Assembly (NCBI GenBank): GCA_044892525.1 | Contig: CM097888.1 | Coordinates: forward strand, 41,106,001-41,170,000 | DNA: 64,000 nt | Direction of reading: 5' to 3' | From: Schmidtea polychroa | Taxonomy: Eukaryota | In this document: positions 1-64,000 of the stretch, piece by piece | How positions within the stretch are numbered: position 1 is the stretch's first letter | Layout: each line of letters opens with the position of its first letter | Notes under the pieces: model-generated | The model's input: only the letters and a program-made list of their open reading frames with translations | The model's database searches: none | What the model was told of the DNA's origin: nothing | Made by a program: the position numbers and the translations under genes

Positions 1-353
1 TAACTTGTTATAAGTTAACTTCAACTCCCCAAAGTATTATATATTAAAATATCTACACTTATTGCCTATATATTGACTTACTCTTTAAGAAAGCTTGGTT
101 ATATATTTAGAACATTTTTTTTGCATAATTAAATTTGCAAAACTTTTAAGAGCTTTACAAGTCAATCAACGAAAAGCACTTTAAAAACTAACAATTAGAA
201 CATTCCGAAAACCTAGAATTCTGAAAATCGATTATGATTCAAAAATGTTGGCATCATCTTTAGAATATTAAATTCTAAAATTAGTTGAAAAATATTAAAA
301 TTTTGTTTTGTATATTTTAATATTATTATTTTTATTATTATTAATAACAGTAC

Positions 354-1281
354 AAACTTTCTGATACCCAGTGCAAATCCCAATAGTAGACTAGTGTCGA
401 GCTTTTGGCTCTCATCAGGTAAGTACACAAGAAACCACTCAGATACGTTTCCTATAATATAAGAAAAAAATCATTAATCTTACTTTATAGAAACATACAC
501 ACTTACTTTGATTTCACGCTTATGTTCTCATTGATATTGCAATGAGATAAACCTTACACTAACGAAATCTAAAAAGTGCTAGAAAAATTAAAAACTGTAC
601 ACAAACACAACGCATACTAAAAAACGCATGCAAACTTTCGATATATAGAAATGCGCCACTGAGATACGTTTCTATAATAACCTTATTTTAAACAATTTTG
701 AGGGAAAAAAGATCGATGGAAATGTTTTTAAATGTATTTTTAAAGAAACTACGTTAAATTGTCATGAAAATGACGAAATATCATCGTAAGAATTATTTTT
801 GAGTTAAAATTAAATTAAATGTTGATTAGAATTTCTGATATTTTTTAGAAATGTTTTAGAGAAATACATTTTTGGTGATTGATGTAATTATTTAATTATA
901 ATTAAAGATATATCTGACTTAAATTATATCAAAATAATTCCAAAATAATTATAAAATGATTTATAATGCAAATGTTGACTAAAAGTTATATTTAAGAACT
1001 TGAATAATGATCTTACCTGAAAGCCATTTCTAAAATGGCTAAAATATATTTCTAGAACTAATTCATTAAATTAGTGAGTCACCAATTGATGTAAACACTA
1101 ACCACCACTACAGAAAATGTATCTCATTGGTGTTTGGTGTATACGATATTACTGATTCTTCTTTATTGCATACTTTCTCTGGTAAACTGAAAAAACATCA
1201 CTTGCTTATTATAAAAATCATATTCGCCAAAAGCTCGAAACTAGTCTACTATTGGGATTTACACTGGGTATCAGAAAATTT
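354..1281. repeat. ~56-bp inverted repeat pair (354-409 and 1226-1281) enclosing ~0.8 kb
   Basis: AAACTTTCTGATACCCAGTGCAAATCCCAATAGTAGACTAGTGTCGAGCTTTTGGC matches the reverse complement of 1226-1281 with 3 mismatches. No TSD identified. Confidence 0.75.
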
Positions 1282-1814
1282 CTACTGTTTATAATAATGA
1301 TATAAATAATAATAATAATAATAATTGCTTTGTAATTAATATCACACGCTTTATTTGTACAAAACCATTGTTTGTTAAACCATTTAACGTGCCCAATAAC
1401 TTGAGATTGTGCCATGATTGAATTTGAAACATTGGATAATTGTTCAACACTTCGGCTAATAAACATTGGAGTTGTGTTGATCTTTTTAAGAGCTCGATTG
1501 AATAGAATATTATATTCATAAGTTAGCAAGTTTATCTTTTTATCGCTCATGTCATAAATGGTTTCAGATAATTTACGAATATTTTTAAACCTTTGGGGAA
1601 ATTTCATAAACATATCTTGGAGTTCCTCTTCTGTCATTTCATGATTTACAGGAATTAAATCGTTGATTTCCAATCGTTTTGAAAAACTTCCATCAATAAT
1701 TTGGAACGATCTTGGTGAGCCACGATCACATGGACAAGTTTCACTGCTGAAAAGACATCTCTTCGCCATATTGCTCATTGAAATACGACATATCAAACAT
1801 TCATTATCTTCCAT
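1218..1814 (-). pseudogene. Unassigned ORF: Cys-rich N-terminus and a frameshifted cold-shock-domain-like motif near the C-terminus
   Basis: True ATG at 1814. CLICR...CPC near the start. QVIGHVKWFNK followed after a frameshift by NGFVQIKR resembles YB-1/CspA VLGTVKWFNVRNGYGFINR. Confidence 0.4.
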
Positions 1815-1981
1815 ATTTCACTAAGGCCAAAAATTCAAATCAAATTACCAAAATCATAAATCGATTCATATATTTTCAAAAGAACAGGAATTCAAATCCA
1901 ACAATCAATTTCTCGAAAACACCAAGCCACAAAGCAAAAATTCAATCAATACCATCATTAAAAAATATAATTTACCAACTC

Positions 1982-2151
1982 TTCGCGTCTGTGTGCGCAC
2001 ACTACCCCGAATAGCAGTTTGCTAATAACGCGCACACAGACGCGAAAAAAACGCCATAATCGGCGGAAACAATAATAATAATCACAATTGTTCGCGTCTG
2101 TGTGAGCACACAAATCAATCCGACAAAGTAAGAAGCGCACACAGACGCGAA
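1982..2151. repeat. Two tandem GC-rich hairpins built from TTCGCGTCTGTGTG(C/A)GC; a related copy at ~15894-15929
   Basis: Forward arms start at 1982 and 2091; reverse-complement arms end at 2046 and 2151. Stems are 17/17 and 16/17 bp. Confidence 0.8.
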
Positions 2152-3047
2152 TTAACCTCATAATTCACCAATTATTATTATTATTATTATTAATTTATTT
2201 ATTAAATAGATATAACTCTGTTTTCAAAAGTACTTAATAAAATAATAATATAAATAATAAAAAAAATTCTTTAATGATGTTTGAGCGAAAAATGGCATGT
2301 AAATTTTTTTAATCCTTCCAAGGTTTCGATACACCATGACCTAATCTTTGAAAATAAAAGAATGCACAAAACTATACACACACAAACGTGACCATAAAAG
2401 TTTAAGAACTCTTGAAGATAGTCTAACAGTTCTTTTTTTAATGGATAGCAGAATTTCTGAAATTTCAAATATAGTGGGGTTTGAGTCATAATAATAATTT
2501 TTATCAGCACTATATGGCTTGATTTTGAATCTTTTATATATATATATATATATATATTTTCGAATAAATTTATTTGTTACATAATTTAAATAAACATATT
2601 CATTATTTTATTCGGATTATAAGTTTTATGTGTACCAAGTTTGGTGGAAATTTCTCTTGGCATTTCAAAGCTATGCTGGAATATACATCTAATTACATGT
2701 TGTTACTCGTATGTACATTTCTTTATACATTTTCATTTTAAATGAAATTTCAACCGAGTTGTTGACAGGAGACTTTTATAGTTAATTATTTACATTGTTT
2801 TGTTACATTTTTCAATTATTTTGGTTTATTTGATTATTTAGAGTCTATACTTTTTTCATATTAATAGTAATATTTTTTATTTTTCTTCAATATCAAAATT
2901 AGAAACACCTCATAAATTTTGTAAGTCTCAGAAAATTTATCGGTTTGATATTGGAATAATTTTTTAAAGATCATCTAATTTCTATATGACCATATTTTCA
3001 TTTTAAATATGTTAACTTTGCTAAATTATTAATTCTTTTAATGTTAG

Positions 3048-3196
3048 AAATACAATAGTTTTACAAATGCAATATTAAAGATGAGTGCAGAAGAAGGAGT
3101 GTATGGCTTTTTTCGGGGACTTGTTCCAACAGTTCTAATGATATTTCCTCAAACTGCCATCCAATTCGCTATTTATCATAACCTCAAATCATCTAT
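3048..3196 (+). CDS. SLC25A19: Internal exon of mitochondrial thiamine-pyrophosphate carrier (SLC25 family); 3' end lost in an N-gap
   Basis: TTAG acceptor ends at 3047. The exon reads KYNSFTNAILKMSAEEGVYGFFRGLVPTVLMIFPQTAIQFAIYHNLKSS, the second half of a carrier repeat (EG..GF[F/Y][R/K]GL.P motif). Confidence 0.8.
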
Positions 3197-3337
3197 NNNN
3201 NNNNNNNNNNNNNNNNNNNNNNNNNNNNNNNNNNNNNNNNNNNNNNNNNNNNNNNNNNNNNNNNNNNNNNNNNNNNNNNNNNNNNNNNNNNNNNNNNNNN
3301 NNNNNNNNNNNNNNNNNNNNNNNNNNNNNNNNNNNNN
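3197..3337. other. Assembly gap (N run)
   Basis: 141 Ns. Confidence 1.
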
Positions 3338-5305
3338 CGGATTTTGGTTATCGCTTCCCAAGCTTTGATAGCTTTCCTATCTTCTTTTTGTGATGCATTA
3401 CTCTTTTAAAAAATGAAATTAGTCTCTTGCAATTTTAATCATCGCTACTTTTGAACATTGCTGTTAAAATTTAAGATCGTTCGAAAATGTATATCATTAT
3501 ATAACACCGATTTATTCATCATTCAAACTTTAACCATTTTCAATGAAAACTATTTAAAAAAAACTCAAATATGATATGTAGCTTAACTCTAAGAGAATTG
3601 CTCATTTACCTGGGAAAATCTACATACCAAAGTTGTTAATCTTCATACTCATTTTGTGAATCCAATCGCGGCAGCACATAAGCAACACGTAAAATAAAAT
3701 TTGGGGTGTAGGGACACGAAATTAATTTGCATAAAGTTTTTATTGAATACGACATTGAAAGCGACCATAGAAATACTTGCTCCAGCAGTCAATGTTCCCA
3801 CGAAAGCATGGACACTTGATCTGGCGATTGTACTGAGATTGTTGATGAACTCGCATTAGACCAGTATTGTACGATGTGAAAGTATTGCAATCTTTATCTG
3901 GAATAACTTTGTTCATTGACTCCTTTTGGCCATCGAAGACGGATTGGTCAGCCTGACTCACGTAGCGAACTTTATCATCAGAATCACTAGAATCGCGAAT
4001 CAGTATTCTAAGGAAAATTTCTTTGGTTGAATAGAATGTGTTGATGATCAAGCTCATCAACAGAGAGATCACAGCTAGGAAAACAAAGGTTTCAGCTTCT
4101 CCTATATTTGGCATATATGTTTTATAGATTTTGATGAGATTTAACGCTGAGATGTCGAATGATGCATGAATTGTTTTTCATATCGTTTTTTGAATGAAAA
4201 GAATATTTAAACAATAATTTTAATTTAATTTAGTTATAATAATATATTTTAAGTTTAATTATGAAGTTGATATTTTTATTAATGTGGAAGTCAGAGGCAC
4301 TACAGGAGGAAACACATATTTCATGTTAACTTAATTAAAGGTGTTAGAAGAATACTTAAAACAATTTATGTGGTTTGATAAGTTTAGTGATAATGATTTT
4401 AATACAATTTATGAACATTCATATCAGTCTGATTTCGATATGATGAATGACGATCTGGCTTAATATAAAGTTATAATTTATAAATATTACATGTTAAAAT
4501 AAATCTTTCTTTAATTAAAAGAGGTTTTCCGTGATTATTTTTTTCGGAGGGAGAAATAATGCAATTAATCCAACTTGTCTAGAAACACACGTACACACAT
4601 ATTAGCAGAGATTTACAGTCTTTCTAACACTGTGACTTTATTTGTGTAAGAACTGGATTGATTTATAAATCTTTCTGTTCAAATAAATTGTTCGAAAAAT
4701 GCTTAAATTTGAAAAATAATGAAAATCTTCCTCCTGTCATTAATTTTTTGAGATATAAAGTTTTTGAACTTTCTTTTTTGATAAAAATATCAATTAAAGT
4801 TTTTTTACTTTGCAATTTTATTTACATTTTCTTTAATGGGAACCCTTTTGAATGGTTTTCATATATTGCTGAGCCTAAATATTTGTCTTCTCAAATCTGA
4901 CTTTTATTATTTTATCATCTAATATGTTTAAAAGGAAAAATAAACAATTATTTATGTCGAATTTTTCAAATTGTTTTTTGAATTTCGGAAAATGGGAAAA
5001 CTAGGGTGTTGTGGCGCTGCACAATGGAAAAGGTAAATTGAGCATAACTTCATTAAAGGAATGTTCAACTAAATAATCTACAAATCGTCTGGTTTGGCTG
5101 ACATTAAATGCAAGTCCATTTTTGCTTCTACTGTGACATAAGTTTAAATTAGATACTGTATTTATTGAATACTTGCATCATTTAAAGAATCTAAATCTGG
5201 CGTAAATGAATGACATATTTTCCTGGCTAATGTATATATAAGTAAATTAACATTTTTTGAATATAAAGCACCTAGATCTAAATAATCTGTACCTGAACTC
5301 TTACA

Positions 5306-5748
5306 CAGGCCCGTCGAGAGGGGGTCAAGGGCTGCAAATGCCCAGAGACCCGGGTTCGATTTGTTATGTATTTAAATATAATATTACTGACACTTAAGTT
5401 GACTTAAATAAAATCAGTTTAAAGTTCAAGCATCTGAATTCCATCAGAATAAATTGAACGAACATCAACAAGTAGTTAGATCAACATCGGTATCAATATT
5501 CAAAAATAAATTAAATAAAGTTTTGAGTTTTTTAATACTAGAATTAAAAACTGTTATATTTACTAACCATAATTATTGATACTGAAACCATGCGTATCAT
5601 TTGTGTACTATAGAACACACCCACGAGCCACTGTCCACTACTTCAAATAAAACGTCATCTTCTATTTTATGTGTTGTACGATTAACAATTGTTTAGGGGC
5701 CCATGAAATGATCTGCCTAGGGACCCTAAATTGCTGTTGGCGGGCCTG
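5306..5748. mobile_element. Non-autonomous hAT-like MITE in the SLC25A19 intron
   Basis: Termini CAGGCCCG...CGGGCCTG with GC-rich subtermini. Degenerate 8-bp flanks CTCTTACA/CTTATACA. Confidence 0.6.
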
Positions 5749-6610
5749 CTTATACAACACACAATATTAACTTTTAATATTATTAACTTTTAATTCTGAA
5801 GCATTTATGGAGTTGTATGCTTCTACTAAAACTCAATTTTTGAAAGATTCAGAAATTAAATATCCAAGTCCAATTAGTAAGATAGTAAGTTTCAAATAAT
5901 TAAACATCGAAATTAAAATAACCTGACAGATTCTTTATTGTAAAATTTTAAAATATAACATACAAATAAACAAATAATATTAAAACAACCTTTAAATAAA
6001 GTTTATTTAAGGTTTATTTCATTTTATTAATTCATGAAAAACTCCAATTGGTGCAGAACCATCCATATGAGACCACCACATATGGCTTTGGCGATACTTC
6101 TCGATTCCACTGTCCTGAACTTGAGTTAATTGTATTTTAGAATTATTTTGATGAACCTATTTCTTTTTTCTCTAGTTTTATCTTCAAAACTGCGAATTGT
6201 AAATGCAGAACCATTCACTTCAGAGCTATAATTTTTCTGTACATATGACAAAATATTTTTACAATTTTTGGAAATTTCCTTATGAATTAAAAGATTATTA
6301 TGATAGAAAACGCCTTTCTCGAAACTTTATACTTCGTCGATTACGACTGCATTTTTGTTTTAAATAATCAACCTGAAGGATATGTAATTGGGTAAGTCTT
6401 ATATGCTTTGAAATACCGTACTATTCGTATATTGTTGATGTTATTTTTATTCCATTTTTTTTACCTAACGAGCTTGTATAATAATTTTCAAAATGTTTAA
6501 CGAGCTTAAAAGATTTTAAAAAAATTGCTTATTTTATGGTTAACACAAGCAACGTTTTATTCACTTTTTATTTGAACAGTAATAATTTAACGAATTGTTT
6601 TAAATTTTAG

Positions 6611-6954
6611 TCAAATCGAATCAGAATTATCTAATAAATGTCTTTGCTGAACTTTTATCAAATGAATCTGCGAATTCTTTAATTTCCGGATCAGTGGCAG
6701 GTATTGTCGCGAAAACTGCTATTTATCCATTAGACCTTGCAAAAAGACGATTACAGGTTCAGGGTTTTGAAGAGGTTCGTCAACATTTCGGGAAATTTCA
6801 TCATTCATTGCGAATGGTTCATTCTTTTCGTAAAACGGTTTTGGAAGAAGGAATTTTGGGATTGTTTAAAGGCTTGTTGCCTAGTTCTATTAAATCCGGG
6901 GTAGTTTCAAGTCTTACATTTTTCTTTTATGAAAAATTTAGTAAAATAATTTAG
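6611..6954 (+). CDS. SLC25A19: Terminal coding exon of SLC25A19-like carrier
   Basis: TTTTAG acceptor ends at 6610 (alternative CAG at 6624). ANSLISGSVAGIVAKTAIYPLDLAKRRLQVQGFEEVRQHFG...EEGILGLFKGLLPS carries the Px[D/E]xx[K/R]x[R/K] carrier signature and the RLQV.GFE..R..FG motif typical of SLC25A19. TAG at 6952-6954. Confidence 0.85.
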
Positions 6955-7195
6955 TAGATTTATTTTTTTATTATGGAAAAAATTTGTTATTATAAAATAT
7001 CTATTATTTTAAAGAAATATTGAAAAATACATGAAAGATTTTATTTAATTAAACTTAAAATAAGATTTTAAAAAGATTTAATAATTATAATAAATAATTA
7101 CAACAATAAAAATTTTTTAGGATTTATATGTTTGATTAATAGTTATTGTTTTTGGTATAATTGGAGTAAGAATTATTTAAGTTAAAATCATTATT

Positions 7196-7226
<31 letters not shown>

Positions 7227-7913
7227 TTATTATTATTATTGAAGTGAAAAACTTCGAGACGATACTAAAGTATCCAATACACAACCGCTTACAAAACATA
7301 TTTTCATTTACCAAGTACAACTAAATGCAACAAACCAAACACAAATACACTTTTGTGCTCACTAATATTAATCAATTTTGTTAGTCAGCAATGATAAAGA
7401 ACTTGAGAACGGGAATGACGGGTAGTCATTCCTAAGAATGGCATTGCACCCATGACATTAATATCTATAACTAAGATCCGAACACGATCTAAGCAGGATT
7501 TGAAATCCAGTAATAAATCCTTTGAGTGTTTTTAAAAATAAAAATTATTTTTTATAAATAGATTATTAAAAATAAATAAATTATTTTTTTATGATTTTTA
7601 CAACGATTTTTTTATAATTTCTTTCGAATATGCAATTGTAAATTTATCGAGTTTTTTCATTTCTACCGGAGTATAAAAATAGATTAGTCAAAATAATATA
7701 GTATAAGCGATGTTTGAGTGACGTTTTCTAATATTTTAAGTATTATTTTATCAAAATTTGATTTTTGACGAATTAGTGTATTTTAATGTTTCATTTTGTT
7801 AGAATATTTCAAAACCGGTTGTTTTAATATTGTATAATTTTGAAATTTATACCATTTTGAAATTATAAAAAATTGGTAAGTATTAGAATTTAAGATAAAT
7901 ATTATATTTATAT

Positions 7914-9516
7914 TCAGACGAGAATGATACAATTTCGGCCTTTATTAATATATATGATTTTAGAAAGAATGTGAGATCCCTCGACAATAGCACATTCTCG
8001 TTTAGATCTCGCCTGCGATCTCCTACAATGTAAACCAAAAGATGATTCATCAATGGAAATGATTTTAGAGAGATAATTATTAAAATGGTTATTGAACCAC
8101 AAGGAATATTCTTTTCAAAGTCTAATCTTGTCAATTGTATTAATTCGATCAAATTCACGGTGGGTACACTTGACGGTTATTTTTTCAATTCTTCAAGACA
8201 TCTGCTAATTGTTGACATCAAAATGGTAAAATTTCCATCGTGTGTCTCTTCAATGTTCACTTTTATTTCTTTTAATGTATAACTCGGATTAAATGAAATG
8301 AAATCTTCGGTTTCATTCATCACAGATAATGTTAGAACATCTCGTTGCCTACCATCTTTGGGCAGCTTGTATATCAAACCGTTTTTGTCGAATCTCCTTG
8401 TAATTGTTCGAGCAGATCCATAATTTATTCGTAAAAGCTCGGCGGCCTCCTTTGTTGTACGGCCTTGCAAATAAACCAGTCTAATTGTTGACATCAAAAT
8501 GGTAAAATTTCCATCGTGTGTCTCTTCAATGTTCACTTTTATTTCTTTTAATGTATAACTCGGATTAAATGAAATGAAATCTTCGGTTTCATTCATCACA
8601 GATAATGTTAGAACATCTCGTTGCCTACCATCTTTGGGCAGCTTGTATATCAAACCGTTTTTGTCGAATCTCCTTGTAATTGTTCGAGCAGATCCATAAT
8701 TTATTCGTAAAAGCTCGGCGGCCTCCTTTGTTGTACGGCCTTGCAAATAAACCAGTCTAATTGTTGACATCAAAATGGTAAAATTTCCATCGTGTGTCTC
8801 TTCAATGTTCACTTTTATTTCTTTTAATGTATAACTCGGATTAAATGAAATGAAATCTTCGGTTTCATTCATCACAGATAATGTTAGAACATCTCGTTGC
8901 CTACCATCTTTGGGCAGCTTGTATATCAAACCGTTTTTGTCGAATCTCCTTGTAATTGTTCGAGCAGATCCATAATTTATTCGTAAAAGCTCGGCGGCCT
9001 CCTTTGTTGTACGGCCTTGCAAATAAACCAGTCTAATTGTTGACATCAAAATGGTAAAATTTCCATCGTGTGTCTCTTCAATGTTCACTTTTATTTCTTT
9101 TAATGTATAACTCGGATTAAATGAAATGAAATCTTCGGTTTCATTCATCACAGATAATGTTAGAACATCTCGTTGCCTACCATCTTTGGGCAGCTTGTAT
9201 ATCAAACCGTTTTTGTCGAATCTCCTTGTAATTGTTCGAGCAGATCCATAATTTATTCGTAAAAGCTCGGCGGCCTCCTTTGTTGTACGGCCTTGCAAAT
9301 AAACCAGTCTAATCAGGGTTTTCTGTTTTCGTTACTAACTGTTTTATAGTCGATGCTATATCTGTTCCTATTGACATTGTGCTTTATGGCATTTCTGCCA
9401 ACTTTCATCATCACATTAACTACATTTGTCCACAATTGCGTTTGCTCATGATCAATTGTAACATTATCGTCTGGATTGTCGAACTAGCAGGCAACTACTT
9501 CATTTTCTTCGTCCAT
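7914..9516 (-). mobile_element. Degenerate Tc1/IS630-type transposase relic
   Basis: Bipartite HTH region (YKTVSNENR..LIRLVYLQGRTTKEAAELLRINYGSARTITRRF), then, across stops and frameshifts, IISIDESSFGLHCRRSQARSKR with the first DDE aspartate motif. TIRs not resolved. Confidence 0.75.
8205..9313. repeat. Four apparently identical 276-bp tandem copies (92 codons each) of the transposase HTH segment
   Basis: CTAAT recurs at 8205, 8481, 8757, 9033 and 9309 (period 276). The reading frame stays open through all copies (ORF 8177-9298). Confidence 0.95.
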
Positions 9517-9704
9517 ATGCATGAGGTATGATGTTTTTTAATTATATCGATTTTTAAAAGTATTGAATCTGGCGGGAAAATTAAGCTAAATTTGCATAAT
9601 GATTGCACTTGTACTTTTAATATAAAAAATAAATTATTTCAATTAAATAAAAATGATTCCAATTGATTGGTAAAATGTCTCAATAATAAATTTTTAATCT
9701 AAGA

Positions 9705-9708
<4 letters not shown>

Positions 9709-9776
<68 letters not shown>
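9709..9776. repeat. (TA)n microsatellite; shorter ones near 2535-2556, 17125-17169 and 30749-30772
   Basis: Direct reading. Confidence 0.95.
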
Positions 9777-9779
<3 letters not shown>

Positions 9780-11430
9780 GAAGAAAGTTATTGTCATGAT
9801 CCCTATTTTCTTATTTTTCTATTTTCCCGATTGGTTGAGTAATCGTCTTTTTTATAAATCTCCCCCCTTGGGTAATCTGATATTTTTATAGCTATTTTGT
9901 GTATTTTCGGTGATATTTTTGTGTTTTACCTTATATTTTTTCCACTTATATTTTCGGTTAAGTCTGGTGTTTTTAAAAATTTGAGCAGTGTTTCAGCTTA
10001 AATTTATTGAGATATCTTACTACCTACTCTTTACTCAACCTTAATCAAAATCATTACTATTCTGTCATTTATCCACTAAAACAGATCGTATTTGATTTTA
10101 TCTTACCTAACCCATCCCGGTGACCCTATCCACTCAAAGCCAGGTAAAACTTTCGATTCATCCTGCACTTACCCCACAGATCTGCAATTTCCCCACATCA
10201 AAAGAGCAGTACTCTAATGGATCTTATACATGAGTTTTTTCAACCTGAGCCAGATCACCCGTCACTTATTTTTGGGTTGCTAATTAATTACATTCCAATC
10301 GGGAATCATATGAACATAATATTATTAGAAAGGAAACGGTAAAAAAGCATAGAAAATATTTTTTGTATAAGAAACGTTAACTTCCAATTACTTTAACTTA
10401 AAAAACAATACTTACTACTTCACAATCAGAAATTAGATTCTTCAATTGTTAACTAATCTTAGCAAACATAATTTGAATTGAGAAAAGGTTTGTGCTTCTG
10501 TGTTACTCTATTGGTTCGATTATGCTTAACAATTTCTCTCAACAGGTGAAAGTTTTCTTTTGCATGCGTCGGTTTCTCTATTCATTTACTGACTCCCAGC
10601 ATCAATCTTTTAGGTTTCCAAAATTTTCCTGAGTTACTATTTTTAGTAACCTCATTTATTCATACAGTTGATGATTTAAAACAAATGTGATTTTTATATA
10701 AATTTACAGTTATAGCTCTGTTACCGTTGTTAAATGGTTCCTAGAAAACGCGACGTTATACGAAGCAATTAAATATCTTGACATACAAAATTACTGCAAG
10801 AAAAATTTATATAATTAAAAAAAGATTGCACTACTAAATAGATTTTTAAATATTTTTGGAACATTGTTAACCGGGATATTACTATATTGTTGGCACTGTG
10901 GGGTTGCCTAATCACGACTTGTTAGAATAACTTGCGTCGACAATGCTAAATAACTATTTTACTTTTCCATGGGACCTGTTATAATTTAAAACGTAATTTT
11001 CCTGCGCTATTTGTTGTTATATAACCCAGTCACCGCGTTGGAACTACATCATGTGGACGAAAAATGCAGAACATCTGTCTGTGCATCATTTGGCACCGTT
11101 ATGGCTTCCTCAATTTGATTGTTATGCTCTAAATCCATGTTTATTAATATATAATAAAAATAGTAAAAAATACTTCGTTGGTGTCTCTTTAGGCCTGTGA
11201 ATGAAAAGAAATTTTTGCAGATGCAACAACGAATTTATCGTACATGAATTGTCCCTTGTTGGATTTGGACTTCGTCACTTAAAACATTGGATGCACCCGT
11301 GTGCCGTCGCATTTTGATAAATTAAGTCGCTACCTGTGTACTGCTAGGCATACATTTACGTTATGATTGACTGCTGAAATTCCTTGATTACAGCTTATTA
11401 TTACAGTCATTAGTGACTTATCTGCTAAAT

Positions 11431-11960
11431 CAGCGGTTTCCAACCTTTATGCTGTAACATACGAACATGTATATTTATTTGTATATTAAATTACTAATTA
11501 CCCCTACATCGGTAGCGCCCATTTTTCTTACATTGTCGGTCGCGTGGGGTCTTTAAAGGCCCGGAGCTTAGAAAAACCGACATAACTTTTTAATTATTTA
11601 AGTTACAGGTTTGTGTGTCTCAGTAGCTGCCTAAATTACAAATACGCACTTTGCAATATATGCGCAGCTGAGTTTATGCACAACGCCTGAGTAGAGCAGA
11701 CTTTTGTTCGCGCGTGGGCTTGTAAAGACCCCACGCGATCGATTACGTTGCAAAGGCGCCAATTTTAAAATCTTCCTCTTCGGATAATTTTTATATACGA
11801 ATTAAATGTATAGAAATTTAATAAAAATAAAATTAAGTATTTATTTACTGAATTTTTACAGTTTCGTTACAATATGAAGTTTTATTTATTTGTAGATATT
11901 ATGTTTTAAAAATCATTTTTTACCCAAAAGTTTTGGCGCCTCCCGGGTTGGAAACCACTG
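11431..11960. mobile_element. hAT (Charlie-like) MITE
   Basis: TIRs CAGCGGTTTCCAACC / GGTTGGAAACCACTG. Perfect 8-bp TSD TGCTAAAT. Confidence 0.9.
11536..11742. mobile_element. Small MITE nested inside the 11431-11960 MITE
   Basis: ~27-bp TIR TCG(G/A)TCGCGTGGGGTCTTTA(A/C)A. Flanks TTACATTG/TTACGTTG (7/8 TSD). Confidence 0.75.
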
Positions 11961-12467
11961 TGCTAAATGGTAATTCCGTATAATTTTGCGTCTTCTGCCA
12001 TTGACTTTTACGATTCGGCTTTTCAGTTCGACGCGTGTGTATAATTTACCCTGCTCGTTGAGCACTGCTTTCTACACCTCACAAGTCGCGTTATTTGATT
12101 TTTAATAGATTTTTTAATAGATTCTCTCGATGCGATCAACTTAAGCTTTAATATTGCTGATTAACATTGCAGATCCTTTAGTCTTTTTAGAGACGTCATG
12201 TTCTCTCTACAATCACGATATTAACTCTTCTTAGTGTACCGTAGCTAAGTTGTCAACTAGAATTTGAATGAAAATTGATATAAAAACATTTAATCATTCA
12301 CCTATTATTGATCTCACCAAATCAACCTCTAAGGAAGTAGGATACTGAGATTTGTTATTGATCTAAACAACGAATGGTACATGCATCGTTGTAGTTGAAA
12401 CTACACAAAGATTAAATTCATCTGTGGTGGTATTCCACTAGTTGTCCTGCGTCAAATGCGAGAAACG

Positions 12468-12637
12468 NNNNNNNNNNNNNNNNNNNNNNNNNNNNNNNNN
12501 NNNNNNNNNNNNNNNNNNNNNNNNNNNNNNNNNNNNNNNNNNNNNNNNNNNNNNNNNNNNNNNNNNNNNNNNNNNNNNNNNNNNNNNNNNNNNNNNNNNN
12601 NNNNNNNNNNNNNNNNNNNNNNNNNNNNNNNNNNNNN
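12468..12637. other. Assembly gap (N run)
   Basis: N run. Confidence 1.
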
Positions 12638-12778
12638 TGGTGTCGTTTGGGCCGAATTGGAGCTGCAGGCATCGGTGCCAATGAAGAGGATGGGATCAGA
12701 AAAAGCTAGTACCGCACAAGCTTTACCCCTAGCGATGCCGGGTCCTTCCGCCAGATGATAGGCGGGAAAGATGTTCGT

Positions 12779-13010
12779 CTAGGCCCCAATGGGAAACTCC
12801 TGAATTCGACTTTTTACTTCTTTTTCAGTGTTTACTTTGTGGAGCCCAGACGCCTGGTCCTTGATCAGGGCTCGCTCTTCCAATAAGCTATCCCTACAAT
12901 GTTCTACGCGTAGGAGCTTTTTGCTGAGCTTTTTCATTTGGAGGGGGTAAACCAAGTACCTTTCAAATGCTCAATATTCCTCGATAGAGCTTCCTATATT
13001 ATTCTAAATA
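12779..13010 (-). pseudogene. Frameshifted homologue of 'ORF-X' (36065-36823)
   Basis: IEHLKGTWFTP/QMKKLSKKLLRVEHCRDSLLEERALIKDQASGLHKVNTEKEVKSRIQEFPIG aligns to IDLYEGMWFSPPQMKEERKKILRLEHCRGSLLEE...IKAQSEALHKVYTEAELTKRVREFPVL. Confidence 0.8.
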
Positions 13011-13639
13011 CGATCTCCGGACGATGAATGGGATGAATTAGGGAATAACCAAATCTGTTTTTCTGTCGATTGCTGATTTCAAAAATTCTAATGCTTTATA
13101 TTCCGCATACGGTCTGAATAATTGGTAATCGAGACAATTTACTTCCTTATGTTTCTAATTTTTTGAAAATAACTGAAGATAAACAATAATAAATATAACA
13201 GTTGCGATTTCTTCTATATTATCAATCACCAGAAAAATATGTGCATTATTCGAAGCTGACAGTACAATAGCTAAAAATAAGTCTCCCGAACAATTCGTCC
13301 AATTTTGACTATGCGGGTTTAAACATATCAACTAATTGGTGACTAAGTTTTTGCATAGTCGAAATGAACACACTGCACTACTTAACAGAGTAATTTTGTT
13401 TGATTGATTTAACATGACTATTAAGAATTTACGACAAGAATCAAACGAAAAAGATTTGAATTGCTTTGAAAATGACTTAATTCTTTTCGAGACTTTTTTA
13501 TAACTCTATTTACCATTCGACGCCGATTTTGAATAGTTAGCTGAGGTCACTATCCGGTGCGTCCAGATTCCGGATCGGGCTTCGGTTATTCCCCAGGATA
13601 ATCTAAGCTTTATTGGGACTTGCATTGAACTGGGATCTT

Positions 13640-15602
13640 CTATTGGTATTGCTCAGCGTAGATATTGATCCTATATTTGTTAGGTCTTGCTCTATAGTTT
13701 TCATCGAGTTGGAAATACTAGAGAATGCACAATACCATTAATTCTTAATACCGGCATTCGGTATTGATTTTCATCAATACAGGTATTATCGGTATAAACC
13801 AGTATAAACCGGTATTCAATAAAAAAATAGAAATTAAATATGCATTTTTATTATAACAACTTTAATACTACCAATAACCATACTTCATAATTATTTCTTT
13901 AGATTCAAAAACTACGTTTTTAAAAAAGATAACGTTTCCAAACTAGAGTCATTAAGCCTCGATCTTATTTTGGTACAGAATAATCCAGCCGCAGGGAACA
14001 CTCTCTCGGATTCTACACTAGTTGGTTGGATTGCATGATAAACAGATTCTAAATATTTTTTTTCTAAATATGATTTTGTTTCCGTAAAAAGTTCCAGTTC
14101 TGTCTTTTGTTGTATCTGCAGCTTGTTTATCATTAACTGACAAAGTTAGTTTTTCTTGAATCAATAAATGCAGTTTTTCTTTTATGGAACGTTACCAGGT
14201 TCACCATGATGCATTTCTTGAGCATCATCAACAATATCAATATCAGAGTCAACTTCATTGTTGACTGTATTTTTTTGAGAAAAGAAACGTTCCACCAGCT
14301 CTATTATAGTTTTTATCATAGTTGATTTTGTTGTTTTGTTGAAAATATTATAATCATCGGCATCTAAATCCAAATCATTTGGAGGGTTATGCAGGAACTC
14401 TACTACATCCGAATAAACTATTCGCCTTTCCTTCAAACGGTGAATTAAGGTGTTCTTGAGTTCGACAGCAAGTGCAGTCTCCTATTGTGATAATTCATCA
14501 TGCATAAACTTAAGGTCAACGTCAGCCTTCAATAAATTTTGATTCTCACTGCATATAGTTTCGACTGCAAGTTTTACTGGACGTAATACAGAAATAAGGT
14601 TGCCCAATAACTGTAACTCGCTTTGTGAAAAATTTATATCTACTGATATATCAATCAAGCTCTTTCGAATACAGTCACGAAGCTCAAAAAATCGTTTTAG
14701 CATATCAAACAAGCTGTTCCATCTTGTTTTTGCGTCTAGAACCAAACGATTTTTCTTGTTTAAACTGCATTACCACATGCTTTTGCAGGACATTAACATT
14801 TCTAGTCGGGGACTTTCGGAAGATATTCACCACTTTTCTTATTTTTTCAATTAACGGATGAATGTCAGTGGACAACTGCAATTCATCAATTTTTAAAGGA
14901 TCTTTAAGTGTTACAATTAAATTTTCATTGTATTTGTCGTCGTCGTCTTCGACTAAACCGACGTTATCTTCGTTTTCCGTAATACTGGGCAAACATTCTT
15001 CAGCGTTCACATTTGAAATATATTTCCTGTAGAGAAGAGCAATCACAGCCAGTTATATCACAACCAGTTTGTATATATATATATTATTTTTTTTTTCTTA
15101 TTTCCTGTATTTCTTAAATTGTTTTAAGTTTATATATTTATTAATTATAGTTTTTTATATTGTTGTTGGAATCATGGGGGGGGTTTAAACCCCCAGTAAC
15201 CCCCTGCGTACGCCACTGACAGGTATTATTCCGTATTCACATTATTTTACATGCGTTGTGTATGACTCATACACATGCTCATGCTCTGCCATTTATAATT
15301 GTTTCTGTAATATTGTACCATGAAAAACTGCGTTTATAACATTTTTTTTGAAATACCGCTATTTAAGTTTCAAAATACCGGTAATACCCTGGCCATTTCG
15401 GCCCAATAACGGTATTACCGGTTACGGTATAACTTGTATTGCATTCCCTAGGAAATACTCGATAATCCTGCCCGTCATCCAATATATCTCCGGGGCCCGT
15501 CCTCATGTCCTCATTAACTTTTTCAACGAGAATCGGTTCGATTACACAATCATTTAAATTGTCACTACTATAAACATTACAAATTGAGCATCTATATTGC
15601 AA
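13640..15602 (-). pseudogene. Relic homologue of the LTR element's ORF4, split by the hAT insertion (pieces 15451-15602 and 13640-13718)
   Basis: Removing the hAT gives NDCVIEPILVEKVNEDMRTGPGDILDD/GRIIEYFQLDENYRARPNKYRINIYAEQ, versus ORF4 NGCEIELVLSDKGNEDITLSTLGGVLDDRGRRIEEFELTHYYRTGSNKFRVNIYVEP (one frameshift). Confidence 0.75.
13719..15450 (-). mobile_element. Internally deleted/degenerate hAT (Ac-like) transposon
   Basis: TIR TAGAGAATGCACAATAC vs TAGGGAATGCAATAC. Perfect TSD GGAAATAC. Fragments carry KTRWNSLFDML and the dimerisation motif IQPTSVESERVFPAAG...RSRLND. Confidence 0.9.
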
Positions 15603-17121
15603 CTTTTATCTGCAATCAGTTATGGGTAAAACCACTCAACTAAAAAAATGGTACAAAAATATAATTCCTTTTATAGTAGAAATTTCCTGGGAATCGTTTA
15701 CACTGAACAATAATTGACTTCCAGATGGATTTCAAGTCAATATTACCATCCATTTACCATATATTTACCATCCATTAAAAACTAAATTCCCAAAAAAATT
15801 TATTTTCCGAATTCTCGAACAATCTAAATCAATATTCCAGCAATTCTCTGATTCCTGTAATCAAAACCATCCAAAAACTCAACTGAATTCGACAATTGTC
15901 CGCGTCTGTGTGCGCACACAAGTCAATCCAAAAAAAATTTCATAGTATATTTTCTGTTGAAAATTTAACTTCGTTTTTCTATTATTATTTTCTCGGCCCT
16001 TTAAACTAAAATGCTGAAGCTTTTATATAAAAATTAATTTATTTAAAAATACTATATGTAACCTATTGTCACTAGAGTTCTAAACTTAGTAATTCTCTGA
16101 TGATGTATTTTAAATTAAAATTGCAAAAATCTATTTTTTAAGGCTAAGAACTATATTTTTTTGATATTTTATTAAATATCATTTTGCCAAAAGATAAAAA
16201 ATTAATTCTATGCGACACAAATTTTTGGCTTTGCCATTGTGTTTATAACTACACCTTAAATTAAATAATGCTGAAATATTTTTCTCATACATTTTCCATC
16301 TTTTTTTGGTATTCAGGGTCCTGTAGTCTTTTTGATTTTATAAAATAAGGTCCTGTTCAGTCAATAGTTTGGGAAGGACACTGATATAAAGAATAATTTA
16401 ATATATATTTAGTTTATTTTTATTTAACTCCATTTTTTAAATATTTGTCTAAATAACTATTTATAAAAAAGTACGGTGGTTTTTTTCTAATACTTTATAA
16501 AATCTATTTTGTATAGATAACCTACAACTTTGTTAACTATTTAAGATTTTTCGGATTAATTTGATGATCAACAATAATAATAGTATAATTACACATTTTA
16601 TTATAATTTTTAAATAAGGGCTGTTCTAATTTTTCTAATTTTTTTTTATCATATTAAATATTTCTACTATAATTCAGATATCAATTTTTGTTCCAACGTT
16701 TCTTAACTAACATTAGACTTCTAGCAAAAAATTTGATTTATGAAGTTTTCGGTGTTGTGCGACGAATAGCGTGGGTAATATTAATGGTAATAATGATAAT
16801 TATGATGATAATATTAATAAGGATAATAAGGATAATAATAATATAAATAATGTTGATTATCTAAATAATGATAATGACATAGGCGCCCCGATATTCCGTA
16901 AATGGGGGGCAAAATGCAATGGATTTACCATTTGAGTATTTGGTCCGGGCACTTCTGACACCATTGTTGTAGTTTTGTCCTTCTTGATTGATGACGGATT
17001 TTCTTTAATTCTTTTAAAAACTTGTTCATGGTTTTTAATTCAAAAAAATAATATACATAAAAAACATCGAATATTTAAACAACTATCAAAAATATATGTA
17101 TAAAATAAAATAAAATAAAAT

Positions 17122-17172
<51 letters not shown>

Positions 17173-17736
17173 TTATTTTTATATAACTTATTTAAGTTTT
17201 TCTATAAGTTATTTTTCAAATGATTTCTGATTAAATCACTACAACAGTATTTTTGATAAATTTTTATTAGTATTACGGTAAATGAGTTCTTTGAAATCTA
17301 TTGATTGTTTCTGACTCCAAATGTTTTAATATAAATTAAAGAAATTCCATTTGGTTATTTATATTGCAATAATTTTTTCAATTTTTACAAATAAGCGCAA
17401 TATTTAGTGCAGTGATATTTAATAAATGTCTACCGCATTCTGTATGACTTAATATATGTCTTACCATTTTGTGAAATAAATAAACCAAATCCATTCTTAC
17501 ATAAGTTCTAAATATTTAGTATTTTTGTAATGGTATTTATTATACGTTATTTAAGTTGGTGTGGTGTTGGGTCGCATTGAGCAATTTATTGAAAAACCCG
17601 TTAAAGAAATCAAATTCGAATGTTTATTACAACAAAAAAAGTAATTGTTTTAAAAAAGTAAAGTTTCCACTATATGAAAATATAAACAATTCTTTTTTTA
17701 TATTGAAAACTCTTATTCAAATCTTAATTTTGATTT

Positions 17737-19450
17737 TTACAAGCTTTTCAAAAAGCATAGAACATTTAGCGTTTTTGCATTAAGCCTTTAATGAATTTTT
17801 GCTGAGAACTTCCCAGGGGCCGATAATGCTCTATCAGCTTCCACACTTGTTTTTTTAAAAGGCTGTTGTATATTACTTCCAACAATGGTCCACACCATGC
17901 CTCTTCATCACAAAATTTGATCTTTGATGGATTCACACAGTGTAGAAATATCTTTTTTAGAACCTTTCTGGGTTTAAAGAGCGACTGATTTTTTTTATCT
18001 AGCAGCATGTTTATTTTACGATTTCATTCGAGTCGAATTTCTGACTATTTCAATTGTTTCTTAGTCGGCCGAACTCAAATCGTTTTCAGGATTCACTTCA
18101 CTAATAATCCGCTTTGTTAGGAATGAAATTGATTTAATTATTCCCTTTGATATACAGAAGATGCTTTTATCTATTGTAGATTTTCTTCCATTATGTTAAT
18201 ATTGAAGTACATTATATAAAACTGTTCTTTGTTTATTAATTTGTATGGCTTGTTCTTTTTTAAATTGTTGCCACCTCTTCGTCCTCGTTTAGATTTTATA
18301 ACACAAAGGGTATTATGGCATCTGCAGATAGTAGGTTGGTGTCTGAACGGTATAAGGCATATATTGCTTATTTTATAGGTATTAAATTTCTTAAAATTTG
18401 TGATATCATATCCCATTCTGATTAATTTAAACTTGTTTCTGCTTTGAAGTCGGATATCGCTTTACACATTGAAGTTATTAGCAGATTAAATCTTTTCAGC
18501 ATTGTCATCATACTTCTCCATCCGGTCTCTGAATCGAGCAGAAGCTACAACTCTTTTTTCTGATCATTTTTAACGTGTTTCTGCAGTATATAATTTTTCA
18601 GAAATGACTTAAAAGATTTTAACAATTTTTCTAACTTTTTCAATAATTGTTCCCGGATTAAGGCCGTTTGTAATATCAAAAAATTCATTATCATATGGAT
18701 CTACCTGTAATCCATCATCGGCAGAATAGGAGATCAAACCTGAATCCGAATCTTGGTGATTGTTGTTACCTTATATTTCAACTTCAGATGTATCCAAATA
18801 TTTCTTTTTATGTTCAACATTGACTATAACAATTTAAATTGCTCCAATAATTCAATCTTCCACTAATACGAAACAACCCCAAATTACACACTTGTTGAGA
18901 TCCATGTATGTTTACGTTCATAAAACGCCTGTTTCTAACAGAAGTCCACTCGTTGAGGGTGACACTGAAAACGACTTTCTTCTTTAGTAACATACTTTCG
19001 GAGATAACGGTTTTTTTGAATTTGTTCAACGTAATTCATTACACGTTTTTGAATGTATGTCGCTGATTTCGGGATGTCATCTAATCCTCGCATACATATA
19101 CATACATATACTAGAAAAGACACGAAATGTGAGTTCACCTAAAACGTCCTTTCGAACTATTAGTGCCGACAAAGATTCATCTTTTTCATTAATGAAAACT
19201 TTGATTGTATTTTCTTTTTTAATTAAACCATCGACAAATTTTTCGTGTTGTCGAAACCACATTATGTTTACTGCAAAGATGTGTATACACAGGGGTTATA
19301 CACCCGCTTGCTATTTTTAACACTTGATCACATTGAATACATGTTTGGTCTTTCTTCGTAAAAAATATACCCACACTGAATTTGATTGGTTATTCTTCCA
19401 GCATTTACAAAGCTTCCATCTGGTTTATCTGTCATCTTTGAAGTAACAAA
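17737..19450 (-). mobile_element. Highly degenerate hAT transposase relic
   Basis: BED-finger-like CIQCDQV...HLCSKH, catalytic-region SVTLNEWTSVRNRRFMNVNIH and C-terminal TSVEADRALSAPG...RLNAKTLNVLCFLK, in broken frames. Confidence 0.7.
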
Positions 19451-22400
19451 AATACAATAAGTTTCCGAACATTTAATACAAAAAACTTACATTTTTTTGA
19501 CAACAAAAATTAACCAAATGATCGAGCTACGAATTTCAAATCAAAACACCTTTCGAATTAAGTAAAAACACATTGAAAAATTAATTTAAAATAAAAAATC
19601 GAATACAAAATATTAGTTGAAAATATTCAAAATTATTATTTGACATTTTAAAATTTAAATAAATGAACTATTAAGTGGAAATTTTATATTCCATAGCAAA
19701 ATGCTAATAATTTATAAACAAATAATAATTGTTAAGGCAACACTGCATGGAATAGTTTGTGAACTTATTTTTAAAGAAAAACGAAGCAAAATTTGGAATT
19801 TAATATGTTGATTTGTGAAATCAAAGAAAGTGGATGGAATTCCGTAATCCGAATTTCGATTCACTAATTGTGAGTATTTGTGCAAATTTAATGTTGCTAA
19901 CTTTTTTAGCACAACTTTTCTAGAAATAGATAATATAAATAATTCTATCTGAATTCCTGTAAAATTTTTTCGATTTAATTGTCTACAATTAGTCATCGGG
20001 TTACGAGAGTTCGCACTTACTATCGAAAAGATAATATTTTTGTGTATTAAATGCTCGAATTTTTATTTATAAGAGCATTCATAATTTGTACCCATAATGG
20101 CTGATTATGTATATCGTGCTATAAAAATTATAAAGGAGATTAAATTAGAAATAAAATTCGAAGTAATATGACAATATAGTAGAGGTAAAAATTGATGGAA
20201 TAGCACGTTATAGGACTTTTTTTTTCCAGTATCTTAAAAGATAAAGTCGGTAAGGCAGACCTGCACAACATACTATAAAGCTTCGAAAAAGCCAGAAGAA
20301 ATTTATATATTTAAAAAATAAATCTAATTTATCTATATCGCATATGATACCTATATCATATTCAATAATATTATAGGTTTTGCTGTCAAATAATTACTTT
20401 TGGCAAATTTTTTGTCAGTAATTGTTAAATAATCAATAACGAACTGCATTTATATATTTTGGGTTTTCAATTACTTTAAGTTGGTTCCCTCTGACTCCTC
20501 GTGTCCTTTAAATCAAAACAATAACGAACCAACGTATATTGAAATAATAAAATTTACAATCTTTTCTCACCACTTTATAATTAATAATCAAAGTTACGTT
20601 TGACCGATTCTCCGCTCGGCGTTGATGCTTTGTAAATAGATGATATTCACCTTTTATTTCTTTAGATTCTCTTGACCCACGTTTTCTTCTTTTCTGTTTG
20701 ATTTATTTCTTTTTCACCTTTTCGTATTCCTATTCTATATCTTCTTTACCCTAATCTCCTTAATTCGTTTTACCTATTATAACCCTAGCTGAGGCAAAAT
20801 GCCGATTTTTTCTGATTTTCCCTTTCCTTATATACTCCTCGAAATCGGGATGACAAATGGTTATTGAAGAGCCAATCTTTCACTTGACATTTGCTTCCAC
20901 GTATCTGCTTCGGCTGTCACCCATTATGGTCCAACGAATCCCGATAATTAATGGCCCTTCCGGCCTTTCTACACGCACTATCTTCTCCTTGCTCTTTTCC
21001 AATTAATCATGGTGTCAAGCTAATGGGTGCAAATCTTCCTTCTGTTTGCTTTTCTTCTTGTTTACCCAGCTCGGGTTTCCTTCATCTCTCGGGTTCTCCA
21101 TTGGCTCGGGTTTTCCATTAGCCAATTAATTAATTAACTGTTTTCATACATTTGAATGCTTTTCGACCCTTACTAACCATTTTCTGATAAATCCCTAAAC
21201 ATCATCTTGTTGACCATTAGCTACTCTATACCTATCCCGTTTTCCCCATTCGATTTCGATGATTTTACCATTTATTGATTTTTCTCGGATTTCCGGATTC
21301 TTGCCTTTCATAATTGCTTTTAGTATTTTCTAATACTGCTTCCATCACACTTTCCTTTACTATTGATTCTATGCATGATGCCTCTTTTATTTGTCTTTTT
21401 TCTTCACTTACTTTTTATTTAAATTATTAACCTAAAATTCATTTAAATTTATTTTAATTTACGGACCTCAACATATATATATATATATTGATGCAAATAA
21501 TGACTCAGAAACTTAAAATGTTGCAAAATATTACAAGCGACAAAACCTGGGACTAATTAATTTCCAGTAACTCCGTTTTATAGTTTCAAGATAAAGGCTT
21601 AGTGGGCATCCCGGAATTTGCGCGATCGAATGCAGTCCAGATGAATATTAATACCGTCATTAGTCCTATTAATGTACGATCACTATTTTTATTGTTACTA
21701 ATTATGCATTATTAATATAAATATATTTATTTTATTGGACATTTTAAACAAGTTTATTGATTTGAGATTCCCCATGTTACTAATTTTAGGAACCGTAACA
21801 CACATCCATCCAATGTTGCCACCGGAACAAATCAAATTTATTTTTAGTAGCATCTCCCCTCCCACATCAGTAACATATATCGTATTAAGAATATACTATT
21901 ACAAAATCAACATACACCTACCAACCATTGGCAATCACTGTACCAACGACTACCGGAGAATCCCGGTCCAAAGTGGCCGTAAGTGAGATCGAATGATATG
22001 ACGATCCCATTCCGTCAACAAACCAAAATGTCAAAGCCTAGAACCTAAAAACCTTGACATCCCCGAATACATTACAACCCTAACCTATATAACGATTCCA
22101 CCAATTGTTGGATTCAATAGTTTTCGAAATGAATGTATCTATGAAAACAAAATGCTGATACCAAGAATAATAAAAAGAGTAGATTCATTTGTACCTCGCT
22201 TTAAGAAATCAAATTTATTACAGCTTGATAAAAACTTTAATTATAATAAATTTACTATCAATCGACTAAAACCTTAATTAAAACAAGACAAAGAAAACCG
22301 TAACACTTTTTAATTTAAGACTCTAAGATATAACAAATTCACGATCAGCAACCGAAAAACCATTGTTCCCCGAGGAGATAGTTTATTTCCCGAAAATTAA

Positions 22401-24309
22401 TAAACTCTCAAATAGTATACGGGACCATTCCTAAGATTAGTGTTGCAGAGAAAACACCAGTACTGATAGAAGTTATGATCTCAAATTTATTGTCCGAATA
22501 AAATGAAAGGAAAGGCTGTTGAGAACCGAATTCATCCACACACAATAGGATTTTAAACCTCATAACGCTTTATCTGAAATTACAGCCGAAATTTTTTTAA
22601 CATAAAATAAGTTACCCATCCGACGAGATAGACGATGGTTGCGCCGCTTATAACAATCTCAACGAATGGAAAAGTTGAAAACTCATGTGTAAAACTCGGA
22701 ACTACTACTTTTCGACCAAGTGCGATTGGGTTAAGCGGCATTATAATGTTAAAATCTTCCTTTATCTAAAAAATGGTTATCTAAAATTCAATGTATTTAA
22801 AATTTAACATCATATAATTAAATAAAATGTGAAAAAATTAAATCAAATACAATATTTAAACAACCATTAAATTGAATTCGACAGTTCAAGTTGAATATGC
22901 TCTCATCAGACGTTGAACAAAATTCTTCTCTTCTATCAAAATCGTCATTCCTTACTTTGTCACAATAGTTGGTCTATTGAGGTGGAAACTTGTCTTGTGA
23001 ATAGCACGATGAAAATTCGCATTTCTAATTTCTAGTTCACGAGCACCAACTTTGATTGAGATATTGCTATTTTCGGTTAACATTTTTGGACGAACAGCCA
23101 GGTCTGTGACGGTCATGAATGCTGCCAGTCTTCTCAAACTTTGGGCTTTAGAAACTGGCTGCAAAATGATTTTTACCTTGACGTTGGACGTCTTCTGAAT
23201 TACTAAATTTGGCATGTAATTGGATTATTCCGATTCGGTCCTAAGTAATTTTAAATAAAAGCTAAGTAATTTATTGAACATAAATCTAAACAAAAAAGTA
23301 TCATTTGCTAAGTATTTAAATAAAAATATCTAAACAAAGTATTAAGAATTCATAATTGCTTTTTTTTATCCAATCAAAACTGCGTCTAACTGTTGTCTTT
23401 TCTTGTATAACTTGCTAATCCATTAACATGTCATCCTCAGATCCTGATGAGTTTTCATGTTGTGTCTCTACGAAATTCCCCATTGTCGTACAGATAATTA
23501 ATGTAATAGATCAATATAAAATTATATATTTATTTGGCAAACGGTCGCTAAATATACATGAGCAAGCTAGGAAAAATCCAGCTATACTTAGAAAGAAACA
23601 TGATGAGAAGGAAAATCCTGATTTGTTAACTTAATAGTTAAAAGTTTCTTCTGTTAATAAACTTAATAAAAATTTTAATTATAGATAAATGCTAAACTAA
23701 ATTTTATATTAGTTTTTCTTTTTACATATATATGAAGAATATATAAAGACGTAAATTTAATAGAATATGACAAATTACACAGAAACCATCTAGAATAAAT
23801 TCGAATTTCGTTCTTTAATCAAATTTTTTTTGTTCATATTTCAGTTTTATTCTTTATAAATATTCATAGAATTTCTAATTATATAAAAATTTAGTCAATG
23901 TTATTATTTTTTTGGATATATTTTAAAATATAATAATTTTTATAAAACAAGAAATTTTGGTAAATTTTTTATAATTCAAATTAATAATTTTAAAAATTTT
24001 GAATATCTTCGAAAAGTGTTTTTTGACAGCTATTTAATATTAAATATGACCTAATACGATTGAAATTATTAATATGGTATGACTATGTTATTATGTAATT
24101 AATTAATGATTAATTGTTGATTAATATAAATTATTATAAAATTATTATCATAATTTGAATCATATTCACACAACATATGTAATTCAAATAACATTCATAA
24201 ATTTTTATTATATATTTGATAAAGAACACTAATGTGAACAATGGCTTTGCATATCTTTAGAGAATTTGTGTAGATCTGGTTTTAATTTTAATCCGTCGTT
24301 GTTTTTAAT

Positions 24310-25290
24310 TTTGAGCATGACTTAAGCAAGTTCTCATTTGTAAGACGACTCCTCAATTTACTTTTGATGAAGTTCATACTGGAAAAGGTTTGTTCACATA
24401 TGTATGTAGAACCAAAAATAGAAAGAACTGCAAAAGCCAATTTTTTCAATTCACTATATGAGTCGGGAATACTATTCCAAGTGTTAAAAATTAATAAATC
24501 TTCATTCTGTAGATTCTTTAGAGCAGACCATTTATGCTAGGAAGCAAGTTCACATTTGTTTTTTTCTATATCTTCTAAATTAGCAGAAAGGCGATCAAAT
24601 TTCGAGCTCCATAATTCTTTGTTTTTCAAATCTAATAATTCCATTTGAAATTTGACAACATCAATATTGAATGGAGAAAAATTTCGTTTAGTTTCATCAG
24701 CATTAAGAGGCATTTTTACAAAAGCTGAAGTGGGTTTGCTGTTTCTGAATTCCTGAAATCTATTTAGAAAAGCTTCTCTCATATTCAAAAGAGTTCTTTT
24801 AAAATAGAAGATGTCAATATCATAGTTGCTTTTTTGCTGATGTTTTAAAAGGCTTGGAAAGTGAATCAAAGCTTTTTCTTCAAAATCATGCACAAAAAGA
24901 GATAGCTTATTTTCAAACAAAATAACTTCTAACATTGAAAAAACTGTATTTCCTTTGCCTTGCAAGTTGTGATTAAGCTGATTGAGATGAGATGTTACAT
25001 CTACCATAAAGTAAAACTTCTGTATCCACTGATCATTTGTTAATTCCAGATAGTTAGCATCCTTCTCGAATAGAAAAGTTTTTATTTTCGTTATTATGGA
25101 AGCGAAATGTTCAATACGTTTCCCCTTGACAACCAACGTACTCTATTATGTAACAAAAGATCACCATTTTCACTTTCCGTTTCCAGTAAAAATTCTTTGA
25201 ATGGACGATGGTTAAGGGCTCTGACCATAAAAAAATTATTGATTTTTGCGCACAAAGCGCTTCTTGCTATACAGTGGTAAGTAAGTATTT
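24310..25290 (-). mobile_element. hAT Charlie/SPIN-type (GTF2IRD2/ZBED5-like) transposase relic
   Basis: YFMVDVTSHLNQLNHNLQGKG and C-terminal LAFAVLSIFGSTYICEQTFSSMNFIKSKLRSRLTNE motifs. Confidence 0.8.
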
Positions 25291-26516
25291 CATTGTTAAT
25301 TTTCTTAGATGGGGGCTACTAATCTTAACACTATGACTCCAATGAAAAATAAGATGAAATATAAATATAAATGTATTTAATGTGGTTGCGCGTATTTTAT
25401 TTAATAAGTGAATCAAAAACCAACTTCCCTCTTTTTCAAAACTTTTATTAATAATTTACAATTTACATATTGTACAAGAGAATACAAGGTACGGATTTGT
25501 TTATCCCTGCTGTTTGTCTCAGTCTGCAAGAAATCGTTGGCTCCTGTGTAGCACAACGATCGCAACTCAAATACAAAAGAAATGGCTAAGTAAGATGAAT
25601 GATTTTGGGGCTCCCAGGAAACACGAAAGTAGCTTTCAGTACTTTGTGTTCGCTTAAATTAATTTCAACTAACACAAGAGTAGTAATTTATCCTTCAAAC
25701 AAAACCAACAATAAATATTTTTACCTCGACAAAATTAACAATGGCTTCCTTTTAACAATAATCAGATTTCTAATTTTTCTCCTGAAATTTTTTAACAATT
25801 CCCAATATTGTGCTTTCAATATATAGTTGAATGTGCACAGCTGTATTTAATCTTAAACCCTTTCTCCCATGCAAATAATACTTTTAATTAGCTCGACAGC
25901 TGTTTTATAATTTCTCTCTAGTAGATCAATTTTGTCTTTCAAATCCCAAGTACTTTGTACTTTCTAATCAATTTTCTATTTTCTGTCTGATTTTCAGTTT
26001 TGAATCTCAAGTTTTCGTTTCCAATTTTTGCGTCCTTGGTTCTGATTTTGATCCGTTATTTATATTAAATTATATTTGTTTATTATATTATTAGTAATAT
26101 TATAATTACTATTTATAGTATCACCATCATTAAATATTACGAACTATAACCTATTTCTATTTATAGTATTTAATTATATTTATATTTTATTTTAAGTAAT
26201 TGTTTATTAATTTTAATATACTATTTCTAAATTTATTAATTTTTATTGTTTTATTATTTTAAGCTCCAGACCTGTTCATAACAAGTCTTACCCTCTAAAG
26301 GATTTTCGTCTCGAAAACAAGATAAATAACCCTAAGAAATACTTTGACAAACAGCATTACATAAACTAATAAAAATGAATCAAATAAGAGAAGACCGTTT
26401 TAATATTATACACCAAAAATAAAGCAAATGTTTCAAATCACAAATAACTGGATAATCAAGTCAATTTATATACACAGTGAATTCGGTGACAACAGTTGAA
26501 AGGAAACATTCTCTGT

Positions 26517-26951
26517 TTAGATATCCAGATCATCGGGATCTGGTTCAGGGATCTTGTAAAGGTGCAATTCAGTTGTGCTGTAGCCGTTCGCAATAACGTA
26601 TTGTCGCTGCAGCTTCTTTTTCCGCTTCTGCAGGACTTCTGGCTTGAAACTCATTGCCAGAGCCTTACCATCCAAATCGCTCGTTAATATGACCGTAGAC
26701 ACTACGTAAGTGATTCAGTCTACGTCATATACGTCATACTTTTGGTTGTTGTTTATTGTCATTCTAGTGACTGGTAGGCAGTCATACTTTTTGGCTCTGG
26801 GTTTCCATTTACTGTCAGGACGTTTGCACCACATAGGCTCGAATCCATCTACATCAACCGATACTGGTTTCTTTATTATGTTCACCTTCGCAATCTTCAG
26901 CAACTTTTCGCGAACCACATGTTCCGATATTATCTTTATCGCTTCTTGCAA
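26517..26951 (-). pseudogene. Possible distant ORF4-like relic (one frame with an internal stop)
   Basis: ORFs 26715-26951 and 26517-26702 share a frame. The C-terminal YVIANGYSTTELHLYKIPEPDPD loosely resembles ORF4 HYYRTGSNKFRVNIYVEPRQPKPD. It lies just downstream of the exonuclease relic, the same order as in the intact element. Confidence 0.35.
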
Positions 26952-27169
26952 TTCCTTAACTGGAGGTTTAAGGCAACTTCCACGATGTCGTCACCTGGCT
27001 AGTTAAATATTTTCCTGGGTTTACTTTTATTTTCTTCCGCATTTTTGGATTTTACCTTTGATGTCTCTTCCGATGGTTTAACAACCTTTTTCAACTTTAC
27101 TTTTTTTAATGTTTAAAAAAAGGTCACGGATACCCAATAATCGCTGCACAGGTAGATTGGCTACCGAGA

Positions 27170-27850
27170 TCAAATCTTTAAGCAAAAAACTATTTTCTTA
27201 TCGCAGATCTTCCTTATCAGATGATAACAATCATCATCGTCAAGGTTTCCTCTAATATCAGGTTCCTTTAACTTGTATTGGTGTCTTTGATAGTGTTTTT
27301 CTGGATCTCTAGGAGTCGCTACCGCACTCAATAAATTATTTCCCTTCATATCCATAATAGCAATCTGGATGAGAGTCGATATGGGATTTTGTAAAGCCTG
27401 CCGATATGAAAATTGTAGCCTCATCCTCCTCGGCTTTAGTCAACTTTTTCCTCACAAACGATTTGCACTATTGTAGATCAGCTTCATTTATATTGTAAAT
27501 CTATGATGGTTCATTTTTGCAAACCACCGGATATAACTTCTCAAAATCCAAGATTTCTATTGCGATTATGGTATTGACTGCTGCTGCCTGGATCATAATA
27601 TTTCGTTCTCGTCCATCAGCATGACATATCTCTAAAGTACACTGTTTTTCCAGTTCAACTGGTAACTCCAATCCCGCCATAAACACAGTGAACGGCCTAT
27701 TGATCGCATGGATCCAAATGTTTTCCAATTTCGGGACAAGAGCCATATTCTCTGCATATTTCCGCCAGTTTCAATCTCCATTGGTTGTTCACAACCGTCA
27801 CCATCATTTGCCTTCGAGGCCCTATGAGAATTTAAAATCATTTGGGATAT
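27170..27850 (-). pseudogene. Degenerate homologue of the LTR element's ORF3 (DEDDh-like exonuclease)
   Basis: NTIIAIEIL vs PCVMAIEIL; KKLTKAEEDEATIFISA vs QQLSIPERQRAIMFVDV; IQIAIMDMKGNNLLSAVATPRDPEKHY...IRGNLDD vs VEICIRNFRGEIVYNKKVTPRTKIQHY...IRGNEDE. Confidence 0.75.
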
Positions 27851-30771
27851 CCACTCTCCTAGGATAATACCAATAGTCTCGTTCAAATAATATAAAATAA
27901 GTTTTGTTTTTTGTTTCCAGATATAACTGATACTTGGATGGAGTACTTACTCGATAATTAAAAAATGAAATTCTAGTTTTATGGAGGGTGGCCTTTGAGT
28001 CGTAGGACGACGACTGACATGAATTAACAATGTCCAATAAGTTTTTCTTAAAAATAAAAAATATAAATAAATGAAAAATAATATATATATATATAAATAG
28101 AGCCAAGCAACAAAATTTCTGTTTATACTACTCTGCACAAATCTTCAGTTAGGTTTTTAATTATTGAATAATAATATACATCTAGTTGCTGACTCCTTGT
28201 ATTGTGAATGTCCTATAATTGTAGTGGATTGAAAAAAGATAAACTATTATCAATCTACTAAGTTTATTAACAATCAGTAAAATTGATCTTCTCTTTTTCT
28301 GAGTTCATTTAAAATATTGAAGCATCCATCTTCTTCGCCTTTTGAAAAGATGCTGAATCTCGTTTTCCGTTATTAAAACAAAAATTAAAGCGGAGGCACT
28401 ACAATAATCAATTAATTATTACAGACTATGAACAAATTGTACATCTCAATTAACGGTAGAGAATAAACACTTTAATTGATTTGACGTACTTCGAAGCATG
28501 TTAAATAACAATAATCACCTTATATATTTAATTTTAAATAAGACATAATTATTTTTAAAATATCGACGATTTTCAATAGAAATAATTATACTTCTAATTT
28601 TGTAATTGCTTATAAACCTGTATGAAATTCAATACAAATTATTAATTAAAGAATCAAAATACACGTGGTTAATGTATTTTGAATGCTGATTTTTGAATTG
28701 GGTGATTTTATCAAGGCCTCGTAAACCAAAAGGTGTCACAGATTTATTACTAAATATATTAAGAATTTTACGATACTTTGATATAATTTTGACATTGACT
28801 CTTCCAATTGTTGGAATTAATCGTGGGCCTATCGTTCCGTATTCGGTGGAATCGGGAGAGTAGGTAGATTTTGGTTGATTCGACTTTTTGGTTGATCACA
28901 TGCGTGAGATAATCATCCAACTATACTATAAGGGACACCGCATTAGGAAAATCTAGGCGGGATATGTCCCGGACTCAGTGTGCTGCAGGGGCACTCTGGA
29001 AAACAAAATTCTTCAATTTTCAGAAATGAGAGTCGCAATCATATCGTAAAGTGCATTATTGATCATGTCTGAGAAGAATCTGATACTATTATGCTTTTAA
29101 ATCACCCCTTAGTGAATACGAAAGGATTGAGCTTAAAACCATACTACGATTTTATATATACAATTACTAATTAGTGCCTTCCTCATCTGATCGTTCTATA
29201 AACGTCTATATTAGGGGATTAAAAGGATTCAATTATCAAACCTGCCCCATCTAATGGACGTTGTATAAATATATGCCGGGGTGGCTGTATTGTTTAGTTA
29301 ATAATTATTAAACCAGACCATCTAAAATTATGTTATCGGAATTTATATCTTAACGGCTATATTATATTGATTAATTATAAATGGATAAATGTGCTAAATA
29401 AAAGTTTTAATAACAGCGTACGGCGAGAGTTCTTCTTTAATGATTAATTAACAGCGATAGTCTCAGTAAAAGTATTCGACGGGCGTATTCGGATCTCAAA
29501 TGAACCCGGATCTATTTATAAAAATATGATCATGAACCCCTAAAAGTAGAAATTAACACTTGAATTTAATTAAAACATGAATTTTACTTATATATGTAAA
29601 TTTCGAAATTTATAAGTTACTGTTGGTTATAAGTGTATTGATTATGAAATTTAATTTTACCTAAATTATAAATTACGACTATAAATCGATTTATAAAAGC
29701 ATAAATTGTAATTATACCTCAAAAAATCTACAATTTGATATATAAATTATAAAATTATACTAATTGGATTTCATAAAAATGTAAATTAAAAACTTATAAT
29801 AAAAGTATAACTTGTAACCATACCTATATAAAAACCTACAATTTGATATATAAATTATAAAATTATATTAATTCTATCTAGAAACCATAATTGGATTTTA
29901 TAAAAATGTAGATTAAAAACTTATATCAGTTGCAGTAGTGTAGATTATAATCACTCAAAGTAAAGACCTAAACTTATCTGAATCAGGCTACATAATAGAA
30001 GAAAATAGTAAATTTGGATAAATGACCCCCTCATAAAATCGCAAACCCTCTAGAATTATTATTAAATGTATTACTTATTCACGTCTATTAATAAATATAG
30101 TAATTATATATGCCTTACTTATAAAATTCATAGATGATCTACGACTACTACTAAATATATTACTATATATATTTTTACTTATAAAAATTGCAAATCAGTA
30201 TATTCATTATATATACTTTGCTTGTAAAACTTATAAATCCTCTACGACTATTAATAAATATATTACTATACATATTACTTATAAAATTCATAAATTCTTT
30301 ATAACTATTAATAAATCTATTAATTATATATACATTGCCTATAGAGTCTATTAATCAAACCATGATCATGTTATTTATATACATATTACTTACAAATTTA
30401 TAAACCATAATTTTACCAATTCACCCTTTAGTATCTTATCTACATCCATTCATATTACCTATATATACTACTCATTAATCTGTATTTCTGATAAAAAATT
30501 ATAATTTGTCATTTTTTAAATTACCCTCATCACCATCAATATATAGCCATTCATAATAATATTAGTGTATATATCATTCATAAAATTTATTTTACAAATT
30601 CACCCTATAATACTCTATTTATAAATATTCGTATTGATATTACTGGGATATACTGTTTGTAACTATATGTTTCTGAGAAATTATAAATCCCAATCACACA
30701 CCCCTATTTTTTATAACAACTTATACACCTACACTTACATTTATACTAATATATATATATATATATATATA

Positions 30772-33650
30772 TAGTGGTGATATTCAGCCGGTACGGGGCG
30801 GTACGCTCGTACCGGTTGTTAACATTTTTAAAATTTTCCGTACCGATTGTTGTATATTAAAAAAAAGTATGTTTTAAGTAAAAGTATTTAAAAGTAAAAG
30901 TATTGATAAAAACATTCTAAATTACTAAAAAATATAAATATTTACCTGCCATTATCGATCAAATACAAAAAATCTTACAATAAAATAAAAATTTGGGATT
31001 TAAAATTTTTTTCGGTTTTAGTAAAAAAAATCTACTTAAAACTGTCTAATTTGAATTTTAGTACTTTTAATTTCCACTACAATCCAAGAGATGGCATTGA
31101 ATTATAGAACAAAATTTATGGAATTGAAAAATTCCTACTGAGCATGTGTAAAGTTGCATTTTAATAGGTGGTTTCACCGCGTAACCACTAAGCTTGAAAG
31201 GGTTAACGGAAAATTCTGTAAAAAAAATATTTTTCTTTTAATAAAAAGGGAATTTCCTTTTTTGAATACATTTTTATTTTGATATTACTCTAAATAAAAA
31301 GTTTAGTAGTATAAATATTTTTATGGTGAATGGTTATCCCTTACTTTTAATCTCTATTAAATTCAGTTTTAACGTGCAAGTATGAAGATTTTAAATTGAT
31401 TTAAATTTCTAATTAATTATTAATTAATTATTAAATATTTTCTTTGTTTCAACCTAAGAATGAAAAGGCAAGGTAATTTGGATGACTTTTTTAGCAAATC
31501 TATAAAAATAACCAAAAACCCTGAACAGCAAGCTGAGAATATTACTAATTCTAATCAAACAAAACAGGTAAAAGAAAAAAATGATACTTCTGAAGTTCAA
31601 CACCAATCGGAAAAAGCTGGAACGTCTCGTGATGCTGCGTTATTACATTTTTGGAATGATAAACAACTAAATTATTTTAAAACTAAATACGAGTGGCTTA
31701 TTGTTGTTAGCGATGAAAATGTGGGATGTCAGTGGTGTTCGAAAGTAGAATCGTTAAATTTAGAAACTGCTACACATTTACACATTTCTGTGGAGTGGAA
31801 ATCATGTTCTGTCAAAGCTCATGGCTCGAACAAAGAAAATTTACAATCATCAATGAGAAAAAAATTGAAGGAACACAATGAATCAGCTTCACATAAAAAA
31901 GCTGGGGAAATAATAAAAATTGGTGAAACAAATATAATTTCCAAATCTTTCGATGTGGCTAATGAAAAGTATTTAAACAGCACAGTAAAAATTTTTAATA
32001 CTATCTATTTTATAATTAAAAACAATTACCCATTCAGTGATTTTAAAAAATTAATTGATTTACAGAAAAAAAATAATGTAGATTTTGGATTTTCATTACA
32101 TTCCAGATTTATAGTTTCACTTGTCGCAAAGCTTATATCTACAGAAATAAGAAGAATTATTTTTGGAAAACTGATAAATACAGGTTGTAAAATTTCAATT
32201 ATTATTGATGAAGCCTCAACTGTTTCACACAAAAGCGTTTTAGTAGTTTATTTGAAATCTGAAATTCAAGATTCCGATGATAGTGTAACAGATTTTATTG
32301 ATCTTGTCGAATTAGAAGGAACAACATCAGAAATAATTTTTAAAACCTTAATATCAGTTCTTGAAAAACATGGTTTTAATGAAAAATATTTACATGAAAA
32401 TCTTATTGGATTTTGCTCAGACGGTGCTAGTGTAATGTTAGGAAAAAAGGCTGGAGTTTCTGCAAGAATTTTATAACATTTTCCAGGTATTAGCATCTGT
32501 CACTGTTTAGCTCATCGTATTCAGTTAACTCTAGATGATGTTATCAAAGAAGTAAATGAAGTAAATAACTTTAGATATTTTCTCGATAAACTTTATTCGT
32601 ATTATCATACTTCAAATAAACATCAACGAGAATTAAATAATGTTTCTAAAGAACTTGGCACTGAAGTACACAAAATAGGTAGAATATTTGGTCCTCGATG
32701 GGCAGCCTGTAGCGCTAGGACCGCCAAAGCAGTTTGGAAATCATATCAGGCCTTATATATTCACTTTAGTCAAAATAAAGAAATTGGAATAATGTCATAT
32801 TTCAAAAATGAAAACTTTTTAAAAGATTTAGGTTTAATAAACGACATATTAGAAGAAATTTCTGTACTGTCTACAGCTTTACAAGAAAGAGATATTTCAT
32901 TAATTAGAGCTGATAGATTGATAAGGCGAACGATAAATCTATTCCAACATTTAAAATTAAATAAAGGAACATATGAAAAAGAAGCAGATGATATTATTAA
33001 AACGAAAAAATACAATATTCCATTTGAAATTAATAGAAAAAAAACATCAATTGTTGTTTCGAGAGATAAATTTTTTGATTGTTTAGAAAAACATATGAAA
33101 ATGCGTTTGCTATTAGACGATAAAAATGAAAACTATAATAATCTCTTAAATTGCTTTAATTTATTAAATCCAGAAACATGGCCGGGTGATATTTTTGATG
33201 CACCATGGATTGAAGGTGAAAATAGGTTAGAGCAGTTAAATAAAATAATCAAATACATCATCCCAGTAAATGATTTTCGAGATTTTGTTGATGTGCGAGA
33301 TAGAGAATCTAAAAATATTAATACTATTTTGAGAGCAAAAAGAATTTTAAATGTAATTGCTGTTAATTCCGCAGAAGCTGAAAGAGGACTCAGCACAATG
33401 AACAATATCATTTATGATAAGAGAAATTCGTTGTTAATTGAAACAACAAGTCATTTAATGACAATAAATTTAATGGGAAAATCGATTGAGGATTTTGATG
33501 CAACACCATATGTTAAATTATGGTTGCGAGAAGGGCATCATATGGCAAGTGACAAACGTGTCAAAGCAGCCGCACCTAATTTGCCGTCCCAAAACCAAAA
33601 TTTAATTTGGAAATTATTTAATTAATTTTATATAATTAATTAATTTTATA
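30772..33650 (+). mobile_element. hAT transposon with ZNF862/KIAA1586-like transposase; 3' TIR not found
   Basis: 5' end TAGTGGTGATATTCAGCCGGTAC with repeated GGTAC subterminal motifs, followed by the transposase ORF. Confidence 0.75.
31460..33625 (+). pseudogene. hAT transposase, ~721 aa, interrupted by a single in-frame TAA (32474-32476)
   Basis: The two track ORFs share a frame. The 105 intervening codons are open (HFPGISICHCLAHRIQL...GPRWAACS). Motifs IIIDEAST, GFCSDGASVMLG, CxxH and AVNSAEAERGLS. Confidence 0.85.
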
Positions 33651-36064
33651 TATATAATTTTATACAATTAATTTTATATAAGAAAAATCATTAAAATCTA
33701 ACATAGTATAATAAAAAACACATAAATAATAATAAATAATGATATTACAAATGAGTCGTGTCCTGATTGGACGAAGAATAATATATAAAGAACGAGAAAA
33801 TCTGTAGAGTACCACTTTTAATCGCTACTCTACACGTAAAATTTTTTATTGTCATTACCACTTTTAATTGCTACTCTACAGTTTCACTACTATTCTACAG
33901 CAGGTCACTTAACTCGAACTTTACAGAGCACCGAATACAACAGGAATCAATTTTCACAGGATTTACATTTAGTAACGGACTATTTCCAACAGAGATTAGA
34001 ATTACATAAGAAGAAGGCATACTCTAACAGGAAAACTTGAACCCGATTTTCAACACTCACGAGAACGAATTTATAGTAAGATGAATGAATTTTATGATTG
34101 TTATATATGAGTGTAAATGGTTTAAATATTTTATTTTAATAAACATTTTCGAATTACCAAAGGTATTCTCTCTCTATGGTGCTGGCGACGATGTCGTCTG
34201 GGAATCCAATATGATGCGGGAAATTCAATAAATCTTTAGAAGAAGCTACGAGAATGGCTATCAGGGGTGATATTGAGAATCTGAACAAAACCAGTATTAC
34301 GGTGAATGTAAATGATTAAACGATTGTGATTATCGGGGAACGGCATCATATTGGAGACTCAGACGGCGTGGTCGCCAGATAAGTAATTTTTCATATATTA
34401 GATAATTTTATGAAGAACTAAGCTATTTATTTAATCATACCATTTGATTTTTACAATAATTTTTATGGAAAATTGATGATCGAAGGTTGAGGAAATCGAA
34501 TCGTCCTTCCTGGCGGTCTAAGGACGGTGGCAGCGATGATTGCCGTTCTTAGGTGGGTCAGGAGGGGTGAGGACATCTGGTATACGGCAGCCATTTCATA
34601 CGGAGAGAATTGCCCACCGAGTGATGATCGGTTGTTTTCACGAAATCTTTCTCATAAACAGATACGAACCCAGGTGGGATATAGAGAATCCTTCAGCTGA
34701 GAATTCCAGAAAATCTTCGAAGTAGGAATTTCCAACGCAATAGCAAATCATTTTTTCGTTAACTCGTCACTACTATTGGCAATGAGCGATGAGACAAATA
34801 ATCGAATATTTAAATAATAGAAAGCTACATTCAAAAACTTTATCCATGAGGTTCATTTGAGATTTCTGGAAATCGAACGCTTTTAGGATGCACATCGCTA
34901 AGACGTTAGCGGATGGATCTCTCATCTCGACTTTACCCTAAGTGGAGTAGACAATCAGTAGACAACAGAGAGTTGGCAATCCATCTTGTCAGGCCTCTAT
35001 CGTCGATAACCGTCGAATCTAGAAGACACATGAAAACTTCCTTATAACCAACGTAAACACTCACTTTAGCCTGACGCAAACTCGAGGACGGCCAGTGATA
35101 AGAATTTATCTTGCGATTTGGCTCTTCTTTAAAGAGATGGTGACAGATTGATAAGGAAGTCTTCTGAAAACTCTCAGCTAATAGATTAGGAGGCAATTAC
35201 CACTTTATAAACCCATTCGTCAACGACTAGCTGGGGTAAATATGGCCTATCGAACGATGATAAGGGAGTTAGCGTCTAGCCGATCATTGTGGAGATAATT
35301 TCCAAAATTAGAATATTGATATCGCAATTCATATTATAGATTTTCCTTTGACCAAACTCCATTAGTAATATTAGGCACGATGACTGATAAGTCTGACGAT
35401 ACACACCTACGAGCTTGTCAGTGCCAGAGCAGAGTATAATCCATGACGTCATCTCTACACCCACGCAGATTATATGTGGCAGATTGGACAATAGCATCGC
35501 GGCGAATCCGATATAGGCATTATTAAAACGGTTTATAGCAAGGCGTGAATTATAATCACTCCTTACATAATTAGACTAAATCCCCGCATGCACACACAGG
35601 AGAGTTATGCACGTTAGCATGAAGATAGAGTCAGGGATTTCCATGACTACTTTCATACTCCGATTTAAATTGAATATTTAATAATTTTATAATGAAAATT
35701 AAGGGATATTAGAGTGTTCTAAAAGCCTTTTATTTAGAAGGTAAAATGCGTTAAGGAAGACCCATCATTTCCTATGACATGGATAGCCTACAATTTTGTT
35801 TTGTCCATAAAATTCACTACACTTAGTATAAATAAAAATAAAATGAATAATGCTAATGTTAGGTTTGAAATAAAATACGCGTCTCCCGAATTTTGAAGCA
35901 TTGATATAAAGCTGTTAAAAATAAAAAAAATTGATGTTGAATGTTGACCATGGATATAGTTATTGCTGAGTGGAATGATTGATGAGGTGACTGCACTCAT
36001 ATTTGAATTTGTAGACCTCGCGTAAATAACCTGATTAATCACTATATATCTTCTGGATTTCTAG

Positions 36065-36823
36065 ATGTCTTCAACATCCAATCCGACCAAGGAACTTCGC
36101 CCGTGTTTTTCTTGCGAAGACAAGAACGCGGATATTGCCCAATTACATCTATATATCGGGGCTCTAAAGAAGCATATTGACCTCTATGAGGGCATGTGGT
36201 TCTCCCCGCCACAAATGAAGGAGGAGCGAAAGAAAATCCTCCGGTTAGAGCATTGCAGGGGCAGCCTGCTGGAGGAGAGCCGTTGTCAAAGGCTGACAAT
36301 TAAAGCACAGTCCGAAGCCCTCCACAAGGTTTACACGGAGGCCGAACTGACCAAACGGGTTCGGGAATTTCCCGTCTTGGATAGCACTAATGTCTTCCCA
36401 CTGCACCACCAGGCGTCTCAAGCAACTGCATCGAACTGCCAAGGGCATGGCTCTTATCTGCCGCCCATTCCAGCCCCGGTATTATCTAGTTATCAGCCGT
36501 TGGCAGGTGGCTCGTCCGACCCTATTTTGGCCCCTGTGCTAGTGGCACCCTCCGACCTTTCTATCACGGATAATCAACTGCCTCCCCGCAAACGGACACG
36601 GCCAACTAGAGCCGCCAAGAACCAGAAACGCCGAGATGCGATGGCAGCACTGGAAGCTTCGTTATCAGTGGCCCAGTCCACACTCAAAGAAATGTCGAAT
36701 TCGCATGTGATTCCGGCCAAAGAAATATTTCGAGTAATACCGGTCGATGGCATTAAGTACCTCGCGGACCACCGCTTGCCAGTGGACATTGATGAAGTGT
36801 TCGCCGACGGAGAGATCTTTTGA
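36065..36823 (+). CDS. 'ORF-X', 252-aa intronless protein of unknown function (CxxC + coiled coil, Pro-rich middle, basic NLS-like PRKRTR...KRR)
   Basis: True ATG and a GC-rich open frame. Two decayed homologues lie elsewhere in the window (12.8-13.0 kb and 57.7-58.0 kb). Confidence 0.6.
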   Translation: MSSTSNPTKELRPCFSCEDKNADIAQLHLYIGALKKHIDLYEGMWFSPPQMKEERKKILRLEHCRGSLLEESRCQRLTIKAQSEALHKVYTEAELTKRVREFPVLDSTNVFPLHHQASQATASNCQGHGSYLPPIPAPVLSSYQPLAGGSSDPILAPVLVAPSDLSITDNQLPPRKRTRPTRAAKNQKRRDAMAALEASLSVAQSTLKEMSNSHVIPAKEIFRVIPVDGIKYLADHRLPVDIDEVFADGEIF

Positions 36824-37355
36824 TAACTCGAGGTGACGACAGTGCTGGTCTACTGTGTTGGATATATTTGCTGGCCGCCTCTCCAGAACATGACAAATTC
36901 TCACTTTATCTTTAGTGATTGTGCATTGGATTTTGGTGAAACCTGCTTTGTTGTTTTTTTGTAAATTAACGCATGTAGTATAATTAATATAATTGTTTGA
37001 TAATTAACGAGTTATTTTGCGAGAACGATGAGTGAAATACCCAAATTTGATTGATAGACTAAATACATGGCATTGAATGAAGGTCGTCCCCTTGGACCAG
37101 GGTCGACCCGAGAATGTATGAGATTGTGGGTAAGTCCTTCTAAGGCGCCTCGGAACCTGAACCGCGAGTGGGTTATCAGTAGTCCTAAGACAGGGGCTCA
37201 CCTGTTAACCAACTCCAACCCGTGTGGGCAGAACCAACGTGGAAACATCGCCACGGGCTCACATGAGGGAATAATAATGTCGTCATTTGATGTATGTTGA
37301 GGCCAGTCTGAGTCGAATGCATAGGATCGTATGCCTGACTAAGAAAAATTTCTTC

Positions 37356-37502
37356 NNNNNNNNNNNNNNNNNNNNNNNNNNNNNNNNNNNNNNNNNNNNN
37401 NNNNNNNNNNNNNNNNNNNNNNNNNNNNNNNNNNNNNNNNNNNNNNNNNNNNNNNNNNNNNNNNNNNNNNNNNNNNNNNNNNNNNNNNNNNNNNNNNNNN
37501 NN
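37356..37502. other. Assembly gap (N run)
   Basis: N run. Confidence 1.
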
Positions 37503-37936
37503 AAATTTCATTCTGATAAATTACCCCGCCCCCCTCCATATTTTCCCCATACCTATACTACTATTTGAATGTATTATGAAAAGAAAAAAAGTACAATAAA
37601 GGTTTCATAGATTTGATTTATTCATATCACATGGCGAAATAATTTGATTTTGGATTGAGAATGCGTGGTTTTCGTTCACTGCCTGCGGGGTGATCGTCTT
37701 CCCCTTGGAGTCGCTTGAGGGAACTACAATGTGAATTGTAAGCACAGGCACTAAAGAAAATGGGCATTACTTTTTTGCTATCCCTCAGAAGATCGAATAC
37801 TCTTTTGCCAGGTTTAGAGTTCCGATGTTAGCCACTCGTAGGTTGACAGCCGTTGGTGTTTTCCGGCTGTGGGTTTCTTGGGTTGCTGGTTCTACAATTT
37901 ATAAATTAACATTATTACTTAGTTAAAATCGATTGA

Positions 37937-38120
37937 ATTCTTATTTAATTTAATTAAAGCAGATTGTTAAATATAATTAGTTTATAAAACTTAAATTAAA
38001 AAAAAGAAATTTGAAATTGTTATATTTATTTGGATTCCTATTTAATTTAATTAAAGCAGATTGTTAAATATAATTAGCTTATAAAACTTAAATTGATAAA
38101 ATTTAAAATTGTTATATTTA
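37937..38120. repeat. Two imperfect ~97-bp AT-rich tandem copies
   Basis: TATTTAATTTAATTAAAGCAGATTGTTAAATATAATTAG(T/C)TTATAAAACTTAAATT occurs twice. Confidence 0.8.
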
Positions 38121-39087
38121 AATCCCCATTTGAAACATTATAACAAACTTAAATTAGAATATATACCTTAGAGGAGTTCCTTTCTTGAAGAATTATGAGA
38201 ATATGATGGTTAAATGTACATTCATTTAAATTTTTTTTTAATCCGACAAGGGTACGGAAACGCATTAGGAGAAACTGGGAAATAATCATATTTATCTGAC
38301 AAGAAAAAAAGAAAATATTTATTTAGAATGTCGAGCTCCAGAGAGCCAAGCGAAGAAGACCAACGCGAGGTGACGAATGCGCGCCTTCTCTCCAGGCACA
38401 TTTGGCACCACATTCACCGGTGGAGCCAGAGACGAGACCTGGATTGTTCAAATCGGGTGATCCGGCAGGCCTTGAGGCGAATGCCCCGGTGTGACTGAAG
38501 ACCGAGCCAGATAAAAATTGGCTCGTCGAGGCCAGAGACCGCACCATGGTGCCATTGCTAGGGCTCAGTATGAACTTCGCCTGATCGAGGCTCAGATCCG
38601 CGCCGTCGGAGCTGGTCGGCCAATAGAGGAAGTGGAAGTGGAGCCGACGCCAGTGAAGAAACGGGGCCGACCCCGCAAGAAGGCCCCCCGAAACTGAGAT
38701 CTCGACGATCTCAGGGAACGGTCTCACATTACATTTTGACTCTAGTGATTTTCCACGACCCTTTACTTAATAAACGTCTTGTTTTCTTTTGTGTCGTTAT
38801 GTTAATCTGGGTGTTATTATTTTAATAATCAACTCGACGGAAAAATTATACTCACCCGTAGGACTTTAGTGTTATACTCCCTCAAATGGGCGTAGTTCCT
38901 CGGACATGAGTACCCGAGTTTTGTTTCATAGGGGCCTGCAATTATAATGAGATAAAAATATGGTAAAGGTCGGTTGATTATATCTTTCAATTCAGTGTAT
39001 AAACTGTTCGAAGGCCTCCGGAAGGACAGGGAGTAGGCCGAGCGACTACAACTCAGCGTCAAATAGTTCAAGGAACGTTGTCGGAAT

Positions 39088-39327
39088 ATGGAGCAGACTT
39101 GGATTCGCCCTGAGGTGGCACACAAGTACTTAAAACAGATCGAGCAGCTGCAGCTCCAGAGCACTCAAGACAAAACCGAAATACGAGCCCTGAAACTACA
39201 GATGCGGGCCATGGAGACAAAATTAAACCAACGGACCATCGACGAGCATGTTACGGCAGCTATCCGGCCCATGACTATAGAACTGGCCGAAATGCACCCA
39301 AGCCAAAGGCCAAGCGAAAACGGTTAG
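39088..39327 (+). CDS. Short coiled-coil-like ORF, unassigned; probable TE accessory or relic
   Basis: True ATG, GC-rich island, heptad-like LKQIEQLQLQ...IRALKLQMRAMETKL. Confidence 0.3.
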   Translation: MEQTWIRPEVAHKYLKQIEQLQLQSTQDKTEIRALKLQMRAMETKLNQRTIDEHVTAAIRPMTIELAEMHPSQRPSENG

Positions 39328-40729
39328 GCCGAGATGGTCGTGAGCGACTCAAACGACTGAGGCTAGCAGAACAAAGACTAGAAGAAGAGGCAAGAAAGTC
39401 AGTACCACTTAACAGTTCATGTACAGGACCGGGGGATAGAAATAAAATTGTAGATAGTTGAAGTTGAATTCTTGTATGTTAATGATGAAGATGAGTGATG
39501 AGATGTGCATGGCGTTTTCGGGAAAACAATAGAAGTTGGGGACCAATGAAATCGGACACAAATCTTCTATCGATAGTCCGTGGACCCAAAGAGTACTCGA
39601 CAATTATAGTGCAAGTAGTGCGCTCACTTTTTGCGAGTACTCACCCAGTTGACACATTACCAACGGTGATCGCTCATCAAGTGTCAATTGGCAAAATCAG
39701 GGTTGTATTCTGGGTTACGCTGGAAACAGCACGAAAGGGTGAGATGTCTGACCACCTGTAACCCACCTGAATGATGGGAACATTCTAGTTAATTTACCTA
39801 CCCCAGAAAATAAAAATTACACAGAAGTTACATTAAAAAACTGGAATTTTTAATTAAAATTATTTAAAAATCAAAACTCAAAAATCTAGCTAAATTTATT
39901 AACTAAAATAACGAGTGCTTTCGCTGCATGGTGGTGATGAAGGTAAAAAAGGAAAATAAAATAGACAAATAAAAATACATAAAATCACTTTGGATGTCCC
40001 GAAAATGTAGCTGAGTTTGTTTACTTCACAAAAATTATTAACCGTATAACCAATTATTCCAGCCACTGTAAATTCTCGCCAATGGTGTAGGAAAATAAAT
40101 GAAAAAGAGGACCTCTCTGACTTTCCTCGTGTTCGAATTGTTACCCAAGATAGCTGGACACATACATGTAAATATCCAAAAATTTGAGATGAACTGAATT
40201 CACATTAGTCTCCTCGCAAATAAAGCAGACCGGTATACTTTGGATCTTTGTCGGCGGTGACATTTCAAAAATTTATCTCGATGGATTTCGTAATTGGCCT
40301 AGAGTTTAAAAAATCTGGTTACTTGTCCTCTTTGGGTGATGTCAAAGCCACTTACAACCACTACGGTCAGGGATTGCTAAGAACCGAATATAATCTCAGG
40401 CACATAACAATACACCTTCCCATAGTGGGTCCTAGCGGCATAATGTTGGTTGAATATTTAAATTCTACTTTGAAAATAATGTTGATAAAATTTTGAAAAT
40501 AATGTTCGCAAATTAAACCAACAAATTATGCCTTTGACTAATTTAAACAATAGCTATTGGGTGATTTTAAACCTAATTATAAAATTTTAATTTATGCATT
40601 TTTAATATCTCGAATTAAACTTAAATTTAATAATCTTTAATTTAAATACACAAACTTAATGTAAAGTCGAAATTCTTAATTTATCAATCCTTAATTCATC
40701 AATCTCCAACCTAATCTCTTAAGTACTTT

Positions 40730-41713
40730 TGTTGAGGTCTCGATATTCGGGAACACTCAACTTACTGGTTCTTATATATGTACAAATATATCAAAAGACA
40801 AAGTGATTTATAAAACTTTTATTATAAAGAAAAATTTACCAATATGAATTTGTTGCTAGATTACAAAAATCCAAAAATCCTTCAAATATCCAACCGAATA
40901 TGCTTGTATGTACTGTGTGAATGTTATGTATTCTCTTGCTGTGTTGCGTGTAGGCTTTTGAACGTTTCTGTTTGTCTGTTCGAGTTTTAGCACTAATAAG
41001 GATTAACCTTTTTAGTATGTTAACGCGGTTAAAATTTTGGGGCCAAAAAAATGAATTTTGACTCGCTATTTATACTTTTTCTTTTAAGAGAAAATGATTA
41101 AAAATTTAATTAATATATTTTAAGTATTCTTAAGTATGCTTAAAAAATGAATTTAATATATTTTAGCAGATGTTTTTCCTTAATACTCTAACAGATATTA
41201 TTTAACCAGATGTTTTTCTTACTCTATTATTTAATAATTACAATTATTTTTCCTTACAACTTGCGTGCATTATTTTAACAAAATTTAGATTTCTAATTAT
41301 TTTATAGTATTATTATTATTTCATTATATTATTTATCTCTACTTATAAAACTAATTATTAATGATTTAATTTACCCTTTTATAAAAATATTAAATGTATA
41401 CGGAAAGATATATTAAATAAAAATTAACAGCTACTCAAAAATATGTACAAACTTCTATAGAATAAAAATAATTAATATATACACCAATAATATCATAAAG
41501 AAATAAAATAAGTAAAATAAAGGATAGTCCAAATGACACAGCATGAATAAAGTAAATAATGAATTTAGTTAACACATAATCGTCAATATTTTGAATTGTC
41601 CGGCTTTGGTTGTCTGGGTTCCACATAGATATTGACTCTGAACTTGTTGCTGCCCGTTCTATAGTAGTGTGTTAGTTCAAACTCTTCAATTCTTCTTCCT
41701 CTGTCATCCAACA
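40730..41713 (-). repeat. 3' LTR (984 bp)
   Basis: Identical to 56049-57032 except GTA (41015-41017) vs TGT (56334-56336). AATAAA on the minus strand at 40818-40823. Confidence 0.97.
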
Positions 41714-42101
41714 CTCCTCCTAGGGTCGATAAAGTAATGTCCTCATTACCTTTATCGCTAAGGACCAATTCGATTTCGCAACCGTTTATATACATTGTTG
41801 CTCTTTGGAATCCTTTCTTCAATGCCAATTTTAACACATCACCATCAATAATTCGTCTGCCGAAGTGTTGATGTATTTCTTTTTCCGAGATAGTGGATCT
41901 TCCCTCTTTGATGATGAACATTGGCTCCTCCAACTCGACATTTGGCTCTGATCCTAGTTCGTCATCTATCTGCATTGCTTCGCTCGGTGAGAAATATTCT
42001 TCATCCGAGTCTAAATCACATTGTGGGTCAGCATAGTTGTAACTACTTGATGTCTGAGGTTCTTCCTTTATTTTGATTGCTTGTGGTACGTCTGCTCCCA
42101 T
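41583..42101 (-). CDS. ORF4, 172-aa acidic protein running through the PPT into U3 of the 3' LTR
   Basis: True ATG at 42101. The frame crosses the LTR boundary at 41713. A diverged homologue at 13.6/15.5 kb supports coding status. Confidence 0.65.
   Translation of the reverse strand: MGADVPQAIKIKEEPQTSSSYNYADPQCDLDSDEEYFSPSEAMQIDDELGSEPNVELEEPMFIIKEGRSTISEKEIHQHFGRRIIDGDVLKLALKKGFQRATMYINGCEIELVLSDKGNEDITLSTLGGVLDDRGRRIEEFELTHYYRTGSNKFRVNIYVEPRQPKPDNSKY
41714..41721 (-). promoter_or_regulatory. Polypurine tract
   Basis: Minus strand AGGAGGAG immediately before TGTTGG of the 3' LTR. Confidence 0.65.
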
Positions 42102-42447
42102 CTTTATTGAATTTCAATTCTCTTTGTGAGGGTTCGATATATATATCTCCCTCAAATTCTTCTGGCTCATCGCTGTTTTCTTCTATTGGACTGAGTTGAT
42201 GGCCATTATTTTCCTTTTGGAATGCTGTCATATCCCACCTTATGACTTCTTCCCATTGCTTTTCGACCAAGAGGTAAATGACTTTTGCGATTAGTGTTGT
42301 ATCTTCTGCTGAGAACGGTTCGGGTTTTTTGAGGATGTTGTTGATTGCTTTCTTCCATTTTGGGTGTGTTGCGATTACCTTGTATGCGAGATTCGATAGT
42401 TTGATTCTGTGTGGTGCTACATTTTTGACGAATGAACACATGAACAC

Positions 42448-45400
42448 TAGGGTGGGTCGAAAATTTTTTTTTCTCCAAACATGCCTAAAAAGTTGTGCTT
42501 ATGCTAGAAAATGAAATATCCCTGCAAAAGACTGCTGTTTAAAAGGGTTTACAGGTCCCAACTTTTGTTTGTATGTATTAGTACTATCCCAGTAAAAATG
42601 CTCGCACACGTGCCATTGTAAATTCATCCTGCAAGCAGTCACACGCTTGCAGAAAGACCATTTTTGACATGCTCTATTCACAAGTCCGAGCTAACGCGTG
42701 CATGTATAGAGAGGTTAATTCACGGAAGCACCTTCACACAAGCACTCACAAAGACAATTTCTTCTGAACAATACTAACACACACACTACAGTCAACACAT
42801 AATCCACATGGATACTACTAGTCAGTCTAAACTCAGATAATTTAATTTGTTTCGATTGGATGTCAAGTGTTTGCTGGACCTAATTAAAAAAGTTAACTTG
42901 ATGATTCACTTTTATTTTGCCAGAGCTGAGTACAGAAGAGCAGTTATGAAGGAACAGAGAAATAAGCAATTTCGCAAAACAAGAAGTAAATCACGTCATT
43001 GTCTGTTTGGTCAAACTTGTGAACTACCCAGAAACCAATTACCTACTTGTGAAGATGTGTTTCGTGATTACTGTTATAATGAGAAATGTACGCAATTTCA
43101 TACTGGCTTTAACGAACAAGCAACTCTTCTCGCAAATAAGGTGAAGGAAATTTATATGAAGGCAAGTATCCCAACTGTTGAGTTCAGTAGTATTGTGGTT
43201 CGTGTCAAGCGACTAATATCAAAAGTGCGTGAATTAGAGAAGTATCCAGAATGCAAGAGGTCATCTGCCAAATTTCAAGATAAGTTAAGCTCGTTTTCCA
43301 AATAGTTTGACATATGTTGCTGCAAATGTTTTAATTATGGTGCTCGAGGAAGATTTCAGTGTACATGCCGATTGGCCTTGAAAATTCCTACCTTAGAGTG
43401 GGAGTTCTGGATTGACCAACAAACTACCAGAAACATGAAAATCGGAAATACGGACAGACAGGAAACCTCAAAATTGAAGAGAAAACAAACGAAAAGCAGC
43501 CCTACAGGAAAAGGAAAACAAATGAAAAATGAAATAATGGACACTGAAGTTAATGATCTACATCCGACCTCAAGAAGTGACACGGAGAGTGAAGCCGCTA
43601 GTGATGAAAGTAAAGATAAGTTAGACAATTCAACAGGAAGTTCAGAGTCAAGCGTAGAAGAATGTGATGAATTTCAAAATAGAAGACATTATCCTGAATT
43701 AAGTAAAGCTGTTGACAGATGTGGTGTGAGCAACAGAGACACGTGTTTGCTAGTAAACGCTTTTCTGAAAGATATGGAACTGTTATCCTCTCAAACAATC
43801 ATTGATCCCGCAAAATTACGGCGTCAGAGAAAGTACTGGAGGGAGAGAGAAATTGAACAGCATTCAGCAGAAGCGAAAAACTTGATTTGCCTCGGTTTCG
43901 ACGGGAAACAAGATTCCACCTTACTTCATAGAAGGATCCTAAAAGAGGAGCATTATGTGATTGTCGCCTTTCCAGGGGATACATATATCGATCATGTTGT
44001 ACCTCAAAGTAGTAAAGCTGTGGATATTGGCAAAGAAATCATGTCAATCATCGTTAGCACGCAGTCCTCACTGACCCTTCAAGCAATTGTGTGCGATGGA
44101 ACCAATACAAACACCGGAAAAAATAATGGAATAATCAGAAGACTCGAAAAAAGCCTAGGGCGACCTCTACAATGGCTGATATGCTTGTTGCATGCAAATG
44201 AATTGCCATTCAGGAAGTATTTTTCAGTCGTCGATGGTGGAGAAACAAAAGGTCCAAAAACGTCATGTGGTGAAATAGGAAGCGTTCTTGATTTTGATCC
44301 AAAAGACAAGCCCGTAGTAGCCTTTATGTCCCTTCCTGGAAAGGTCGTAGATATTAGTGAAAATGTCAAGAAAGAATTGAACACTGATCAATTGTATTTC
44401 CTCAGAGTATGCTTGGCAGTCCAGAAAGGGTACCACAACAACAAGGATGTCCCTTTTCTACAAATGGCACAACCAGGAAATTTGAATCACAGTCGCTGGC
44501 TAACGAAAGCTAATAGAATTCTGCGACTATATATGTCCGAAACTGCTCCATCTGAACCTCTCATGCGAATAGTGAAATTTATTGTCAATTTCTATGGACC
44601 GTCATGGTTTTATATAAAGACTCACTCGTCATGCCAAGATGGTGCAAGAAATATTTTTTATATGCTCCAACTTCTGCAGGATTTGGATCCATCAGACCAA
44701 GAAATCATCTTTCCTGTCATTCAGAACAACAATTACTTCTCACATCCAGAAAATATACTCCTAGCTGCTGTTGGTGATGATGATGAAGAAATCAGAAAGT
44801 TTGCAACAGAAAAAATCATAACTGCAAGACAAAATTTTCTCCCTTCCGAAGTGATTCGCACTATGGACAAGAATACTGTCTTTCTTCAGTCGTCTGCTAC
44901 ATCATATGTTGACATGATTGACTGGACAAAATGTAATTTGACGCCTCCCCCTCTTTTATCTCATATATTGGATCATGAATTGAAGATGAATAAGAAAATT
45001 ACATTAGAACAATTTCCCTGTCATTCTCAAGCCGTTGAAAGAGCCATCAAAGATGTTTCTTCTGCCAGTTGCAAAGTGTTTGGTCACAAGTCCAGACATG
45101 GTATGGTACTACTGTGTAAAAAATCAAGGAAGGAATTGCCCAAGGTGCAAAGCAAAATGATTTCACGTGACTTCTTTTTATGCCCTCGCTAATACATTTC
45201 TAAACTTTTGGCTGGATGTTTTTAATAAAAAATAATTTCGAAAGTTGATTTTTGTCTTTGAAAAGGATAATTCAAATTTGGCCCTTCCTAATCACTGACG
45301 TTGTCAGGATATATTTCAATGCGGGATGAGGACACAGAATATACTATCTCAGCCCAAGAGAGTAAATAATATACTTATAAGCTCTTAAGAAAGCTACATC

Positions 45401-45617
45401 TAAATATGGACAAAGGCGCAAAACACATTCCGACACTAGCCAAATTACATTGTTTTCACACTTATGTTGAACTGCATTTTCGGAGAAAAGTTGGGAGCAG
45501 TAAATGTCCATAAATCTAAGTAAAATGGTTTGATTCGATTTTTCTATACCAAAATACAACTTTTTAACCATGTTTCCTTTCTTGAACTCAAAATTTATTA
45601 ACATTCGACCCACCCTA
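42448..45617 (+). mobile_element. hATm-type DNA transposon (3,170 bp) nested in ORF3
   Basis: 14-bp TIR TAGGGTGGGTCGAA / TTCGACCCACCCTA. Perfect 8-bp TSD ATGAACAC. The subgroup name rests on the TAGGG ends and the FDGK.D motif. Confidence 0.92.
42847..45192 (+). pseudogene. hATm transposase with one in-frame TAG (43303-43305)
   Basis: The two track ORFs share a frame (SK*FDICCCKC). Motifs LGFDGKQD, VCDGTNTNTG, ICLLHANELP and PCHSQAVER. The true start is uncertain (possible short first intron). Confidence 0.85.
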
Positions 45618-46604
45618 ATGAACACATCTTCAGCTAACTCTCTGACTCCCATGACATTGTACAGATCTAATGTCAGCGTATTGAGTTTCTTTATTATTTC
45701 GTATCCCACAATGATTTTTCCGAGTAGCAGCTTCTGTATGTCGATCAGCGCTTGGTATTCGTCTTCATTTCCTCTTATTGAATCCCTGTCTGCTCTTGTC
45801 TTCTCCGGGTAATAATGTTGGATTTTGGTGCGTGGAGTCACCTTTTTATTGTATACGATTTCTCCTCTAAAATTTCTGATGCATATCTCTACTGGTCTGA
45901 GATTGTTATTGATGTCGCATACTTCTTTGACATCGACGAACATGATTGCCCTTTGTCGTTCGGGGATTGACAACTGTTGATGTGTGAATGACATCCGTTT
46001 CGAGATGAAATCCTGATGTATCACGATTTCCGACTGTATCATCTCTAATTCTCTGAAAGGATTGGGTATGGTTGGGACATATAGAATTTCGATAGCCATC
46101 ACACAGGGTAAATTGTTCATTTGGATGACCAAATTGTTGAAATCGTTTGGCACGCTTCGATTTGTCTTCATCGTCTTGATCACCACCGTGCAGTTGCTTG
46201 TTGTTATAATAGGGATTCGTTGTTGGCAAATTGAGACCTCCGTTCTGGTCATATGGAATAGTATTCTATGTGGGACTTTTCTTCCTTCATTTGCTGCGAT
46301 ATCTGCATTTTTGAACATATCATAGGTGCCTATTATATCTCTCAGCTTTATCCTTCGGGCTTCATTAAATTTAACTAAGTGCATTTCTCTTTCTTCGATT
46401 TCGCACTTCATTTCATTGGGTATGCAGACCTGGTTAGGGAAACTTCTGATGGTGATTGGTGAGCCGTCTGAGGTGATTTTATTTTGCAAATTTTTGTAGA
46501 AACTGTGGTATAGTTTTTGAATGGAGCAGCTGTATTGTTGGACTGGACGTTGTATGGGATTGAATGGTTTGGGATTGACTCTGGTATTGTTGGATTGCAT
46601 TTTT

Positions 46605-46625
46605 CTAAAAAAACAATATAAACAT
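46605..46625 (-). promoter_or_regulatory. Candidate 3' splice acceptor for an ORF3 subgenomic mRNA
   Basis: Minus strand TTTATATTGTTTTTTTAG|AAAAATG, with the AG ending 4 nt before the ORF3 ATG. Confidence 0.5.
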
Positions 46626-46741
46626 ATTTACAGCGCATTTGAGGCTTTACCTTATACGCTTCAATATAAATAAAAATATAAATATATGTGAGTTTAAATA
46701 TTATCATTGACCAATAGGAATTGAAATTATCTATATTATCT

Positions 46742-47572
46742 TTAAACCAATGAGGACATTGTGTATTGTCCTGGCCTATACTTATCCAAATGAAAATGCC
46801 CTGGTACATTTTTGACCAGTCGGTGCCGATACCGCTGCCTTTTCCATTTGTATTTTTTATACACTTGAACACTGGTGATAATAGCTAAAATACTCAATGC
46901 TAAAATGCTTGATGAGATTACATAGAAAGGCCATCGTGGTTTAGCAGGTTTTACTTGAAATGCTCTTAGTTCATCCCAGTTATTTATGATTATGGGTTTT
47001 CCCGTAGGTAATTTTACCAGTTTCCTATCAAACTGTCTTAGATTTTTTATTATTAATTTTTTGTATATTTGTCTAGTTACTTTAAATGTCGTTTCTCTAT
47101 CTGTGTTTGTTATCGTTTGTAATGACTGTTGGGTGGATGCCGAATTTGTGGTAGTTATTGTTATGGTGGTTGTTGGCATGCTATTATCTATGGGCTTATA
47201 TATGTTTGTGATAGTGGTTCTTATTCTTTTGCACCTTACTTGTGATGTGTCAACTAAGGTATTCCATTGTGCACAAAGTGTGTAATTAGTGTTAGGCTGT
47301 AGATTTATGAATTCAACATTGTCTCCTCTTTCAAATTCATTAGTTGATCTATTCTCAATTTTTTTCATAAGCTTGGGTATATCGTTCCCAGTTTCTAGAT
47401 ATAAGTCTCTTATGGGTGATTTATTCAAGTTATATACTTTAATCTTATACGGTGAAATGTTGATTAATATATCTTCCTCCATGTATTTTACTGAGTGTAT
47501 GCTCTCATTTTCTACTTCAGTTGATTTACATAGCCCTATAATTGTTAAAAAGATCGCTGCCATCATCAGTGC
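46742..47572 (-). other. Post-integrase type-I membrane protein domain (signal, FN3-like strand pattern, Thr-rich stalk, TM, basic tail)
   Basis: Hydrophobic ALMMAAIFLTIIGLCKS (47522-47572). Four N-X-S/T sequons. VEFINLQPNTNYTLCAQW, then PTTTITITTTNS, then TM FYVISSSILALSILAIITSV (46868-46928) followed by YKKYKWKRQRYRHR. Confidence 0.75.
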
Positions 47573-50500
47573 TTTTTGTGATCGTAATCCATATTTGTGA
47601 GGTGGTTTTTCTATTAACTCTGTTTCTGCTAGTTTGCATCTATTAACATGTACTATTATCGGATCCTCATTTTTATGTTTTTGTAAATGCAGGTTTTCAT
47701 GTACTACTTTTACTACTTCGTATGGTCCTTTAAATGGTCTTGCTAATTTAGTTGTTTTGCCTTTACCTACTTGTGGAGACATAAGTCTAACCTTATCTCC
47801 CACTTTAAAATTATGAGGTTTACTATTTTTATCGTAATCTGCCTTATATTGTTCTTGTCTAAATCTAACTTTTAAGTTTGCAACTTTATATACCTCTTGT
47901 AATCTCTCTTGCATTAATGTTACATAATCTGGCGCATCTAAATATTGTGATACTCGAGGCTCTCTTAAGAACATTAGAAAATATGGTGAATATCCCGTTG
48001 TCTCATTTGGTGTGATATTATGGATGTATGTGCATTGATTAACGTATTCATCCCAATCATTTTGGTTTTTTCCCACAAACACAGCTAATCTACTTAGCAA
48101 TGTCCCATTGAATCTCTCTACTAAACCATCGGTCTGAGGGTGGTATGCTGTTGTGTTGATTTTATGCATGTTAAATATGTTAGCTACTCTTTTTATAGTT
48201 TCACTCATGAAATTTTTCCCTTTATCTGTTAATAATTTTCTCGGTGTACCGATTTTAAAGATTATTTTTTCCACAAGTAATTTAGCTACTGTTTCTGCTG
48301 TTTCATCTTTTGTAGGAAATGCCTCTGCCCATTTTGTAAAATAATCGCTAAAAACTAGTATGTGCTTATTCCCATTAATTGTTGTGGGTAGTTTACACAA
48401 AAAATCCATTGCGCACAGTTCCATTGGTGATGTTGTAGCTGGGATTGGGTGTAAAGGTGCTTTAGTTTTTGTTCCTGTATTTTTTCTAGTTGCGCATATT
48501 GTGCATGCATTACACCATCTCTTGACATCCTTTTTCAAATCGTCCCAATAATATTTTTGCATCAATCTGCTTGCTGTTTTCCTACTTGATAAATGACCTC
48601 CTAAAGCACCATTGTGATATTGTAACAGAAGAATTTGTCTTAATCTTTGTGGTACTACTATTAATTGTTTACCGCTAAAATCCTCAATAACAATTAACTT
48701 CTTACAGATTTTATACTTTTGGTTAGTTCCCTTTTTTATTTCTTCTCTTATCTTGAAGAGTTCTGGATCTTTCATTTGTTCCTCATATATTTCTATTGGT
48801 TTTTCGGTTACTAATGCAAAAACTTCTAGTGCTCCTAACTCTGGAATTCGTGATAATGCATCTGCATTCCTGTTTATTCTACCTGATTTGTATGCAATCT
48901 TTATGTGCATGTCTTGTATTTTTATTGCCCATTTTAACAGTCTACTGGATGTATCTTTATGTTTCCATAACCCTTCTAATGGCTTATGGTCTGTTCTAAT
49001 TACTACTTCAGTTCCATATATGTATGGTTTAAATTGTTTTAATGCAAAAACTATAGCATAACATTCTTTCTCAATTGTTGAGTACCTAATCTGTGCTCCT
49101 TTTAATGTTTTGCTTGCATAAGCTATTACATAATCTTTACCCTTTTCCTCTTCTTGTCCTAAGACTGCCCCTATGGCCTTCCCGCTGGCGTCTGTCATGA
49201 CAATGAACTGTTTTTTAAAGTCTGGGTATCTTAGTATCGGTGCTGTTATTAATTTTTCTTTTAGTTGATCAAAAGCTTTTTGGTGTTCATCTTTCCATTT
49301 CTTTTGTGGCTTGTTAATTTTATCGTTAATCTCTTGTACTATTAACACTCCTTTACTCTCTCCCTTTGTTTTGACTCCTTTTGTTAACTCAATTAGTGGT
49401 GCTGCTATTTTTGCATAATCTTGTATGAATTTGCGATAATATCCTGTGAGACCTAAAAATCCCTGTACTTGTTGTAATGTTTTTGGAACTGGGAATTTTT
49501 TAACTACTTCAATTTTATCGGGATTAGGTATTATACCATCTACTGTAACTATATGTCCTAAGAATAATGCTGAAGGTTCTGCCCATTTACACTTAGTGGG
49601 TTTTATTTTGATTTTTGCTTTTCTTAATCTTTCTAGTACGTTAGCTATATCTTTTAGATGTTCCTCAAATGTTTTTGATGAAATTAATATATCATCCATA
49701 TATACTGCGCAATGTTGTACGTCTACTAATACTGTATTCATTAAACGTTGAAATGTTGCTGGCGCATTAGTTAACCCAAAAGGTAATCTTGTATATTCAT
49801 ATAAACCGTCTTCTATCACAAAAGCTGTCTTTTCCGCATCCCCCTCTTCCATTTGAATTTGCATGTAGCCTTTATTTGCATCTATTACTGTGAAATATTT
49901 AGTATCTCTAAGTTTATCATATTGTTCTTGTGCTTTTGGGAATGGGTATGAGTCTTTTACTGTTACATCATTTAATTTACGATAATCAATGCACATTCGA
50001 ATTTCCCCGTCTTTCTTTCTAACTGGTACGATAGGTGATGCCCATTGTGAAAAACTTTGTTTTATTACGCCTGCCTCTTTTAATTCTTTAATTTGTCGTT
50101 TTATTTCCTCCCTCAGTTTATATGGTACACTATAGGGTCTCTGTTTTATTGGTCTAGCATTCCCTGTATCGATTACATGTTTGATAATGTCAGTATCTCC
50201 TAAATCAAATTCGTGTTTTGCAAAAACATCACTGTATTCGTCAAGTAATATTTGTAGTTGTAGTTGTTGTGTTTCATTTAGATAATTATTATTTATTTTA
50301 ATCTTATCATAAAATTTAATATTATTCGCTCTACTCTGTTCGACCATTCTCTCACTGACATCACTCGTCATCGACATTTCACATACTTCAAATGTTTGCT
50401 CTAATTCACCTTTGAACAACTTTCCCAATTTTGTACCTTTATGAATTTTTACTTTATTTCTTTCGTAATTCGCGATTCTTATTGGAATTGTCCCATTATT

Positions 50501-53500
50501 TGGGATTACACACTCGTCTGTTAACATTACATTATGATTTCGTGATATTGCCGTTTCAGGCTCGAAAATGAAAGTGTCCTCACTTTTAACATTAACTTTT
50601 ACTGGAATTATATGATCACTTTGATACTCTAGTTCAAATGTCTCTAATGCAATTACCTCAGTAAATCTTGCGTCTTGACATATTGCCTTCCGTTTGACTG
50701 TACTATCCGTTAAATCGATTACACAGTTTTTTAACTTTCTGAGTATATCCATGCCAAGGACACATACGCATTTACACTCTGCTACTACCTTGAAGACATG
50801 TTCAACCACTTGATCCGAAAAGTGGACTGTTAATTCGATATCTCCTTTTAATGGTATGTAATGTGATGATAATGAAATTACTCTATCTCTTGTGCTCACG
50901 ATATTTTTCTTTTGGTTTCCGGTTAACTGATCTTCACGAATCATAGAAGCTGCTGCTCCTGTGTCGCATAATGCCTTTATTATCGTATCATTTATCACTA
51001 TTTGTAATTTAGGCCTTGCTTCATTTAACCCTTCTAATATATCGTCAAGTTCTAACCCATAACATCCATAAGTTTCCCTTGGAACACAATGACAATTACC
51101 ATTTTCACCTGGGATTCTAATTTCAATATTATTTCTCAATTCTGTCAATTGTTCTCTTTGATTATCATATAACCCAATATGTGGTTGCTCAGTATTTTCT
51201 GATCTGTTTGTATCGTCCTCTTTCTCATTGGTGATCATTATTTCACCCTCTTCCCTTCGACTTTTCATCCGTTTGATTTCCTTATCGTGCCTCGCAGTGA
51301 TCAAATATTTGGCTATGAATGGACATAAACATGCTATCATTTTATATGAATTACCAAAAACTTGTCTCAGTTGTCTTAACGAAACTAATGATGAGCAAAT
51401 CATTTTCAATAGTGCTACTGTATAATATATACCCAATATAGTGGAAAACGTATTTCCGAGAATCGCAAAATATCCCCATATGCTGTATAATACTCTATAC
51501 ACAACTTTCTTGAAGTGCTCTTTTGATAATAATACATCAAAGTTGTAATTTCCTCCATAACTATTTTCGATGATTTTGTTTACCATGATAGAAAGAACTT
51601 TTTCTTTTTCATGAGGAAATAACATATGTTTTCTGGCGCTCTCTATCGCCTCTCTCGTATACATCCCATTGTTATCCATTTCGTTGACTTCCTGAAATTC
51701 TAACTTTTTCTCAAGTTCAGTTAGTTCTAGTTTTTGTGGTTTAGTCGCTTCTTTTCTATCTGACATTGTAATCCACATATCATCATTTATTTTGTATAAT
51801 GGATCTAATAGATTAGTACATTTATCAATTTTTCTCGGAACATAGTCTTTATCTGTTAATATCCTTGTTATTGGTTGGAGGTATACAGTTTCTCCTTTAT
51901 ACACTACTGGCAATTCGTTTGTGCACTTATTATTCGTTGCTAAAGATACGCTAACCGGTTTACACTGAAATGTTTGTATCACTTCACCGACAACTCTTGC
52001 AAATGTCCCTTTCTCTGCAAATAAAATTGGTGCCATTAAATCTGGGTTTGTGACTGCAACCGCCATCTTTGTTCTTAATATTTCTCTGTTGAGTTTACAA
52101 TCGTTTGCAATAGTTGCTTGATATACTTTGTCCAATTGTACTAACTGATGATGATAGAAATAATCAATTTTATTATTAAAATATGATGCTAGCTTGACGT
52201 CGAATTTATCTATTCTCGATTTTGCCTCTTTAATTTCACTTCCGCTGATATAAATTCCCTCATAATTTGTTTGCACGACTGCCTTGCCACATTTTATGCT
52301 TTCACCTTTTCCTAAAAATCTCATCCCCTCTGTTTCAGAATCTGACATGTATATTGTTGGGGTATCTCTCTCTTGAATTATCGTTGCTCGTCGTTTTTGG
52401 TCTTTGATGCTCTTGGATTCTACATCCGTAAACTGTTTACCTCGTATCGTTCTGAATTTCAGTGTCTTTAATTTAGTTAGATGGCATTCGTATTTATTCA
52501 CTCTGTATATGATCATTGACTCGCCTGTATCACAGCTTGTCTCCTCTAATGTGCAGAACTTATGTGTCATCATTTTCTTTGATGAACTATCAAATGACGC
52601 TTTGAATTTCCTTAATTCAATATAATACTGCCGTCTCACTACAATATTGTCTGCCACATGCCCCCATATTTTATACCTTCCTCCTTCACAATATCCTCCT
52701 GTTGATGACCATCCCACGACATTTACTAATTGTCTTACTCGTGCTCCTACCTGAGCATCTAACTCAAATCCATCCGGCGTTTTTATCTTTTTTGTTTTAA
52801 ATGCATTTTCGCATTCAACTGGCGTTATTATTATTGCTTCTGGTGCCCATGTTGGGGTTAATATTGTTCTTGCCACCTTGTTACACACAAAACTTTCCTC
52901 TGAATATTTGACTATACATTCTCCTGCTTCTGTGTGAATGAAATCAGATTCCTGATATATATGGAAAATCTTGGGGTCTGCTACAATTAATTTTGTTGGA
53001 TTAGCCTCTGGGCAATTTTCTACATCCAGCAATGAATATTTTTGTCCCCACTTGGGATTCTGACAGTCATACGCTATGATCGCATTATTCCCTTTTATCA
53101 GATCTAATAACAATGTTATTACTATAATTACTATTGACATTGTCGACTTTCTTTCTTTTTGACTTGGTTTCATAGTTGTTTTATTTACTAGATTTTTTAC
53201 TGTTTCCTCCGTATCATCTATTTCTACATTAATATTATCTTCTACGCTTTCCTGAGCACTTTCGATTAGACTCTCATCATACAGTATTTTCCATCCTCCC
53301 TTTAATTTTATCCATGGCATAGCATCTATCTTTAATTTATTATATATCATTTTAGCGATATTTTCTATTTGATTCTTTGGATTCAATCGCAAATGTTTCT
53401 TGTATCTTGCTATTAAATATGCCATTGCCGTAATCACTTTATCTCGATTAACTCCTGTTGTAAATAATATCTTTAACACTGTCTCTTCATTTGCTTCCTC

Positions 53501-54280
53501 TGCACTCAATTCTCTAATCTCTTTTTCCATTAATTTAATCTTTTTAACTATATTTTCTATTAACGCTGATGGTTTTGCTTCCGGAAATCGTCTCATATTC
53601 ATTGCTTTAACTAACTCTGTTATCATCTTTATATCTTTGTCATTATCCTGAATTTTTGGGACTTCCTGTCTCATATTATTTGCAATATCTCTTAGACGCT
53701 CTGCTGCCTTTCTGTCATCTGACTTTTCGGCTATTTCCGATTTTCGAGGCCTTCCTCTACCTCGTCTCATCGTCTCTGCGTCCTGCATATTTGCTTGTTT
53801 CGCAATTTTTTCTATTGTCTCATGTAAATTATCATATTTAGTATCAATAGGTTTAAAGATTTCATCGCTAACTGTTGGTGACCTCATTGCTCCTCCTGAA
53901 GAAGCATCCCACAATCTAAATAATTTATCATAGTCATTTTCGTCATTTATACTCAATTCTACTGATGGAGTTGGTGTATCAATTTCTTTACTTTCTTGCC
54001 TTTCTATTACTGCAGAAATAATATTGTTATCAATGACGTTTACTCCATAGTCAATTATATATTCATTATTCATCATTTCTACGCCGTTAAAATACAGTTT
54101 CACTTTATCATTATCTCCCAATTTCTCGGGCCAATTTGCTGTGGCCATCTGTTTCACTTTATTCACTTTTGTGCAAACATGTACCCCTGTACTACGCATA
54201 AGTATTCTCGAAAGGTCCTTTGCCTCAATAGTTATATTCAATGACTCATGTAATTTCTGATTTTTTCTCACAAATTCACC
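46742..54280 (-). CDS. pol: Giant accessory-Env-Pol-membrane polyprotein (2,509 codons from GTG at 54271; the open frame begins at 54280)
   Basis: Uninterrupted frame. PR LCDTGA (DTG 50957-50965). RT YRKLN, PFGLTNAPATFQR and YMDD (49691-49702). RNase H TDASG. IN HHCC, D-D35-E and GPY. Confidence 0.95.
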   Translation of the reverse strand, partial: GEFVRKNQKLHESLNITIEAKDLSRILMRSTGVHVCTKVNKVKQMATANWPEKLGDNDKVKLYFNGVEMMNNEYIIDYGVNVIDNNIISAVIERQESKEIDTPTPSVELSINDENDYDKLFRLWDASSGGAMRSPTVSDEIFKPIDTKYDNLHETIEKIAKQANMQDAETMRRGRGRPRKSEIAEKSDDRKAAERLRDIANNMRQEVPKIQDNDKDIKMITELVKAMNMRRFPEAKPSALIENIVKKIKLMEKEIRELSAEEANEETVLKILFTTGVNRDKVITAMAYLIARYKKHLRLNPKNQIENIAKMIYNKLKIDAMPWIKLKGGWKILYDESLIESAQESVEDNINVEIDDTEETVKNLVNKTTMKPSQKERKSTMSIVIIVITLLLDLIKGNNAIIAYDCQNPKWGQKYSLLDVENCPEANPTKLIVADPKIFHIYQESDFIHTEAGECIVKYSEESFVCNKVARTILTPTWAPEAIIITPVECENAFKTKKIKTPDGFELDAQVGARVRQLVNVVGWSSTGGYCEGGRYKIWGHVADNIVVRRQYYIELRKFKASFDSSSKKMMTHKFCTLEETSCDTGESMIIYRVNKYECHLTKLKTLKFRTIRGKQFTDVESKSIKDQKRRATIIQERDTPTIYMSDSETEGMRFLGKGESIKCGKAVVQTNYEGIYISGSEIKEAKSRIDKFDVKLASYFNNKIDYFYHHQLVQLDKVYQATIANDCKLNREILRTKMAVAVTNPDLMAPILFAEKGTFARVVGEVIQTFQCKPVSVSLATNNKCTNELPVVYKGETVYLQPITRILTDKDYVPRKIDKCTNLLDPLYKINDDMWITMSDRKEATKPQKLELTELEKKLEFQEVNEMDNNGMYTREAIESARKHMLFPHEKEKVLSIMVNKIIENSYGGNYNFDVLLSKEHFKKVVYRVLYSIWGYFAILGNTFSTILGIYYTVALLKMICSSLVSLRQLRQVFGNSYKMIACLCPFIAKYLITARHDKEIKRMKSRREEGEIMITNEKEDDTNRSENTEQPHIGLYDNQREQLTELRNNIEIRIPGENGNCHCVPRETYGCYGLELDDILEGLNEARPKLQIVINDTIIKALCDTGAAASMIREDQLTGNQKKNIVSTRDRVISLSSHYIPLKGDIELTVHFSDQVVEHVFKVVAECKCVCVLGMDILRKLKNCVIDLTDSTVKRKAICQDARFTEVIALETFELEYQSDHIIPVKVNVKSEDTFIFEPETAISRNHNVMLTDECVIPNNGTIPIRIANYERNKVKIHKGTKLGKLFKGELEQTFEVCEMSMTSDVSERMVEQSRANNIKFYDKIKINNNYLNETQQLQLQILLDEYSDVFAKHEFDLGDTDIIKHVIDTGNARPIKQRPYSVPYKLREEIKRQIKELKEAGVIKQSFSQWASPIVPVRKKDGEIRMCIDYRKLNDVTVKDSYPFPKAQEQYDKLRDTKYFTVIDANKGYMQIQMEEGDAEKTAFVIEDGLYEYTRLPFGLTNAPATFQRLMNTVLVDVQHCAVYMDDILISSKTFEEHLKDIANVLERLRKAKIKIKPTKCKWAEPSALFLGHIVTVDGIIPNPDKIEVVKKFPVPKTLQQVQGFLGLTGYYRKFIQDYAKIAAPLIELTKGVKTKGESKGVLIVQEINDKINKPQKKWKDEHQKAFDQLKEKLITAPILRYPDFKKQFIVMTDASGKAIGAVLGQEEEKGKDYVIAYASKTLKGAQIRYSTIEKECYAIVFALKQFKPYIYGTEVVIRTDHKPLEGLWKHKDTSSRLLKWAIKIQDMHIKIAYKSGRINRNADALSRIPELGALEVFALVTEKPIEIYEEQMKDPELFKIREEIKKGTNQKYKICKKLIVIEDFSGKQLIVVPQRLRQILLLQYHNGALGGHLSSRKTASRLMQKYYWDDLKKDVKRWCNACTICATRKNTGTKTKAPLHPIPATTSPMELCAMDFLCKLPTTINGNKHILVFSDYFTKWAEAFPTKDETAETVAKLLVEKIIFKIGTPRKLLTDKGKNFMSETIKRVANIFNMHKINTTAYHPQTDGLVERFNGTLLSRLAVFVGKNQNDWDEYVNQCTYIHNITPNETTGYSPYFLMFLREPRVSQYLDAPDYVTLMQERLQEVYKVANLKVRFRQEQYKADYDKNSKPHNFKVGDKVRLMSPQVGKGKTTKLARPFKGPYEVVKVVHENLHLQKHKNEDPIIVHVNRCKLAETELIEKPPHKYGLRSQKALMMAAIFLTIIGLCKSTEVENESIHSVKYMEEDILINISPYKIKVYNLNKSPIRDLYLETGNDIPKLMKKIENRSTNEFERGDNVEFINLQPNTNYTLCAQWNTLVDTSQVRCKRIRTTITNIYKPIDNSMPTTTITITTTNSASTQQSLQTITNTDRETTFKVTRQIYKKLIIKNLRQFDRKLVKLPTGKPIIINNWDELRAFQVKPAKPRWPFYVISSSILALSILAIITSVQVYKKYKWKRQRYRHRLVKNVPGHFHLDKYRPGQYTMSSLV
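51298..53140 (-). other. env: Envelope glycoprotein domain, chuvirus-G/herpes-gB-like (class III fusion) type, located upstream of the protease
   Basis: Signal MSIVIIVITLLLDLIKGNNA, then IIAYDC...YSLLDVENC. 14 Cys in the ectodomain, including GWSSTGGYCEG and FQCKPVSV...KCTNELPV. Membrane segment VLYSIWGYFAILGNTFSTILGIYYTVALLKMICSSLVSL (51377-51493). Confidence 0.85.
53270..53635 (-). other. Bcl-2-family-like domain (BH1 and BH2)
   Basis: Ungapped 60-aa alignment (53291-53470) of ILFTTGVNRDKVI...QIENIAKMIYNKLKIDAMPWIKLKGGW with Bcl-2 ELFRDGVNWGRIV...[27 protein letters not shown]. Confidence 0.75.
53740..53770 (-). other. AT-hook motif
   Basis: RRGRGRPRKS. Confidence 0.7.
54000..54240 (-). 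other. Ubiquitin-like domain at the polyprotein N-terminus
   Basis: KVKQMATANWPEKLGDNDKVKLYFNGVEMMNNEYIIDYGV resembles ubiquitin [21 protein letters not shown] and the UBL3/MUB NWP motif. No C-terminal GG. Confidence 0.6.
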
Positions 54281-55809
54281 TTAACACTTTATCATTTCTT
54301 TCAATTCTATTTCTAGTTCAAATACTCTTGTCATATTTTGCCTCTTTACCATTAGTGATATCAAATTTCTCAAATATTCTAAGTCAATTCCTTCGACTTG
54401 AACTCTATTTATTATACGCAATGTCTCATTGTCATCATAAGGCCATTTCTCTAATGTCTCTTTCAATTCCTCTTTTAATTCTTTACATCTATTTGCTTCT
54501 GCAAGAAATTTCTCATCCGCTTCTCTTGCTTCGCGAAACTCATCATTATCTATATCTACATCATTAGTAAAACACTGAAACTCATTTAATGACATTTCTA
54601 ACTTTCTCTCAATAAGTCTCCCATATTGAGTTTTAAATTCTTTTAATTCCTCTCTCAAACTGTTTATTTCCTTATTAGCTGATATCAACTCAGCACTATT
54701 AATTTGTTTTATCTCAGGCTCATTTTTAAATCTCACTCTATTAGGCGATTCGCTTCGCGCATTGTTACATACTTTAGCTAAGTGACCATATTTTTGGCAA
54801 TTATAACATTTGATCTGTCCATTAAAATTTACTTTATCTCTACCATCATTATTATAAGGGCTTCCTCGTCTTTCTCTATATGAATTCTGTCTATATGGAC
54901 TTGTCTGTCTACGTCTCAAATCATTTGTATTATCTCTATTATCATATCTATTACTTCTATCATATTTATTATTTCTCAAATTATTTCTATTAAAATCGAC
55001 TCGATTATCTCTCGTATAATTATTTCTATTGTATTCGTATCGATTATCTCTATCAAAAGTGTTTCTATTGTTTCTATTCTCAAAGTTTCTGTTTCTCACA
55101 TTATCAAACCTCCTCCTGTTTTCAGGCGATTGACTTCTATCCGGACTCGGGCTTACCCTTCGTCTATTTTTTACAAAGTTTAAATATAGTTGCTTCATCT
55201 CCTCCCAGGGAATGTTGTCATCTGACTTACCCAACTCAGATTTTACCTCGATGGGTTTTTGAATTTCCATTGCATCTACATGTGAGCTAAATCTATCTCG
55301 TTGTATTGCTTCTATACGTTTAGCTTTATGAACTAATTCATTTAAATTACCATATTCTACCATAATTAATGCTTTATATAAATATTTTTGTATACCATTC
55401 CAAAACTGATCCTCAATTAACTTTGCTGTGTGCTCGCCCGCACCAAATGCCTTTTTCGCTAACTCCGTAATCGTATATACATATTCACCAACTGATTCTC
55501 TAGTACCTTGATATCTGTTTCTAAATTTTTGAACATTTATCTTTTGTAAATCGCTATCGATTACTATTTCTGCTCTCAGATATCTTACGAGTTGATCAAA
55601 ATTATTCCCTTTACATTCTAAGTTATTGTATGCCTGTAACGCATAACCTTTTAAGTATAATGGGATTCTCATTTTTAATTCATCAGGTGTCCAACCACAA
55701 GCTTCTGCATACTGAGCGATCTCAGTGAAAAAATCGTCGAACTTTCAGGCTCTCCTCTATATGGTTCTACTGGTAAAATTTTTATGTAATTATTATTATT
55801 ATTATTCAT
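54281..55809 (-). CDS. gag: Gag (~509 aa) with a 1-nt frameshift near 55743-55745
   Basis: ATG at 55809. PVEPYRGEPE/FDDFFTEIAQYAEACGWTPDELKMRIPLYLKGYAL is the Ty3 capsid start. Other motifs: YRQ-like RYQGTRESVGEY, an R/N-rich linker and zinc knuckle CYNCQKYGHLAKVC. Confidence 0.9.
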
Positions 55810-56028
55810 CCTATAGACTATTCTATTTCTGAGATTATAAACTATTTCGGGTTGATTATCTATTTTATCTTTTTGAATTATTTAATAATTTTCAAAACTG
55901 AATTTATTTATTTAAAAATTGATCAATGATATTATTTTTATAAATATATTTTCCCAATATAAAATACTATACCCTCTGATCTCAATTCCTATCCCCCAAA
56001 TTGTGAATAACAATAATTGATTTTAAAG

Positions 56029-56046
56029 TCCCGGTTCGCGGCACCA
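56029..56046 (-). promoter_or_regulatory. Primer-binding site, tRNA-Phe-like
   Basis: TGGTGCCGCGAACCGGGA starts 2 nt inside the 5' LTR end. It is complementary to ...TCCCGGTTCGCGGCACCA, close to metazoan tRNA-Phe 3' ends. Confidence 0.8.
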
Positions 56047-56048
56047 AA

Positions 56049-57032
56049 TGTTGAGGTCTCGATATTCGGGAACACTCAACTTACTGGTTCTTATATATGT
56101 ACAAATATATCAAAAGACAAAGTGATTTATAAAACTTTTATTATAAAGAAAAATTTACCAATATGAATTTGTTGCTAGATTACAAAAATCCAAAAATCCT
56201 TCAAATATCCAACCGAATATGCTTGTATGTACTGTGTGAATGTTATGTATTCTCTTGCTGTGTTGCGTGTAGGCTTTTGAACGTTTCTGTTTGTCTGTTC
56301 GAGTTTTAGCACTAATAAGGATTAACCTTTTTATGTTGTTAACGCGGTTAAAATTTTGGGGCCAAAAAAATGAATTTTGACTCGCTATTTATACTTTTTC
56401 TTTTAAGAGAAAATGATTAAAAATTTAATTAATATATTTTAAGTATTCTTAAGTATGCTTAAAAAATGAATTTAATATATTTTAGCAGATGTTTTTCCTT
56501 AATACTCTAACAGATATTATTTAACCAGATGTTTTTCTTACTCTATTATTTAATAATTACAATTATTTTTCCTTACAACTTGCGTGCATTATTTTAACAA
56601 AATTTAGATTTCTAATTATTTTATAGTATTATTATTATTTCATTATATTATTTATCTCTACTTATAAAACTAATTATTAATGATTTAATTTACCCTTTTA
56701 TAAAAATATTAAATGTATACGGAAAGATATATTAAATAAAAATTAACAGCTACTCAAAAATATGTACAAACTTCTATAGAATAAAAATAATTAATATATA
56801 CACCAATAATATCATAAAGAAATAAAATAAGTAAAATAAAGGATAGTCCAAATGACACAGCATGAATAAAGTAAATAATGAATTTAGTTAACACATAATC
56901 GTCAATATTTTGAATTGTCCGGCTTTGGTTGTCTGGGTTCCACATAGATATTGACTCTGAACTTGTTGCTGCCCGTTCTATAGTAGTGTGTTAGTTCAAA
57001 CTCTTCAATTCTTCTTCCTCTGTCATCCAACA
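56049..57032 (-). repeat. 5' LTR (984 bp)
   Basis: See 3' LTR. TATA-like TATAAATA on the minus strand at 56386-56393. Confidence 0.97.
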
Positions 57033-57084
57033 CTTTCTTCGTTTACGGATCAACTTGCATTCCTATGCAATTTTGGAATCCTGT

Positions 57085-57660
57085 TTCACTGTCTTTGGTT
57101 CAGGAAAATTCTTTGCCTTTTCAACGTTGGCCGGATCTGGCTTTATTCCATTTTTCGAAATAATATGTCCTACATATACTACTTCGGATTCAGCCCATTT
57201 ACATTTTGATGGTTTCACTTTCAAATTGGCCTGAATTAATCGCTTGAACACGTCCTCCAAGTGTTCCAAATGGGTTAGGGGTTAGGGTTAGGGTGGAGGG
57301 TGGAGGGTGTACGTCCATTAACATGAGATTCATGGCTCTCTGAAATGTAGCCGGAGCTCCTGTGAGACCGAAAGACATTACATTATGCTCGTAATGTCCC
57401 ATACTTGTAGAAAATGCTGTTATTGGCATTGATTCATCTTTCATCTTGATTTGGTAGAACCCCTTCTGGGCGTCGATAACTGAAAAATATTTGGCATTTC
57501 TCATGTAATCTAACAGTGGTAGAAGATGATTATCTTTGGATGTTGCTTCATTTACCATACGATAATCATTACATAATCTTACTAAGCCATCTTTCCACCA
57601 CTATCATAGGTGATTGATATGGTGATTTGTTATGTCTGATAATACCATGCTTTAACATTA
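57085..57660 (-). pseudogene. Older Gypsy RT relic, the target region of the young element
   Basis: MLKHGIIR..SPYQSP, DGLVRLCNDYR, YFSVIDAQKGFYQI, SFGLTGAPATFQR and KPSKCKW, with frameshifts. YxDD absent. Confidence 0.9.
57272..57309 (+). repeat. Interstitial telomere-like tract
   Basis: GGGTTAGGGGTTAGGGTTAGGGTGGAGGGTGGAGGGTG. Confidence 0.85.
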
Positions 57661-57664
57661 TGCG

Positions 57665-57995
57665 CCGGAAAAACGTTGTCCCGTTCAGAAATTGGGCATT
57701 CCGATATTCCTTATTTGACTCAGAATATATGTGATGTAGAGCCTCCGATTGGGACTTGATGGTAAGTCTCAGAGTCCGGTTTTTCCGCTCGGAGACTGTC
57801 ACTGCAGTGCTTTAACCGCAGAATCTTTTTGGTCGCTTCTTTCATTTGAGGTGGGGCAAACCAGGTGCCCTCTAGAAAATCTCTGCGTTTCTTCAGCGAC
57901 CTTTTCTTCAACTGCCCTTGCTTGATGACGACATTCTTATCCGCGCATGAGAAACACGGTTTAAGGCCTGATTTTGGTAGATTAGGTTCGGACAT
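57665..57995 (-). pseudogene. Frameshifted ORF-X homologue abutting the RT relic
   Basis: LKPCFSCADKN...LEGTWFAPPQMKEATKKILRLKHCSDSL/LTIKSQSEALHHIYSE vs ORF-X LRPCFSCEDKN...YEGMWFSPPQMKEERKKILRLEHCRGSL...LTIKAQSEALHKVYTE. Confidence 0.85.
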
Positions 57996-58149
57996 TTTCG
58001 AGAATGAAAGGTATTTAACAAAAAAAAAGTTGGTTCGCTAGAAACTCATTATTCATCATGCAAATTTATTCATCTAAACCATCAAATTAGTAGAGGAGGG
58101 AACAACAAAATACTGGACTCGACCGAGGGATGACGACAGAAATGTATTC

Positions 58150-58770
58150 TTGCAATTTATTAGGATCATCATTATTACGAGTATTATTAATTGGGTTGTT
58201 CTCATTATCATTACTAGTACTATTATTATTATTGTATCATTTTTGTTGCTGTTATCACGATGTTTGTAAAACTTATTGTTACCGTCGTTATCACTGCCCC
58301 NNNNNNNNNNNNNNNNNNNNNNNNNNNNNNNNNNNNNNNNNNNNNNNNNNNNNNNNNNNNNNNNNNNNNNNNNNNNNNNNNNNNNNNNNNNNNNNNNNNN
58401 NNNNNNNNNNNNNNNNNNNNNNNNNNNNNNNNNNNNNNNNNNNNNNNNNNNNNNNNNNNNNNNNNNNNNNNNNNNNNNNNNNNNNNNNNNNNNNNNNNAA
58501 TTATCGCTGTTGTTAACATGAATATCATTATTACAATTATCACTATTATGATTGTGATTATTATTATTACAATTATCATTAGCCTTAATATTGTCATTAT
58601 TATTATTATCATTATTATAATTATTATTATTATTATTATGATCGTTATGATTATTATCAGTATTACCATTATTATCATTTTTGTTATTATCATTAAAATT
58701 ATTATTATTATTCTTGTTCTAATTATTATCATTCGGGTTGTTTATTATCAGTTGTTGTTAAGATTGTAAT
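58150..58770. repeat. Degenerate (ATT/ATC)n trinucleotide low-complexity tract containing an N-gap (58301-58498)
   Basis: Direct reading; it produces spurious poly-Ile ORFs. Confidence 0.85.
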
Positions 58771-60458
58771 ACCCGGGTGTCTTAATATGATTTAACGCCG
58801 TCGTTGTTAACGATAGAACGATTCTGGATCTCGCGGATGTTATCTCTGTTATCTTGTTAACTCGCGACTGTAGCTAATCAAATTTCTCAGGCCTATTGAT
58901 AATCCATAGAATGTCATCTCAGTGATTCCGCGAGATTGGTTTGGTGCTACAGGTGTAGATAATTTGCTTACGCGAAAATTGGATAGCTAAATGGCACCCG
59001 ATGACAGTCATTGCGATCGTGCATCAACATGTGTCAGATTTTTGGAAGATACTAGCTAATAATCGGTGCTCGGTCATCGGATAAACGTGGATTGATTTTT
59101 CTTGTGTATTCGGTGGGCGACTAAGGAGTCCTCTAAATGTAAACGGTTTCGGAATGCTATCCGCTGTACGAAATGGCGTTAGATTTATGATCGAAGTACG
59201 ATGTGGATGTTTGCGAATCTAGCAATGTATTATGGATGGTACTGATTTACCTGGATTTAGCCCACTACCTCAGTATCAACAGCTGGATGTCTGAAGATGA
59301 GTGTCGTCTATATTCGCGACGACATTGCGTATTGGAATTCAAGATAATCTGGATTTTTATCGACGATTCGATCTCTTTCCAACGGATTTATGAGACTGCA
59401 ATCATTTATGGTCGAGCAACTTTTCAACATGTCATATTCTCTAATCGGTCTCCATTTCACTAGTTCCTTTCATGAAGTTTAATTCAATGGAGGTTTGATC
59501 TCTCATGTTGAAAGATAATTTTTAAAATTGTCTCGTTGGATCTATTTCGCATGTGGCTATTCCATCGTGCTGTGACATCTTCGTTTCTCGCCAAACTGTC
59601 ATACATTATTCTCTCTGATCTCGTAATCTCACGAACCATTTTAATAAAATGAAAATTTAATATTTTTTATCTACATTACCAAAATTACACTACTTCAAAT
59701 GATTACCATATAAAGATAACTATACTATATAAATAAAATTTACATTTCCAAATATTCGTATTCGCAATTGGGATCTACGGTTTGGTGTGGATTTTGATTC
59801 AGTTTGTTATCTAGATTTCGCTGGAGCTACTTCTGGATCTATCTATCGTTTGTTAGAAAAAACGTTGAGGAATCAATCGGAAGCGTCTGTATTTATATAA
59901 TTTTATATAATTGTATTTATATAATTGCGCCTTTTGCACTTTAATTTGCTTTTGTTATTATTTATTTAATTGTTTTAATTTTTCGTTTTTACTTATTCGA
60001 TTTTATTTGATCTTAATTGATTTTTTTTTATTATTTTGTTGTTTTGCTTTTTCCTTAGTTTTTTCGTGTCTTCTATTAATTTTAAATTGATTGATTTCAT
60101 GCCTTTTCCTTAATTATTTAGTTTTATTTGACTATCACTCGATTTTATTAAATCTATGTTATTATACTTTTCCTTAATTTTTCTATGTTTTTATTTGATT
60201 ATTATTTTCTTAGTTTTGATTTTGTTACTTTTACTCCCGATTAATTCCTCAACAAGGAATCCCTAAATATTAAGATAGGAAATTCTATATTCAGACAACA
60301 TTTATAACATAAAGTATTATTAGATTTAAAAACTTATTGATTTTAACCAAATAATTGATAAATGTTAAATTCATTTTATTATTGATGGTCTATGAATGTT
60401 AATTTTATTTAATAAATTTTAAAAGAACCGCTGTTTTTGTCTTATTGTCTATATAGGA

Positions 60459-60838
60459 CAGTGGTACGCAAACTATGTGCCGCGGCATATTAGTGTGCCG
60501 TAAAAGAATTTAAAATGTGCCGCTAATGCGAAAATATTTAGTACGAAAATATTTTTTTAGTTATATAATAAAAAAAAGAAGTTAAAATATTTTTTTTGTA
60601 GTTATTTAATAAAAACAAAATGTTGGATGATGAGCTGCGAGTTTGTTTAACAAAAATCGAACCACGTATAAAATTTATTTGCGACAAAAAACAAGCGCAC
60701 TCATCCCATTAAATAAAATATATACATGTAATTTCATTTCATTAAAAAAATTCTATATAAAAGATACATTCTTTCTATTTGTGCCTTGACTTTTTTTTTC
60801 TATTTTGTGCCGGGAGGTAAAAAGTTTGCGTACCACTG
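60459..60838 (+). mobile_element. hAT Charlie-derived MITE
   Basis: TIR CAGTGGTACGCAAAC. Perfect TSD ATATAGGA. It retains the Charlie C-terminus DDELRVCLTKIEPRIKFICDKKQAHSSH*. Confidence 0.92.
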
Positions 60839-61960
60839 ATATAGGACATCAAGTTGAATATGACATTATAAAAATAGAAGCTCAACACTTGCATTCAAAT
60901 TCGGTAATAATTAAAGGTTTCTGCAGAATATCCAAAAACTTTGGAACTTTATATTGTATAGTTTTTCAAGATCTCATAAGTTGACTATCCTTATGAACTT
61001 TTGGAAGACACTCGAGTCATGAAGTAATGATATATAAAAGGTTTCATCTTTCAAATGTTGTTAATTACCACTTTTTCTATAATCAGCCTTATTAAGAACA
61101 ACCAAACAATTAACTTTATCTTATTTCTTAACGATATTCATGATCCTTCAAAATTCTAATTCTAATTCTAAAAAATCAAATTCTACTGATGATTTATTCG
61201 GAATTTCATTCAAGTTTTTAAAAAATTTCACAATCCTGTGACACCAAACCTAAAAGGAATGAGAACAGTATAAGCTTTTGATGACATATTAAGATGTTTC
61301 GTGTTGAATAAATGAGTTACTTTCTTTTTGTTTCAATTTCGTGATTTGAACTTAAAAATCATAGAAATTCAGTTATCATGACAAAACTATCAGACCCAGA
61401 GAGAAATTATTTGGTGTGAAAAGCAAAATAGAGAAAAATACACAAGCACAGACACCAAGATATTTAGAGCAGGTCAATCAACTAGAACCAATTAGTCAAA
61501 ATCATAAAATCAAAGCTAACACAACTAATTCTGGTTATTCAGCAATCAAAATCAATCAGTGAAATTACGATAATCATTGGAATTCATTAGGTCAAATTTG
61601 TCATATTTTGTTCTCATCTTTTACTTGTCTGTTGGCGCATCTAGGGCCAGCCATGATTTTTAAAAATAACCTTTAGGGAGGTCTTTATAACCGACTATCT
61701 TTCTTTTAGTTACAACCGTGTTTGTGTAGCTAATTTTTATTTATAAGTAAAATTGTATTCGTGTTATACAGCAATAAACTTTGAATAAAACATTTGTTAT
61801 TTATTAACCTTACGCGCAGTCAGGGTCGAAGAGGGGGGAGAAGGGTATTTTTTTAAATTTTACTATCACAAATAGTGCTACTCGAATAAAGTGGTTTTTC
61901 TAAAATTTAAAGATAACAATTAAATTTCTATTTGAATCTACGTCCGATAATTTGTTTCCT

Positions 61961-62187
61961 GTTTTGTTTGTATGCAAGCATACTAATGCTCAATTGTCAT
62001 GGGCGCTGGATCTATTCCGCTACCTATGACCATTGAGCTGTGGGATCGAGTGATCGATTCCCGAACCAAGAGGCGCACATCAAGTGCTGCAAATTTTCAT
62101 TTGATGTTCAATATTTTCAAATATATTCCAAAATAAAAAAAACCAATTGTCCGTTCAATCAAAAGTATGCTTGCATACAAACAAAAC
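61961..62187. repeat. 24-bp perfect inverted repeat around ~180 bp (MITE candidate)
   Basis: GTTTTGTTTGTATGCAAGCATACT (61961-61984) and its reverse complement (62164-62187). No TSD seen. Confidence 0.6.
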
Positions 62188-62906
62188 ACATAACAATTTA
62201 GATTAAAAAAAATATTATAATAATCGATAAAAGGCCCGCTTTAATCATTTTACCGGGGTCCGGTCAGGCTTTTCATGGACCTGCACGAACTTAACATAAT
62301 GACTTTTCAAACATAATTTTTAATAATTTCCATTTCAATTTTCTCATATGAAAATTCTCGACCGCCTTCTGGAAATAAAACTATAATATATTACAATATA
62401 TTATACATCCTCCCATTAAGAATTCTCTTCCTTTTCTGTAACATCTGAATCAGAAGAACCTTTACTTTCGCTTTCTATTAATCTATTTTTTTCTGGTATT
62501 AATTATTACATGACTCTCTTCACTGCTGTCATCTGGATCATTTGATTTTTTAATTTTTTATTCAGAATATTATGAATCGATCTAAATCAAACTTCATCTT
62601 CCCTACTACAAATTTTATCCTTGATTCCTTTTTTATAACCCTATAAGCGACTAAATTTGAAATAGTGCAGTAAAAATGGTCACAATACACTCACAATCAC
62701 TTAATATCACGAAGTATTTAAAAACGGTATAATTCACAAAAAAAATTAATGTTAATCAATGCTTTCCCGCAATGAAGCACCAAAAAACCTTTGTTACGCT
62801 CTTGTTAGAAATTAATGCGAATAAATTCTAAAGGAGAATTTAGACCACAAAATTACTTGTTTTGGAAACAAATATCGTTAATGTAATTTTACATGATTAC
62901 TCATAC

Positions 62907-63274
62907 CAGTGGTTTTCAATCCGTGTTCCGCGATTACGCTTCCAGTGTTCCGCGAAAAAATGACATTTTATCTTTAAATTTGCATTTAAGATACATATTA
63001 TCAAAGACCTCAATTAATTTTTTTATATGATGATTCAATAAGAAAGCCGTTACACAGATATATAAACATATAAATATAAAAGTGTTTTTATTGCTTGTTA
63101 TTGTTGCGCGTGGTATTTTCTTTGATTATAAGAAGGCATTGCTTACGTTTACGACCCATTTATAGTAATTTGTGATTGGTCACTCATTGTGGGCAAGTAT
63201 TTTTTGTCAGTGTTCCGGGTAAAAAAAATCATGTGATTGGTGTTCCGCGCTTTTATATTAATTGTGAACCACTG
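62907..63274. mobile_element. hAT Charlie-like MITE
   Basis: Termini CAGTGGTTTTCAA / TTGTGAACCACTG with repeated GTGTTCCGCG subtermini. Flanks ACTCATAC/ACTTATAC (7/8). Confidence 0.8.
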
Positions 63275-64000
63275 ACTTATACAATGGACACGAAAAATAG
63301 CAATGCGTCCGTAATTTAAGTTTTATAGGTCCATAATTAGTGATAGTGCCTCTCAAACGCCGTTCGGGTGCAAAGGGTTAAACAAACTTATATGCAACAT
63401 TTATTAATAAATACAATTATTTTATTATCTTATAGGTTATTTTATTCGGTGATTAATTAATAAAAAAGAAAGCTATTTTAGTCTATTTATTTAATGTCGG
63501 GTATTGCTTTACAAGGAGTTTATTTTAACTCTAACTAACCGAGGAGTACAAATATGAATAAGTGTAAGAAAAGCTTGACTTACAATTCGCGTGAAATAGG
63601 AAAATGAATTTTATTGTAGCAATATACGAATTTTCTTAGGTGAATGGAAATTTAGTAAAGGACCATCGGTCACACCTTAGTATTAGTCAACTCTCTATGT
63701 TACCTATGATAGCACGAATTACGAACGTCAATTTTTGACGGATATTAATACTGAGACCATAATTTAAATCTGCCAAGTGTTCCAATATTTGATTAATTGA
63801 TTATATTAATTTATCAATTTATTTAAAAATTTATTTTAATTAATATTTATTTAAATTAGTTCTCATTAAAAATTATAATAAAAAATGAATTTGAAATAAT
63901 TTCTGTTGATAATAAAACAATTTGCCTTTCATTAATTATGATTTAATCATTTATCAAGTTTATTTGTATAATCAAATTATTTTTTATTTATTTTCCGAAT

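What the first reader, a model, noticed from the sequence alone, without database searches (positions are those of the whole stretch)
40730..57032. Young retrovirus-like Ty3/Gypsy element whose Pol polyprotein is flanked in frame by two membrane proteins and a host-modulation module
Seen: matched 984-bp LTRs differing at 3 clustered nt, TSD, PBS, PPT, Gag, and one 2,509-codon open frame. That frame is ordered Ubl, AT-hook, Bcl-2-like, signal, glycoprotein, TM, PR, RT, RH, IN, signal, FN3/Thr-rich, TM. Two further accessory ORFs follow. Established: env-bearing Ty3/Gypsy elements normally carry env as a separate ORF downstream of pol, and large accessory-ORF-rich LTR elements (Burro) are described in Schmidtea. 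Inference: the polyprotein threads the ER membrane twice and is cut by signal peptidase plus the element's protease, like a flavivirus/alphavirus polyprotein. That would give an enveloped particle with fusion and attachment proteins plus anti-apoptosis and RNA-handling functions. I know of no described element with this layout.
Basis: partly seen in the sequence, partly recalled or inferred. Interest (0 to 1): 0.96.

Follow-up and report, generated by a model that had tools for sequence, protein, structure and literature searches.

The report
Burro-type retrovirus-like element, envelope in frame
This is a real, young, nearly intact retrovirus-like mobile element whose membrane-fusion protein sits inside the same giant reading frame as its enzymes, but this layout was already described for the "Burro" elements of planarian flatworms, so it is a new member of a known kind.

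Summary
The anatomy is real. A 16,303-bp Ty3/gypsy LTR element lies on the minus strand, with 984-bp LTRs differing by one 3-nt cluster, a 4-bp target duplication, PBS, PPT and gag. One stop follows gag, then the same frame runs 2,509 codons.

Frame order: weak SUMO-like hit, AT-hook, sub-threshold Bcl-2-like domain, internal signal, gB-type class III fusion glycoprotein (PF24664, E 7e-90), membrane anchor, PR-RT-RH-IN, second signal, Thr-rich ectodomain, membrane anchor.

Eight distant relatives keep Env in frame before Pol, and seven keep a post-integrase pair of hydrophobic segments. It is therefore not a chimera.

The novelty claim fails:
- Arkhipova & Yushenova 2019 describe planarian Burro elements with SUMO-like, BCL2, in-frame Env, then PR.
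- GAG-ENV-POL gypsy elements are catalogued in flatworms, nematodes and bryozoans.

FN3 is unsupported.

Possibly new: the in-frame post-integrase membrane protein. The flavivirus-like processing model is plausible but untested. The host is unidentified, and no second copy of this element was found.

The parts
40730..57032 (-). Whole LTR element, 16,303 bp, including a nested DNA transposon of about 3.2 kb
56049..57032 (-). 5' LTR in element sense, 984 bp, TG..CA ends
   Evidence: 981/984 identical to the other LTR; the 3 differences are adjacent
40730..41713 (-). 3' LTR in element sense, 984 bp
40726..40729 (.). Target-site duplication CTTT; the other copy is at 57033-57036
56029..56046 (-). 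Primer-binding site: 18 nt whose plus-strand reading ends in CCA like a tRNA 3' end. It starts 2 nt from the 5' LTR.
   Evidence: The cognate tRNA was not identified; there are no tRNA genes in the window.
41714..41725 (-). Polypurine tract abutting the 3' LTR
54281..55672 (-). gag, 463 aa, one CCHC zinc knuckle. It ends in a single stop, after which the same frame continues.
   Evidence: It is 24-25% identical to the Gag of relatives L001, L010 and L011.
46742..54271 (-). 2,509-codon open frame, in the gag frame: N-terminal module, Env, PR-RT-RH-IN, post-IN membrane protein
54005..54124 (-). Weak SUMO/ubiquitin-like match (PF11976), aa 50-89
   Evidence: E 0.038, 14.2 bits, below the cut-off of 23.8. 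The region is conserved in L012. A 2-sequence profile found no ubiquitin-like chain in the PDB.
53738..53764 (-). AT-hook-like basic motif, aa 170-178
   Evidence: E 0.5; short motif. The motif is conserved in P0242.
53291..53560 (-). Bcl-2-like domain, aa 238-327
   Evidence: PF00452 at E 1e-5, 26.4 bits (cut-off 31.4), and the only notable hit; a 2-sequence profile gives 60 of 60 top PDB hits in the Bcl-2 family, best E 0.045. The domain is conserved in L012.
53087..53140 (-). Internal signal-like hydrophobic segment preceding Env, aa 378-395
   Evidence: An equivalent segment is present in the relatives.
51182..53134 (-). Env: class III (gB-type) fusion glycoprotein, PF24664, aa 380-1030. 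The ectodomain has 14 Cys and no N-glycosylation sequon.
   Evidence: E 6.9e-90; Foldseek against PDB: the top 50 are all herpesvirus gB; chu-like and mononegavirus glycoproteins, E 6e-34
51386..51460 (-). Env membrane anchor, about aa 938-962, followed by a basic tail
   Evidence: A conserved anchor is present in the relatives.
50729..51022 (-). Aspartic protease (RVP), aa 1084-1181, with a DTG motif
49547..50023 (-). Reverse transcriptase, aa 1417-1575, with a YMDD motif
48911..49297 (-). RNase H, aa 1659-1787
48137..48655 (-). Integrase: zinc-binding domain and catalytic core, aa 1873-2045
47522..47572 (-). Second internal signal-like segment directly after IN, aa 2234-2250
46745..47521 (-). 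Post-IN membrane protein 'Y': a 199-aa ectodomain (5 N-glycosylation sequons, Thr-rich), an anchor at aa 2450-2472 and a basic 37-aa tail
   Evidence: There is no Pfam or PDB match and no sequence similarity to the post-IN parts of the relatives.
42043..46600 (-). Accessory gene homologous to the RNase_T-type exonuclease ORFs of relatives. It is broken once, by an insertion (the nested transposon).
   Evidence: The two pieces were compared apart, and they match successive parts of the L001 and L010 exonuclease ORFs. Our pieces have no Pfam hit themselves.
42847..45192 (+). Transposase-like gene of the nested DNA transposon. It is split into 152-aa and 606-aa ORFs by one 1-nt indel; the intact form is the 756-aa P0121.
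41583..42101 (-). 172-aa ORF reading into the 3' LTR; possibly a second accessory gene, with no relatives
   Evidence: Support comes only from its length in AT-rich DNA.

Best explanation
WHAT IT IS
A recently inserted, almost intact copy of a Burro-type Ty3/gypsy endogenous retrovirus of the GAG-ENV-POL class. The host has an AT-rich genome and is probably a flatworm, but this was not shown.

SHOWN BY SEQUENCE
- gag ends in one stop, and the same frame then runs 2,509 codons.
- A cytosolic N-terminal module comes first: a weak SUMO-like hit, an AT-hook and a probable Bcl-2-like domain.
- Next come an internal signal sequence, a gB-type class III fusion glycoprotein closest to glycoproteins of chu-like and mononegaviruses, and a membrane anchor.
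- PR-RT-RH-IN follows.
- The frame ends with a second internal signal, a Thr-rich and sequon-rich ectodomain, an anchor and a basic tail.
- Downstream lies an exonuclease-like accessory gene, here broken by a DNA transposon.

HOW IT MOST LIKELY WORKS (INFERRED)
1. Most ribosomes stop after gag. A minority read on and make the long polyprotein.
2. The first internal signal targets the nascent chain to the ER, so the Env ectodomain enters the lumen and its anchor stops transfer.
3. PR-RT-RH-IN stay cytosolic.
4. The second signal restarts translocation for the C-terminal ectodomain.
5. Signal peptidase cuts on the luminal side after each signal; small residues at -1 and -3 fit at the second signal and partly at the first.
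6. The element's protease cuts the cytosolic junctions.
7. This yields capsid, enzymes, a fusogen and a second surface protein from one message. It also yields a Bcl-2-like protein left with a C-terminal hydrophobic segment, which could dampen host cell death.
For: - LTRs, TSD, PBS and PPT.
- ORFs and frame relation.
- Domains.
- Env: PF24664 at E 6.9e-90. The model (pLDDT 61.7) matches only gB in the PDB top 50, and chu-like virus glycoproteins at E 6e-34.
- There are 14 conserved Cys in ours and in all 8 relatives.
- The same order in one ORF in P0001-P0008: Env 33-40% and Pol 40-43% identical.
- Internal signals without Met, basic residues on their N-side, and a post-IN hydrophobic pair in 7 of 8 relatives.
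- N-terminal module: aa 24-334 are conserved in a second divergent element, L012 (E 3e-17).
- Bcl-2.
- Accessory exonuclease gene in relatives and its homology to ours.
- Literature: Burro has SUMO-like, BCL2, in-frame Env and PR in that order (PMC6431247). GAG-ENV-POL gB-type elements occur in flatworms (PMC13524379). Atlas virus has a single Gag-Pol-Env polyprotein (PMC9094657).
Against: - There are no expression or protein data.
- No second copy of this very element was found, so I cannot tell whether the gag stop is design or damage.
- No stable RNA structure follows the stop (z -0.31).
- Relatives solve the gag/pol junction in different ways: fused in L001, overlapping frames in L010.
- Both signals in this element start at a Met, which would also suit separate translation.
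- Bcl-2 and SUMO-like scores are below the curated cut-offs.
- AlphaFold on the N-terminal module failed (pLDDT 35).
- The post-IN part has no detectable homologue, even among relatives.
- The host is not identified.
- No Burro sequence was available for direct comparison.
Confidence: 0.7

Rival explanations
1. The element is the same, but expression differs. Env and the post-IN protein are each made from spliced subgenomic messages, starting at the Met that opens each signal sequence, as in retroviruses and Drosophila gypsy. On this view the shared frame is only genome compaction.
For: - In this element a Met stands at the start of both signal-like segments.
- Splicing is the established route for env in retroviruses and errantiviruses (textbook knowledge).
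- A single stop with no stimulatory RNA structure is a weak basis for read-through.
Against: - None of the eight relatives has a Met at the start of its internal signals, yet all keep Env, and seven keep the post-IN part, in frame with Pol over thousands of codons.
- Several relatives carry extra protease domains next to the membrane-protein junctions, which suits polyprotein processing.
- Atlas virus shows that an LTR element can carry env inside a single polyprotein.
Confidence: 0.25
2. The layout is ancestral and real, but this copy is a dead fossil. On this view the stop after gag is damage rather than design, and the copy makes no polyprotein.
For: - One accessory gene is already broken by an insertion.
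- In L001, gag is fused to the long frame without a stop.
- In L012, the frame stays open for 117 codons upstream of the homologous region.
- No other copies were found.
- No read-through structure was found.
Against: - The LTRs are 99.7% identical and differ by one clustered event.
- The 2,509 codons stay open in DNA of 33% G+C, and DTG and YMDD are intact.
- The stop sits exactly at a gag/pol-type boundary, where stops or frameshifts are the norm in retroelements.
Confidence: 0.3
3. The layout is an assembly chimera or a one-off recombinant of a gypsy element with an endogenous RNA-virus glycoprotein gene.
For: No second copy of this exact element could be retrieved.
Against: - Eight independent contigs from other samples have the same order in one ORF.
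- Matched LTRs and a TSD enclose the whole unit.
- The layout is published for Burro.
Confidence: 0.02

Closest known systems
Burro / GYPSM1 giant gypsy-like LTR elements of planarians (Grohme et al. 2018; Arkhipova & Yushenova 2019, PMC6431247)
   Same: - Ty3/gypsy backbone.
- Polyprotein order Ubi2/SUMO-like (PF11976), BCL2, Env, PR, RT, RH, IN.
- Env in frame between gag and pol.
- Env resembles mononegavirus fusion glycoproteins.
- Apoptosis- and ubiquitin-related extras.
- Accessory ORFs.
- An AT-rich genome.
   Different: - About 13 kb without the nested insert, against more than 30 kb for Burro.
- No MATH_TRAF_C, BIR, ankyrin, AIR1/Smc or dUTPase-like matches.
- gag is separated by a stop instead of being fused.
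- The paper does not mention a post-IN membrane protein.
GAG-ENV-POL 'errantiviruses' with HSV/gB-type Env in Platyhelminthes, Nematoda and Bryozoa (Chary & Hayashi 2026, PMC13524379; Sacco et al. 2022)
   Same: - Gypsy Pol.
- gB-type class III Env placed between gag and pol.
- Conserved cysteine architecture.
- Multiple lineages.
   Different: - The paper treats GAG, ENV and POL as ORFs in a given order.
- It does not mention an in-frame fusion, an N-terminal Bcl-2-like module, a post-IN membrane protein or exonuclease ORFs.
- Its element list could not be read here.
Atlas virus and related nematode belpaoviruses (Merchant et al. 2022, PMC9094657)
   Same: Env is encoded inside one uninterrupted polyprotein of an LTR element, and the envelope gene was captured from a negative-strand RNA virus.
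   Different: - BEL/Pao rather than gypsy.
- Order is Gag-Pol-Env, with Env last.
- Env is a class II, phlebovirus Gn-Gc type.
Mosquito BEL/Pao elements with Chuviridae-like glycoprotein (Dezordi et al. 2020, PMC7642597)
   Same: The same glycoprotein family (chu-like, PF24664-type, gB-like fold), captured by an LTR retroelement.
   Different: A different retroelement superfamily and a different position for the env gene.
Flavivirus-type polyprotein membrane topology
   Same: It would work alike: internal signal and stop-transfer segments thread one polyprotein through the ER membrane, with host signal peptidase cutting in the lumen and the viral protease cutting in the cytosol. This is inference.
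   Different: There is no homology. This is a reverse-transcribing LTR element, and processing has not been observed.
Bdelloid rotifer Vesta/Juno LTR elements with DEDDy exonuclease ORF3 (Rodriguez et al. 2017, PMC5408684)
   Same: An accessory 3'-5' exonuclease-type ORF lies downstream of pol in a gypsy-like element.
   Different: There it is RNase D-like DEDDy; here the relatives match RNase_T (PF00929). Ours is broken and does not reach Pfam significance itself.

Membership tests
Ty3/gypsy (Metaviridae) LTR retrotransposon | LTRs with TG..CA ends, a 4-6 bp target duplication, PBS and PPT | tested here: met
Ty3/gypsy (Metaviridae) LTR retrotransposon | Pol order PR-RT-RH-IN, and Gag with a CCHC knuckle | tested here: met
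GAG-ENV-POL gB-type errantivirus | Env placed between gag and pol | tested here: met
GAG-ENV-POL gB-type errantivirus | Env has the herpesvirus gB-like class III fusogen fold | tested here: met
   the Foldseek top 50 in the PDB are all gB, E 1e-11 to 2e-9. TM-scores are low (0.15-0.22), and the model is only of medium confidence.
GAG-ENV-POL gB-type errantivirus | Pol clusters with the published flatworm, nematode or bryozoan clades | not tested
Burro-like planarian elements | Polyprotein order SUMO-like (PF11976), BCL2, Env in frame, PR | tested here: met
   The order is met, but the SUMO-like and Bcl-2 hits are below Pfam's cut-offs.
Burro-like planarian elements | Giant size (internal region up to 25 kb, total over 30 kb) | tested here: not met
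   16.3 kb in all, about 13 kb without the nested transposon
Burro-like planarian elements | Extra domains: MATH_TRAF_C, BIR, ankyrin, and dUTPase-like between PR and RT | tested here: not met
   none found
Burro-like planarian elements | Gag fused in the same uninterrupted ORF | tested here: not met
   same frame, but with one stop
Burro-like planarian elements | Host is a dugesiid planarian, and the sequence is similar to Burro1-4 | not testable with these tools
   The host was not identified, and no Burro sequence was on hand.
PF24664 Monjiviricetes fusion glycoprotein | Score above the gathering cut-off over nearly the full profile | tested here: met
   302 bits against a cut-off of 27, profile positions 4-636 of 653
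Bcl-2 family (PF00452) | Score above the gathering cut-off | tested here: not met
   26.4 bits against 31.4 (E 1e-5)
Bcl-2 family (PF00452) | Bcl-2 proteins are the best structural or sequence relatives | tested here: inconclusive
   all 60 top PDB hits of a 2-sequence profile are Bcl-xL, A1 or Bcl-2, but the best E is 0.045. The AlphaFold model was unusable.
Ubiquitin/SUMO-like (PF11976) | Significant profile match | tested here: not met
   E 0.038, 14.2 bits against 23.8; no ubiquitin-like chain in the PDB.
Fibronectin type III | Any profile match in the post-IN ectodomain | tested here: not met
   (no family at E up to 10)
RNase_T / DEDDh exonuclease (accessory gene) | Profile match to PF00929 | tested here: inconclusive
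   Our pieces have no hit. They are homologous (E 1e-13 to 4e-4) to ORFs of L001 and L010 that pass the cut-off.
hAT-type DNA transposon (nested insert) | Short terminal inverted repeats and an 8-bp target duplication | tested here: met
hAT-type DNA transposon (nested insert) | hAT transposase domains | tested here: not met
   no Pfam family for the 606-aa ORF or for the intact 756-aa P0121

The most novel reading that the evidence does not exclude
The in-frame protein after integrase (signal, glycosylatable Thr-rich ectodomain, anchor, basic tail) may be a second virion or cell-surface protein. It recurs in topology, though not in sequence, across a whole clade of large gypsy-type endogenous retroviruses. 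Some of these place an extra protease domain next to each membrane-protein junction. If so, the clade would be a lineage of reverse-transcribing elements that express two membrane proteins by threading one Gag-Env-Pol-Y polyprotein through the ER membrane. The papers I could read do not describe such a post-integrase membrane protein.
Probability: 0.3. Interest if true: 0.7.

Novelty: new member of a known kind. Interest (0 to 1): 0.42.

Why it matters
- It gives a compact, nearly intact and recently inserted example of the Burro-type design: a captured RNA-virus fusogen and a Bcl-2-like domain inside a retroelement polyprotein. That makes the design easier to study descriptively than the 30-kb Burro copies.
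- Together with the eight metagenomic relatives, it shows that in-frame Env before Pol is a stable, widespread architecture rather than a planarian oddity.
- It points to an unstudied, fast-evolving post-integrase membrane protein and to an exonuclease accessory gene as recurrent parts of that architecture.
- It does not open a new category.

Tried and rejected
- AlphaFold on the N-terminal 379 aa without an alignment gave pLDDT 35 and was unusable. I did no fold search on it.
- phmmer of the N-terminal, Env and post-IN pieces against PDB sequences found nothing significant.
- An exhaustive HMMER search with the N-terminal module against 1.84 billion representatives gave only one true relative, P0242. 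P0241 is a repeat artefact, and P0243 matched only a short stretch and was not followed up.
- The search for other copies of this very element failed. An exact-protein look-up of gag found nothing. A protein-pattern scan and an LTR/PBS DNA pattern scan of metagenome contigs both came back empty.
- Host identification failed. There are no tRNA genes. Other window ORFs have no Pfam family or are a tandem repeat. An exact look-up of a neighbouring ORF found nothing. The sample accessions appear in no paper.
- Read-through signal: the fold of the 124 nt starting at the gag stop is no more stable than shuffles.
- No dUTPase was found between PR and RT; there is only a spumavirus-protease-like stretch.
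- A ubiquitin-like test with a 2-sequence profile found no PDB hit.
- FN3 was rejected.
- A search for named viral relatives of Env by word-based protein search found only two unnamed 37% hits. The fold search gave the names instead.
- The idea that the plus-strand 606-aa ORF is an antisense gene of the element was rejected. It belongs to an independent multi-copy transposon found with unrelated flanks.

Full report
1. OBSERVATION

The window holds two 984-bp direct repeats, at 40730-41713 and 56049-57032. They differ only at three adjacent positions, start with TG and end with CA, and are flanked by a 4-bp duplication, CTTT. Nothing else in the window resembles the element.

All coding capacity is on the minus strand, so the 5' LTR is the one at 56049-57032. 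Two bases inside it lies an 18-nt stretch complementary to a tRNA-like 3' end (…CCA). A short purine run abuts the 3' LTR.

gag (54281-55672, 463 aa, one CCHC knuckle) ends in a single stop. The same frame then continues for 2,509 codons, 46742-54271. In DNA of 33% G+C an open frame of this length cannot be chance. DTG (protease) and YMDD (RT) motifs are present. The LTR element, its age signal and the giant frame are therefore confirmed.

2. WHAT THE FRAME ENCODES

Pfam gives the following:
- PF24664, 'Monjiviricetes fusion glycoprotein', at aa 380-1030 (E 6.9e-90)
- RVP at 1084-1181
- RVT_1 at 1417-1575
- RNase H at 1659-1787
- integrase zinc and core domains at 1873-2045

A hydrophobic signal-like segment (378-395) precedes Env. 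An anchor (about 938-962) and a basic tail follow it.

I predicted the Env structure with a 12-sequence alignment (mean pLDDT 61.7; the beta-rich domains score 75-95).
- In the PDB the 50 best Foldseek matches are all herpesvirus gB (E 1e-11 to 2e-9; TM-scores are low).
- In the viral library the best matches are glycoproteins of chu-like, qin-like, xinmo-like and other arthropod negative-strand viruses (E 6e-34 down; 18-20% identity).

Env is therefore a gB-type class III fusogen of the chuvirus/mononegavirus kind.

3. THE PART AFTER INTEGRASE

Directly after the last residues that align with the integrases of relatives come these features:
- a second signal-like segment (aa 2234-2250)
- a 199-aa ectodomain with five N-glycosylation sequons and a Thr-rich stretch
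- an anchor (2450-2472)
- a basic 37-aa tail

It matches no Pfam family even at E 10, and no PDB chain.

4. THE N-TERMINAL MODULE

An exhaustive HMMER search of 1.84 billion representative proteins found only one true relative, P0242. It lies on a 1.3-kb contig, L012, with 30% G+C. L012 comes from a JGI sample that also holds the nested transposon described below.

By tblastn, our aa 24-334 align to L012 at 25.5% identity (E 3e-17). The whole module is therefore conserved coding sequence in a second, divergent element.

Evidence for each sub-part:
- Bcl-2-like. On aa 200-350 alone, Pfam's Bcl-2 family is the only notable hit (E 1e-5, 26.4 bits, cut-off 31.4). A two-sequence profile (ours plus L012) searched against PDB sequences returns only Bcl-xL, A1 and Bcl-2 among its 60 best hits, with a best E of 0.045. 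I rate the Bcl-2-like assignment probable but not proven.
- SUMO-like. The match (PF11976) is weak (E 0.038). A profile search found no ubiquitin-like chain.
- AT-hook. The motif is short but conserved in P0242.
- Structure. AlphaFold without an alignment failed.

5. IS THE LAYOUT A ONE-OFF? NO

A search with the whole frame found eight proteins of 2,855-4,029 aa on contigs of 12-30 kb from other samples (P0001-P0008). Each has PF24664 followed by PR, RT, RH and IN in one ORF. Env is 33-40% identical to ours, and Pol 40-43%.

- Where the contig allows, Gag lies upstream, either fused (L001) or in a separate ORF (overlapping in L010; set apart in L011).
- L010 has LTR-like repeats 15.3 kb apart.
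- All eight have an internal signal-like segment before Env with basic residues on its N-side and no Met.
- Seven have a signal-like segment plus a C-terminal anchor after integrase.
- These post-IN parts are similar within sub-groups but not to ours. Topology is conserved while sequence evolves fast.
- All eight have an extra protease-like domain after integrase, and two also have one after Env.
- All nine Env ectodomains have exactly 14 cysteines and only 0-2 N-glycosylation sequons.

6. DOWNSTREAM REGION

The 606-aa and 152-aa ORFs on the plus strand (42847-45192) belong to an independent DNA transposon.

- Its intact 756-aa protein (P0121) is 99% identical and is found on at least 24 contigs.
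- Eight of those contigs were read. All have unrelated flanks, short terminal inverted repeats and an 8-bp target duplication.
- The window's copy has one 1-nt indel in this ORF.

This insert breaks, once, an accessory gene of the retroelement (42043-46600, minus strand). Compared apart, the two pieces match successive parts of the downstream ORFs of L001 and L010, which carry an RNase_T exonuclease domain. The tail of the '418-aa ORF' is therefore transposon sequence.

A 172-aa ORF (41583-42101) reads into the 3' LTR. It has no relative, and I list it only as a possible gene.

7. COMPARISON WITH WHAT IS KNOWN

Arkhipova & Yushenova 2019 (PMC6431247) describe the planarian Burro/GYPSM1 polyprotein.
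- It has Gag at the N-terminus.
- An Env region that hits arthropod and fish mononegavirus fusion glycoproteins lies between BCL2 and PR.

This is the order found here, down to the same weak Pfam family for the SUMO-like part.

Chary & Hayashi 2026 (PMC13524379) catalogue GAG-ENV-POL gypsy elements with gB-type Env in Platyhelminthes, Nematoda and Bryozoa, following Sacco et al. 2022. Atlas virus shows env inside a single polyprotein in a belpaovirus. Rotifer elements show exonuclease accessory ORFs.

The differences from Burro as described are:
- less than half the size
- no MATH, BIR, ankyrin or dUTPase matches
- a stop after gag
- the post-IN membrane protein, which none of the papers I could read mentions

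I could not compare sequences with Burro directly, nor identify the host.

8. MECHANISM

Shown: the order, the frames, the hydrophobic segments with positive-inside flanks, and their conservation.

Inferred:
- occasional read-through of the gag stop
- co-translational ER targeting by the first internal signal
- stop-transfer at the Env anchor
- cytosolic PR-RT-RH-IN
- re-initiation of translocation at the second signal
- signal-peptidase cuts in the lumen and protease cuts in the cytosol

After such a cut the Bcl-2-like protein would keep the signal as a C-terminal hydrophobic segment.

Against this, no RNA structure follows the stop, and both signals in this copy begin with Met. Spliced subgenomic messages therefore remain a live rival. 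The stop may also be damage in this copy.

9. VERDICT

It is, however, a new member of a described kind (Burro-type, GAG-ENV-POL gypsy endogenous retroviruses). The post-integrase membrane protein is the one part that may be undescribed.

- One search printed the sequence at the two ends of the nested transposon. I was delimiting it as a neighbour and did not yet know that it interrupts a gene of the retroelement.
- In my reasoning I then worked out how the insertion lies relative to that gene's frame.
- Also in my reasoning, I recalled short Bcl-2 homology-motif strings from memory.

None of this is used or repeated in the report. The consensus lines printed by the alignment tool were not used.

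Noticed in passing
window 42847-45192 (+), inside the accessory gene 42043-46600: A multi-copy DNA transposon of about 3.2 kb, with short terminal inverted repeats and an 8-bp target duplication. It encodes a 756-aa protein with no Pfam family. Copies 99% identical occur on at least 24 contigs from JGI, ENA and Logan samples; the eight that were read all have different flanks. Relatives at 35-58% identity are common on contigs of about 3 kb, and a few are annotated in insects (Diatraea, Frankliniella, Spodoptera).
   Followed up: partly
window 8205-9313: Four perfect (100%) tandem copies of a 276-bp unit. The 373-aa 'ORF' across them gives many spurious helix-turn-helix Pfam hits.
   Followed up: partly
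Env ectodomains: window 51461-53086 and P0001-P0008: All nine Env ectodomains have exactly 14 cysteines. They have almost no N-glycosylation sequons: 0 in the window's copy despite 27 Asn, and 1-2 in the relatives. This is unusual for a viral surface 'glycoprotein'.
   Followed up: partly
P0003, P0004 (also P0001, P0002, P0005-P0008): Relatives carry up to three aspartic-protease domains in one polyprotein: after the Env tail, the canonical PR, and after integrase. The window's element has only the canonical one.
   Followed up: partly
L010 1-7000 and L011 17000-24900 (sample ERZ25039515): Two related elements sit on contigs next to fragmented bacterial-type genes: MacB/ABC transporter and TetR in L010, and luciferase-like and Mnh antiporter genes in L011. 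This could be a chimeric long-read assembly, or a host with many transferred genes. I did not resolve it.
   Followed up: no
L001 2-38 and about 16741-16777: A 37-nt repeat lies near both ends of the 16.8-kb contig that carries relative P0002. No LTRs are present. This would fit a transcript-derived contig bounded by the R region.
   Followed up: no
L011 14902-17118: In one relative the ORF after the polyprotein carries ankyrin repeats and a protease-like stretch instead of an exonuclease. This recalls the ankyrin repeats reported for Burro.
   Followed up: no
window 3197-3337, 12468-12637, 37356-37502, 58301-58498: Four runs of N. None lies inside the element, and the nearest is 1.3 kb beyond the 5' LTR. 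They were left untouched.
   Followed up: no

Follow-up and report, generated by a model that had tools for sequence, protein, structure and literature searches.

Flatworms, nematodes and bryozoans are known to carry retroelements with the gene order GAG-ENV-POL and a gB-type Env (Chary and Hayashi, eLife, PMC13524379). In the main text of that paper, sequence beyond integrase (IN) is treated only as chromodomains, neither fibronectin (FN3) domains nor attachment or accessory proteins are mentioned, and the movement of env-bearing retroelements between cells outside Drosophila is stated to be unknown. Burro also carries its Env in frame before the protease (PR), and the section on Burro in the review concerned (PMC6431247) describes no membrane protein after IN. 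The Env of HTLV-1 ends in a class I PDZ-binding motif, for which the consensus is S/T-x-hydrophobic at the C-terminus; according to the sections of PMC4810129 covered here, this motif engages DLG1 at virological synapses and promotes cell-cell fusion. In the Env-less MDG1-group elements of Drosophila, an extra transmembrane (TM) protein, the short fusogen-like sORF2, serves direct cell-to-cell transfer (PMC11952523, covered in part). The element described here belongs to the published GAG-ENV-POL group and encodes a second membrane protein after IN for which no earlier description was found in the literature covered. None appeared in the literature searched (Lee et al. 2026, Grohme 2018, Jurka 2007 and Sacco 2022 apart), the Troyka paper (PMC12440569) does not mention such a protein, and the part of PMC10680173 covered contains nothing on one.

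The window, a stretch of 64,000 nucleotides from Schmidtea polychroa (contig CM097888.1 of assembly GCA_044892525.1, positions 41,106,001 to 41,170,000), contains a GAG-ENV-POL gB-type errantivirus (Ty3/gypsy) that lies near the published Smed_errantivirus_3 (Table 1). It shares with that element, a Platyhelminthes GAG-ENV-POL errantivirus of HSV/gB type (PMC13524379, covered in part), the gene order, the gB-type Env and the presence of many near-identical copies. Env is positioned between Gag and PR and is followed by PR, reverse transcriptase (RT), RNase H (RH) and IN, as assigned by Pfam; the Env match is to the Monjiviricetes-type fusion glycoprotein (PF24664 at aa 383-1033), and 204 of 246 residues, counted by eye, are identical to the Smed_errantivirus_3 row printed in the supplement of PMC13524379. 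At least 143 genomic matches were found among those listed, and PR-RT sequences are ~1% apart among 27 copies. No stop interrupts the 2512-aa frame between the Env region and the extension, with PR, RT, RH and IN in between. Among the 143 genomic matches, 11 have an unbroken frame of 3051-3090 aa, and all eight copies fetched from these 11 read from Gag to the extension in a single frame. The window copy is damaged twice, by a stop between Gag and the rest and by a DNA transposon nested in ORF2. The element measures ~13 kb without the nested transposon and ~16 kb with it, its polyprotein would be ~3050 aa long, and the 5′ LTR is followed by a TGG-starting stretch that resembles a primer-binding site. 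As in Burro/GYPSM1, one polyprotein holds Gag, ubiquitin-like and Bcl-2-like parts and an in-frame Env before PR; the Bcl-2-like match is weak here, and a Bcl-2-like motif has been published at the corresponding place in Burro (PMC6431247). Unlike Burro/GYPSM1, which exceeds 30 kb and has an ORF of ~4870 aa, the window element has no Pfam matches to BIR, MATH or ankyrin domains.

Table 1. Features of the element and of the transposon nested in it (positions within the window)
Feature	Positions	Strand	Details
5′ LTR	56049..57034	-	986 nt, 99.7% identical to 40730-41715
Gag frame with CCHC knuckle	54281..55744	-	zf-CCHC E 3e-4; stop at end in window copy
2512-aa frame: accessory region, Env, PR, RT, RH, IN, second membrane protein	46742..54280	-	
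Bcl-2-like stretch, weak	53291..53494	-	PF00452 E 4e-4, 21 bits, below the 31.4 cut-off
Internal signal sequence 1, before Env	53081..53140	-	hydropathy 3.22 over 13 residues
gB/chuvirus-type (class III) Env with TM	51284..53080	-	PF24664 E 7e-90
PR, RT, RNase H, integrase and its C-terminal domain	47633..51022	-	Pfam RVP, RVT_1, RT_RNaseH, Integrase_H2C2, rve
Internal signal sequence 2	47522..47575	-	hydropathy peak, small -3/-1 residues; predicted cleavage after residue 2253
FN3-like β-sandwich (predicted), two Cys in last two strands	47219..47521	-	101 aa; AF2 model and structural search
Ser/Thr-rich stalk, fastest-changing part	47090..47218	-	43 aa, 44% S/T
Basic juxtamembrane ectodomain	46934..47089	-	52 aa, 14 K/R vs 3 D/E
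Transmembrane helix	46862..46933	-	19-residue hydropathy peak 2.10 at aa 2453-2471
Basic cytoplasmic tail ending in candidate class I PDZ-binding motif S-L-V	46745..46861	-	
ORF2 5′ part, DEDD-exonuclease-like accessory ORF	45626..46600	-	interrupted by DNA transposon
Nested DNA transposon	42448..45617	+	short terminal inverted repeats, 8-bp target duplication; splits ORF2
3′ LTR	40730..41715	-	986-nt LTR match

Several minor features accompany this layout. The ubiquitin-like stretch, recognized by eye, and an AT-hook-like RGRP motif lie between Gag and the Bcl-2-like part (54244-54002 and nearby, minus strand). Beyond position 57034 the DNA belongs to another retroelement, and the 5′ LTR feature covers just the stretch matched by the 3′ LTR; at 57035-57400 the truncated LTR is abutted by a piece of a different RT that contains a few telomere-like repeats. 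At L054:7077-9998 the PR region is fused in frame to the end of IN, with the Env part and the extension open and RT-IN missing.

The initial annotation had read the frame as passing beyond IN into a signal-like stretch, a domain, a Thr-rich stalk, a TM segment and a basic tail, and the frame and its hydropathy bear this order out. Signal 2 shows a 13-residue hydropathy peak of 2.62 at aa 2238-2250, with small residues at -3 and -1 of the predicted cleavage site in all three alleles, and the 39-aa tail contains 11 Lys/Arg against 1 acidic residue. The pattern of hydropathy and charge fits a type I membrane protein with a signal, a single TM segment and a positive-inside tail, cleavage being predicted. 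The domain of ~190 aa originally proposed divides into a folded domain of ~100 aa, which stands, and ~95 aa of stalk and juxtamembrane sequence, which do not belong to it. The Thr-rich character of the stalk holds for the window copy (Table 1), but in alleles B and C the stalk has a far more basic composition. Four sequons had been listed (NES, NIS, NKS and NYT); there are five, NRS having been overlooked. NIS and NKS each directly precede Pro, and Pro after a sequon disfavours its use. Alleles B and C lack NES, and allele C also lacks NKS, NRS and NYT; the sequons are poorly conserved. Between the end of IN and signal 2, a K/R-Y-x-L-R-S/P motif is present (47581-47601, minus strand) that is also found in L057, L061, L063, L092 and L099 and may resemble nucleosome acidic-patch-binding motifs. 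The frames of L041 and L042, which are of allele B type, shift within the stalk and yield long frames that end before the TM segment.

The extension is genuinely coding and evolves under purifying selection that is less strong than on Env or IN. Among the best-scoring genomic candidates, a set that leans towards intact copies, 75 of 88 near-full-length matches (window included) contain no stop. These near-full-length matches represent three alleles, which are about 97-100%, 75-79% and 56-63% identical to the window. Pairwise comparison of the alleles gives pN/pS values of 0.34 (95% CI 0.24-0.48), 0.37 (0.30-0.46) and 0.48 (0.38-0.59) for the extension as a whole, without multiple-hit correction, the corrected values being lower. 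The FN3-like part has values of 0.16-0.39, the stalk region 0.55-0.62 and signal 2 0.21-0.36 with wide intervals; in the comparison of alleles A and B, no part of the extension is more tightly constrained than the FN3-like domain (0.16). Env and IN have dN/dS values of 0.02-0.14. Sister copies therefore neither stop after IN nor lack coding conservation, the two points on which the initial annotation had let its proposal stand or fall. No homologue of the extension was found among same-length candidates of a 5.8-billion sequence set or with a three-allele profile against 1.84 billion representatives, and a PDB sequence search gave nothing significant (best E 0.12-0.14). A search of long proteins returned P0002 as its sole match, through the end of IN.

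The outer domain likely adopts an FN3-like fold. The AlphaFold2 model, built from 10 close rows, is all-β (pLDDT 71.7, pTM 0.65), and a wide structural search places fibronectin (Fn7B8) at the top, with Z 7.7 and an rmsd of 2.9 over 78 aligned residues, a Z below 8 being one that may reflect a common arrangement. By title and by the known nature of the proteins, 43 of the top 50 structural rows are FN3-type. Of the FN3 and Ig folds for which the initial annotation had proposed an AlphaFold check, FN3 is thus the likely one, but formal thresholds are missed: Pfam fn3 gives 13 bits against a cut-off of 25 (E 0.12), and Foldseek against PDB and viral models returns no match at E<=0.001, its lowest E values falling on adaptin ear domains and its best TM-scores (0.55-0.57) on FN3. 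Among 19 units compared with Pfam fn3, 7 give weak matches (best E 0.011). The FN3-like motif noticed initially is indeed present in the extension. The E-F loop of FN3 domains carries the pattern L-x-P-x-T-x-Y, which is found in alleles A, B and most C copies; ELFN2 and Tie2 have this pattern too and align to it there, at E values that are not significant. FN3 strand B carries a conserved Trp, which is absent from the window family, where Tyr or Phe is found at the end of that strand, and is present in second units of other families. The Atlas neighbours assigned to a family are FNDC5 (0.89) and FNDC9 (0.88), which serve as leads only. The predicted arrangement of signal, FN3, TM and short tail is that of host FNDC5 and FNDC9, and the model of the three-unit form, a poor one (pLDDT 45), best matches CD45 d1-d4 (E 3.5e-5); unlike this likeness in form, sequence similarity to FNDC5, FNDC9 and CD45 is not significant.

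The same anatomy is found in seven other families, which were reached through the top matches of the Env, IN and P0002 searches: L057, L061, L063, L092/L093, L094/L101/L102, L099 (a metagenome contig) and P0002. After IN, all seven contain a signal-like stretch, 2-3 β-rich units recognized by eye, usually a Ser/Thr-rich stalk, a TM segment and a tail. Together with the window family they form five groups with 45-58% RT-IN identity. L094/L101/L102 is Burro1-like, with 4791-aa frames and ankyrin repeats between IN and the membrane module, and ends in the signal, ectodomain, TM and PDZ-type terminus described here. Env is seen in six of the seven; no Env match was found within the P0002 sequence, which leaves the upstream DNA uncovered. 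L094 had been considered as a family without Env and module, and was rejected as such, both being present. The sole env-less control seen, L100, ends in a chromodomain-like stretch. Two of the families show further features. In P0002, residues 45-231 form a signal-unit-TM module just before PR, at the place of Env in its relatives, and this module is paralogous to the P0002 unit after IN (Z about 10). L099:97-11208 encodes a 3703-aa polyprotein with Gag, Env, two protease-like stretches, Pol and a two-unit membrane module, and also has two ubiquitin-like stretches that are weak in Pfam.

The ectodomains of these families, with 1 to 3 units, cannot be aligned to that of the window. Profile-profile comparison of the window domain with the other families' units gave a probability of 0.3%; in a search of 564 targets those units fell outside the top 15, which consisted of shuffles and decoys; in a further comparison the rank reached was 19 of 501; and pairwise Z was at most 3-4. 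Because the window domain has no significant sequence similarity to the other units, their description as the same module rests on position and anatomy.

The best-kept feature of the module, overlooked in the initial annotation, is a candidate class I PDZ-binding motif at its C-terminus. The window alleles end in SLV, TLV and TWV, so that the free C-terminus of this family has the sequence of a class I PDZ ligand, and the other families end in TRL (L057), TWV (L061), TFV (L063), SQL (L092, a frameshifted copy), TLV (L101/L102), TFV (L099) and TIV (P0002). An S/T-x-V/L terminus is present in 8 of 8 families versus 116 of 2089 frame ends (5.6%) in the fetched loci, although the 8 families share ancestry and were chosen as top matches, and so do not amount to eight independent trials. 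On the strength of this terminus, the tail may bind PDZ domains. The motif would fit just as well a virion attachment protein that uses it for trafficking, or a protein that interferes in host signalling.

Comparison of alleles A and B was made on 29 copies from the top of the genomic matches, 15 with allele A (window included) and 14 with allele B. The DNA distance between them is 10% in the FN3 part, 20% in the rest of the extension, 1.3% in PR-RT and 2.3% in the second half of Env; the step in divergence falls at the boundary between IN and signal 2, and PR to IN is nearly homogenized. Fixed amino-acid differences number 10/101 in the FN3 part, 19/43 in the stalk, 13/52 in the juxtamembrane part, 7/24 in the TM segment and 5/39 in the tail, or 54/259 over the mature protein, against 1/599 in Env and 2/346 in IN. 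A linkage of the Env N-terminus with the extension alleles was considered and rejected: it is perfect in the DNA of the first 300 nt of Env, where 12 fixed DNA differences separate the allele groups, and absent at the protein level, with zero fixed amino-acid changes at aa 401-500 (the first 100 residues of Env). Env-N cluster A4 is nearer B2 (0.039) than A1 (0.063). As a separate observation, the N-terminal half of Env (52180-53080) ranks second in variability when copies are compared; its sequences form six DNA clusters and show signs of recombination but few amino-acid changes.

Exchange has thus placed different 3′ modules on a shared backbone while Env did not change to match; this is one event with one allele pair, and one in which contact through invariant residues is possible. 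Paramyxoviruses (HN, H or G with F) and herpesviruses (gD and gH-gL with gB) use two surface proteins, one of them a fusogen, and paramyxovirus attachment proteins are type II proteins with a β-propeller head that pair with their own F. The protein described here differs from these in its type I pattern, its predicted sandwich of ~100 aa and its allele change without Env change. What stands of the earlier suggestion is the second membrane protein itself, of type I, with a predicted FN3-like fold and retained in sister copies. Its companion proposal, a fusogen and a matched attachment protein of paramyxovirus type, is not supported, and the replacement of 54 of 259 mature residues while Env stays essentially unchanged argues against such a pair. 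Co-folding of the Env ectodomain with the FN3-like domain, as monomers and without alignments, scored 0.00 and carries no weight either way.

Variable ectodomains combined with a cytoplasmic PDZ-type end that is kept in all families point to a job inside the producing cell. We place first, with slightly less than an even chance of being right, a role as an adhesion and positioning factor that would gather the assembly site at cell-cell contacts for cell-to-cell spread; particle attachment or fusion triggering, which does not exclude this role, would come next, followed by host mimicry, a membrane anchor and chance. The hydrophobic segments alternate between signal and TM, which predicts that Gag and Pol are cytoplasmic and that Env and the FN3-like domain are outside; in order, Gag would lie inside, then signal 1, Env outside, TM, Pol inside, signal 2, FN3 outside, TM and the tail inside. 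Signal peptidase would cut the second membrane protein free of the polyprotein, and this route would yield one copy per Gag, Env and Pol. The ~125 nt that lead up to the Met-Met of signal 2 contain no pyrimidine-rich acceptor, signal 2 starts without Met in several other families, and the contig joints listed include no canonical splice joint, which together make release by signal peptidase the simpler route. Contigs of run X1, presumed to be RNA, cover the extension, contigs being unable to show the level, strand or absence of a transcript. The last three residues of the released protein would bind PDZ scaffolds, the protein would gather the assembly site at cell contacts, and the gB-type Env would fuse there. 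Since Env is internal to the polyprotein, its tail would have no ready-made free C-terminus and the second protein would hold the only native one; it could therefore bear the PDZ function that HTLV-1 puts on Env itself. The protein may thus be a functional analogue of HTLV-1 Env, a retroviral membrane protein whose terminal class I motif is tied to cell-contact sites (PMC4810129, covered in part), with the differences that the motif there is on the fusogen and here on a separate FN3-like protein, and that the two have no homology. It also resembles sORF2 in being an extra TM protein of an LTR retrotransposon, and differs in having a predicted folded ectodomain beside a full Env (PMC11952523, covered in part).

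A particle-surface receptor-binding protein, which would dock released particles on target cells and might trigger the gB-type Env, is the somewhat unlikely but strongest competitor. Such a role would suit a type I surface protein produced one-to-one with Env and exposing an FN3-like head on a Ser/Thr-rich stalk; the two deeply split alleles on one backbone resemble a host-interface module, and herpesvirus gB, by textbook account, requires partners. Set against this are the single fixed Env difference in 599 residues between groups whose FN3 parts differ at 10 of 101, the purifying rather than diversifying selection on the head (pN/pS 0.16-0.39) and the cytoplasmic location of the feature best conserved across families; the textbook single-glycoprotein class III systems, rhabdovirus G and baculovirus GP64, also work without a partner.

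It is unlikely that the protein acts chiefly as a receptor mimic or decoy on the host cell, where it would occupy PDZ scaffolds or a ligand, alter polarity or survival signalling, or block re-entry of related elements. The Bcl-2-like and ubiquitin-like parts of the same polyprotein are in keeping with such a role, as are the Tyr motifs near the tail end in several families and the single-pass host FN3 proteins among the Atlas neighbours; Burro1 has been reported, second-hand, to protect stem cells from apoptosis (PMC13465017, covered in part). No likeness to a specific host receptor emerged from the sequence searches (PDB, the 5.8-billion set and the 1.84 billion representatives), however, and the ectodomain varies freely in size and sequence between families; the exclusion variant is without direct evidence.

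A mainly structural role is very unlikely. The module would here serve Pol as a second membrane anchor and as a tag for sorting or budding, and its outer domain would be no more than a folded spacer: signal 2 would tether the end of IN to the membrane until cut, the tail of one family contains a PPxY motif, and the ectodomains are interchangeable in size. Against this, the FN3-like domain is more constrained between alleles A and B than any other part of the extension (pN/pS 0.16), and the 2-3 folded units kept in other families are needless for a bare anchor. Chance read-through without protein function is extremely improbable: the lack of a homologue among the 1.84 billion representatives or the same-length candidates of the 5.8-billion set is outweighed by 75 of 88 open frames among the best-scoring near-full matches, pN/pS intervals that, for the entire extension, all stay below 0.6 and the same anatomy in seven other families.

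If the adhesion and positioning role is taken further, flatworm GAG-ENV-POL elements could be two-glycoprotein agents that combine a class III fusogen with an FN3 adhesion protein, captured and exchangeable, whose tail docks on PDZ domains, and that would build a synapse-like contact for passing capsids between cells such as stem or germ cells. This wider proposal is possible but doubtful. If true, it would describe a retroelement spread system with a dedicated adhesion component, in which allele swaps set which cells are reached. A conserved second surface protein with a putative scaffold-binding tail offers a concrete handle on cell-to-cell movement of env-retroelements, in a tractable host animal whose stem cells express related elements. 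The polyprotein is also a gypsy example of a predicted alternating membrane topology like those of flavi- and alphaviruses, and its 3′ module has been swapped between copies while the enzymes stay about 99% identical.

Downstream of the extension, ORF2 is continuous in sister copies. Its remainder in the window lies at 42439-41583 (minus strand), with counterparts at L054:5268-6725 and L099:12085-13473, the latter having a weak RNase_T match (E 1e-3). The DEDD acidic motifs of this accessory ORF appear complete in L054 and L099 and degenerate in the window family. A T-rich tract ending in AG at ~46606-46625 (minus strand), directly before the ORF2 ATG, resembles a splice acceptor for a subgenomic RNA. 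The nested transposon at 42448-45617, which we take to be of hAT type, has ends that start TAGGGTG (inverted); a contig joint of 42439-45618 spans it in two runs, and its contig depth in runs X1-X3 is far above that of the retroelement. Elsewhere in the window, a tandem array of 276-nt units, 95-100% identical, occupies positions 8205-9332.

Follow-up and report, generated by a model that had tools for sequence, protein, structure and literature searches.

A diverged Bcl-2-like domain ahead of the Env signal sequence in the polyprotein of a Burro-related planarian LTR element

The LTR element and its planarian relatives

The window analyzed here, a stretch of 64,000 nucleotides from Schmidtea polychroa (GenBank assembly GCA_044892525.1, contig CM097888.1, positions 41,106,001 to 41,170,000), contains a young Schmidtea LTR element encoding, in this order, Gag, a SUMO-like domain, a Bcl-2-like domain, Env and Pol. 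From LTR to LTR the element measures 16.3 kb with a 3.2-kb insertion included and ~13 kb without it, and its features lie on the minus strand unless stated otherwise. The 5′ LTR (56049–57032; 984 bp, TG...CA) is followed by a primer-binding-site-like stretch starting with TGG. It differs from the 3′ LTR (40730–41713; also 984 bp) at 3 of 986 positions, and a 4-bp target duplication flanks both LTRs on the outer side.

Gag (54281–55810) has one CCHC knuckle and is broken in the window copy by a stop at 54281–54283 and a frame break near 55745. The adjoining frame of 2512 aa (46742–54280) holds the Bcl-2-like domain, Env and Pol. At its start are the matched core of a SUMO/ubiquitin-like domain (54005–54124), weakly matched by PF11976 (E 0.01–0.04) and in family E by PF00240 (E 4e-4), and an AT-hook-like motif, RRGRGRPRK (53741–53767), with a Pfam E of only 0.5. 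The predicted helices 1–8 of the Bcl-2-like domain (53282–53650, aa 211–333 of the frame) are separated by a charged linker (53141–53281) from a hydrophobic stretch with a predicted signal-peptidase site (53081–53146), recognized by a hydropathy peak and by Pfam PF24664. The linker is the least conserved part, with 52% identity to subfamily B and 26–28% to subfamily C. Env (51182–53080) is a gB-type, mononegavirus-like fusion glycoprotein (PF24664, E 7e-90) whose membrane anchor lies near 51383–51439 by hydropathy, and Pol follows in frame with aspartyl protease, RT, RNase H and integrase (47633–51022; Pfam E 1e-6 to 1e-37).

The frame ends in a second predicted surface protein (46742–47569; hydropathy, with fn3 at an E of only 0.11), comprising a signal stretch (47513–47569), an FN3-like part, a Thr-rich stalk, a last membrane helix (46868–46924) and a basic tail. 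A second reading frame (41583–46884) has an ISG20-like exonuclease-like part (ISG20L2 and ISG20, E 2e-4 and 4e-4) with a poor predicted fold (pLDDT 52.5); it is 700–780 aa long in sister copies and is broken in the window copy near 46620 and by the insertion. Alignment to sister locus L037 delimits this 3.2-kb DNA-transposon-like insertion (42448–45617, plus strand), which is bounded by an 8-bp duplication and has long plus-strand frames that gave no match in a Pfam search.

A genome search returned 152 matches (1353 candidates, 150 scored) clustering near 90–100%, 70% and 44% identity, and stop-free frames of 3,051–3,090 codons were found in 11 of the 150 matches listed. Two sister copies read through from Gag, giving a single frame of Gag, SUMO-like, BCL2, Env, PR, RT, RH and IN. 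At the site of the 54281–54283 stop, 12 of 19 sister loci are open across, seven break nearer the domain and none has the stop. Because the stop before the SUMO-like domain is peculiar to the window copy, the product would include Gag. As read from these frames, the uninterrupted precursor would be Gag-SUMO-Bcl-2, with the Ubl-AT-hook-Bcl-2 part as its tail. The original prediction had proposed a membrane-anchored Ubl-AT-hook-Bcl-2 protein; its anchoring is likely (see below), but Gag has to be included and the AT-hook is limited to three of seven families (A and B have the motif and the giant family has a GRP word; C, D, E and F lack it).

Giant gypsy-like planarian LTR elements, Burro or GYPSM1, were described by Arkhipova and Yushenova (2019, citing Jurka 2007; PMC6431247); in these, a BCL2-like motif that Grohme et al. 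(2018) had noted lies between a SUMO-like PF11976 domain and an in-frame mononegavirus-like Env. Like the window element, Burro encodes one polyprotein of Gag, Ubi2/SUMO-like, BCL2-like, Env and PR-RT-RH-IN (PMC6431247). The presence of Bcl-2 in planarian retroelements is therefore already in print: the window domain is not a discovery, and the novelty that had been suggested for a Bcl-2 in an LTR retrotransposon falls away. The two kinds of element differ in size, with ~13 kb and a frame of ~3,050 codons in the window family against >30 kb and 4,873 codons in Burro (PMC6431247). Unlike giant Burro, the window element has one CCHC knuckle and no MATH, BIR, RING or ankyrin match by Pfam, whereas its second predicted surface protein and exonuclease-like frame are both unlisted for Burro in the sections of PMC6431247 consulted. 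Where Burro has a dUTPase-like region between PR and RT, the window element has a 120-residue spacer with no dUTPase match by Pfam; PMC6431247 used HHpred.

The giant relative in this genome (L098–L100) also has TRAF-like, MATH and BIR-RING cargo: its domains are CCHC, MATH, Env, Pol and ankyrin, followed by TRAF-like and BIR-RING frames, a list that fits the published Burro1, with published Burro compared by description. Its homologous Bcl-2-like domain is found at E 1.3e-6, and the window protein is 30% identical to that of L099 over Bcl-2 and Env and 40% over Pol. The window element is a compact Burro-related errantivirus, and by size and cargo it is not giant Burro. Its Env sits between Gag and a Ty3/gypsy Pol, it is flanked by LTRs and it has multiple near-identical copies, as in gB-type errantiviruses.

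Chary and Hayashi (2026) catalogued six GAG-ENV-POL elements of S. mediterranea, with gB-type ectodomains bordered by a signal peptide or else by a second membrane helix (PMC13524379). The Env ectodomain of Smed_errantivirus_3 is ~83% identical to that of the window (~42 of 246 residues differ in a count by eye). Its listed span is 14.5 kb and its gene order is that of the window element (PMC13524379), but it does not belong to the subfamily of the window copy; Smed_errantivirus_2 and _1 match families E and F, also by eye. Bcl-2 is not named in the available parts of the text and seven supplements of PMC13524379.

Identity and conservation of the Bcl-2-like domain

The motifs named in the original prediction were all found at their places in the 46742–54280 frame. 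Upstream helical segments of the domain read DIKMITELVKAM (53600–53635) and LIENIVKKIKLMEKEI (53516–53563), followed by LFTTGVNRDK in the BH1 region (53438–53467), IENIA (53354–53368), the BH2 motif WIKLKGGW (53291–53314, from the frame translation and the seven-family alignment) and the core of the hydrophobic stretch (53096–53140). Within BH1, NRDK (53438–53449) replaces NWGR, as placed by a gap-free Bcl-xL alignment and the seven-family alignment. The W-x5-GGW pattern of BH2 is present, with GGW invariant in all seven families and the first Trp kept in six. In sister copies the domain is likewise retained, although the 'ENIA' word, which had been listed among the matching motifs, is not retained in sister subfamilies.

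Sequence comparisons gave a graded picture. Pfam PF00452, proposed as a check, matched a 181-aa piece with an E of 1.2e-5, but at 26.2 bits the match stays under the curated cut-off of 31.4; a few sister copies score 32–33 bits in the genome search. The single window sequence found Bcl-xL among PDB sequences only at E 1.2 and worse, below chance matches to ribosomal S8. A four-subfamily profile gave a gap-free alignment over 66 columns to Bcl-xL 124–189 (E 2e-4), and a seven-family profile matched Bcl-xL at E 2.4e-6. Furthermore, a profile of host and Maverick Bcl-2 sequences only gave the window domain 26.7 bits, against 0.6 for the reversed sequence, and none of 1000 shuffled sequences reached 26.7 bits (best 13.2). 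Chance likeness is largely refuted. Among longer proteins of the collections no relative of the domain was found in 1413 candidates, nor, among long proteins, any relative of the Bcl-2 plus Env region in 4334. One match to helices 1–3 among 50%-clusters was disregarded as low-complexity. A mixed profile with host rows matched three of 595 candidates; in two cases the host rows drove the match, and the result served only to identify the host.

The structure of the domain was predicted with AlphaFold from a 10-sequence alignment (pLDDT 78.5, pTM 0.74). This model, which is a prediction and not a solved structure, consists of eight helices bundled about a hydrophobic helix 5 and spanning residues 12–28, 40–51, 53–61, 66–74, 80–98, 102–117, 121–127 and 131–134. 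Helices in the BH4 and BH3 positions, anticipated from the sequence, are present, and the predicted groove helices 3 and 4 have only ~9 residues each. All 41 Foldseek matches listed were Bcl-xL or Bcl-2 (probability 1.0, TM 0.47–0.61, best E 1.9e-3), with no match at E ≤ 0.001. The best VIA-align match had a Z of 12.7, a value near which helical bundles can commonly score, with an rmsd of 3.4 over 129 aligned residues. The best 35 matches were all cellular or viral Bcl-2-family chains, including poxviral chains that we take from their names to belong to the family, and the first other chain scored 5.2. The Bcl-2 fold is called because of this gap in Z to unrelated chains and the agreement with the sequence profiles. 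The structural comparison that had been proposed thus came out in favor of a Bcl-2 helical bundle, and we consider it nearly certain that the domain is a diverged Bcl-2 fold with this layout in a Burro-related planarian polyprotein.

The BH1 signature is altered throughout. At the NWGR position the seven families read NRDK, NRDK, NGDR, SENR, DRDV, DKEV and DQNR, so that Trp and Gly are replaced in every family, Gly by Asp, Glu or Asn, and a basic residue at the arginine position is kept in five and lost in two. Bcl-2 G145A loses BH3-protein binding (PMC6901440), and both the Gly and the Arg of NWGR matter for BH3 binding, with viral homologues of altered motif, for example SPGR, still binding BH3 peptides more weakly (PMC9027176). 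Since the Gly and Trp are lost in all seven families, textbook BH3 binding is doubtful. Judged by its BH1 signature, the domain is not a canonical multi-motif Bcl-2; its predicted behavior is likely that of viral Bcl-2 cargo.

The seven families are those sampled and do not constitute a census, further subfamilies having been seen in the genome. Families E (L087/L088), F (L089) and the giant (L098–L100) were reached through searches with the Env family model and a BIR model, and each has a homologous Bcl-2-like domain upstream of Env, which brings the count to seven of seven. At the extremes their Env regions are ~30–38% identical, and the few invariant residues of the domain are an R, an L, a Y and GGW. 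Compared with B, the nearest subfamily, dN/dS of the domain was 0.10–0.12 in all six comparisons (dS 1.1–1.4), against 0.20–0.27 and 0.29–0.33 in the flanking linkers, and the proposed dN/dS check thus indicates purifying selection on the domain. Synonymous sites were saturated against C (dN/dS 0.14 where defined), and the comparison with D, the most distant of the close families, gives weaker support, with 0.45 for the domain near the 0.55 of the linker. An internally deleted derivative was considered as a selected tail-anchored Bcl-2 and rejected: it has only three copies, and its synonymous to non-synonymous counts (11:28, 6:27 and 4:17) are as expected without selection.

Bcl-2 genes of the host and of DNA elements were also compared. 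The host was placed as a Schmidtea planarian through two of its Bcl-2 exons, which share 99% and 90% identity with UniRef entries of Schmidtea mediterranea. The best host match of the seven-family profile was the 'Bcl2-like protein' C9WPR4 (P0003, genomic locus L056; 32.8 and 30.8 bits, next gene 20.7), with an HH probability of 82% vs. 9% for bcl2-2. This nearest host gene has likewise lost the NWGR Gly (RWSR); unlike the element's domain, it is a stand-alone gene with its own tail anchor and retains the BH1 Trp. In a first tree P0003/L056 was sister to Maverick Bcl-2 genes and the element's domain did not group beside it. A second tree, which left out exon 2 of a spliced Maverick gene and the host loci L045 and L056 (replaced by P0002 and P0003), placed the domain beside P0003 with a support of 60. 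As a possible donor, P0003/L056 is a lead only. Bcl2 homologues are known from adintoviruses (Starrett et al., 2021; PMC8502044), and two Maverick families of this genome carry Bcl-2-like genes. Like the window element, these are mobile elements bearing a Bcl-2 fold; however, adintovirus/Maverick, pox-, herpes- and asfarvirus Bcl-2 proteins are separate genes of DNA elements with their own tails, whereas that of the window is part of a polyprotein.

The Env signal sequence and membrane anchoring

The original prediction held that a Bcl-2 tail anchor may double as the Env signal peptide. The hydrophobic stretch with a signal-peptidase-like site is there and would leave the domain anchored. However, it aligns to positions 4 onward of the Pfam PF24664 Env model, and because it coincides with the start of that model, a signal of Env itself is a simpler reading than the old tail of Bcl-2. 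We read it best as an internal signal sequence of Env and predicted anchor of the upstream protein.

In all seven families GGW is followed after 20–50 residues by the hydrophobic stretch and then by [AV]YDC. The gap, originally put at about 45 residues, is really 48–50 in the window and 20 in family E. Cellular and Maverick Bcl-2 tails start 14–25 residues past BH2, which family E resembles and the window does not. Compared with a C-terminal tail anchor, the stretch, 20–50 residues past BH2 in every family, remains internal until the predicted cleavage. Signal-peptidase sites follow the −3, −1 rule, here applied by eye: a small residue occupies −1 in all seven families and −3 in six, with the window as the exception. 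The hydrophobic core is short (~15–17 residues), and such an anchor might be cut further and released. The stretch starts with a Met in four of seven families, so that a separate Env start, without a link to Bcl-2, is possible there.

By hydropathy the window protein has four membrane helices, with the same four in family E, and Gag has no hydrophobic peak of its own. Of the five hydropathy peaks, the one at aa 1162–1180 falls within the protease and is left out of this count. In the giant only two helices exceed the hydropathy threshold, and the signal stretch itself falls below it. Because the stretch follows the domain by 20–50 residues in all seven families, the domain is probably anchored in the membrane by the Env signal. 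A comparable arrangement is known from hepatitis C virus, whose core protein has the E1 signal peptide at its end and is held in the ER by it once signal peptidase has cut (PMC5402940); the proteins and the virus are unrelated, and the analogy is one of mechanism only.

Possible roles of the tethered domain

Taken together, we propose that the Gag-Env-Pol polyprotein carries its diverged Bcl-2 fold just before the internal signal sequence of Env and that the four helices would alternate across the ER membrane, with Gag-SUMO-Bcl-2 and Pol facing the cytosol, and Env as well as the FN3-like part facing the lumen. Signal peptidase would cut at the predicted site after the Env signal, which would stay behind at the C terminus of the cytosolic Gag-SUMO-Bcl-2 precursor and anchor it, as in hepatitis C virus core/E1, and the element's protease would then free the domain from Gag. 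The tethered domain may help the cell survive or tolerate the element through a non-canonical binding surface. To this reading as a whole, an ER-anchored domain with a non-canonical pro-survival or signal-damping role, we give a probability of roughly 0.45; if anchoring is granted, a non-canonical host-protective role is slightly favored. A more specific version, in which an acidic residue closes the groove in each lineage and the domain of an ER-anchored Gag-Ubl-Bcl-2 is rewired to a new host target, is put forward tentatively, and with the same reserve ER stress, autophagy or innate signaling may be named as candidate targets.

Host-directed and structural roles are indistinguishable by selection alone, and the alternatives have to be weighed on other evidence. 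A canonical viral-type Bcl-2, freed by the protease, with the signal as its tail anchor and a groove that sequesters Bak/Bax-like or BH3-only proteins, would account for the whole eight-helix predicted fold with its closest matches among pro-survival proteins, for the Lys or Arg at the NWGR arginine position in five of seven families and for the 20-residue spacing of family E, which resembles a true tail anchor; SPGR-type viral homologues, too, still bind BH3 peptides if more weakly (PMC9027176). The Gly is also missing from the nearest host gene (RWSR), which, with the retained basic residue, keeps groove binding conceivable. However, the Gly is replaced in all seven families and the Arg lost in two, the predicted groove helices 3 and 4 are short at ~9 residues each, and co-translational ER insertion alone would not be expected to bring the domain to mitochondria. 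We regard canonical action as rather unlikely. The domain might instead act as a matrix-like spacer through which Gag is held at the membrane beside Env during budding at the ER, without any host target. All seven families place it between Gag and the membrane, its few invariant residues (R, L, Y, GGW) mostly fit fold-keeping, Gag is without a hydrophobic peak of its own, and hepatitis C virus core is anchored likewise by the E1 signal peptide (PMC5402940). Yet GAG-ENV-POL elements also occur in nematodes and bryozoans, without mention of Bcl-2 in the parts of PMC13524379 covered here, and the recurrence of cell-death cargo on mobile elements of the same genome points to a host-directed benefit, and a structural role is judged unlikely.

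That the domain is a relic or a chance likeness, surviving from an ancient gene capture or as an unrelated helical bundle only through its place in an essential frame, is very improbable. Its sub-threshold Pfam score, the lack of relatives in large protein collections and the dN/dS of 0.45 against family D could be taken in this way, but no shuffled sequence out of 1000 reached its score, sequence and fold searches agree, its dN/dS against subfamily B is below that of both linkers, and it has been kept in all seven families examined.

We found no study on the function of the Bcl-2-like domain in the literature searched; Grohme et al. (2018) and Lee et al. (2026), which lie outside that search, may treat it. 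Likewise, the idea of the Env signal as a Bcl-2 anchor was not found in the parts of the Burro and errantivirus literature examined. All seven families in the sample retain the domain, and among them are compact ones that lack BIR matches. Provided that the Env signal anchors it and that it protects or re-tunes the cell, the domain would be the more ancient host-manipulating cargo of this planarian group and a retroelement counterpart of viral Bcl-2 proteins. According to the summary in PMC13465017, protection of planarian stem cells has been reported for the Burro1 IAP. Should rewiring of the domain toward a new host target prove true, it would become the first Bcl-2 of a retroelement to have a shown function, and in stem cells it would act next to the IAP of Burro1 as a second pro-survival arm.

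Coding capacity behind Pol

Behind the integrase, and in the same frame, the window element encodes a predicted second surface protein (window 46742-47569), consisting of a signal, an FN3-like part, a stalk and a membrane helix. The same arrangement was observed in family E, one of the further families with a homologous domain before Env. The second frame of the element (window 41583-46884, minus strand; L037:3668-5833 at the sister locus) was found to include an exonuclease-like part resembling ISG20/ISG20L2 (E 2e-4), the acidic motifs of which look partly altered. In subfamily A, to which the window element belongs, the first and second frames overlap, and in subfamily B, its nearest relatives, the two are fused.

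Deleted derivatives of the element

Subfamily B also includes a 7.3-kb derivative, recovered at three loci of the searched genome (L024:359-7694, C2:128.25 Mb; L025, C3:26.92 Mb; L033, C2:177.07 Mb), in which a deletion at an 8-base microhomology has removed Env and the signal stretch as well as Pol and the FN3-like part. The deletion places Gag, the SUMO-like and the Bcl-2-like domains in one continuous reading frame with the final membrane helix and the second frame; in L024 this fused frame is open across 1673 codons. The derivative is non-autonomous, and no selection was seen among its three copies. Furthermore, a joint leading from the SUMO-like domain straight to the FN3-like part (window 47353-54068) was present in two contig sets, and probably represents a further deleted derivative.

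Other mobile DNA and neighboring sequence

A single DNA-transposon-like element is common to the window copy (42448-45617) and to a Burro1-type copy elsewhere (L095:7305-9632); searches of this element against Pfam gave no match. The window additionally contains a transposase helix-turn-helix-like piece, present as four tandem 276-bp copies in one open frame (window 8177-9331), and exons of a mitochondrial-carrier-like host gene identified by eye (window 3048-3368 and 6604-6954).

Bcl-2-like genes in the host and in other elements

In the giant Burro1-type relative carrying a homologous Bcl-2-like domain (L098-L100), a frame of approximately 4,670 codons, as summed from coordinates, is followed by TRAF-like and 392-aa BIR-RING frames. 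When the genome was searched for BIR domains, all 150 scored candidates were above the cut-off. The host gene bcl2-2 is present as seven near-identical tandem copies as assembled (L045-L051, C4:89.9-90.8 Mb). Bcl-2-like genes with tails of their own were also found in two Maverick/Polinton families (L060-L065, L073, L074 and L067-L072; L075-L082), where their neighbors are frames identified by eye as TBP-like, ATPase, integrase and capsid-like; in one family the gene looks to contain a short intron. Bcl-2 cargo of such elements has already been described (PMC8502044). In our phylogenetic analysis, the Bcl-2-like genes of both Maverick families clustered with the host 'Bcl2-like protein' gene L056, with a support of 90.
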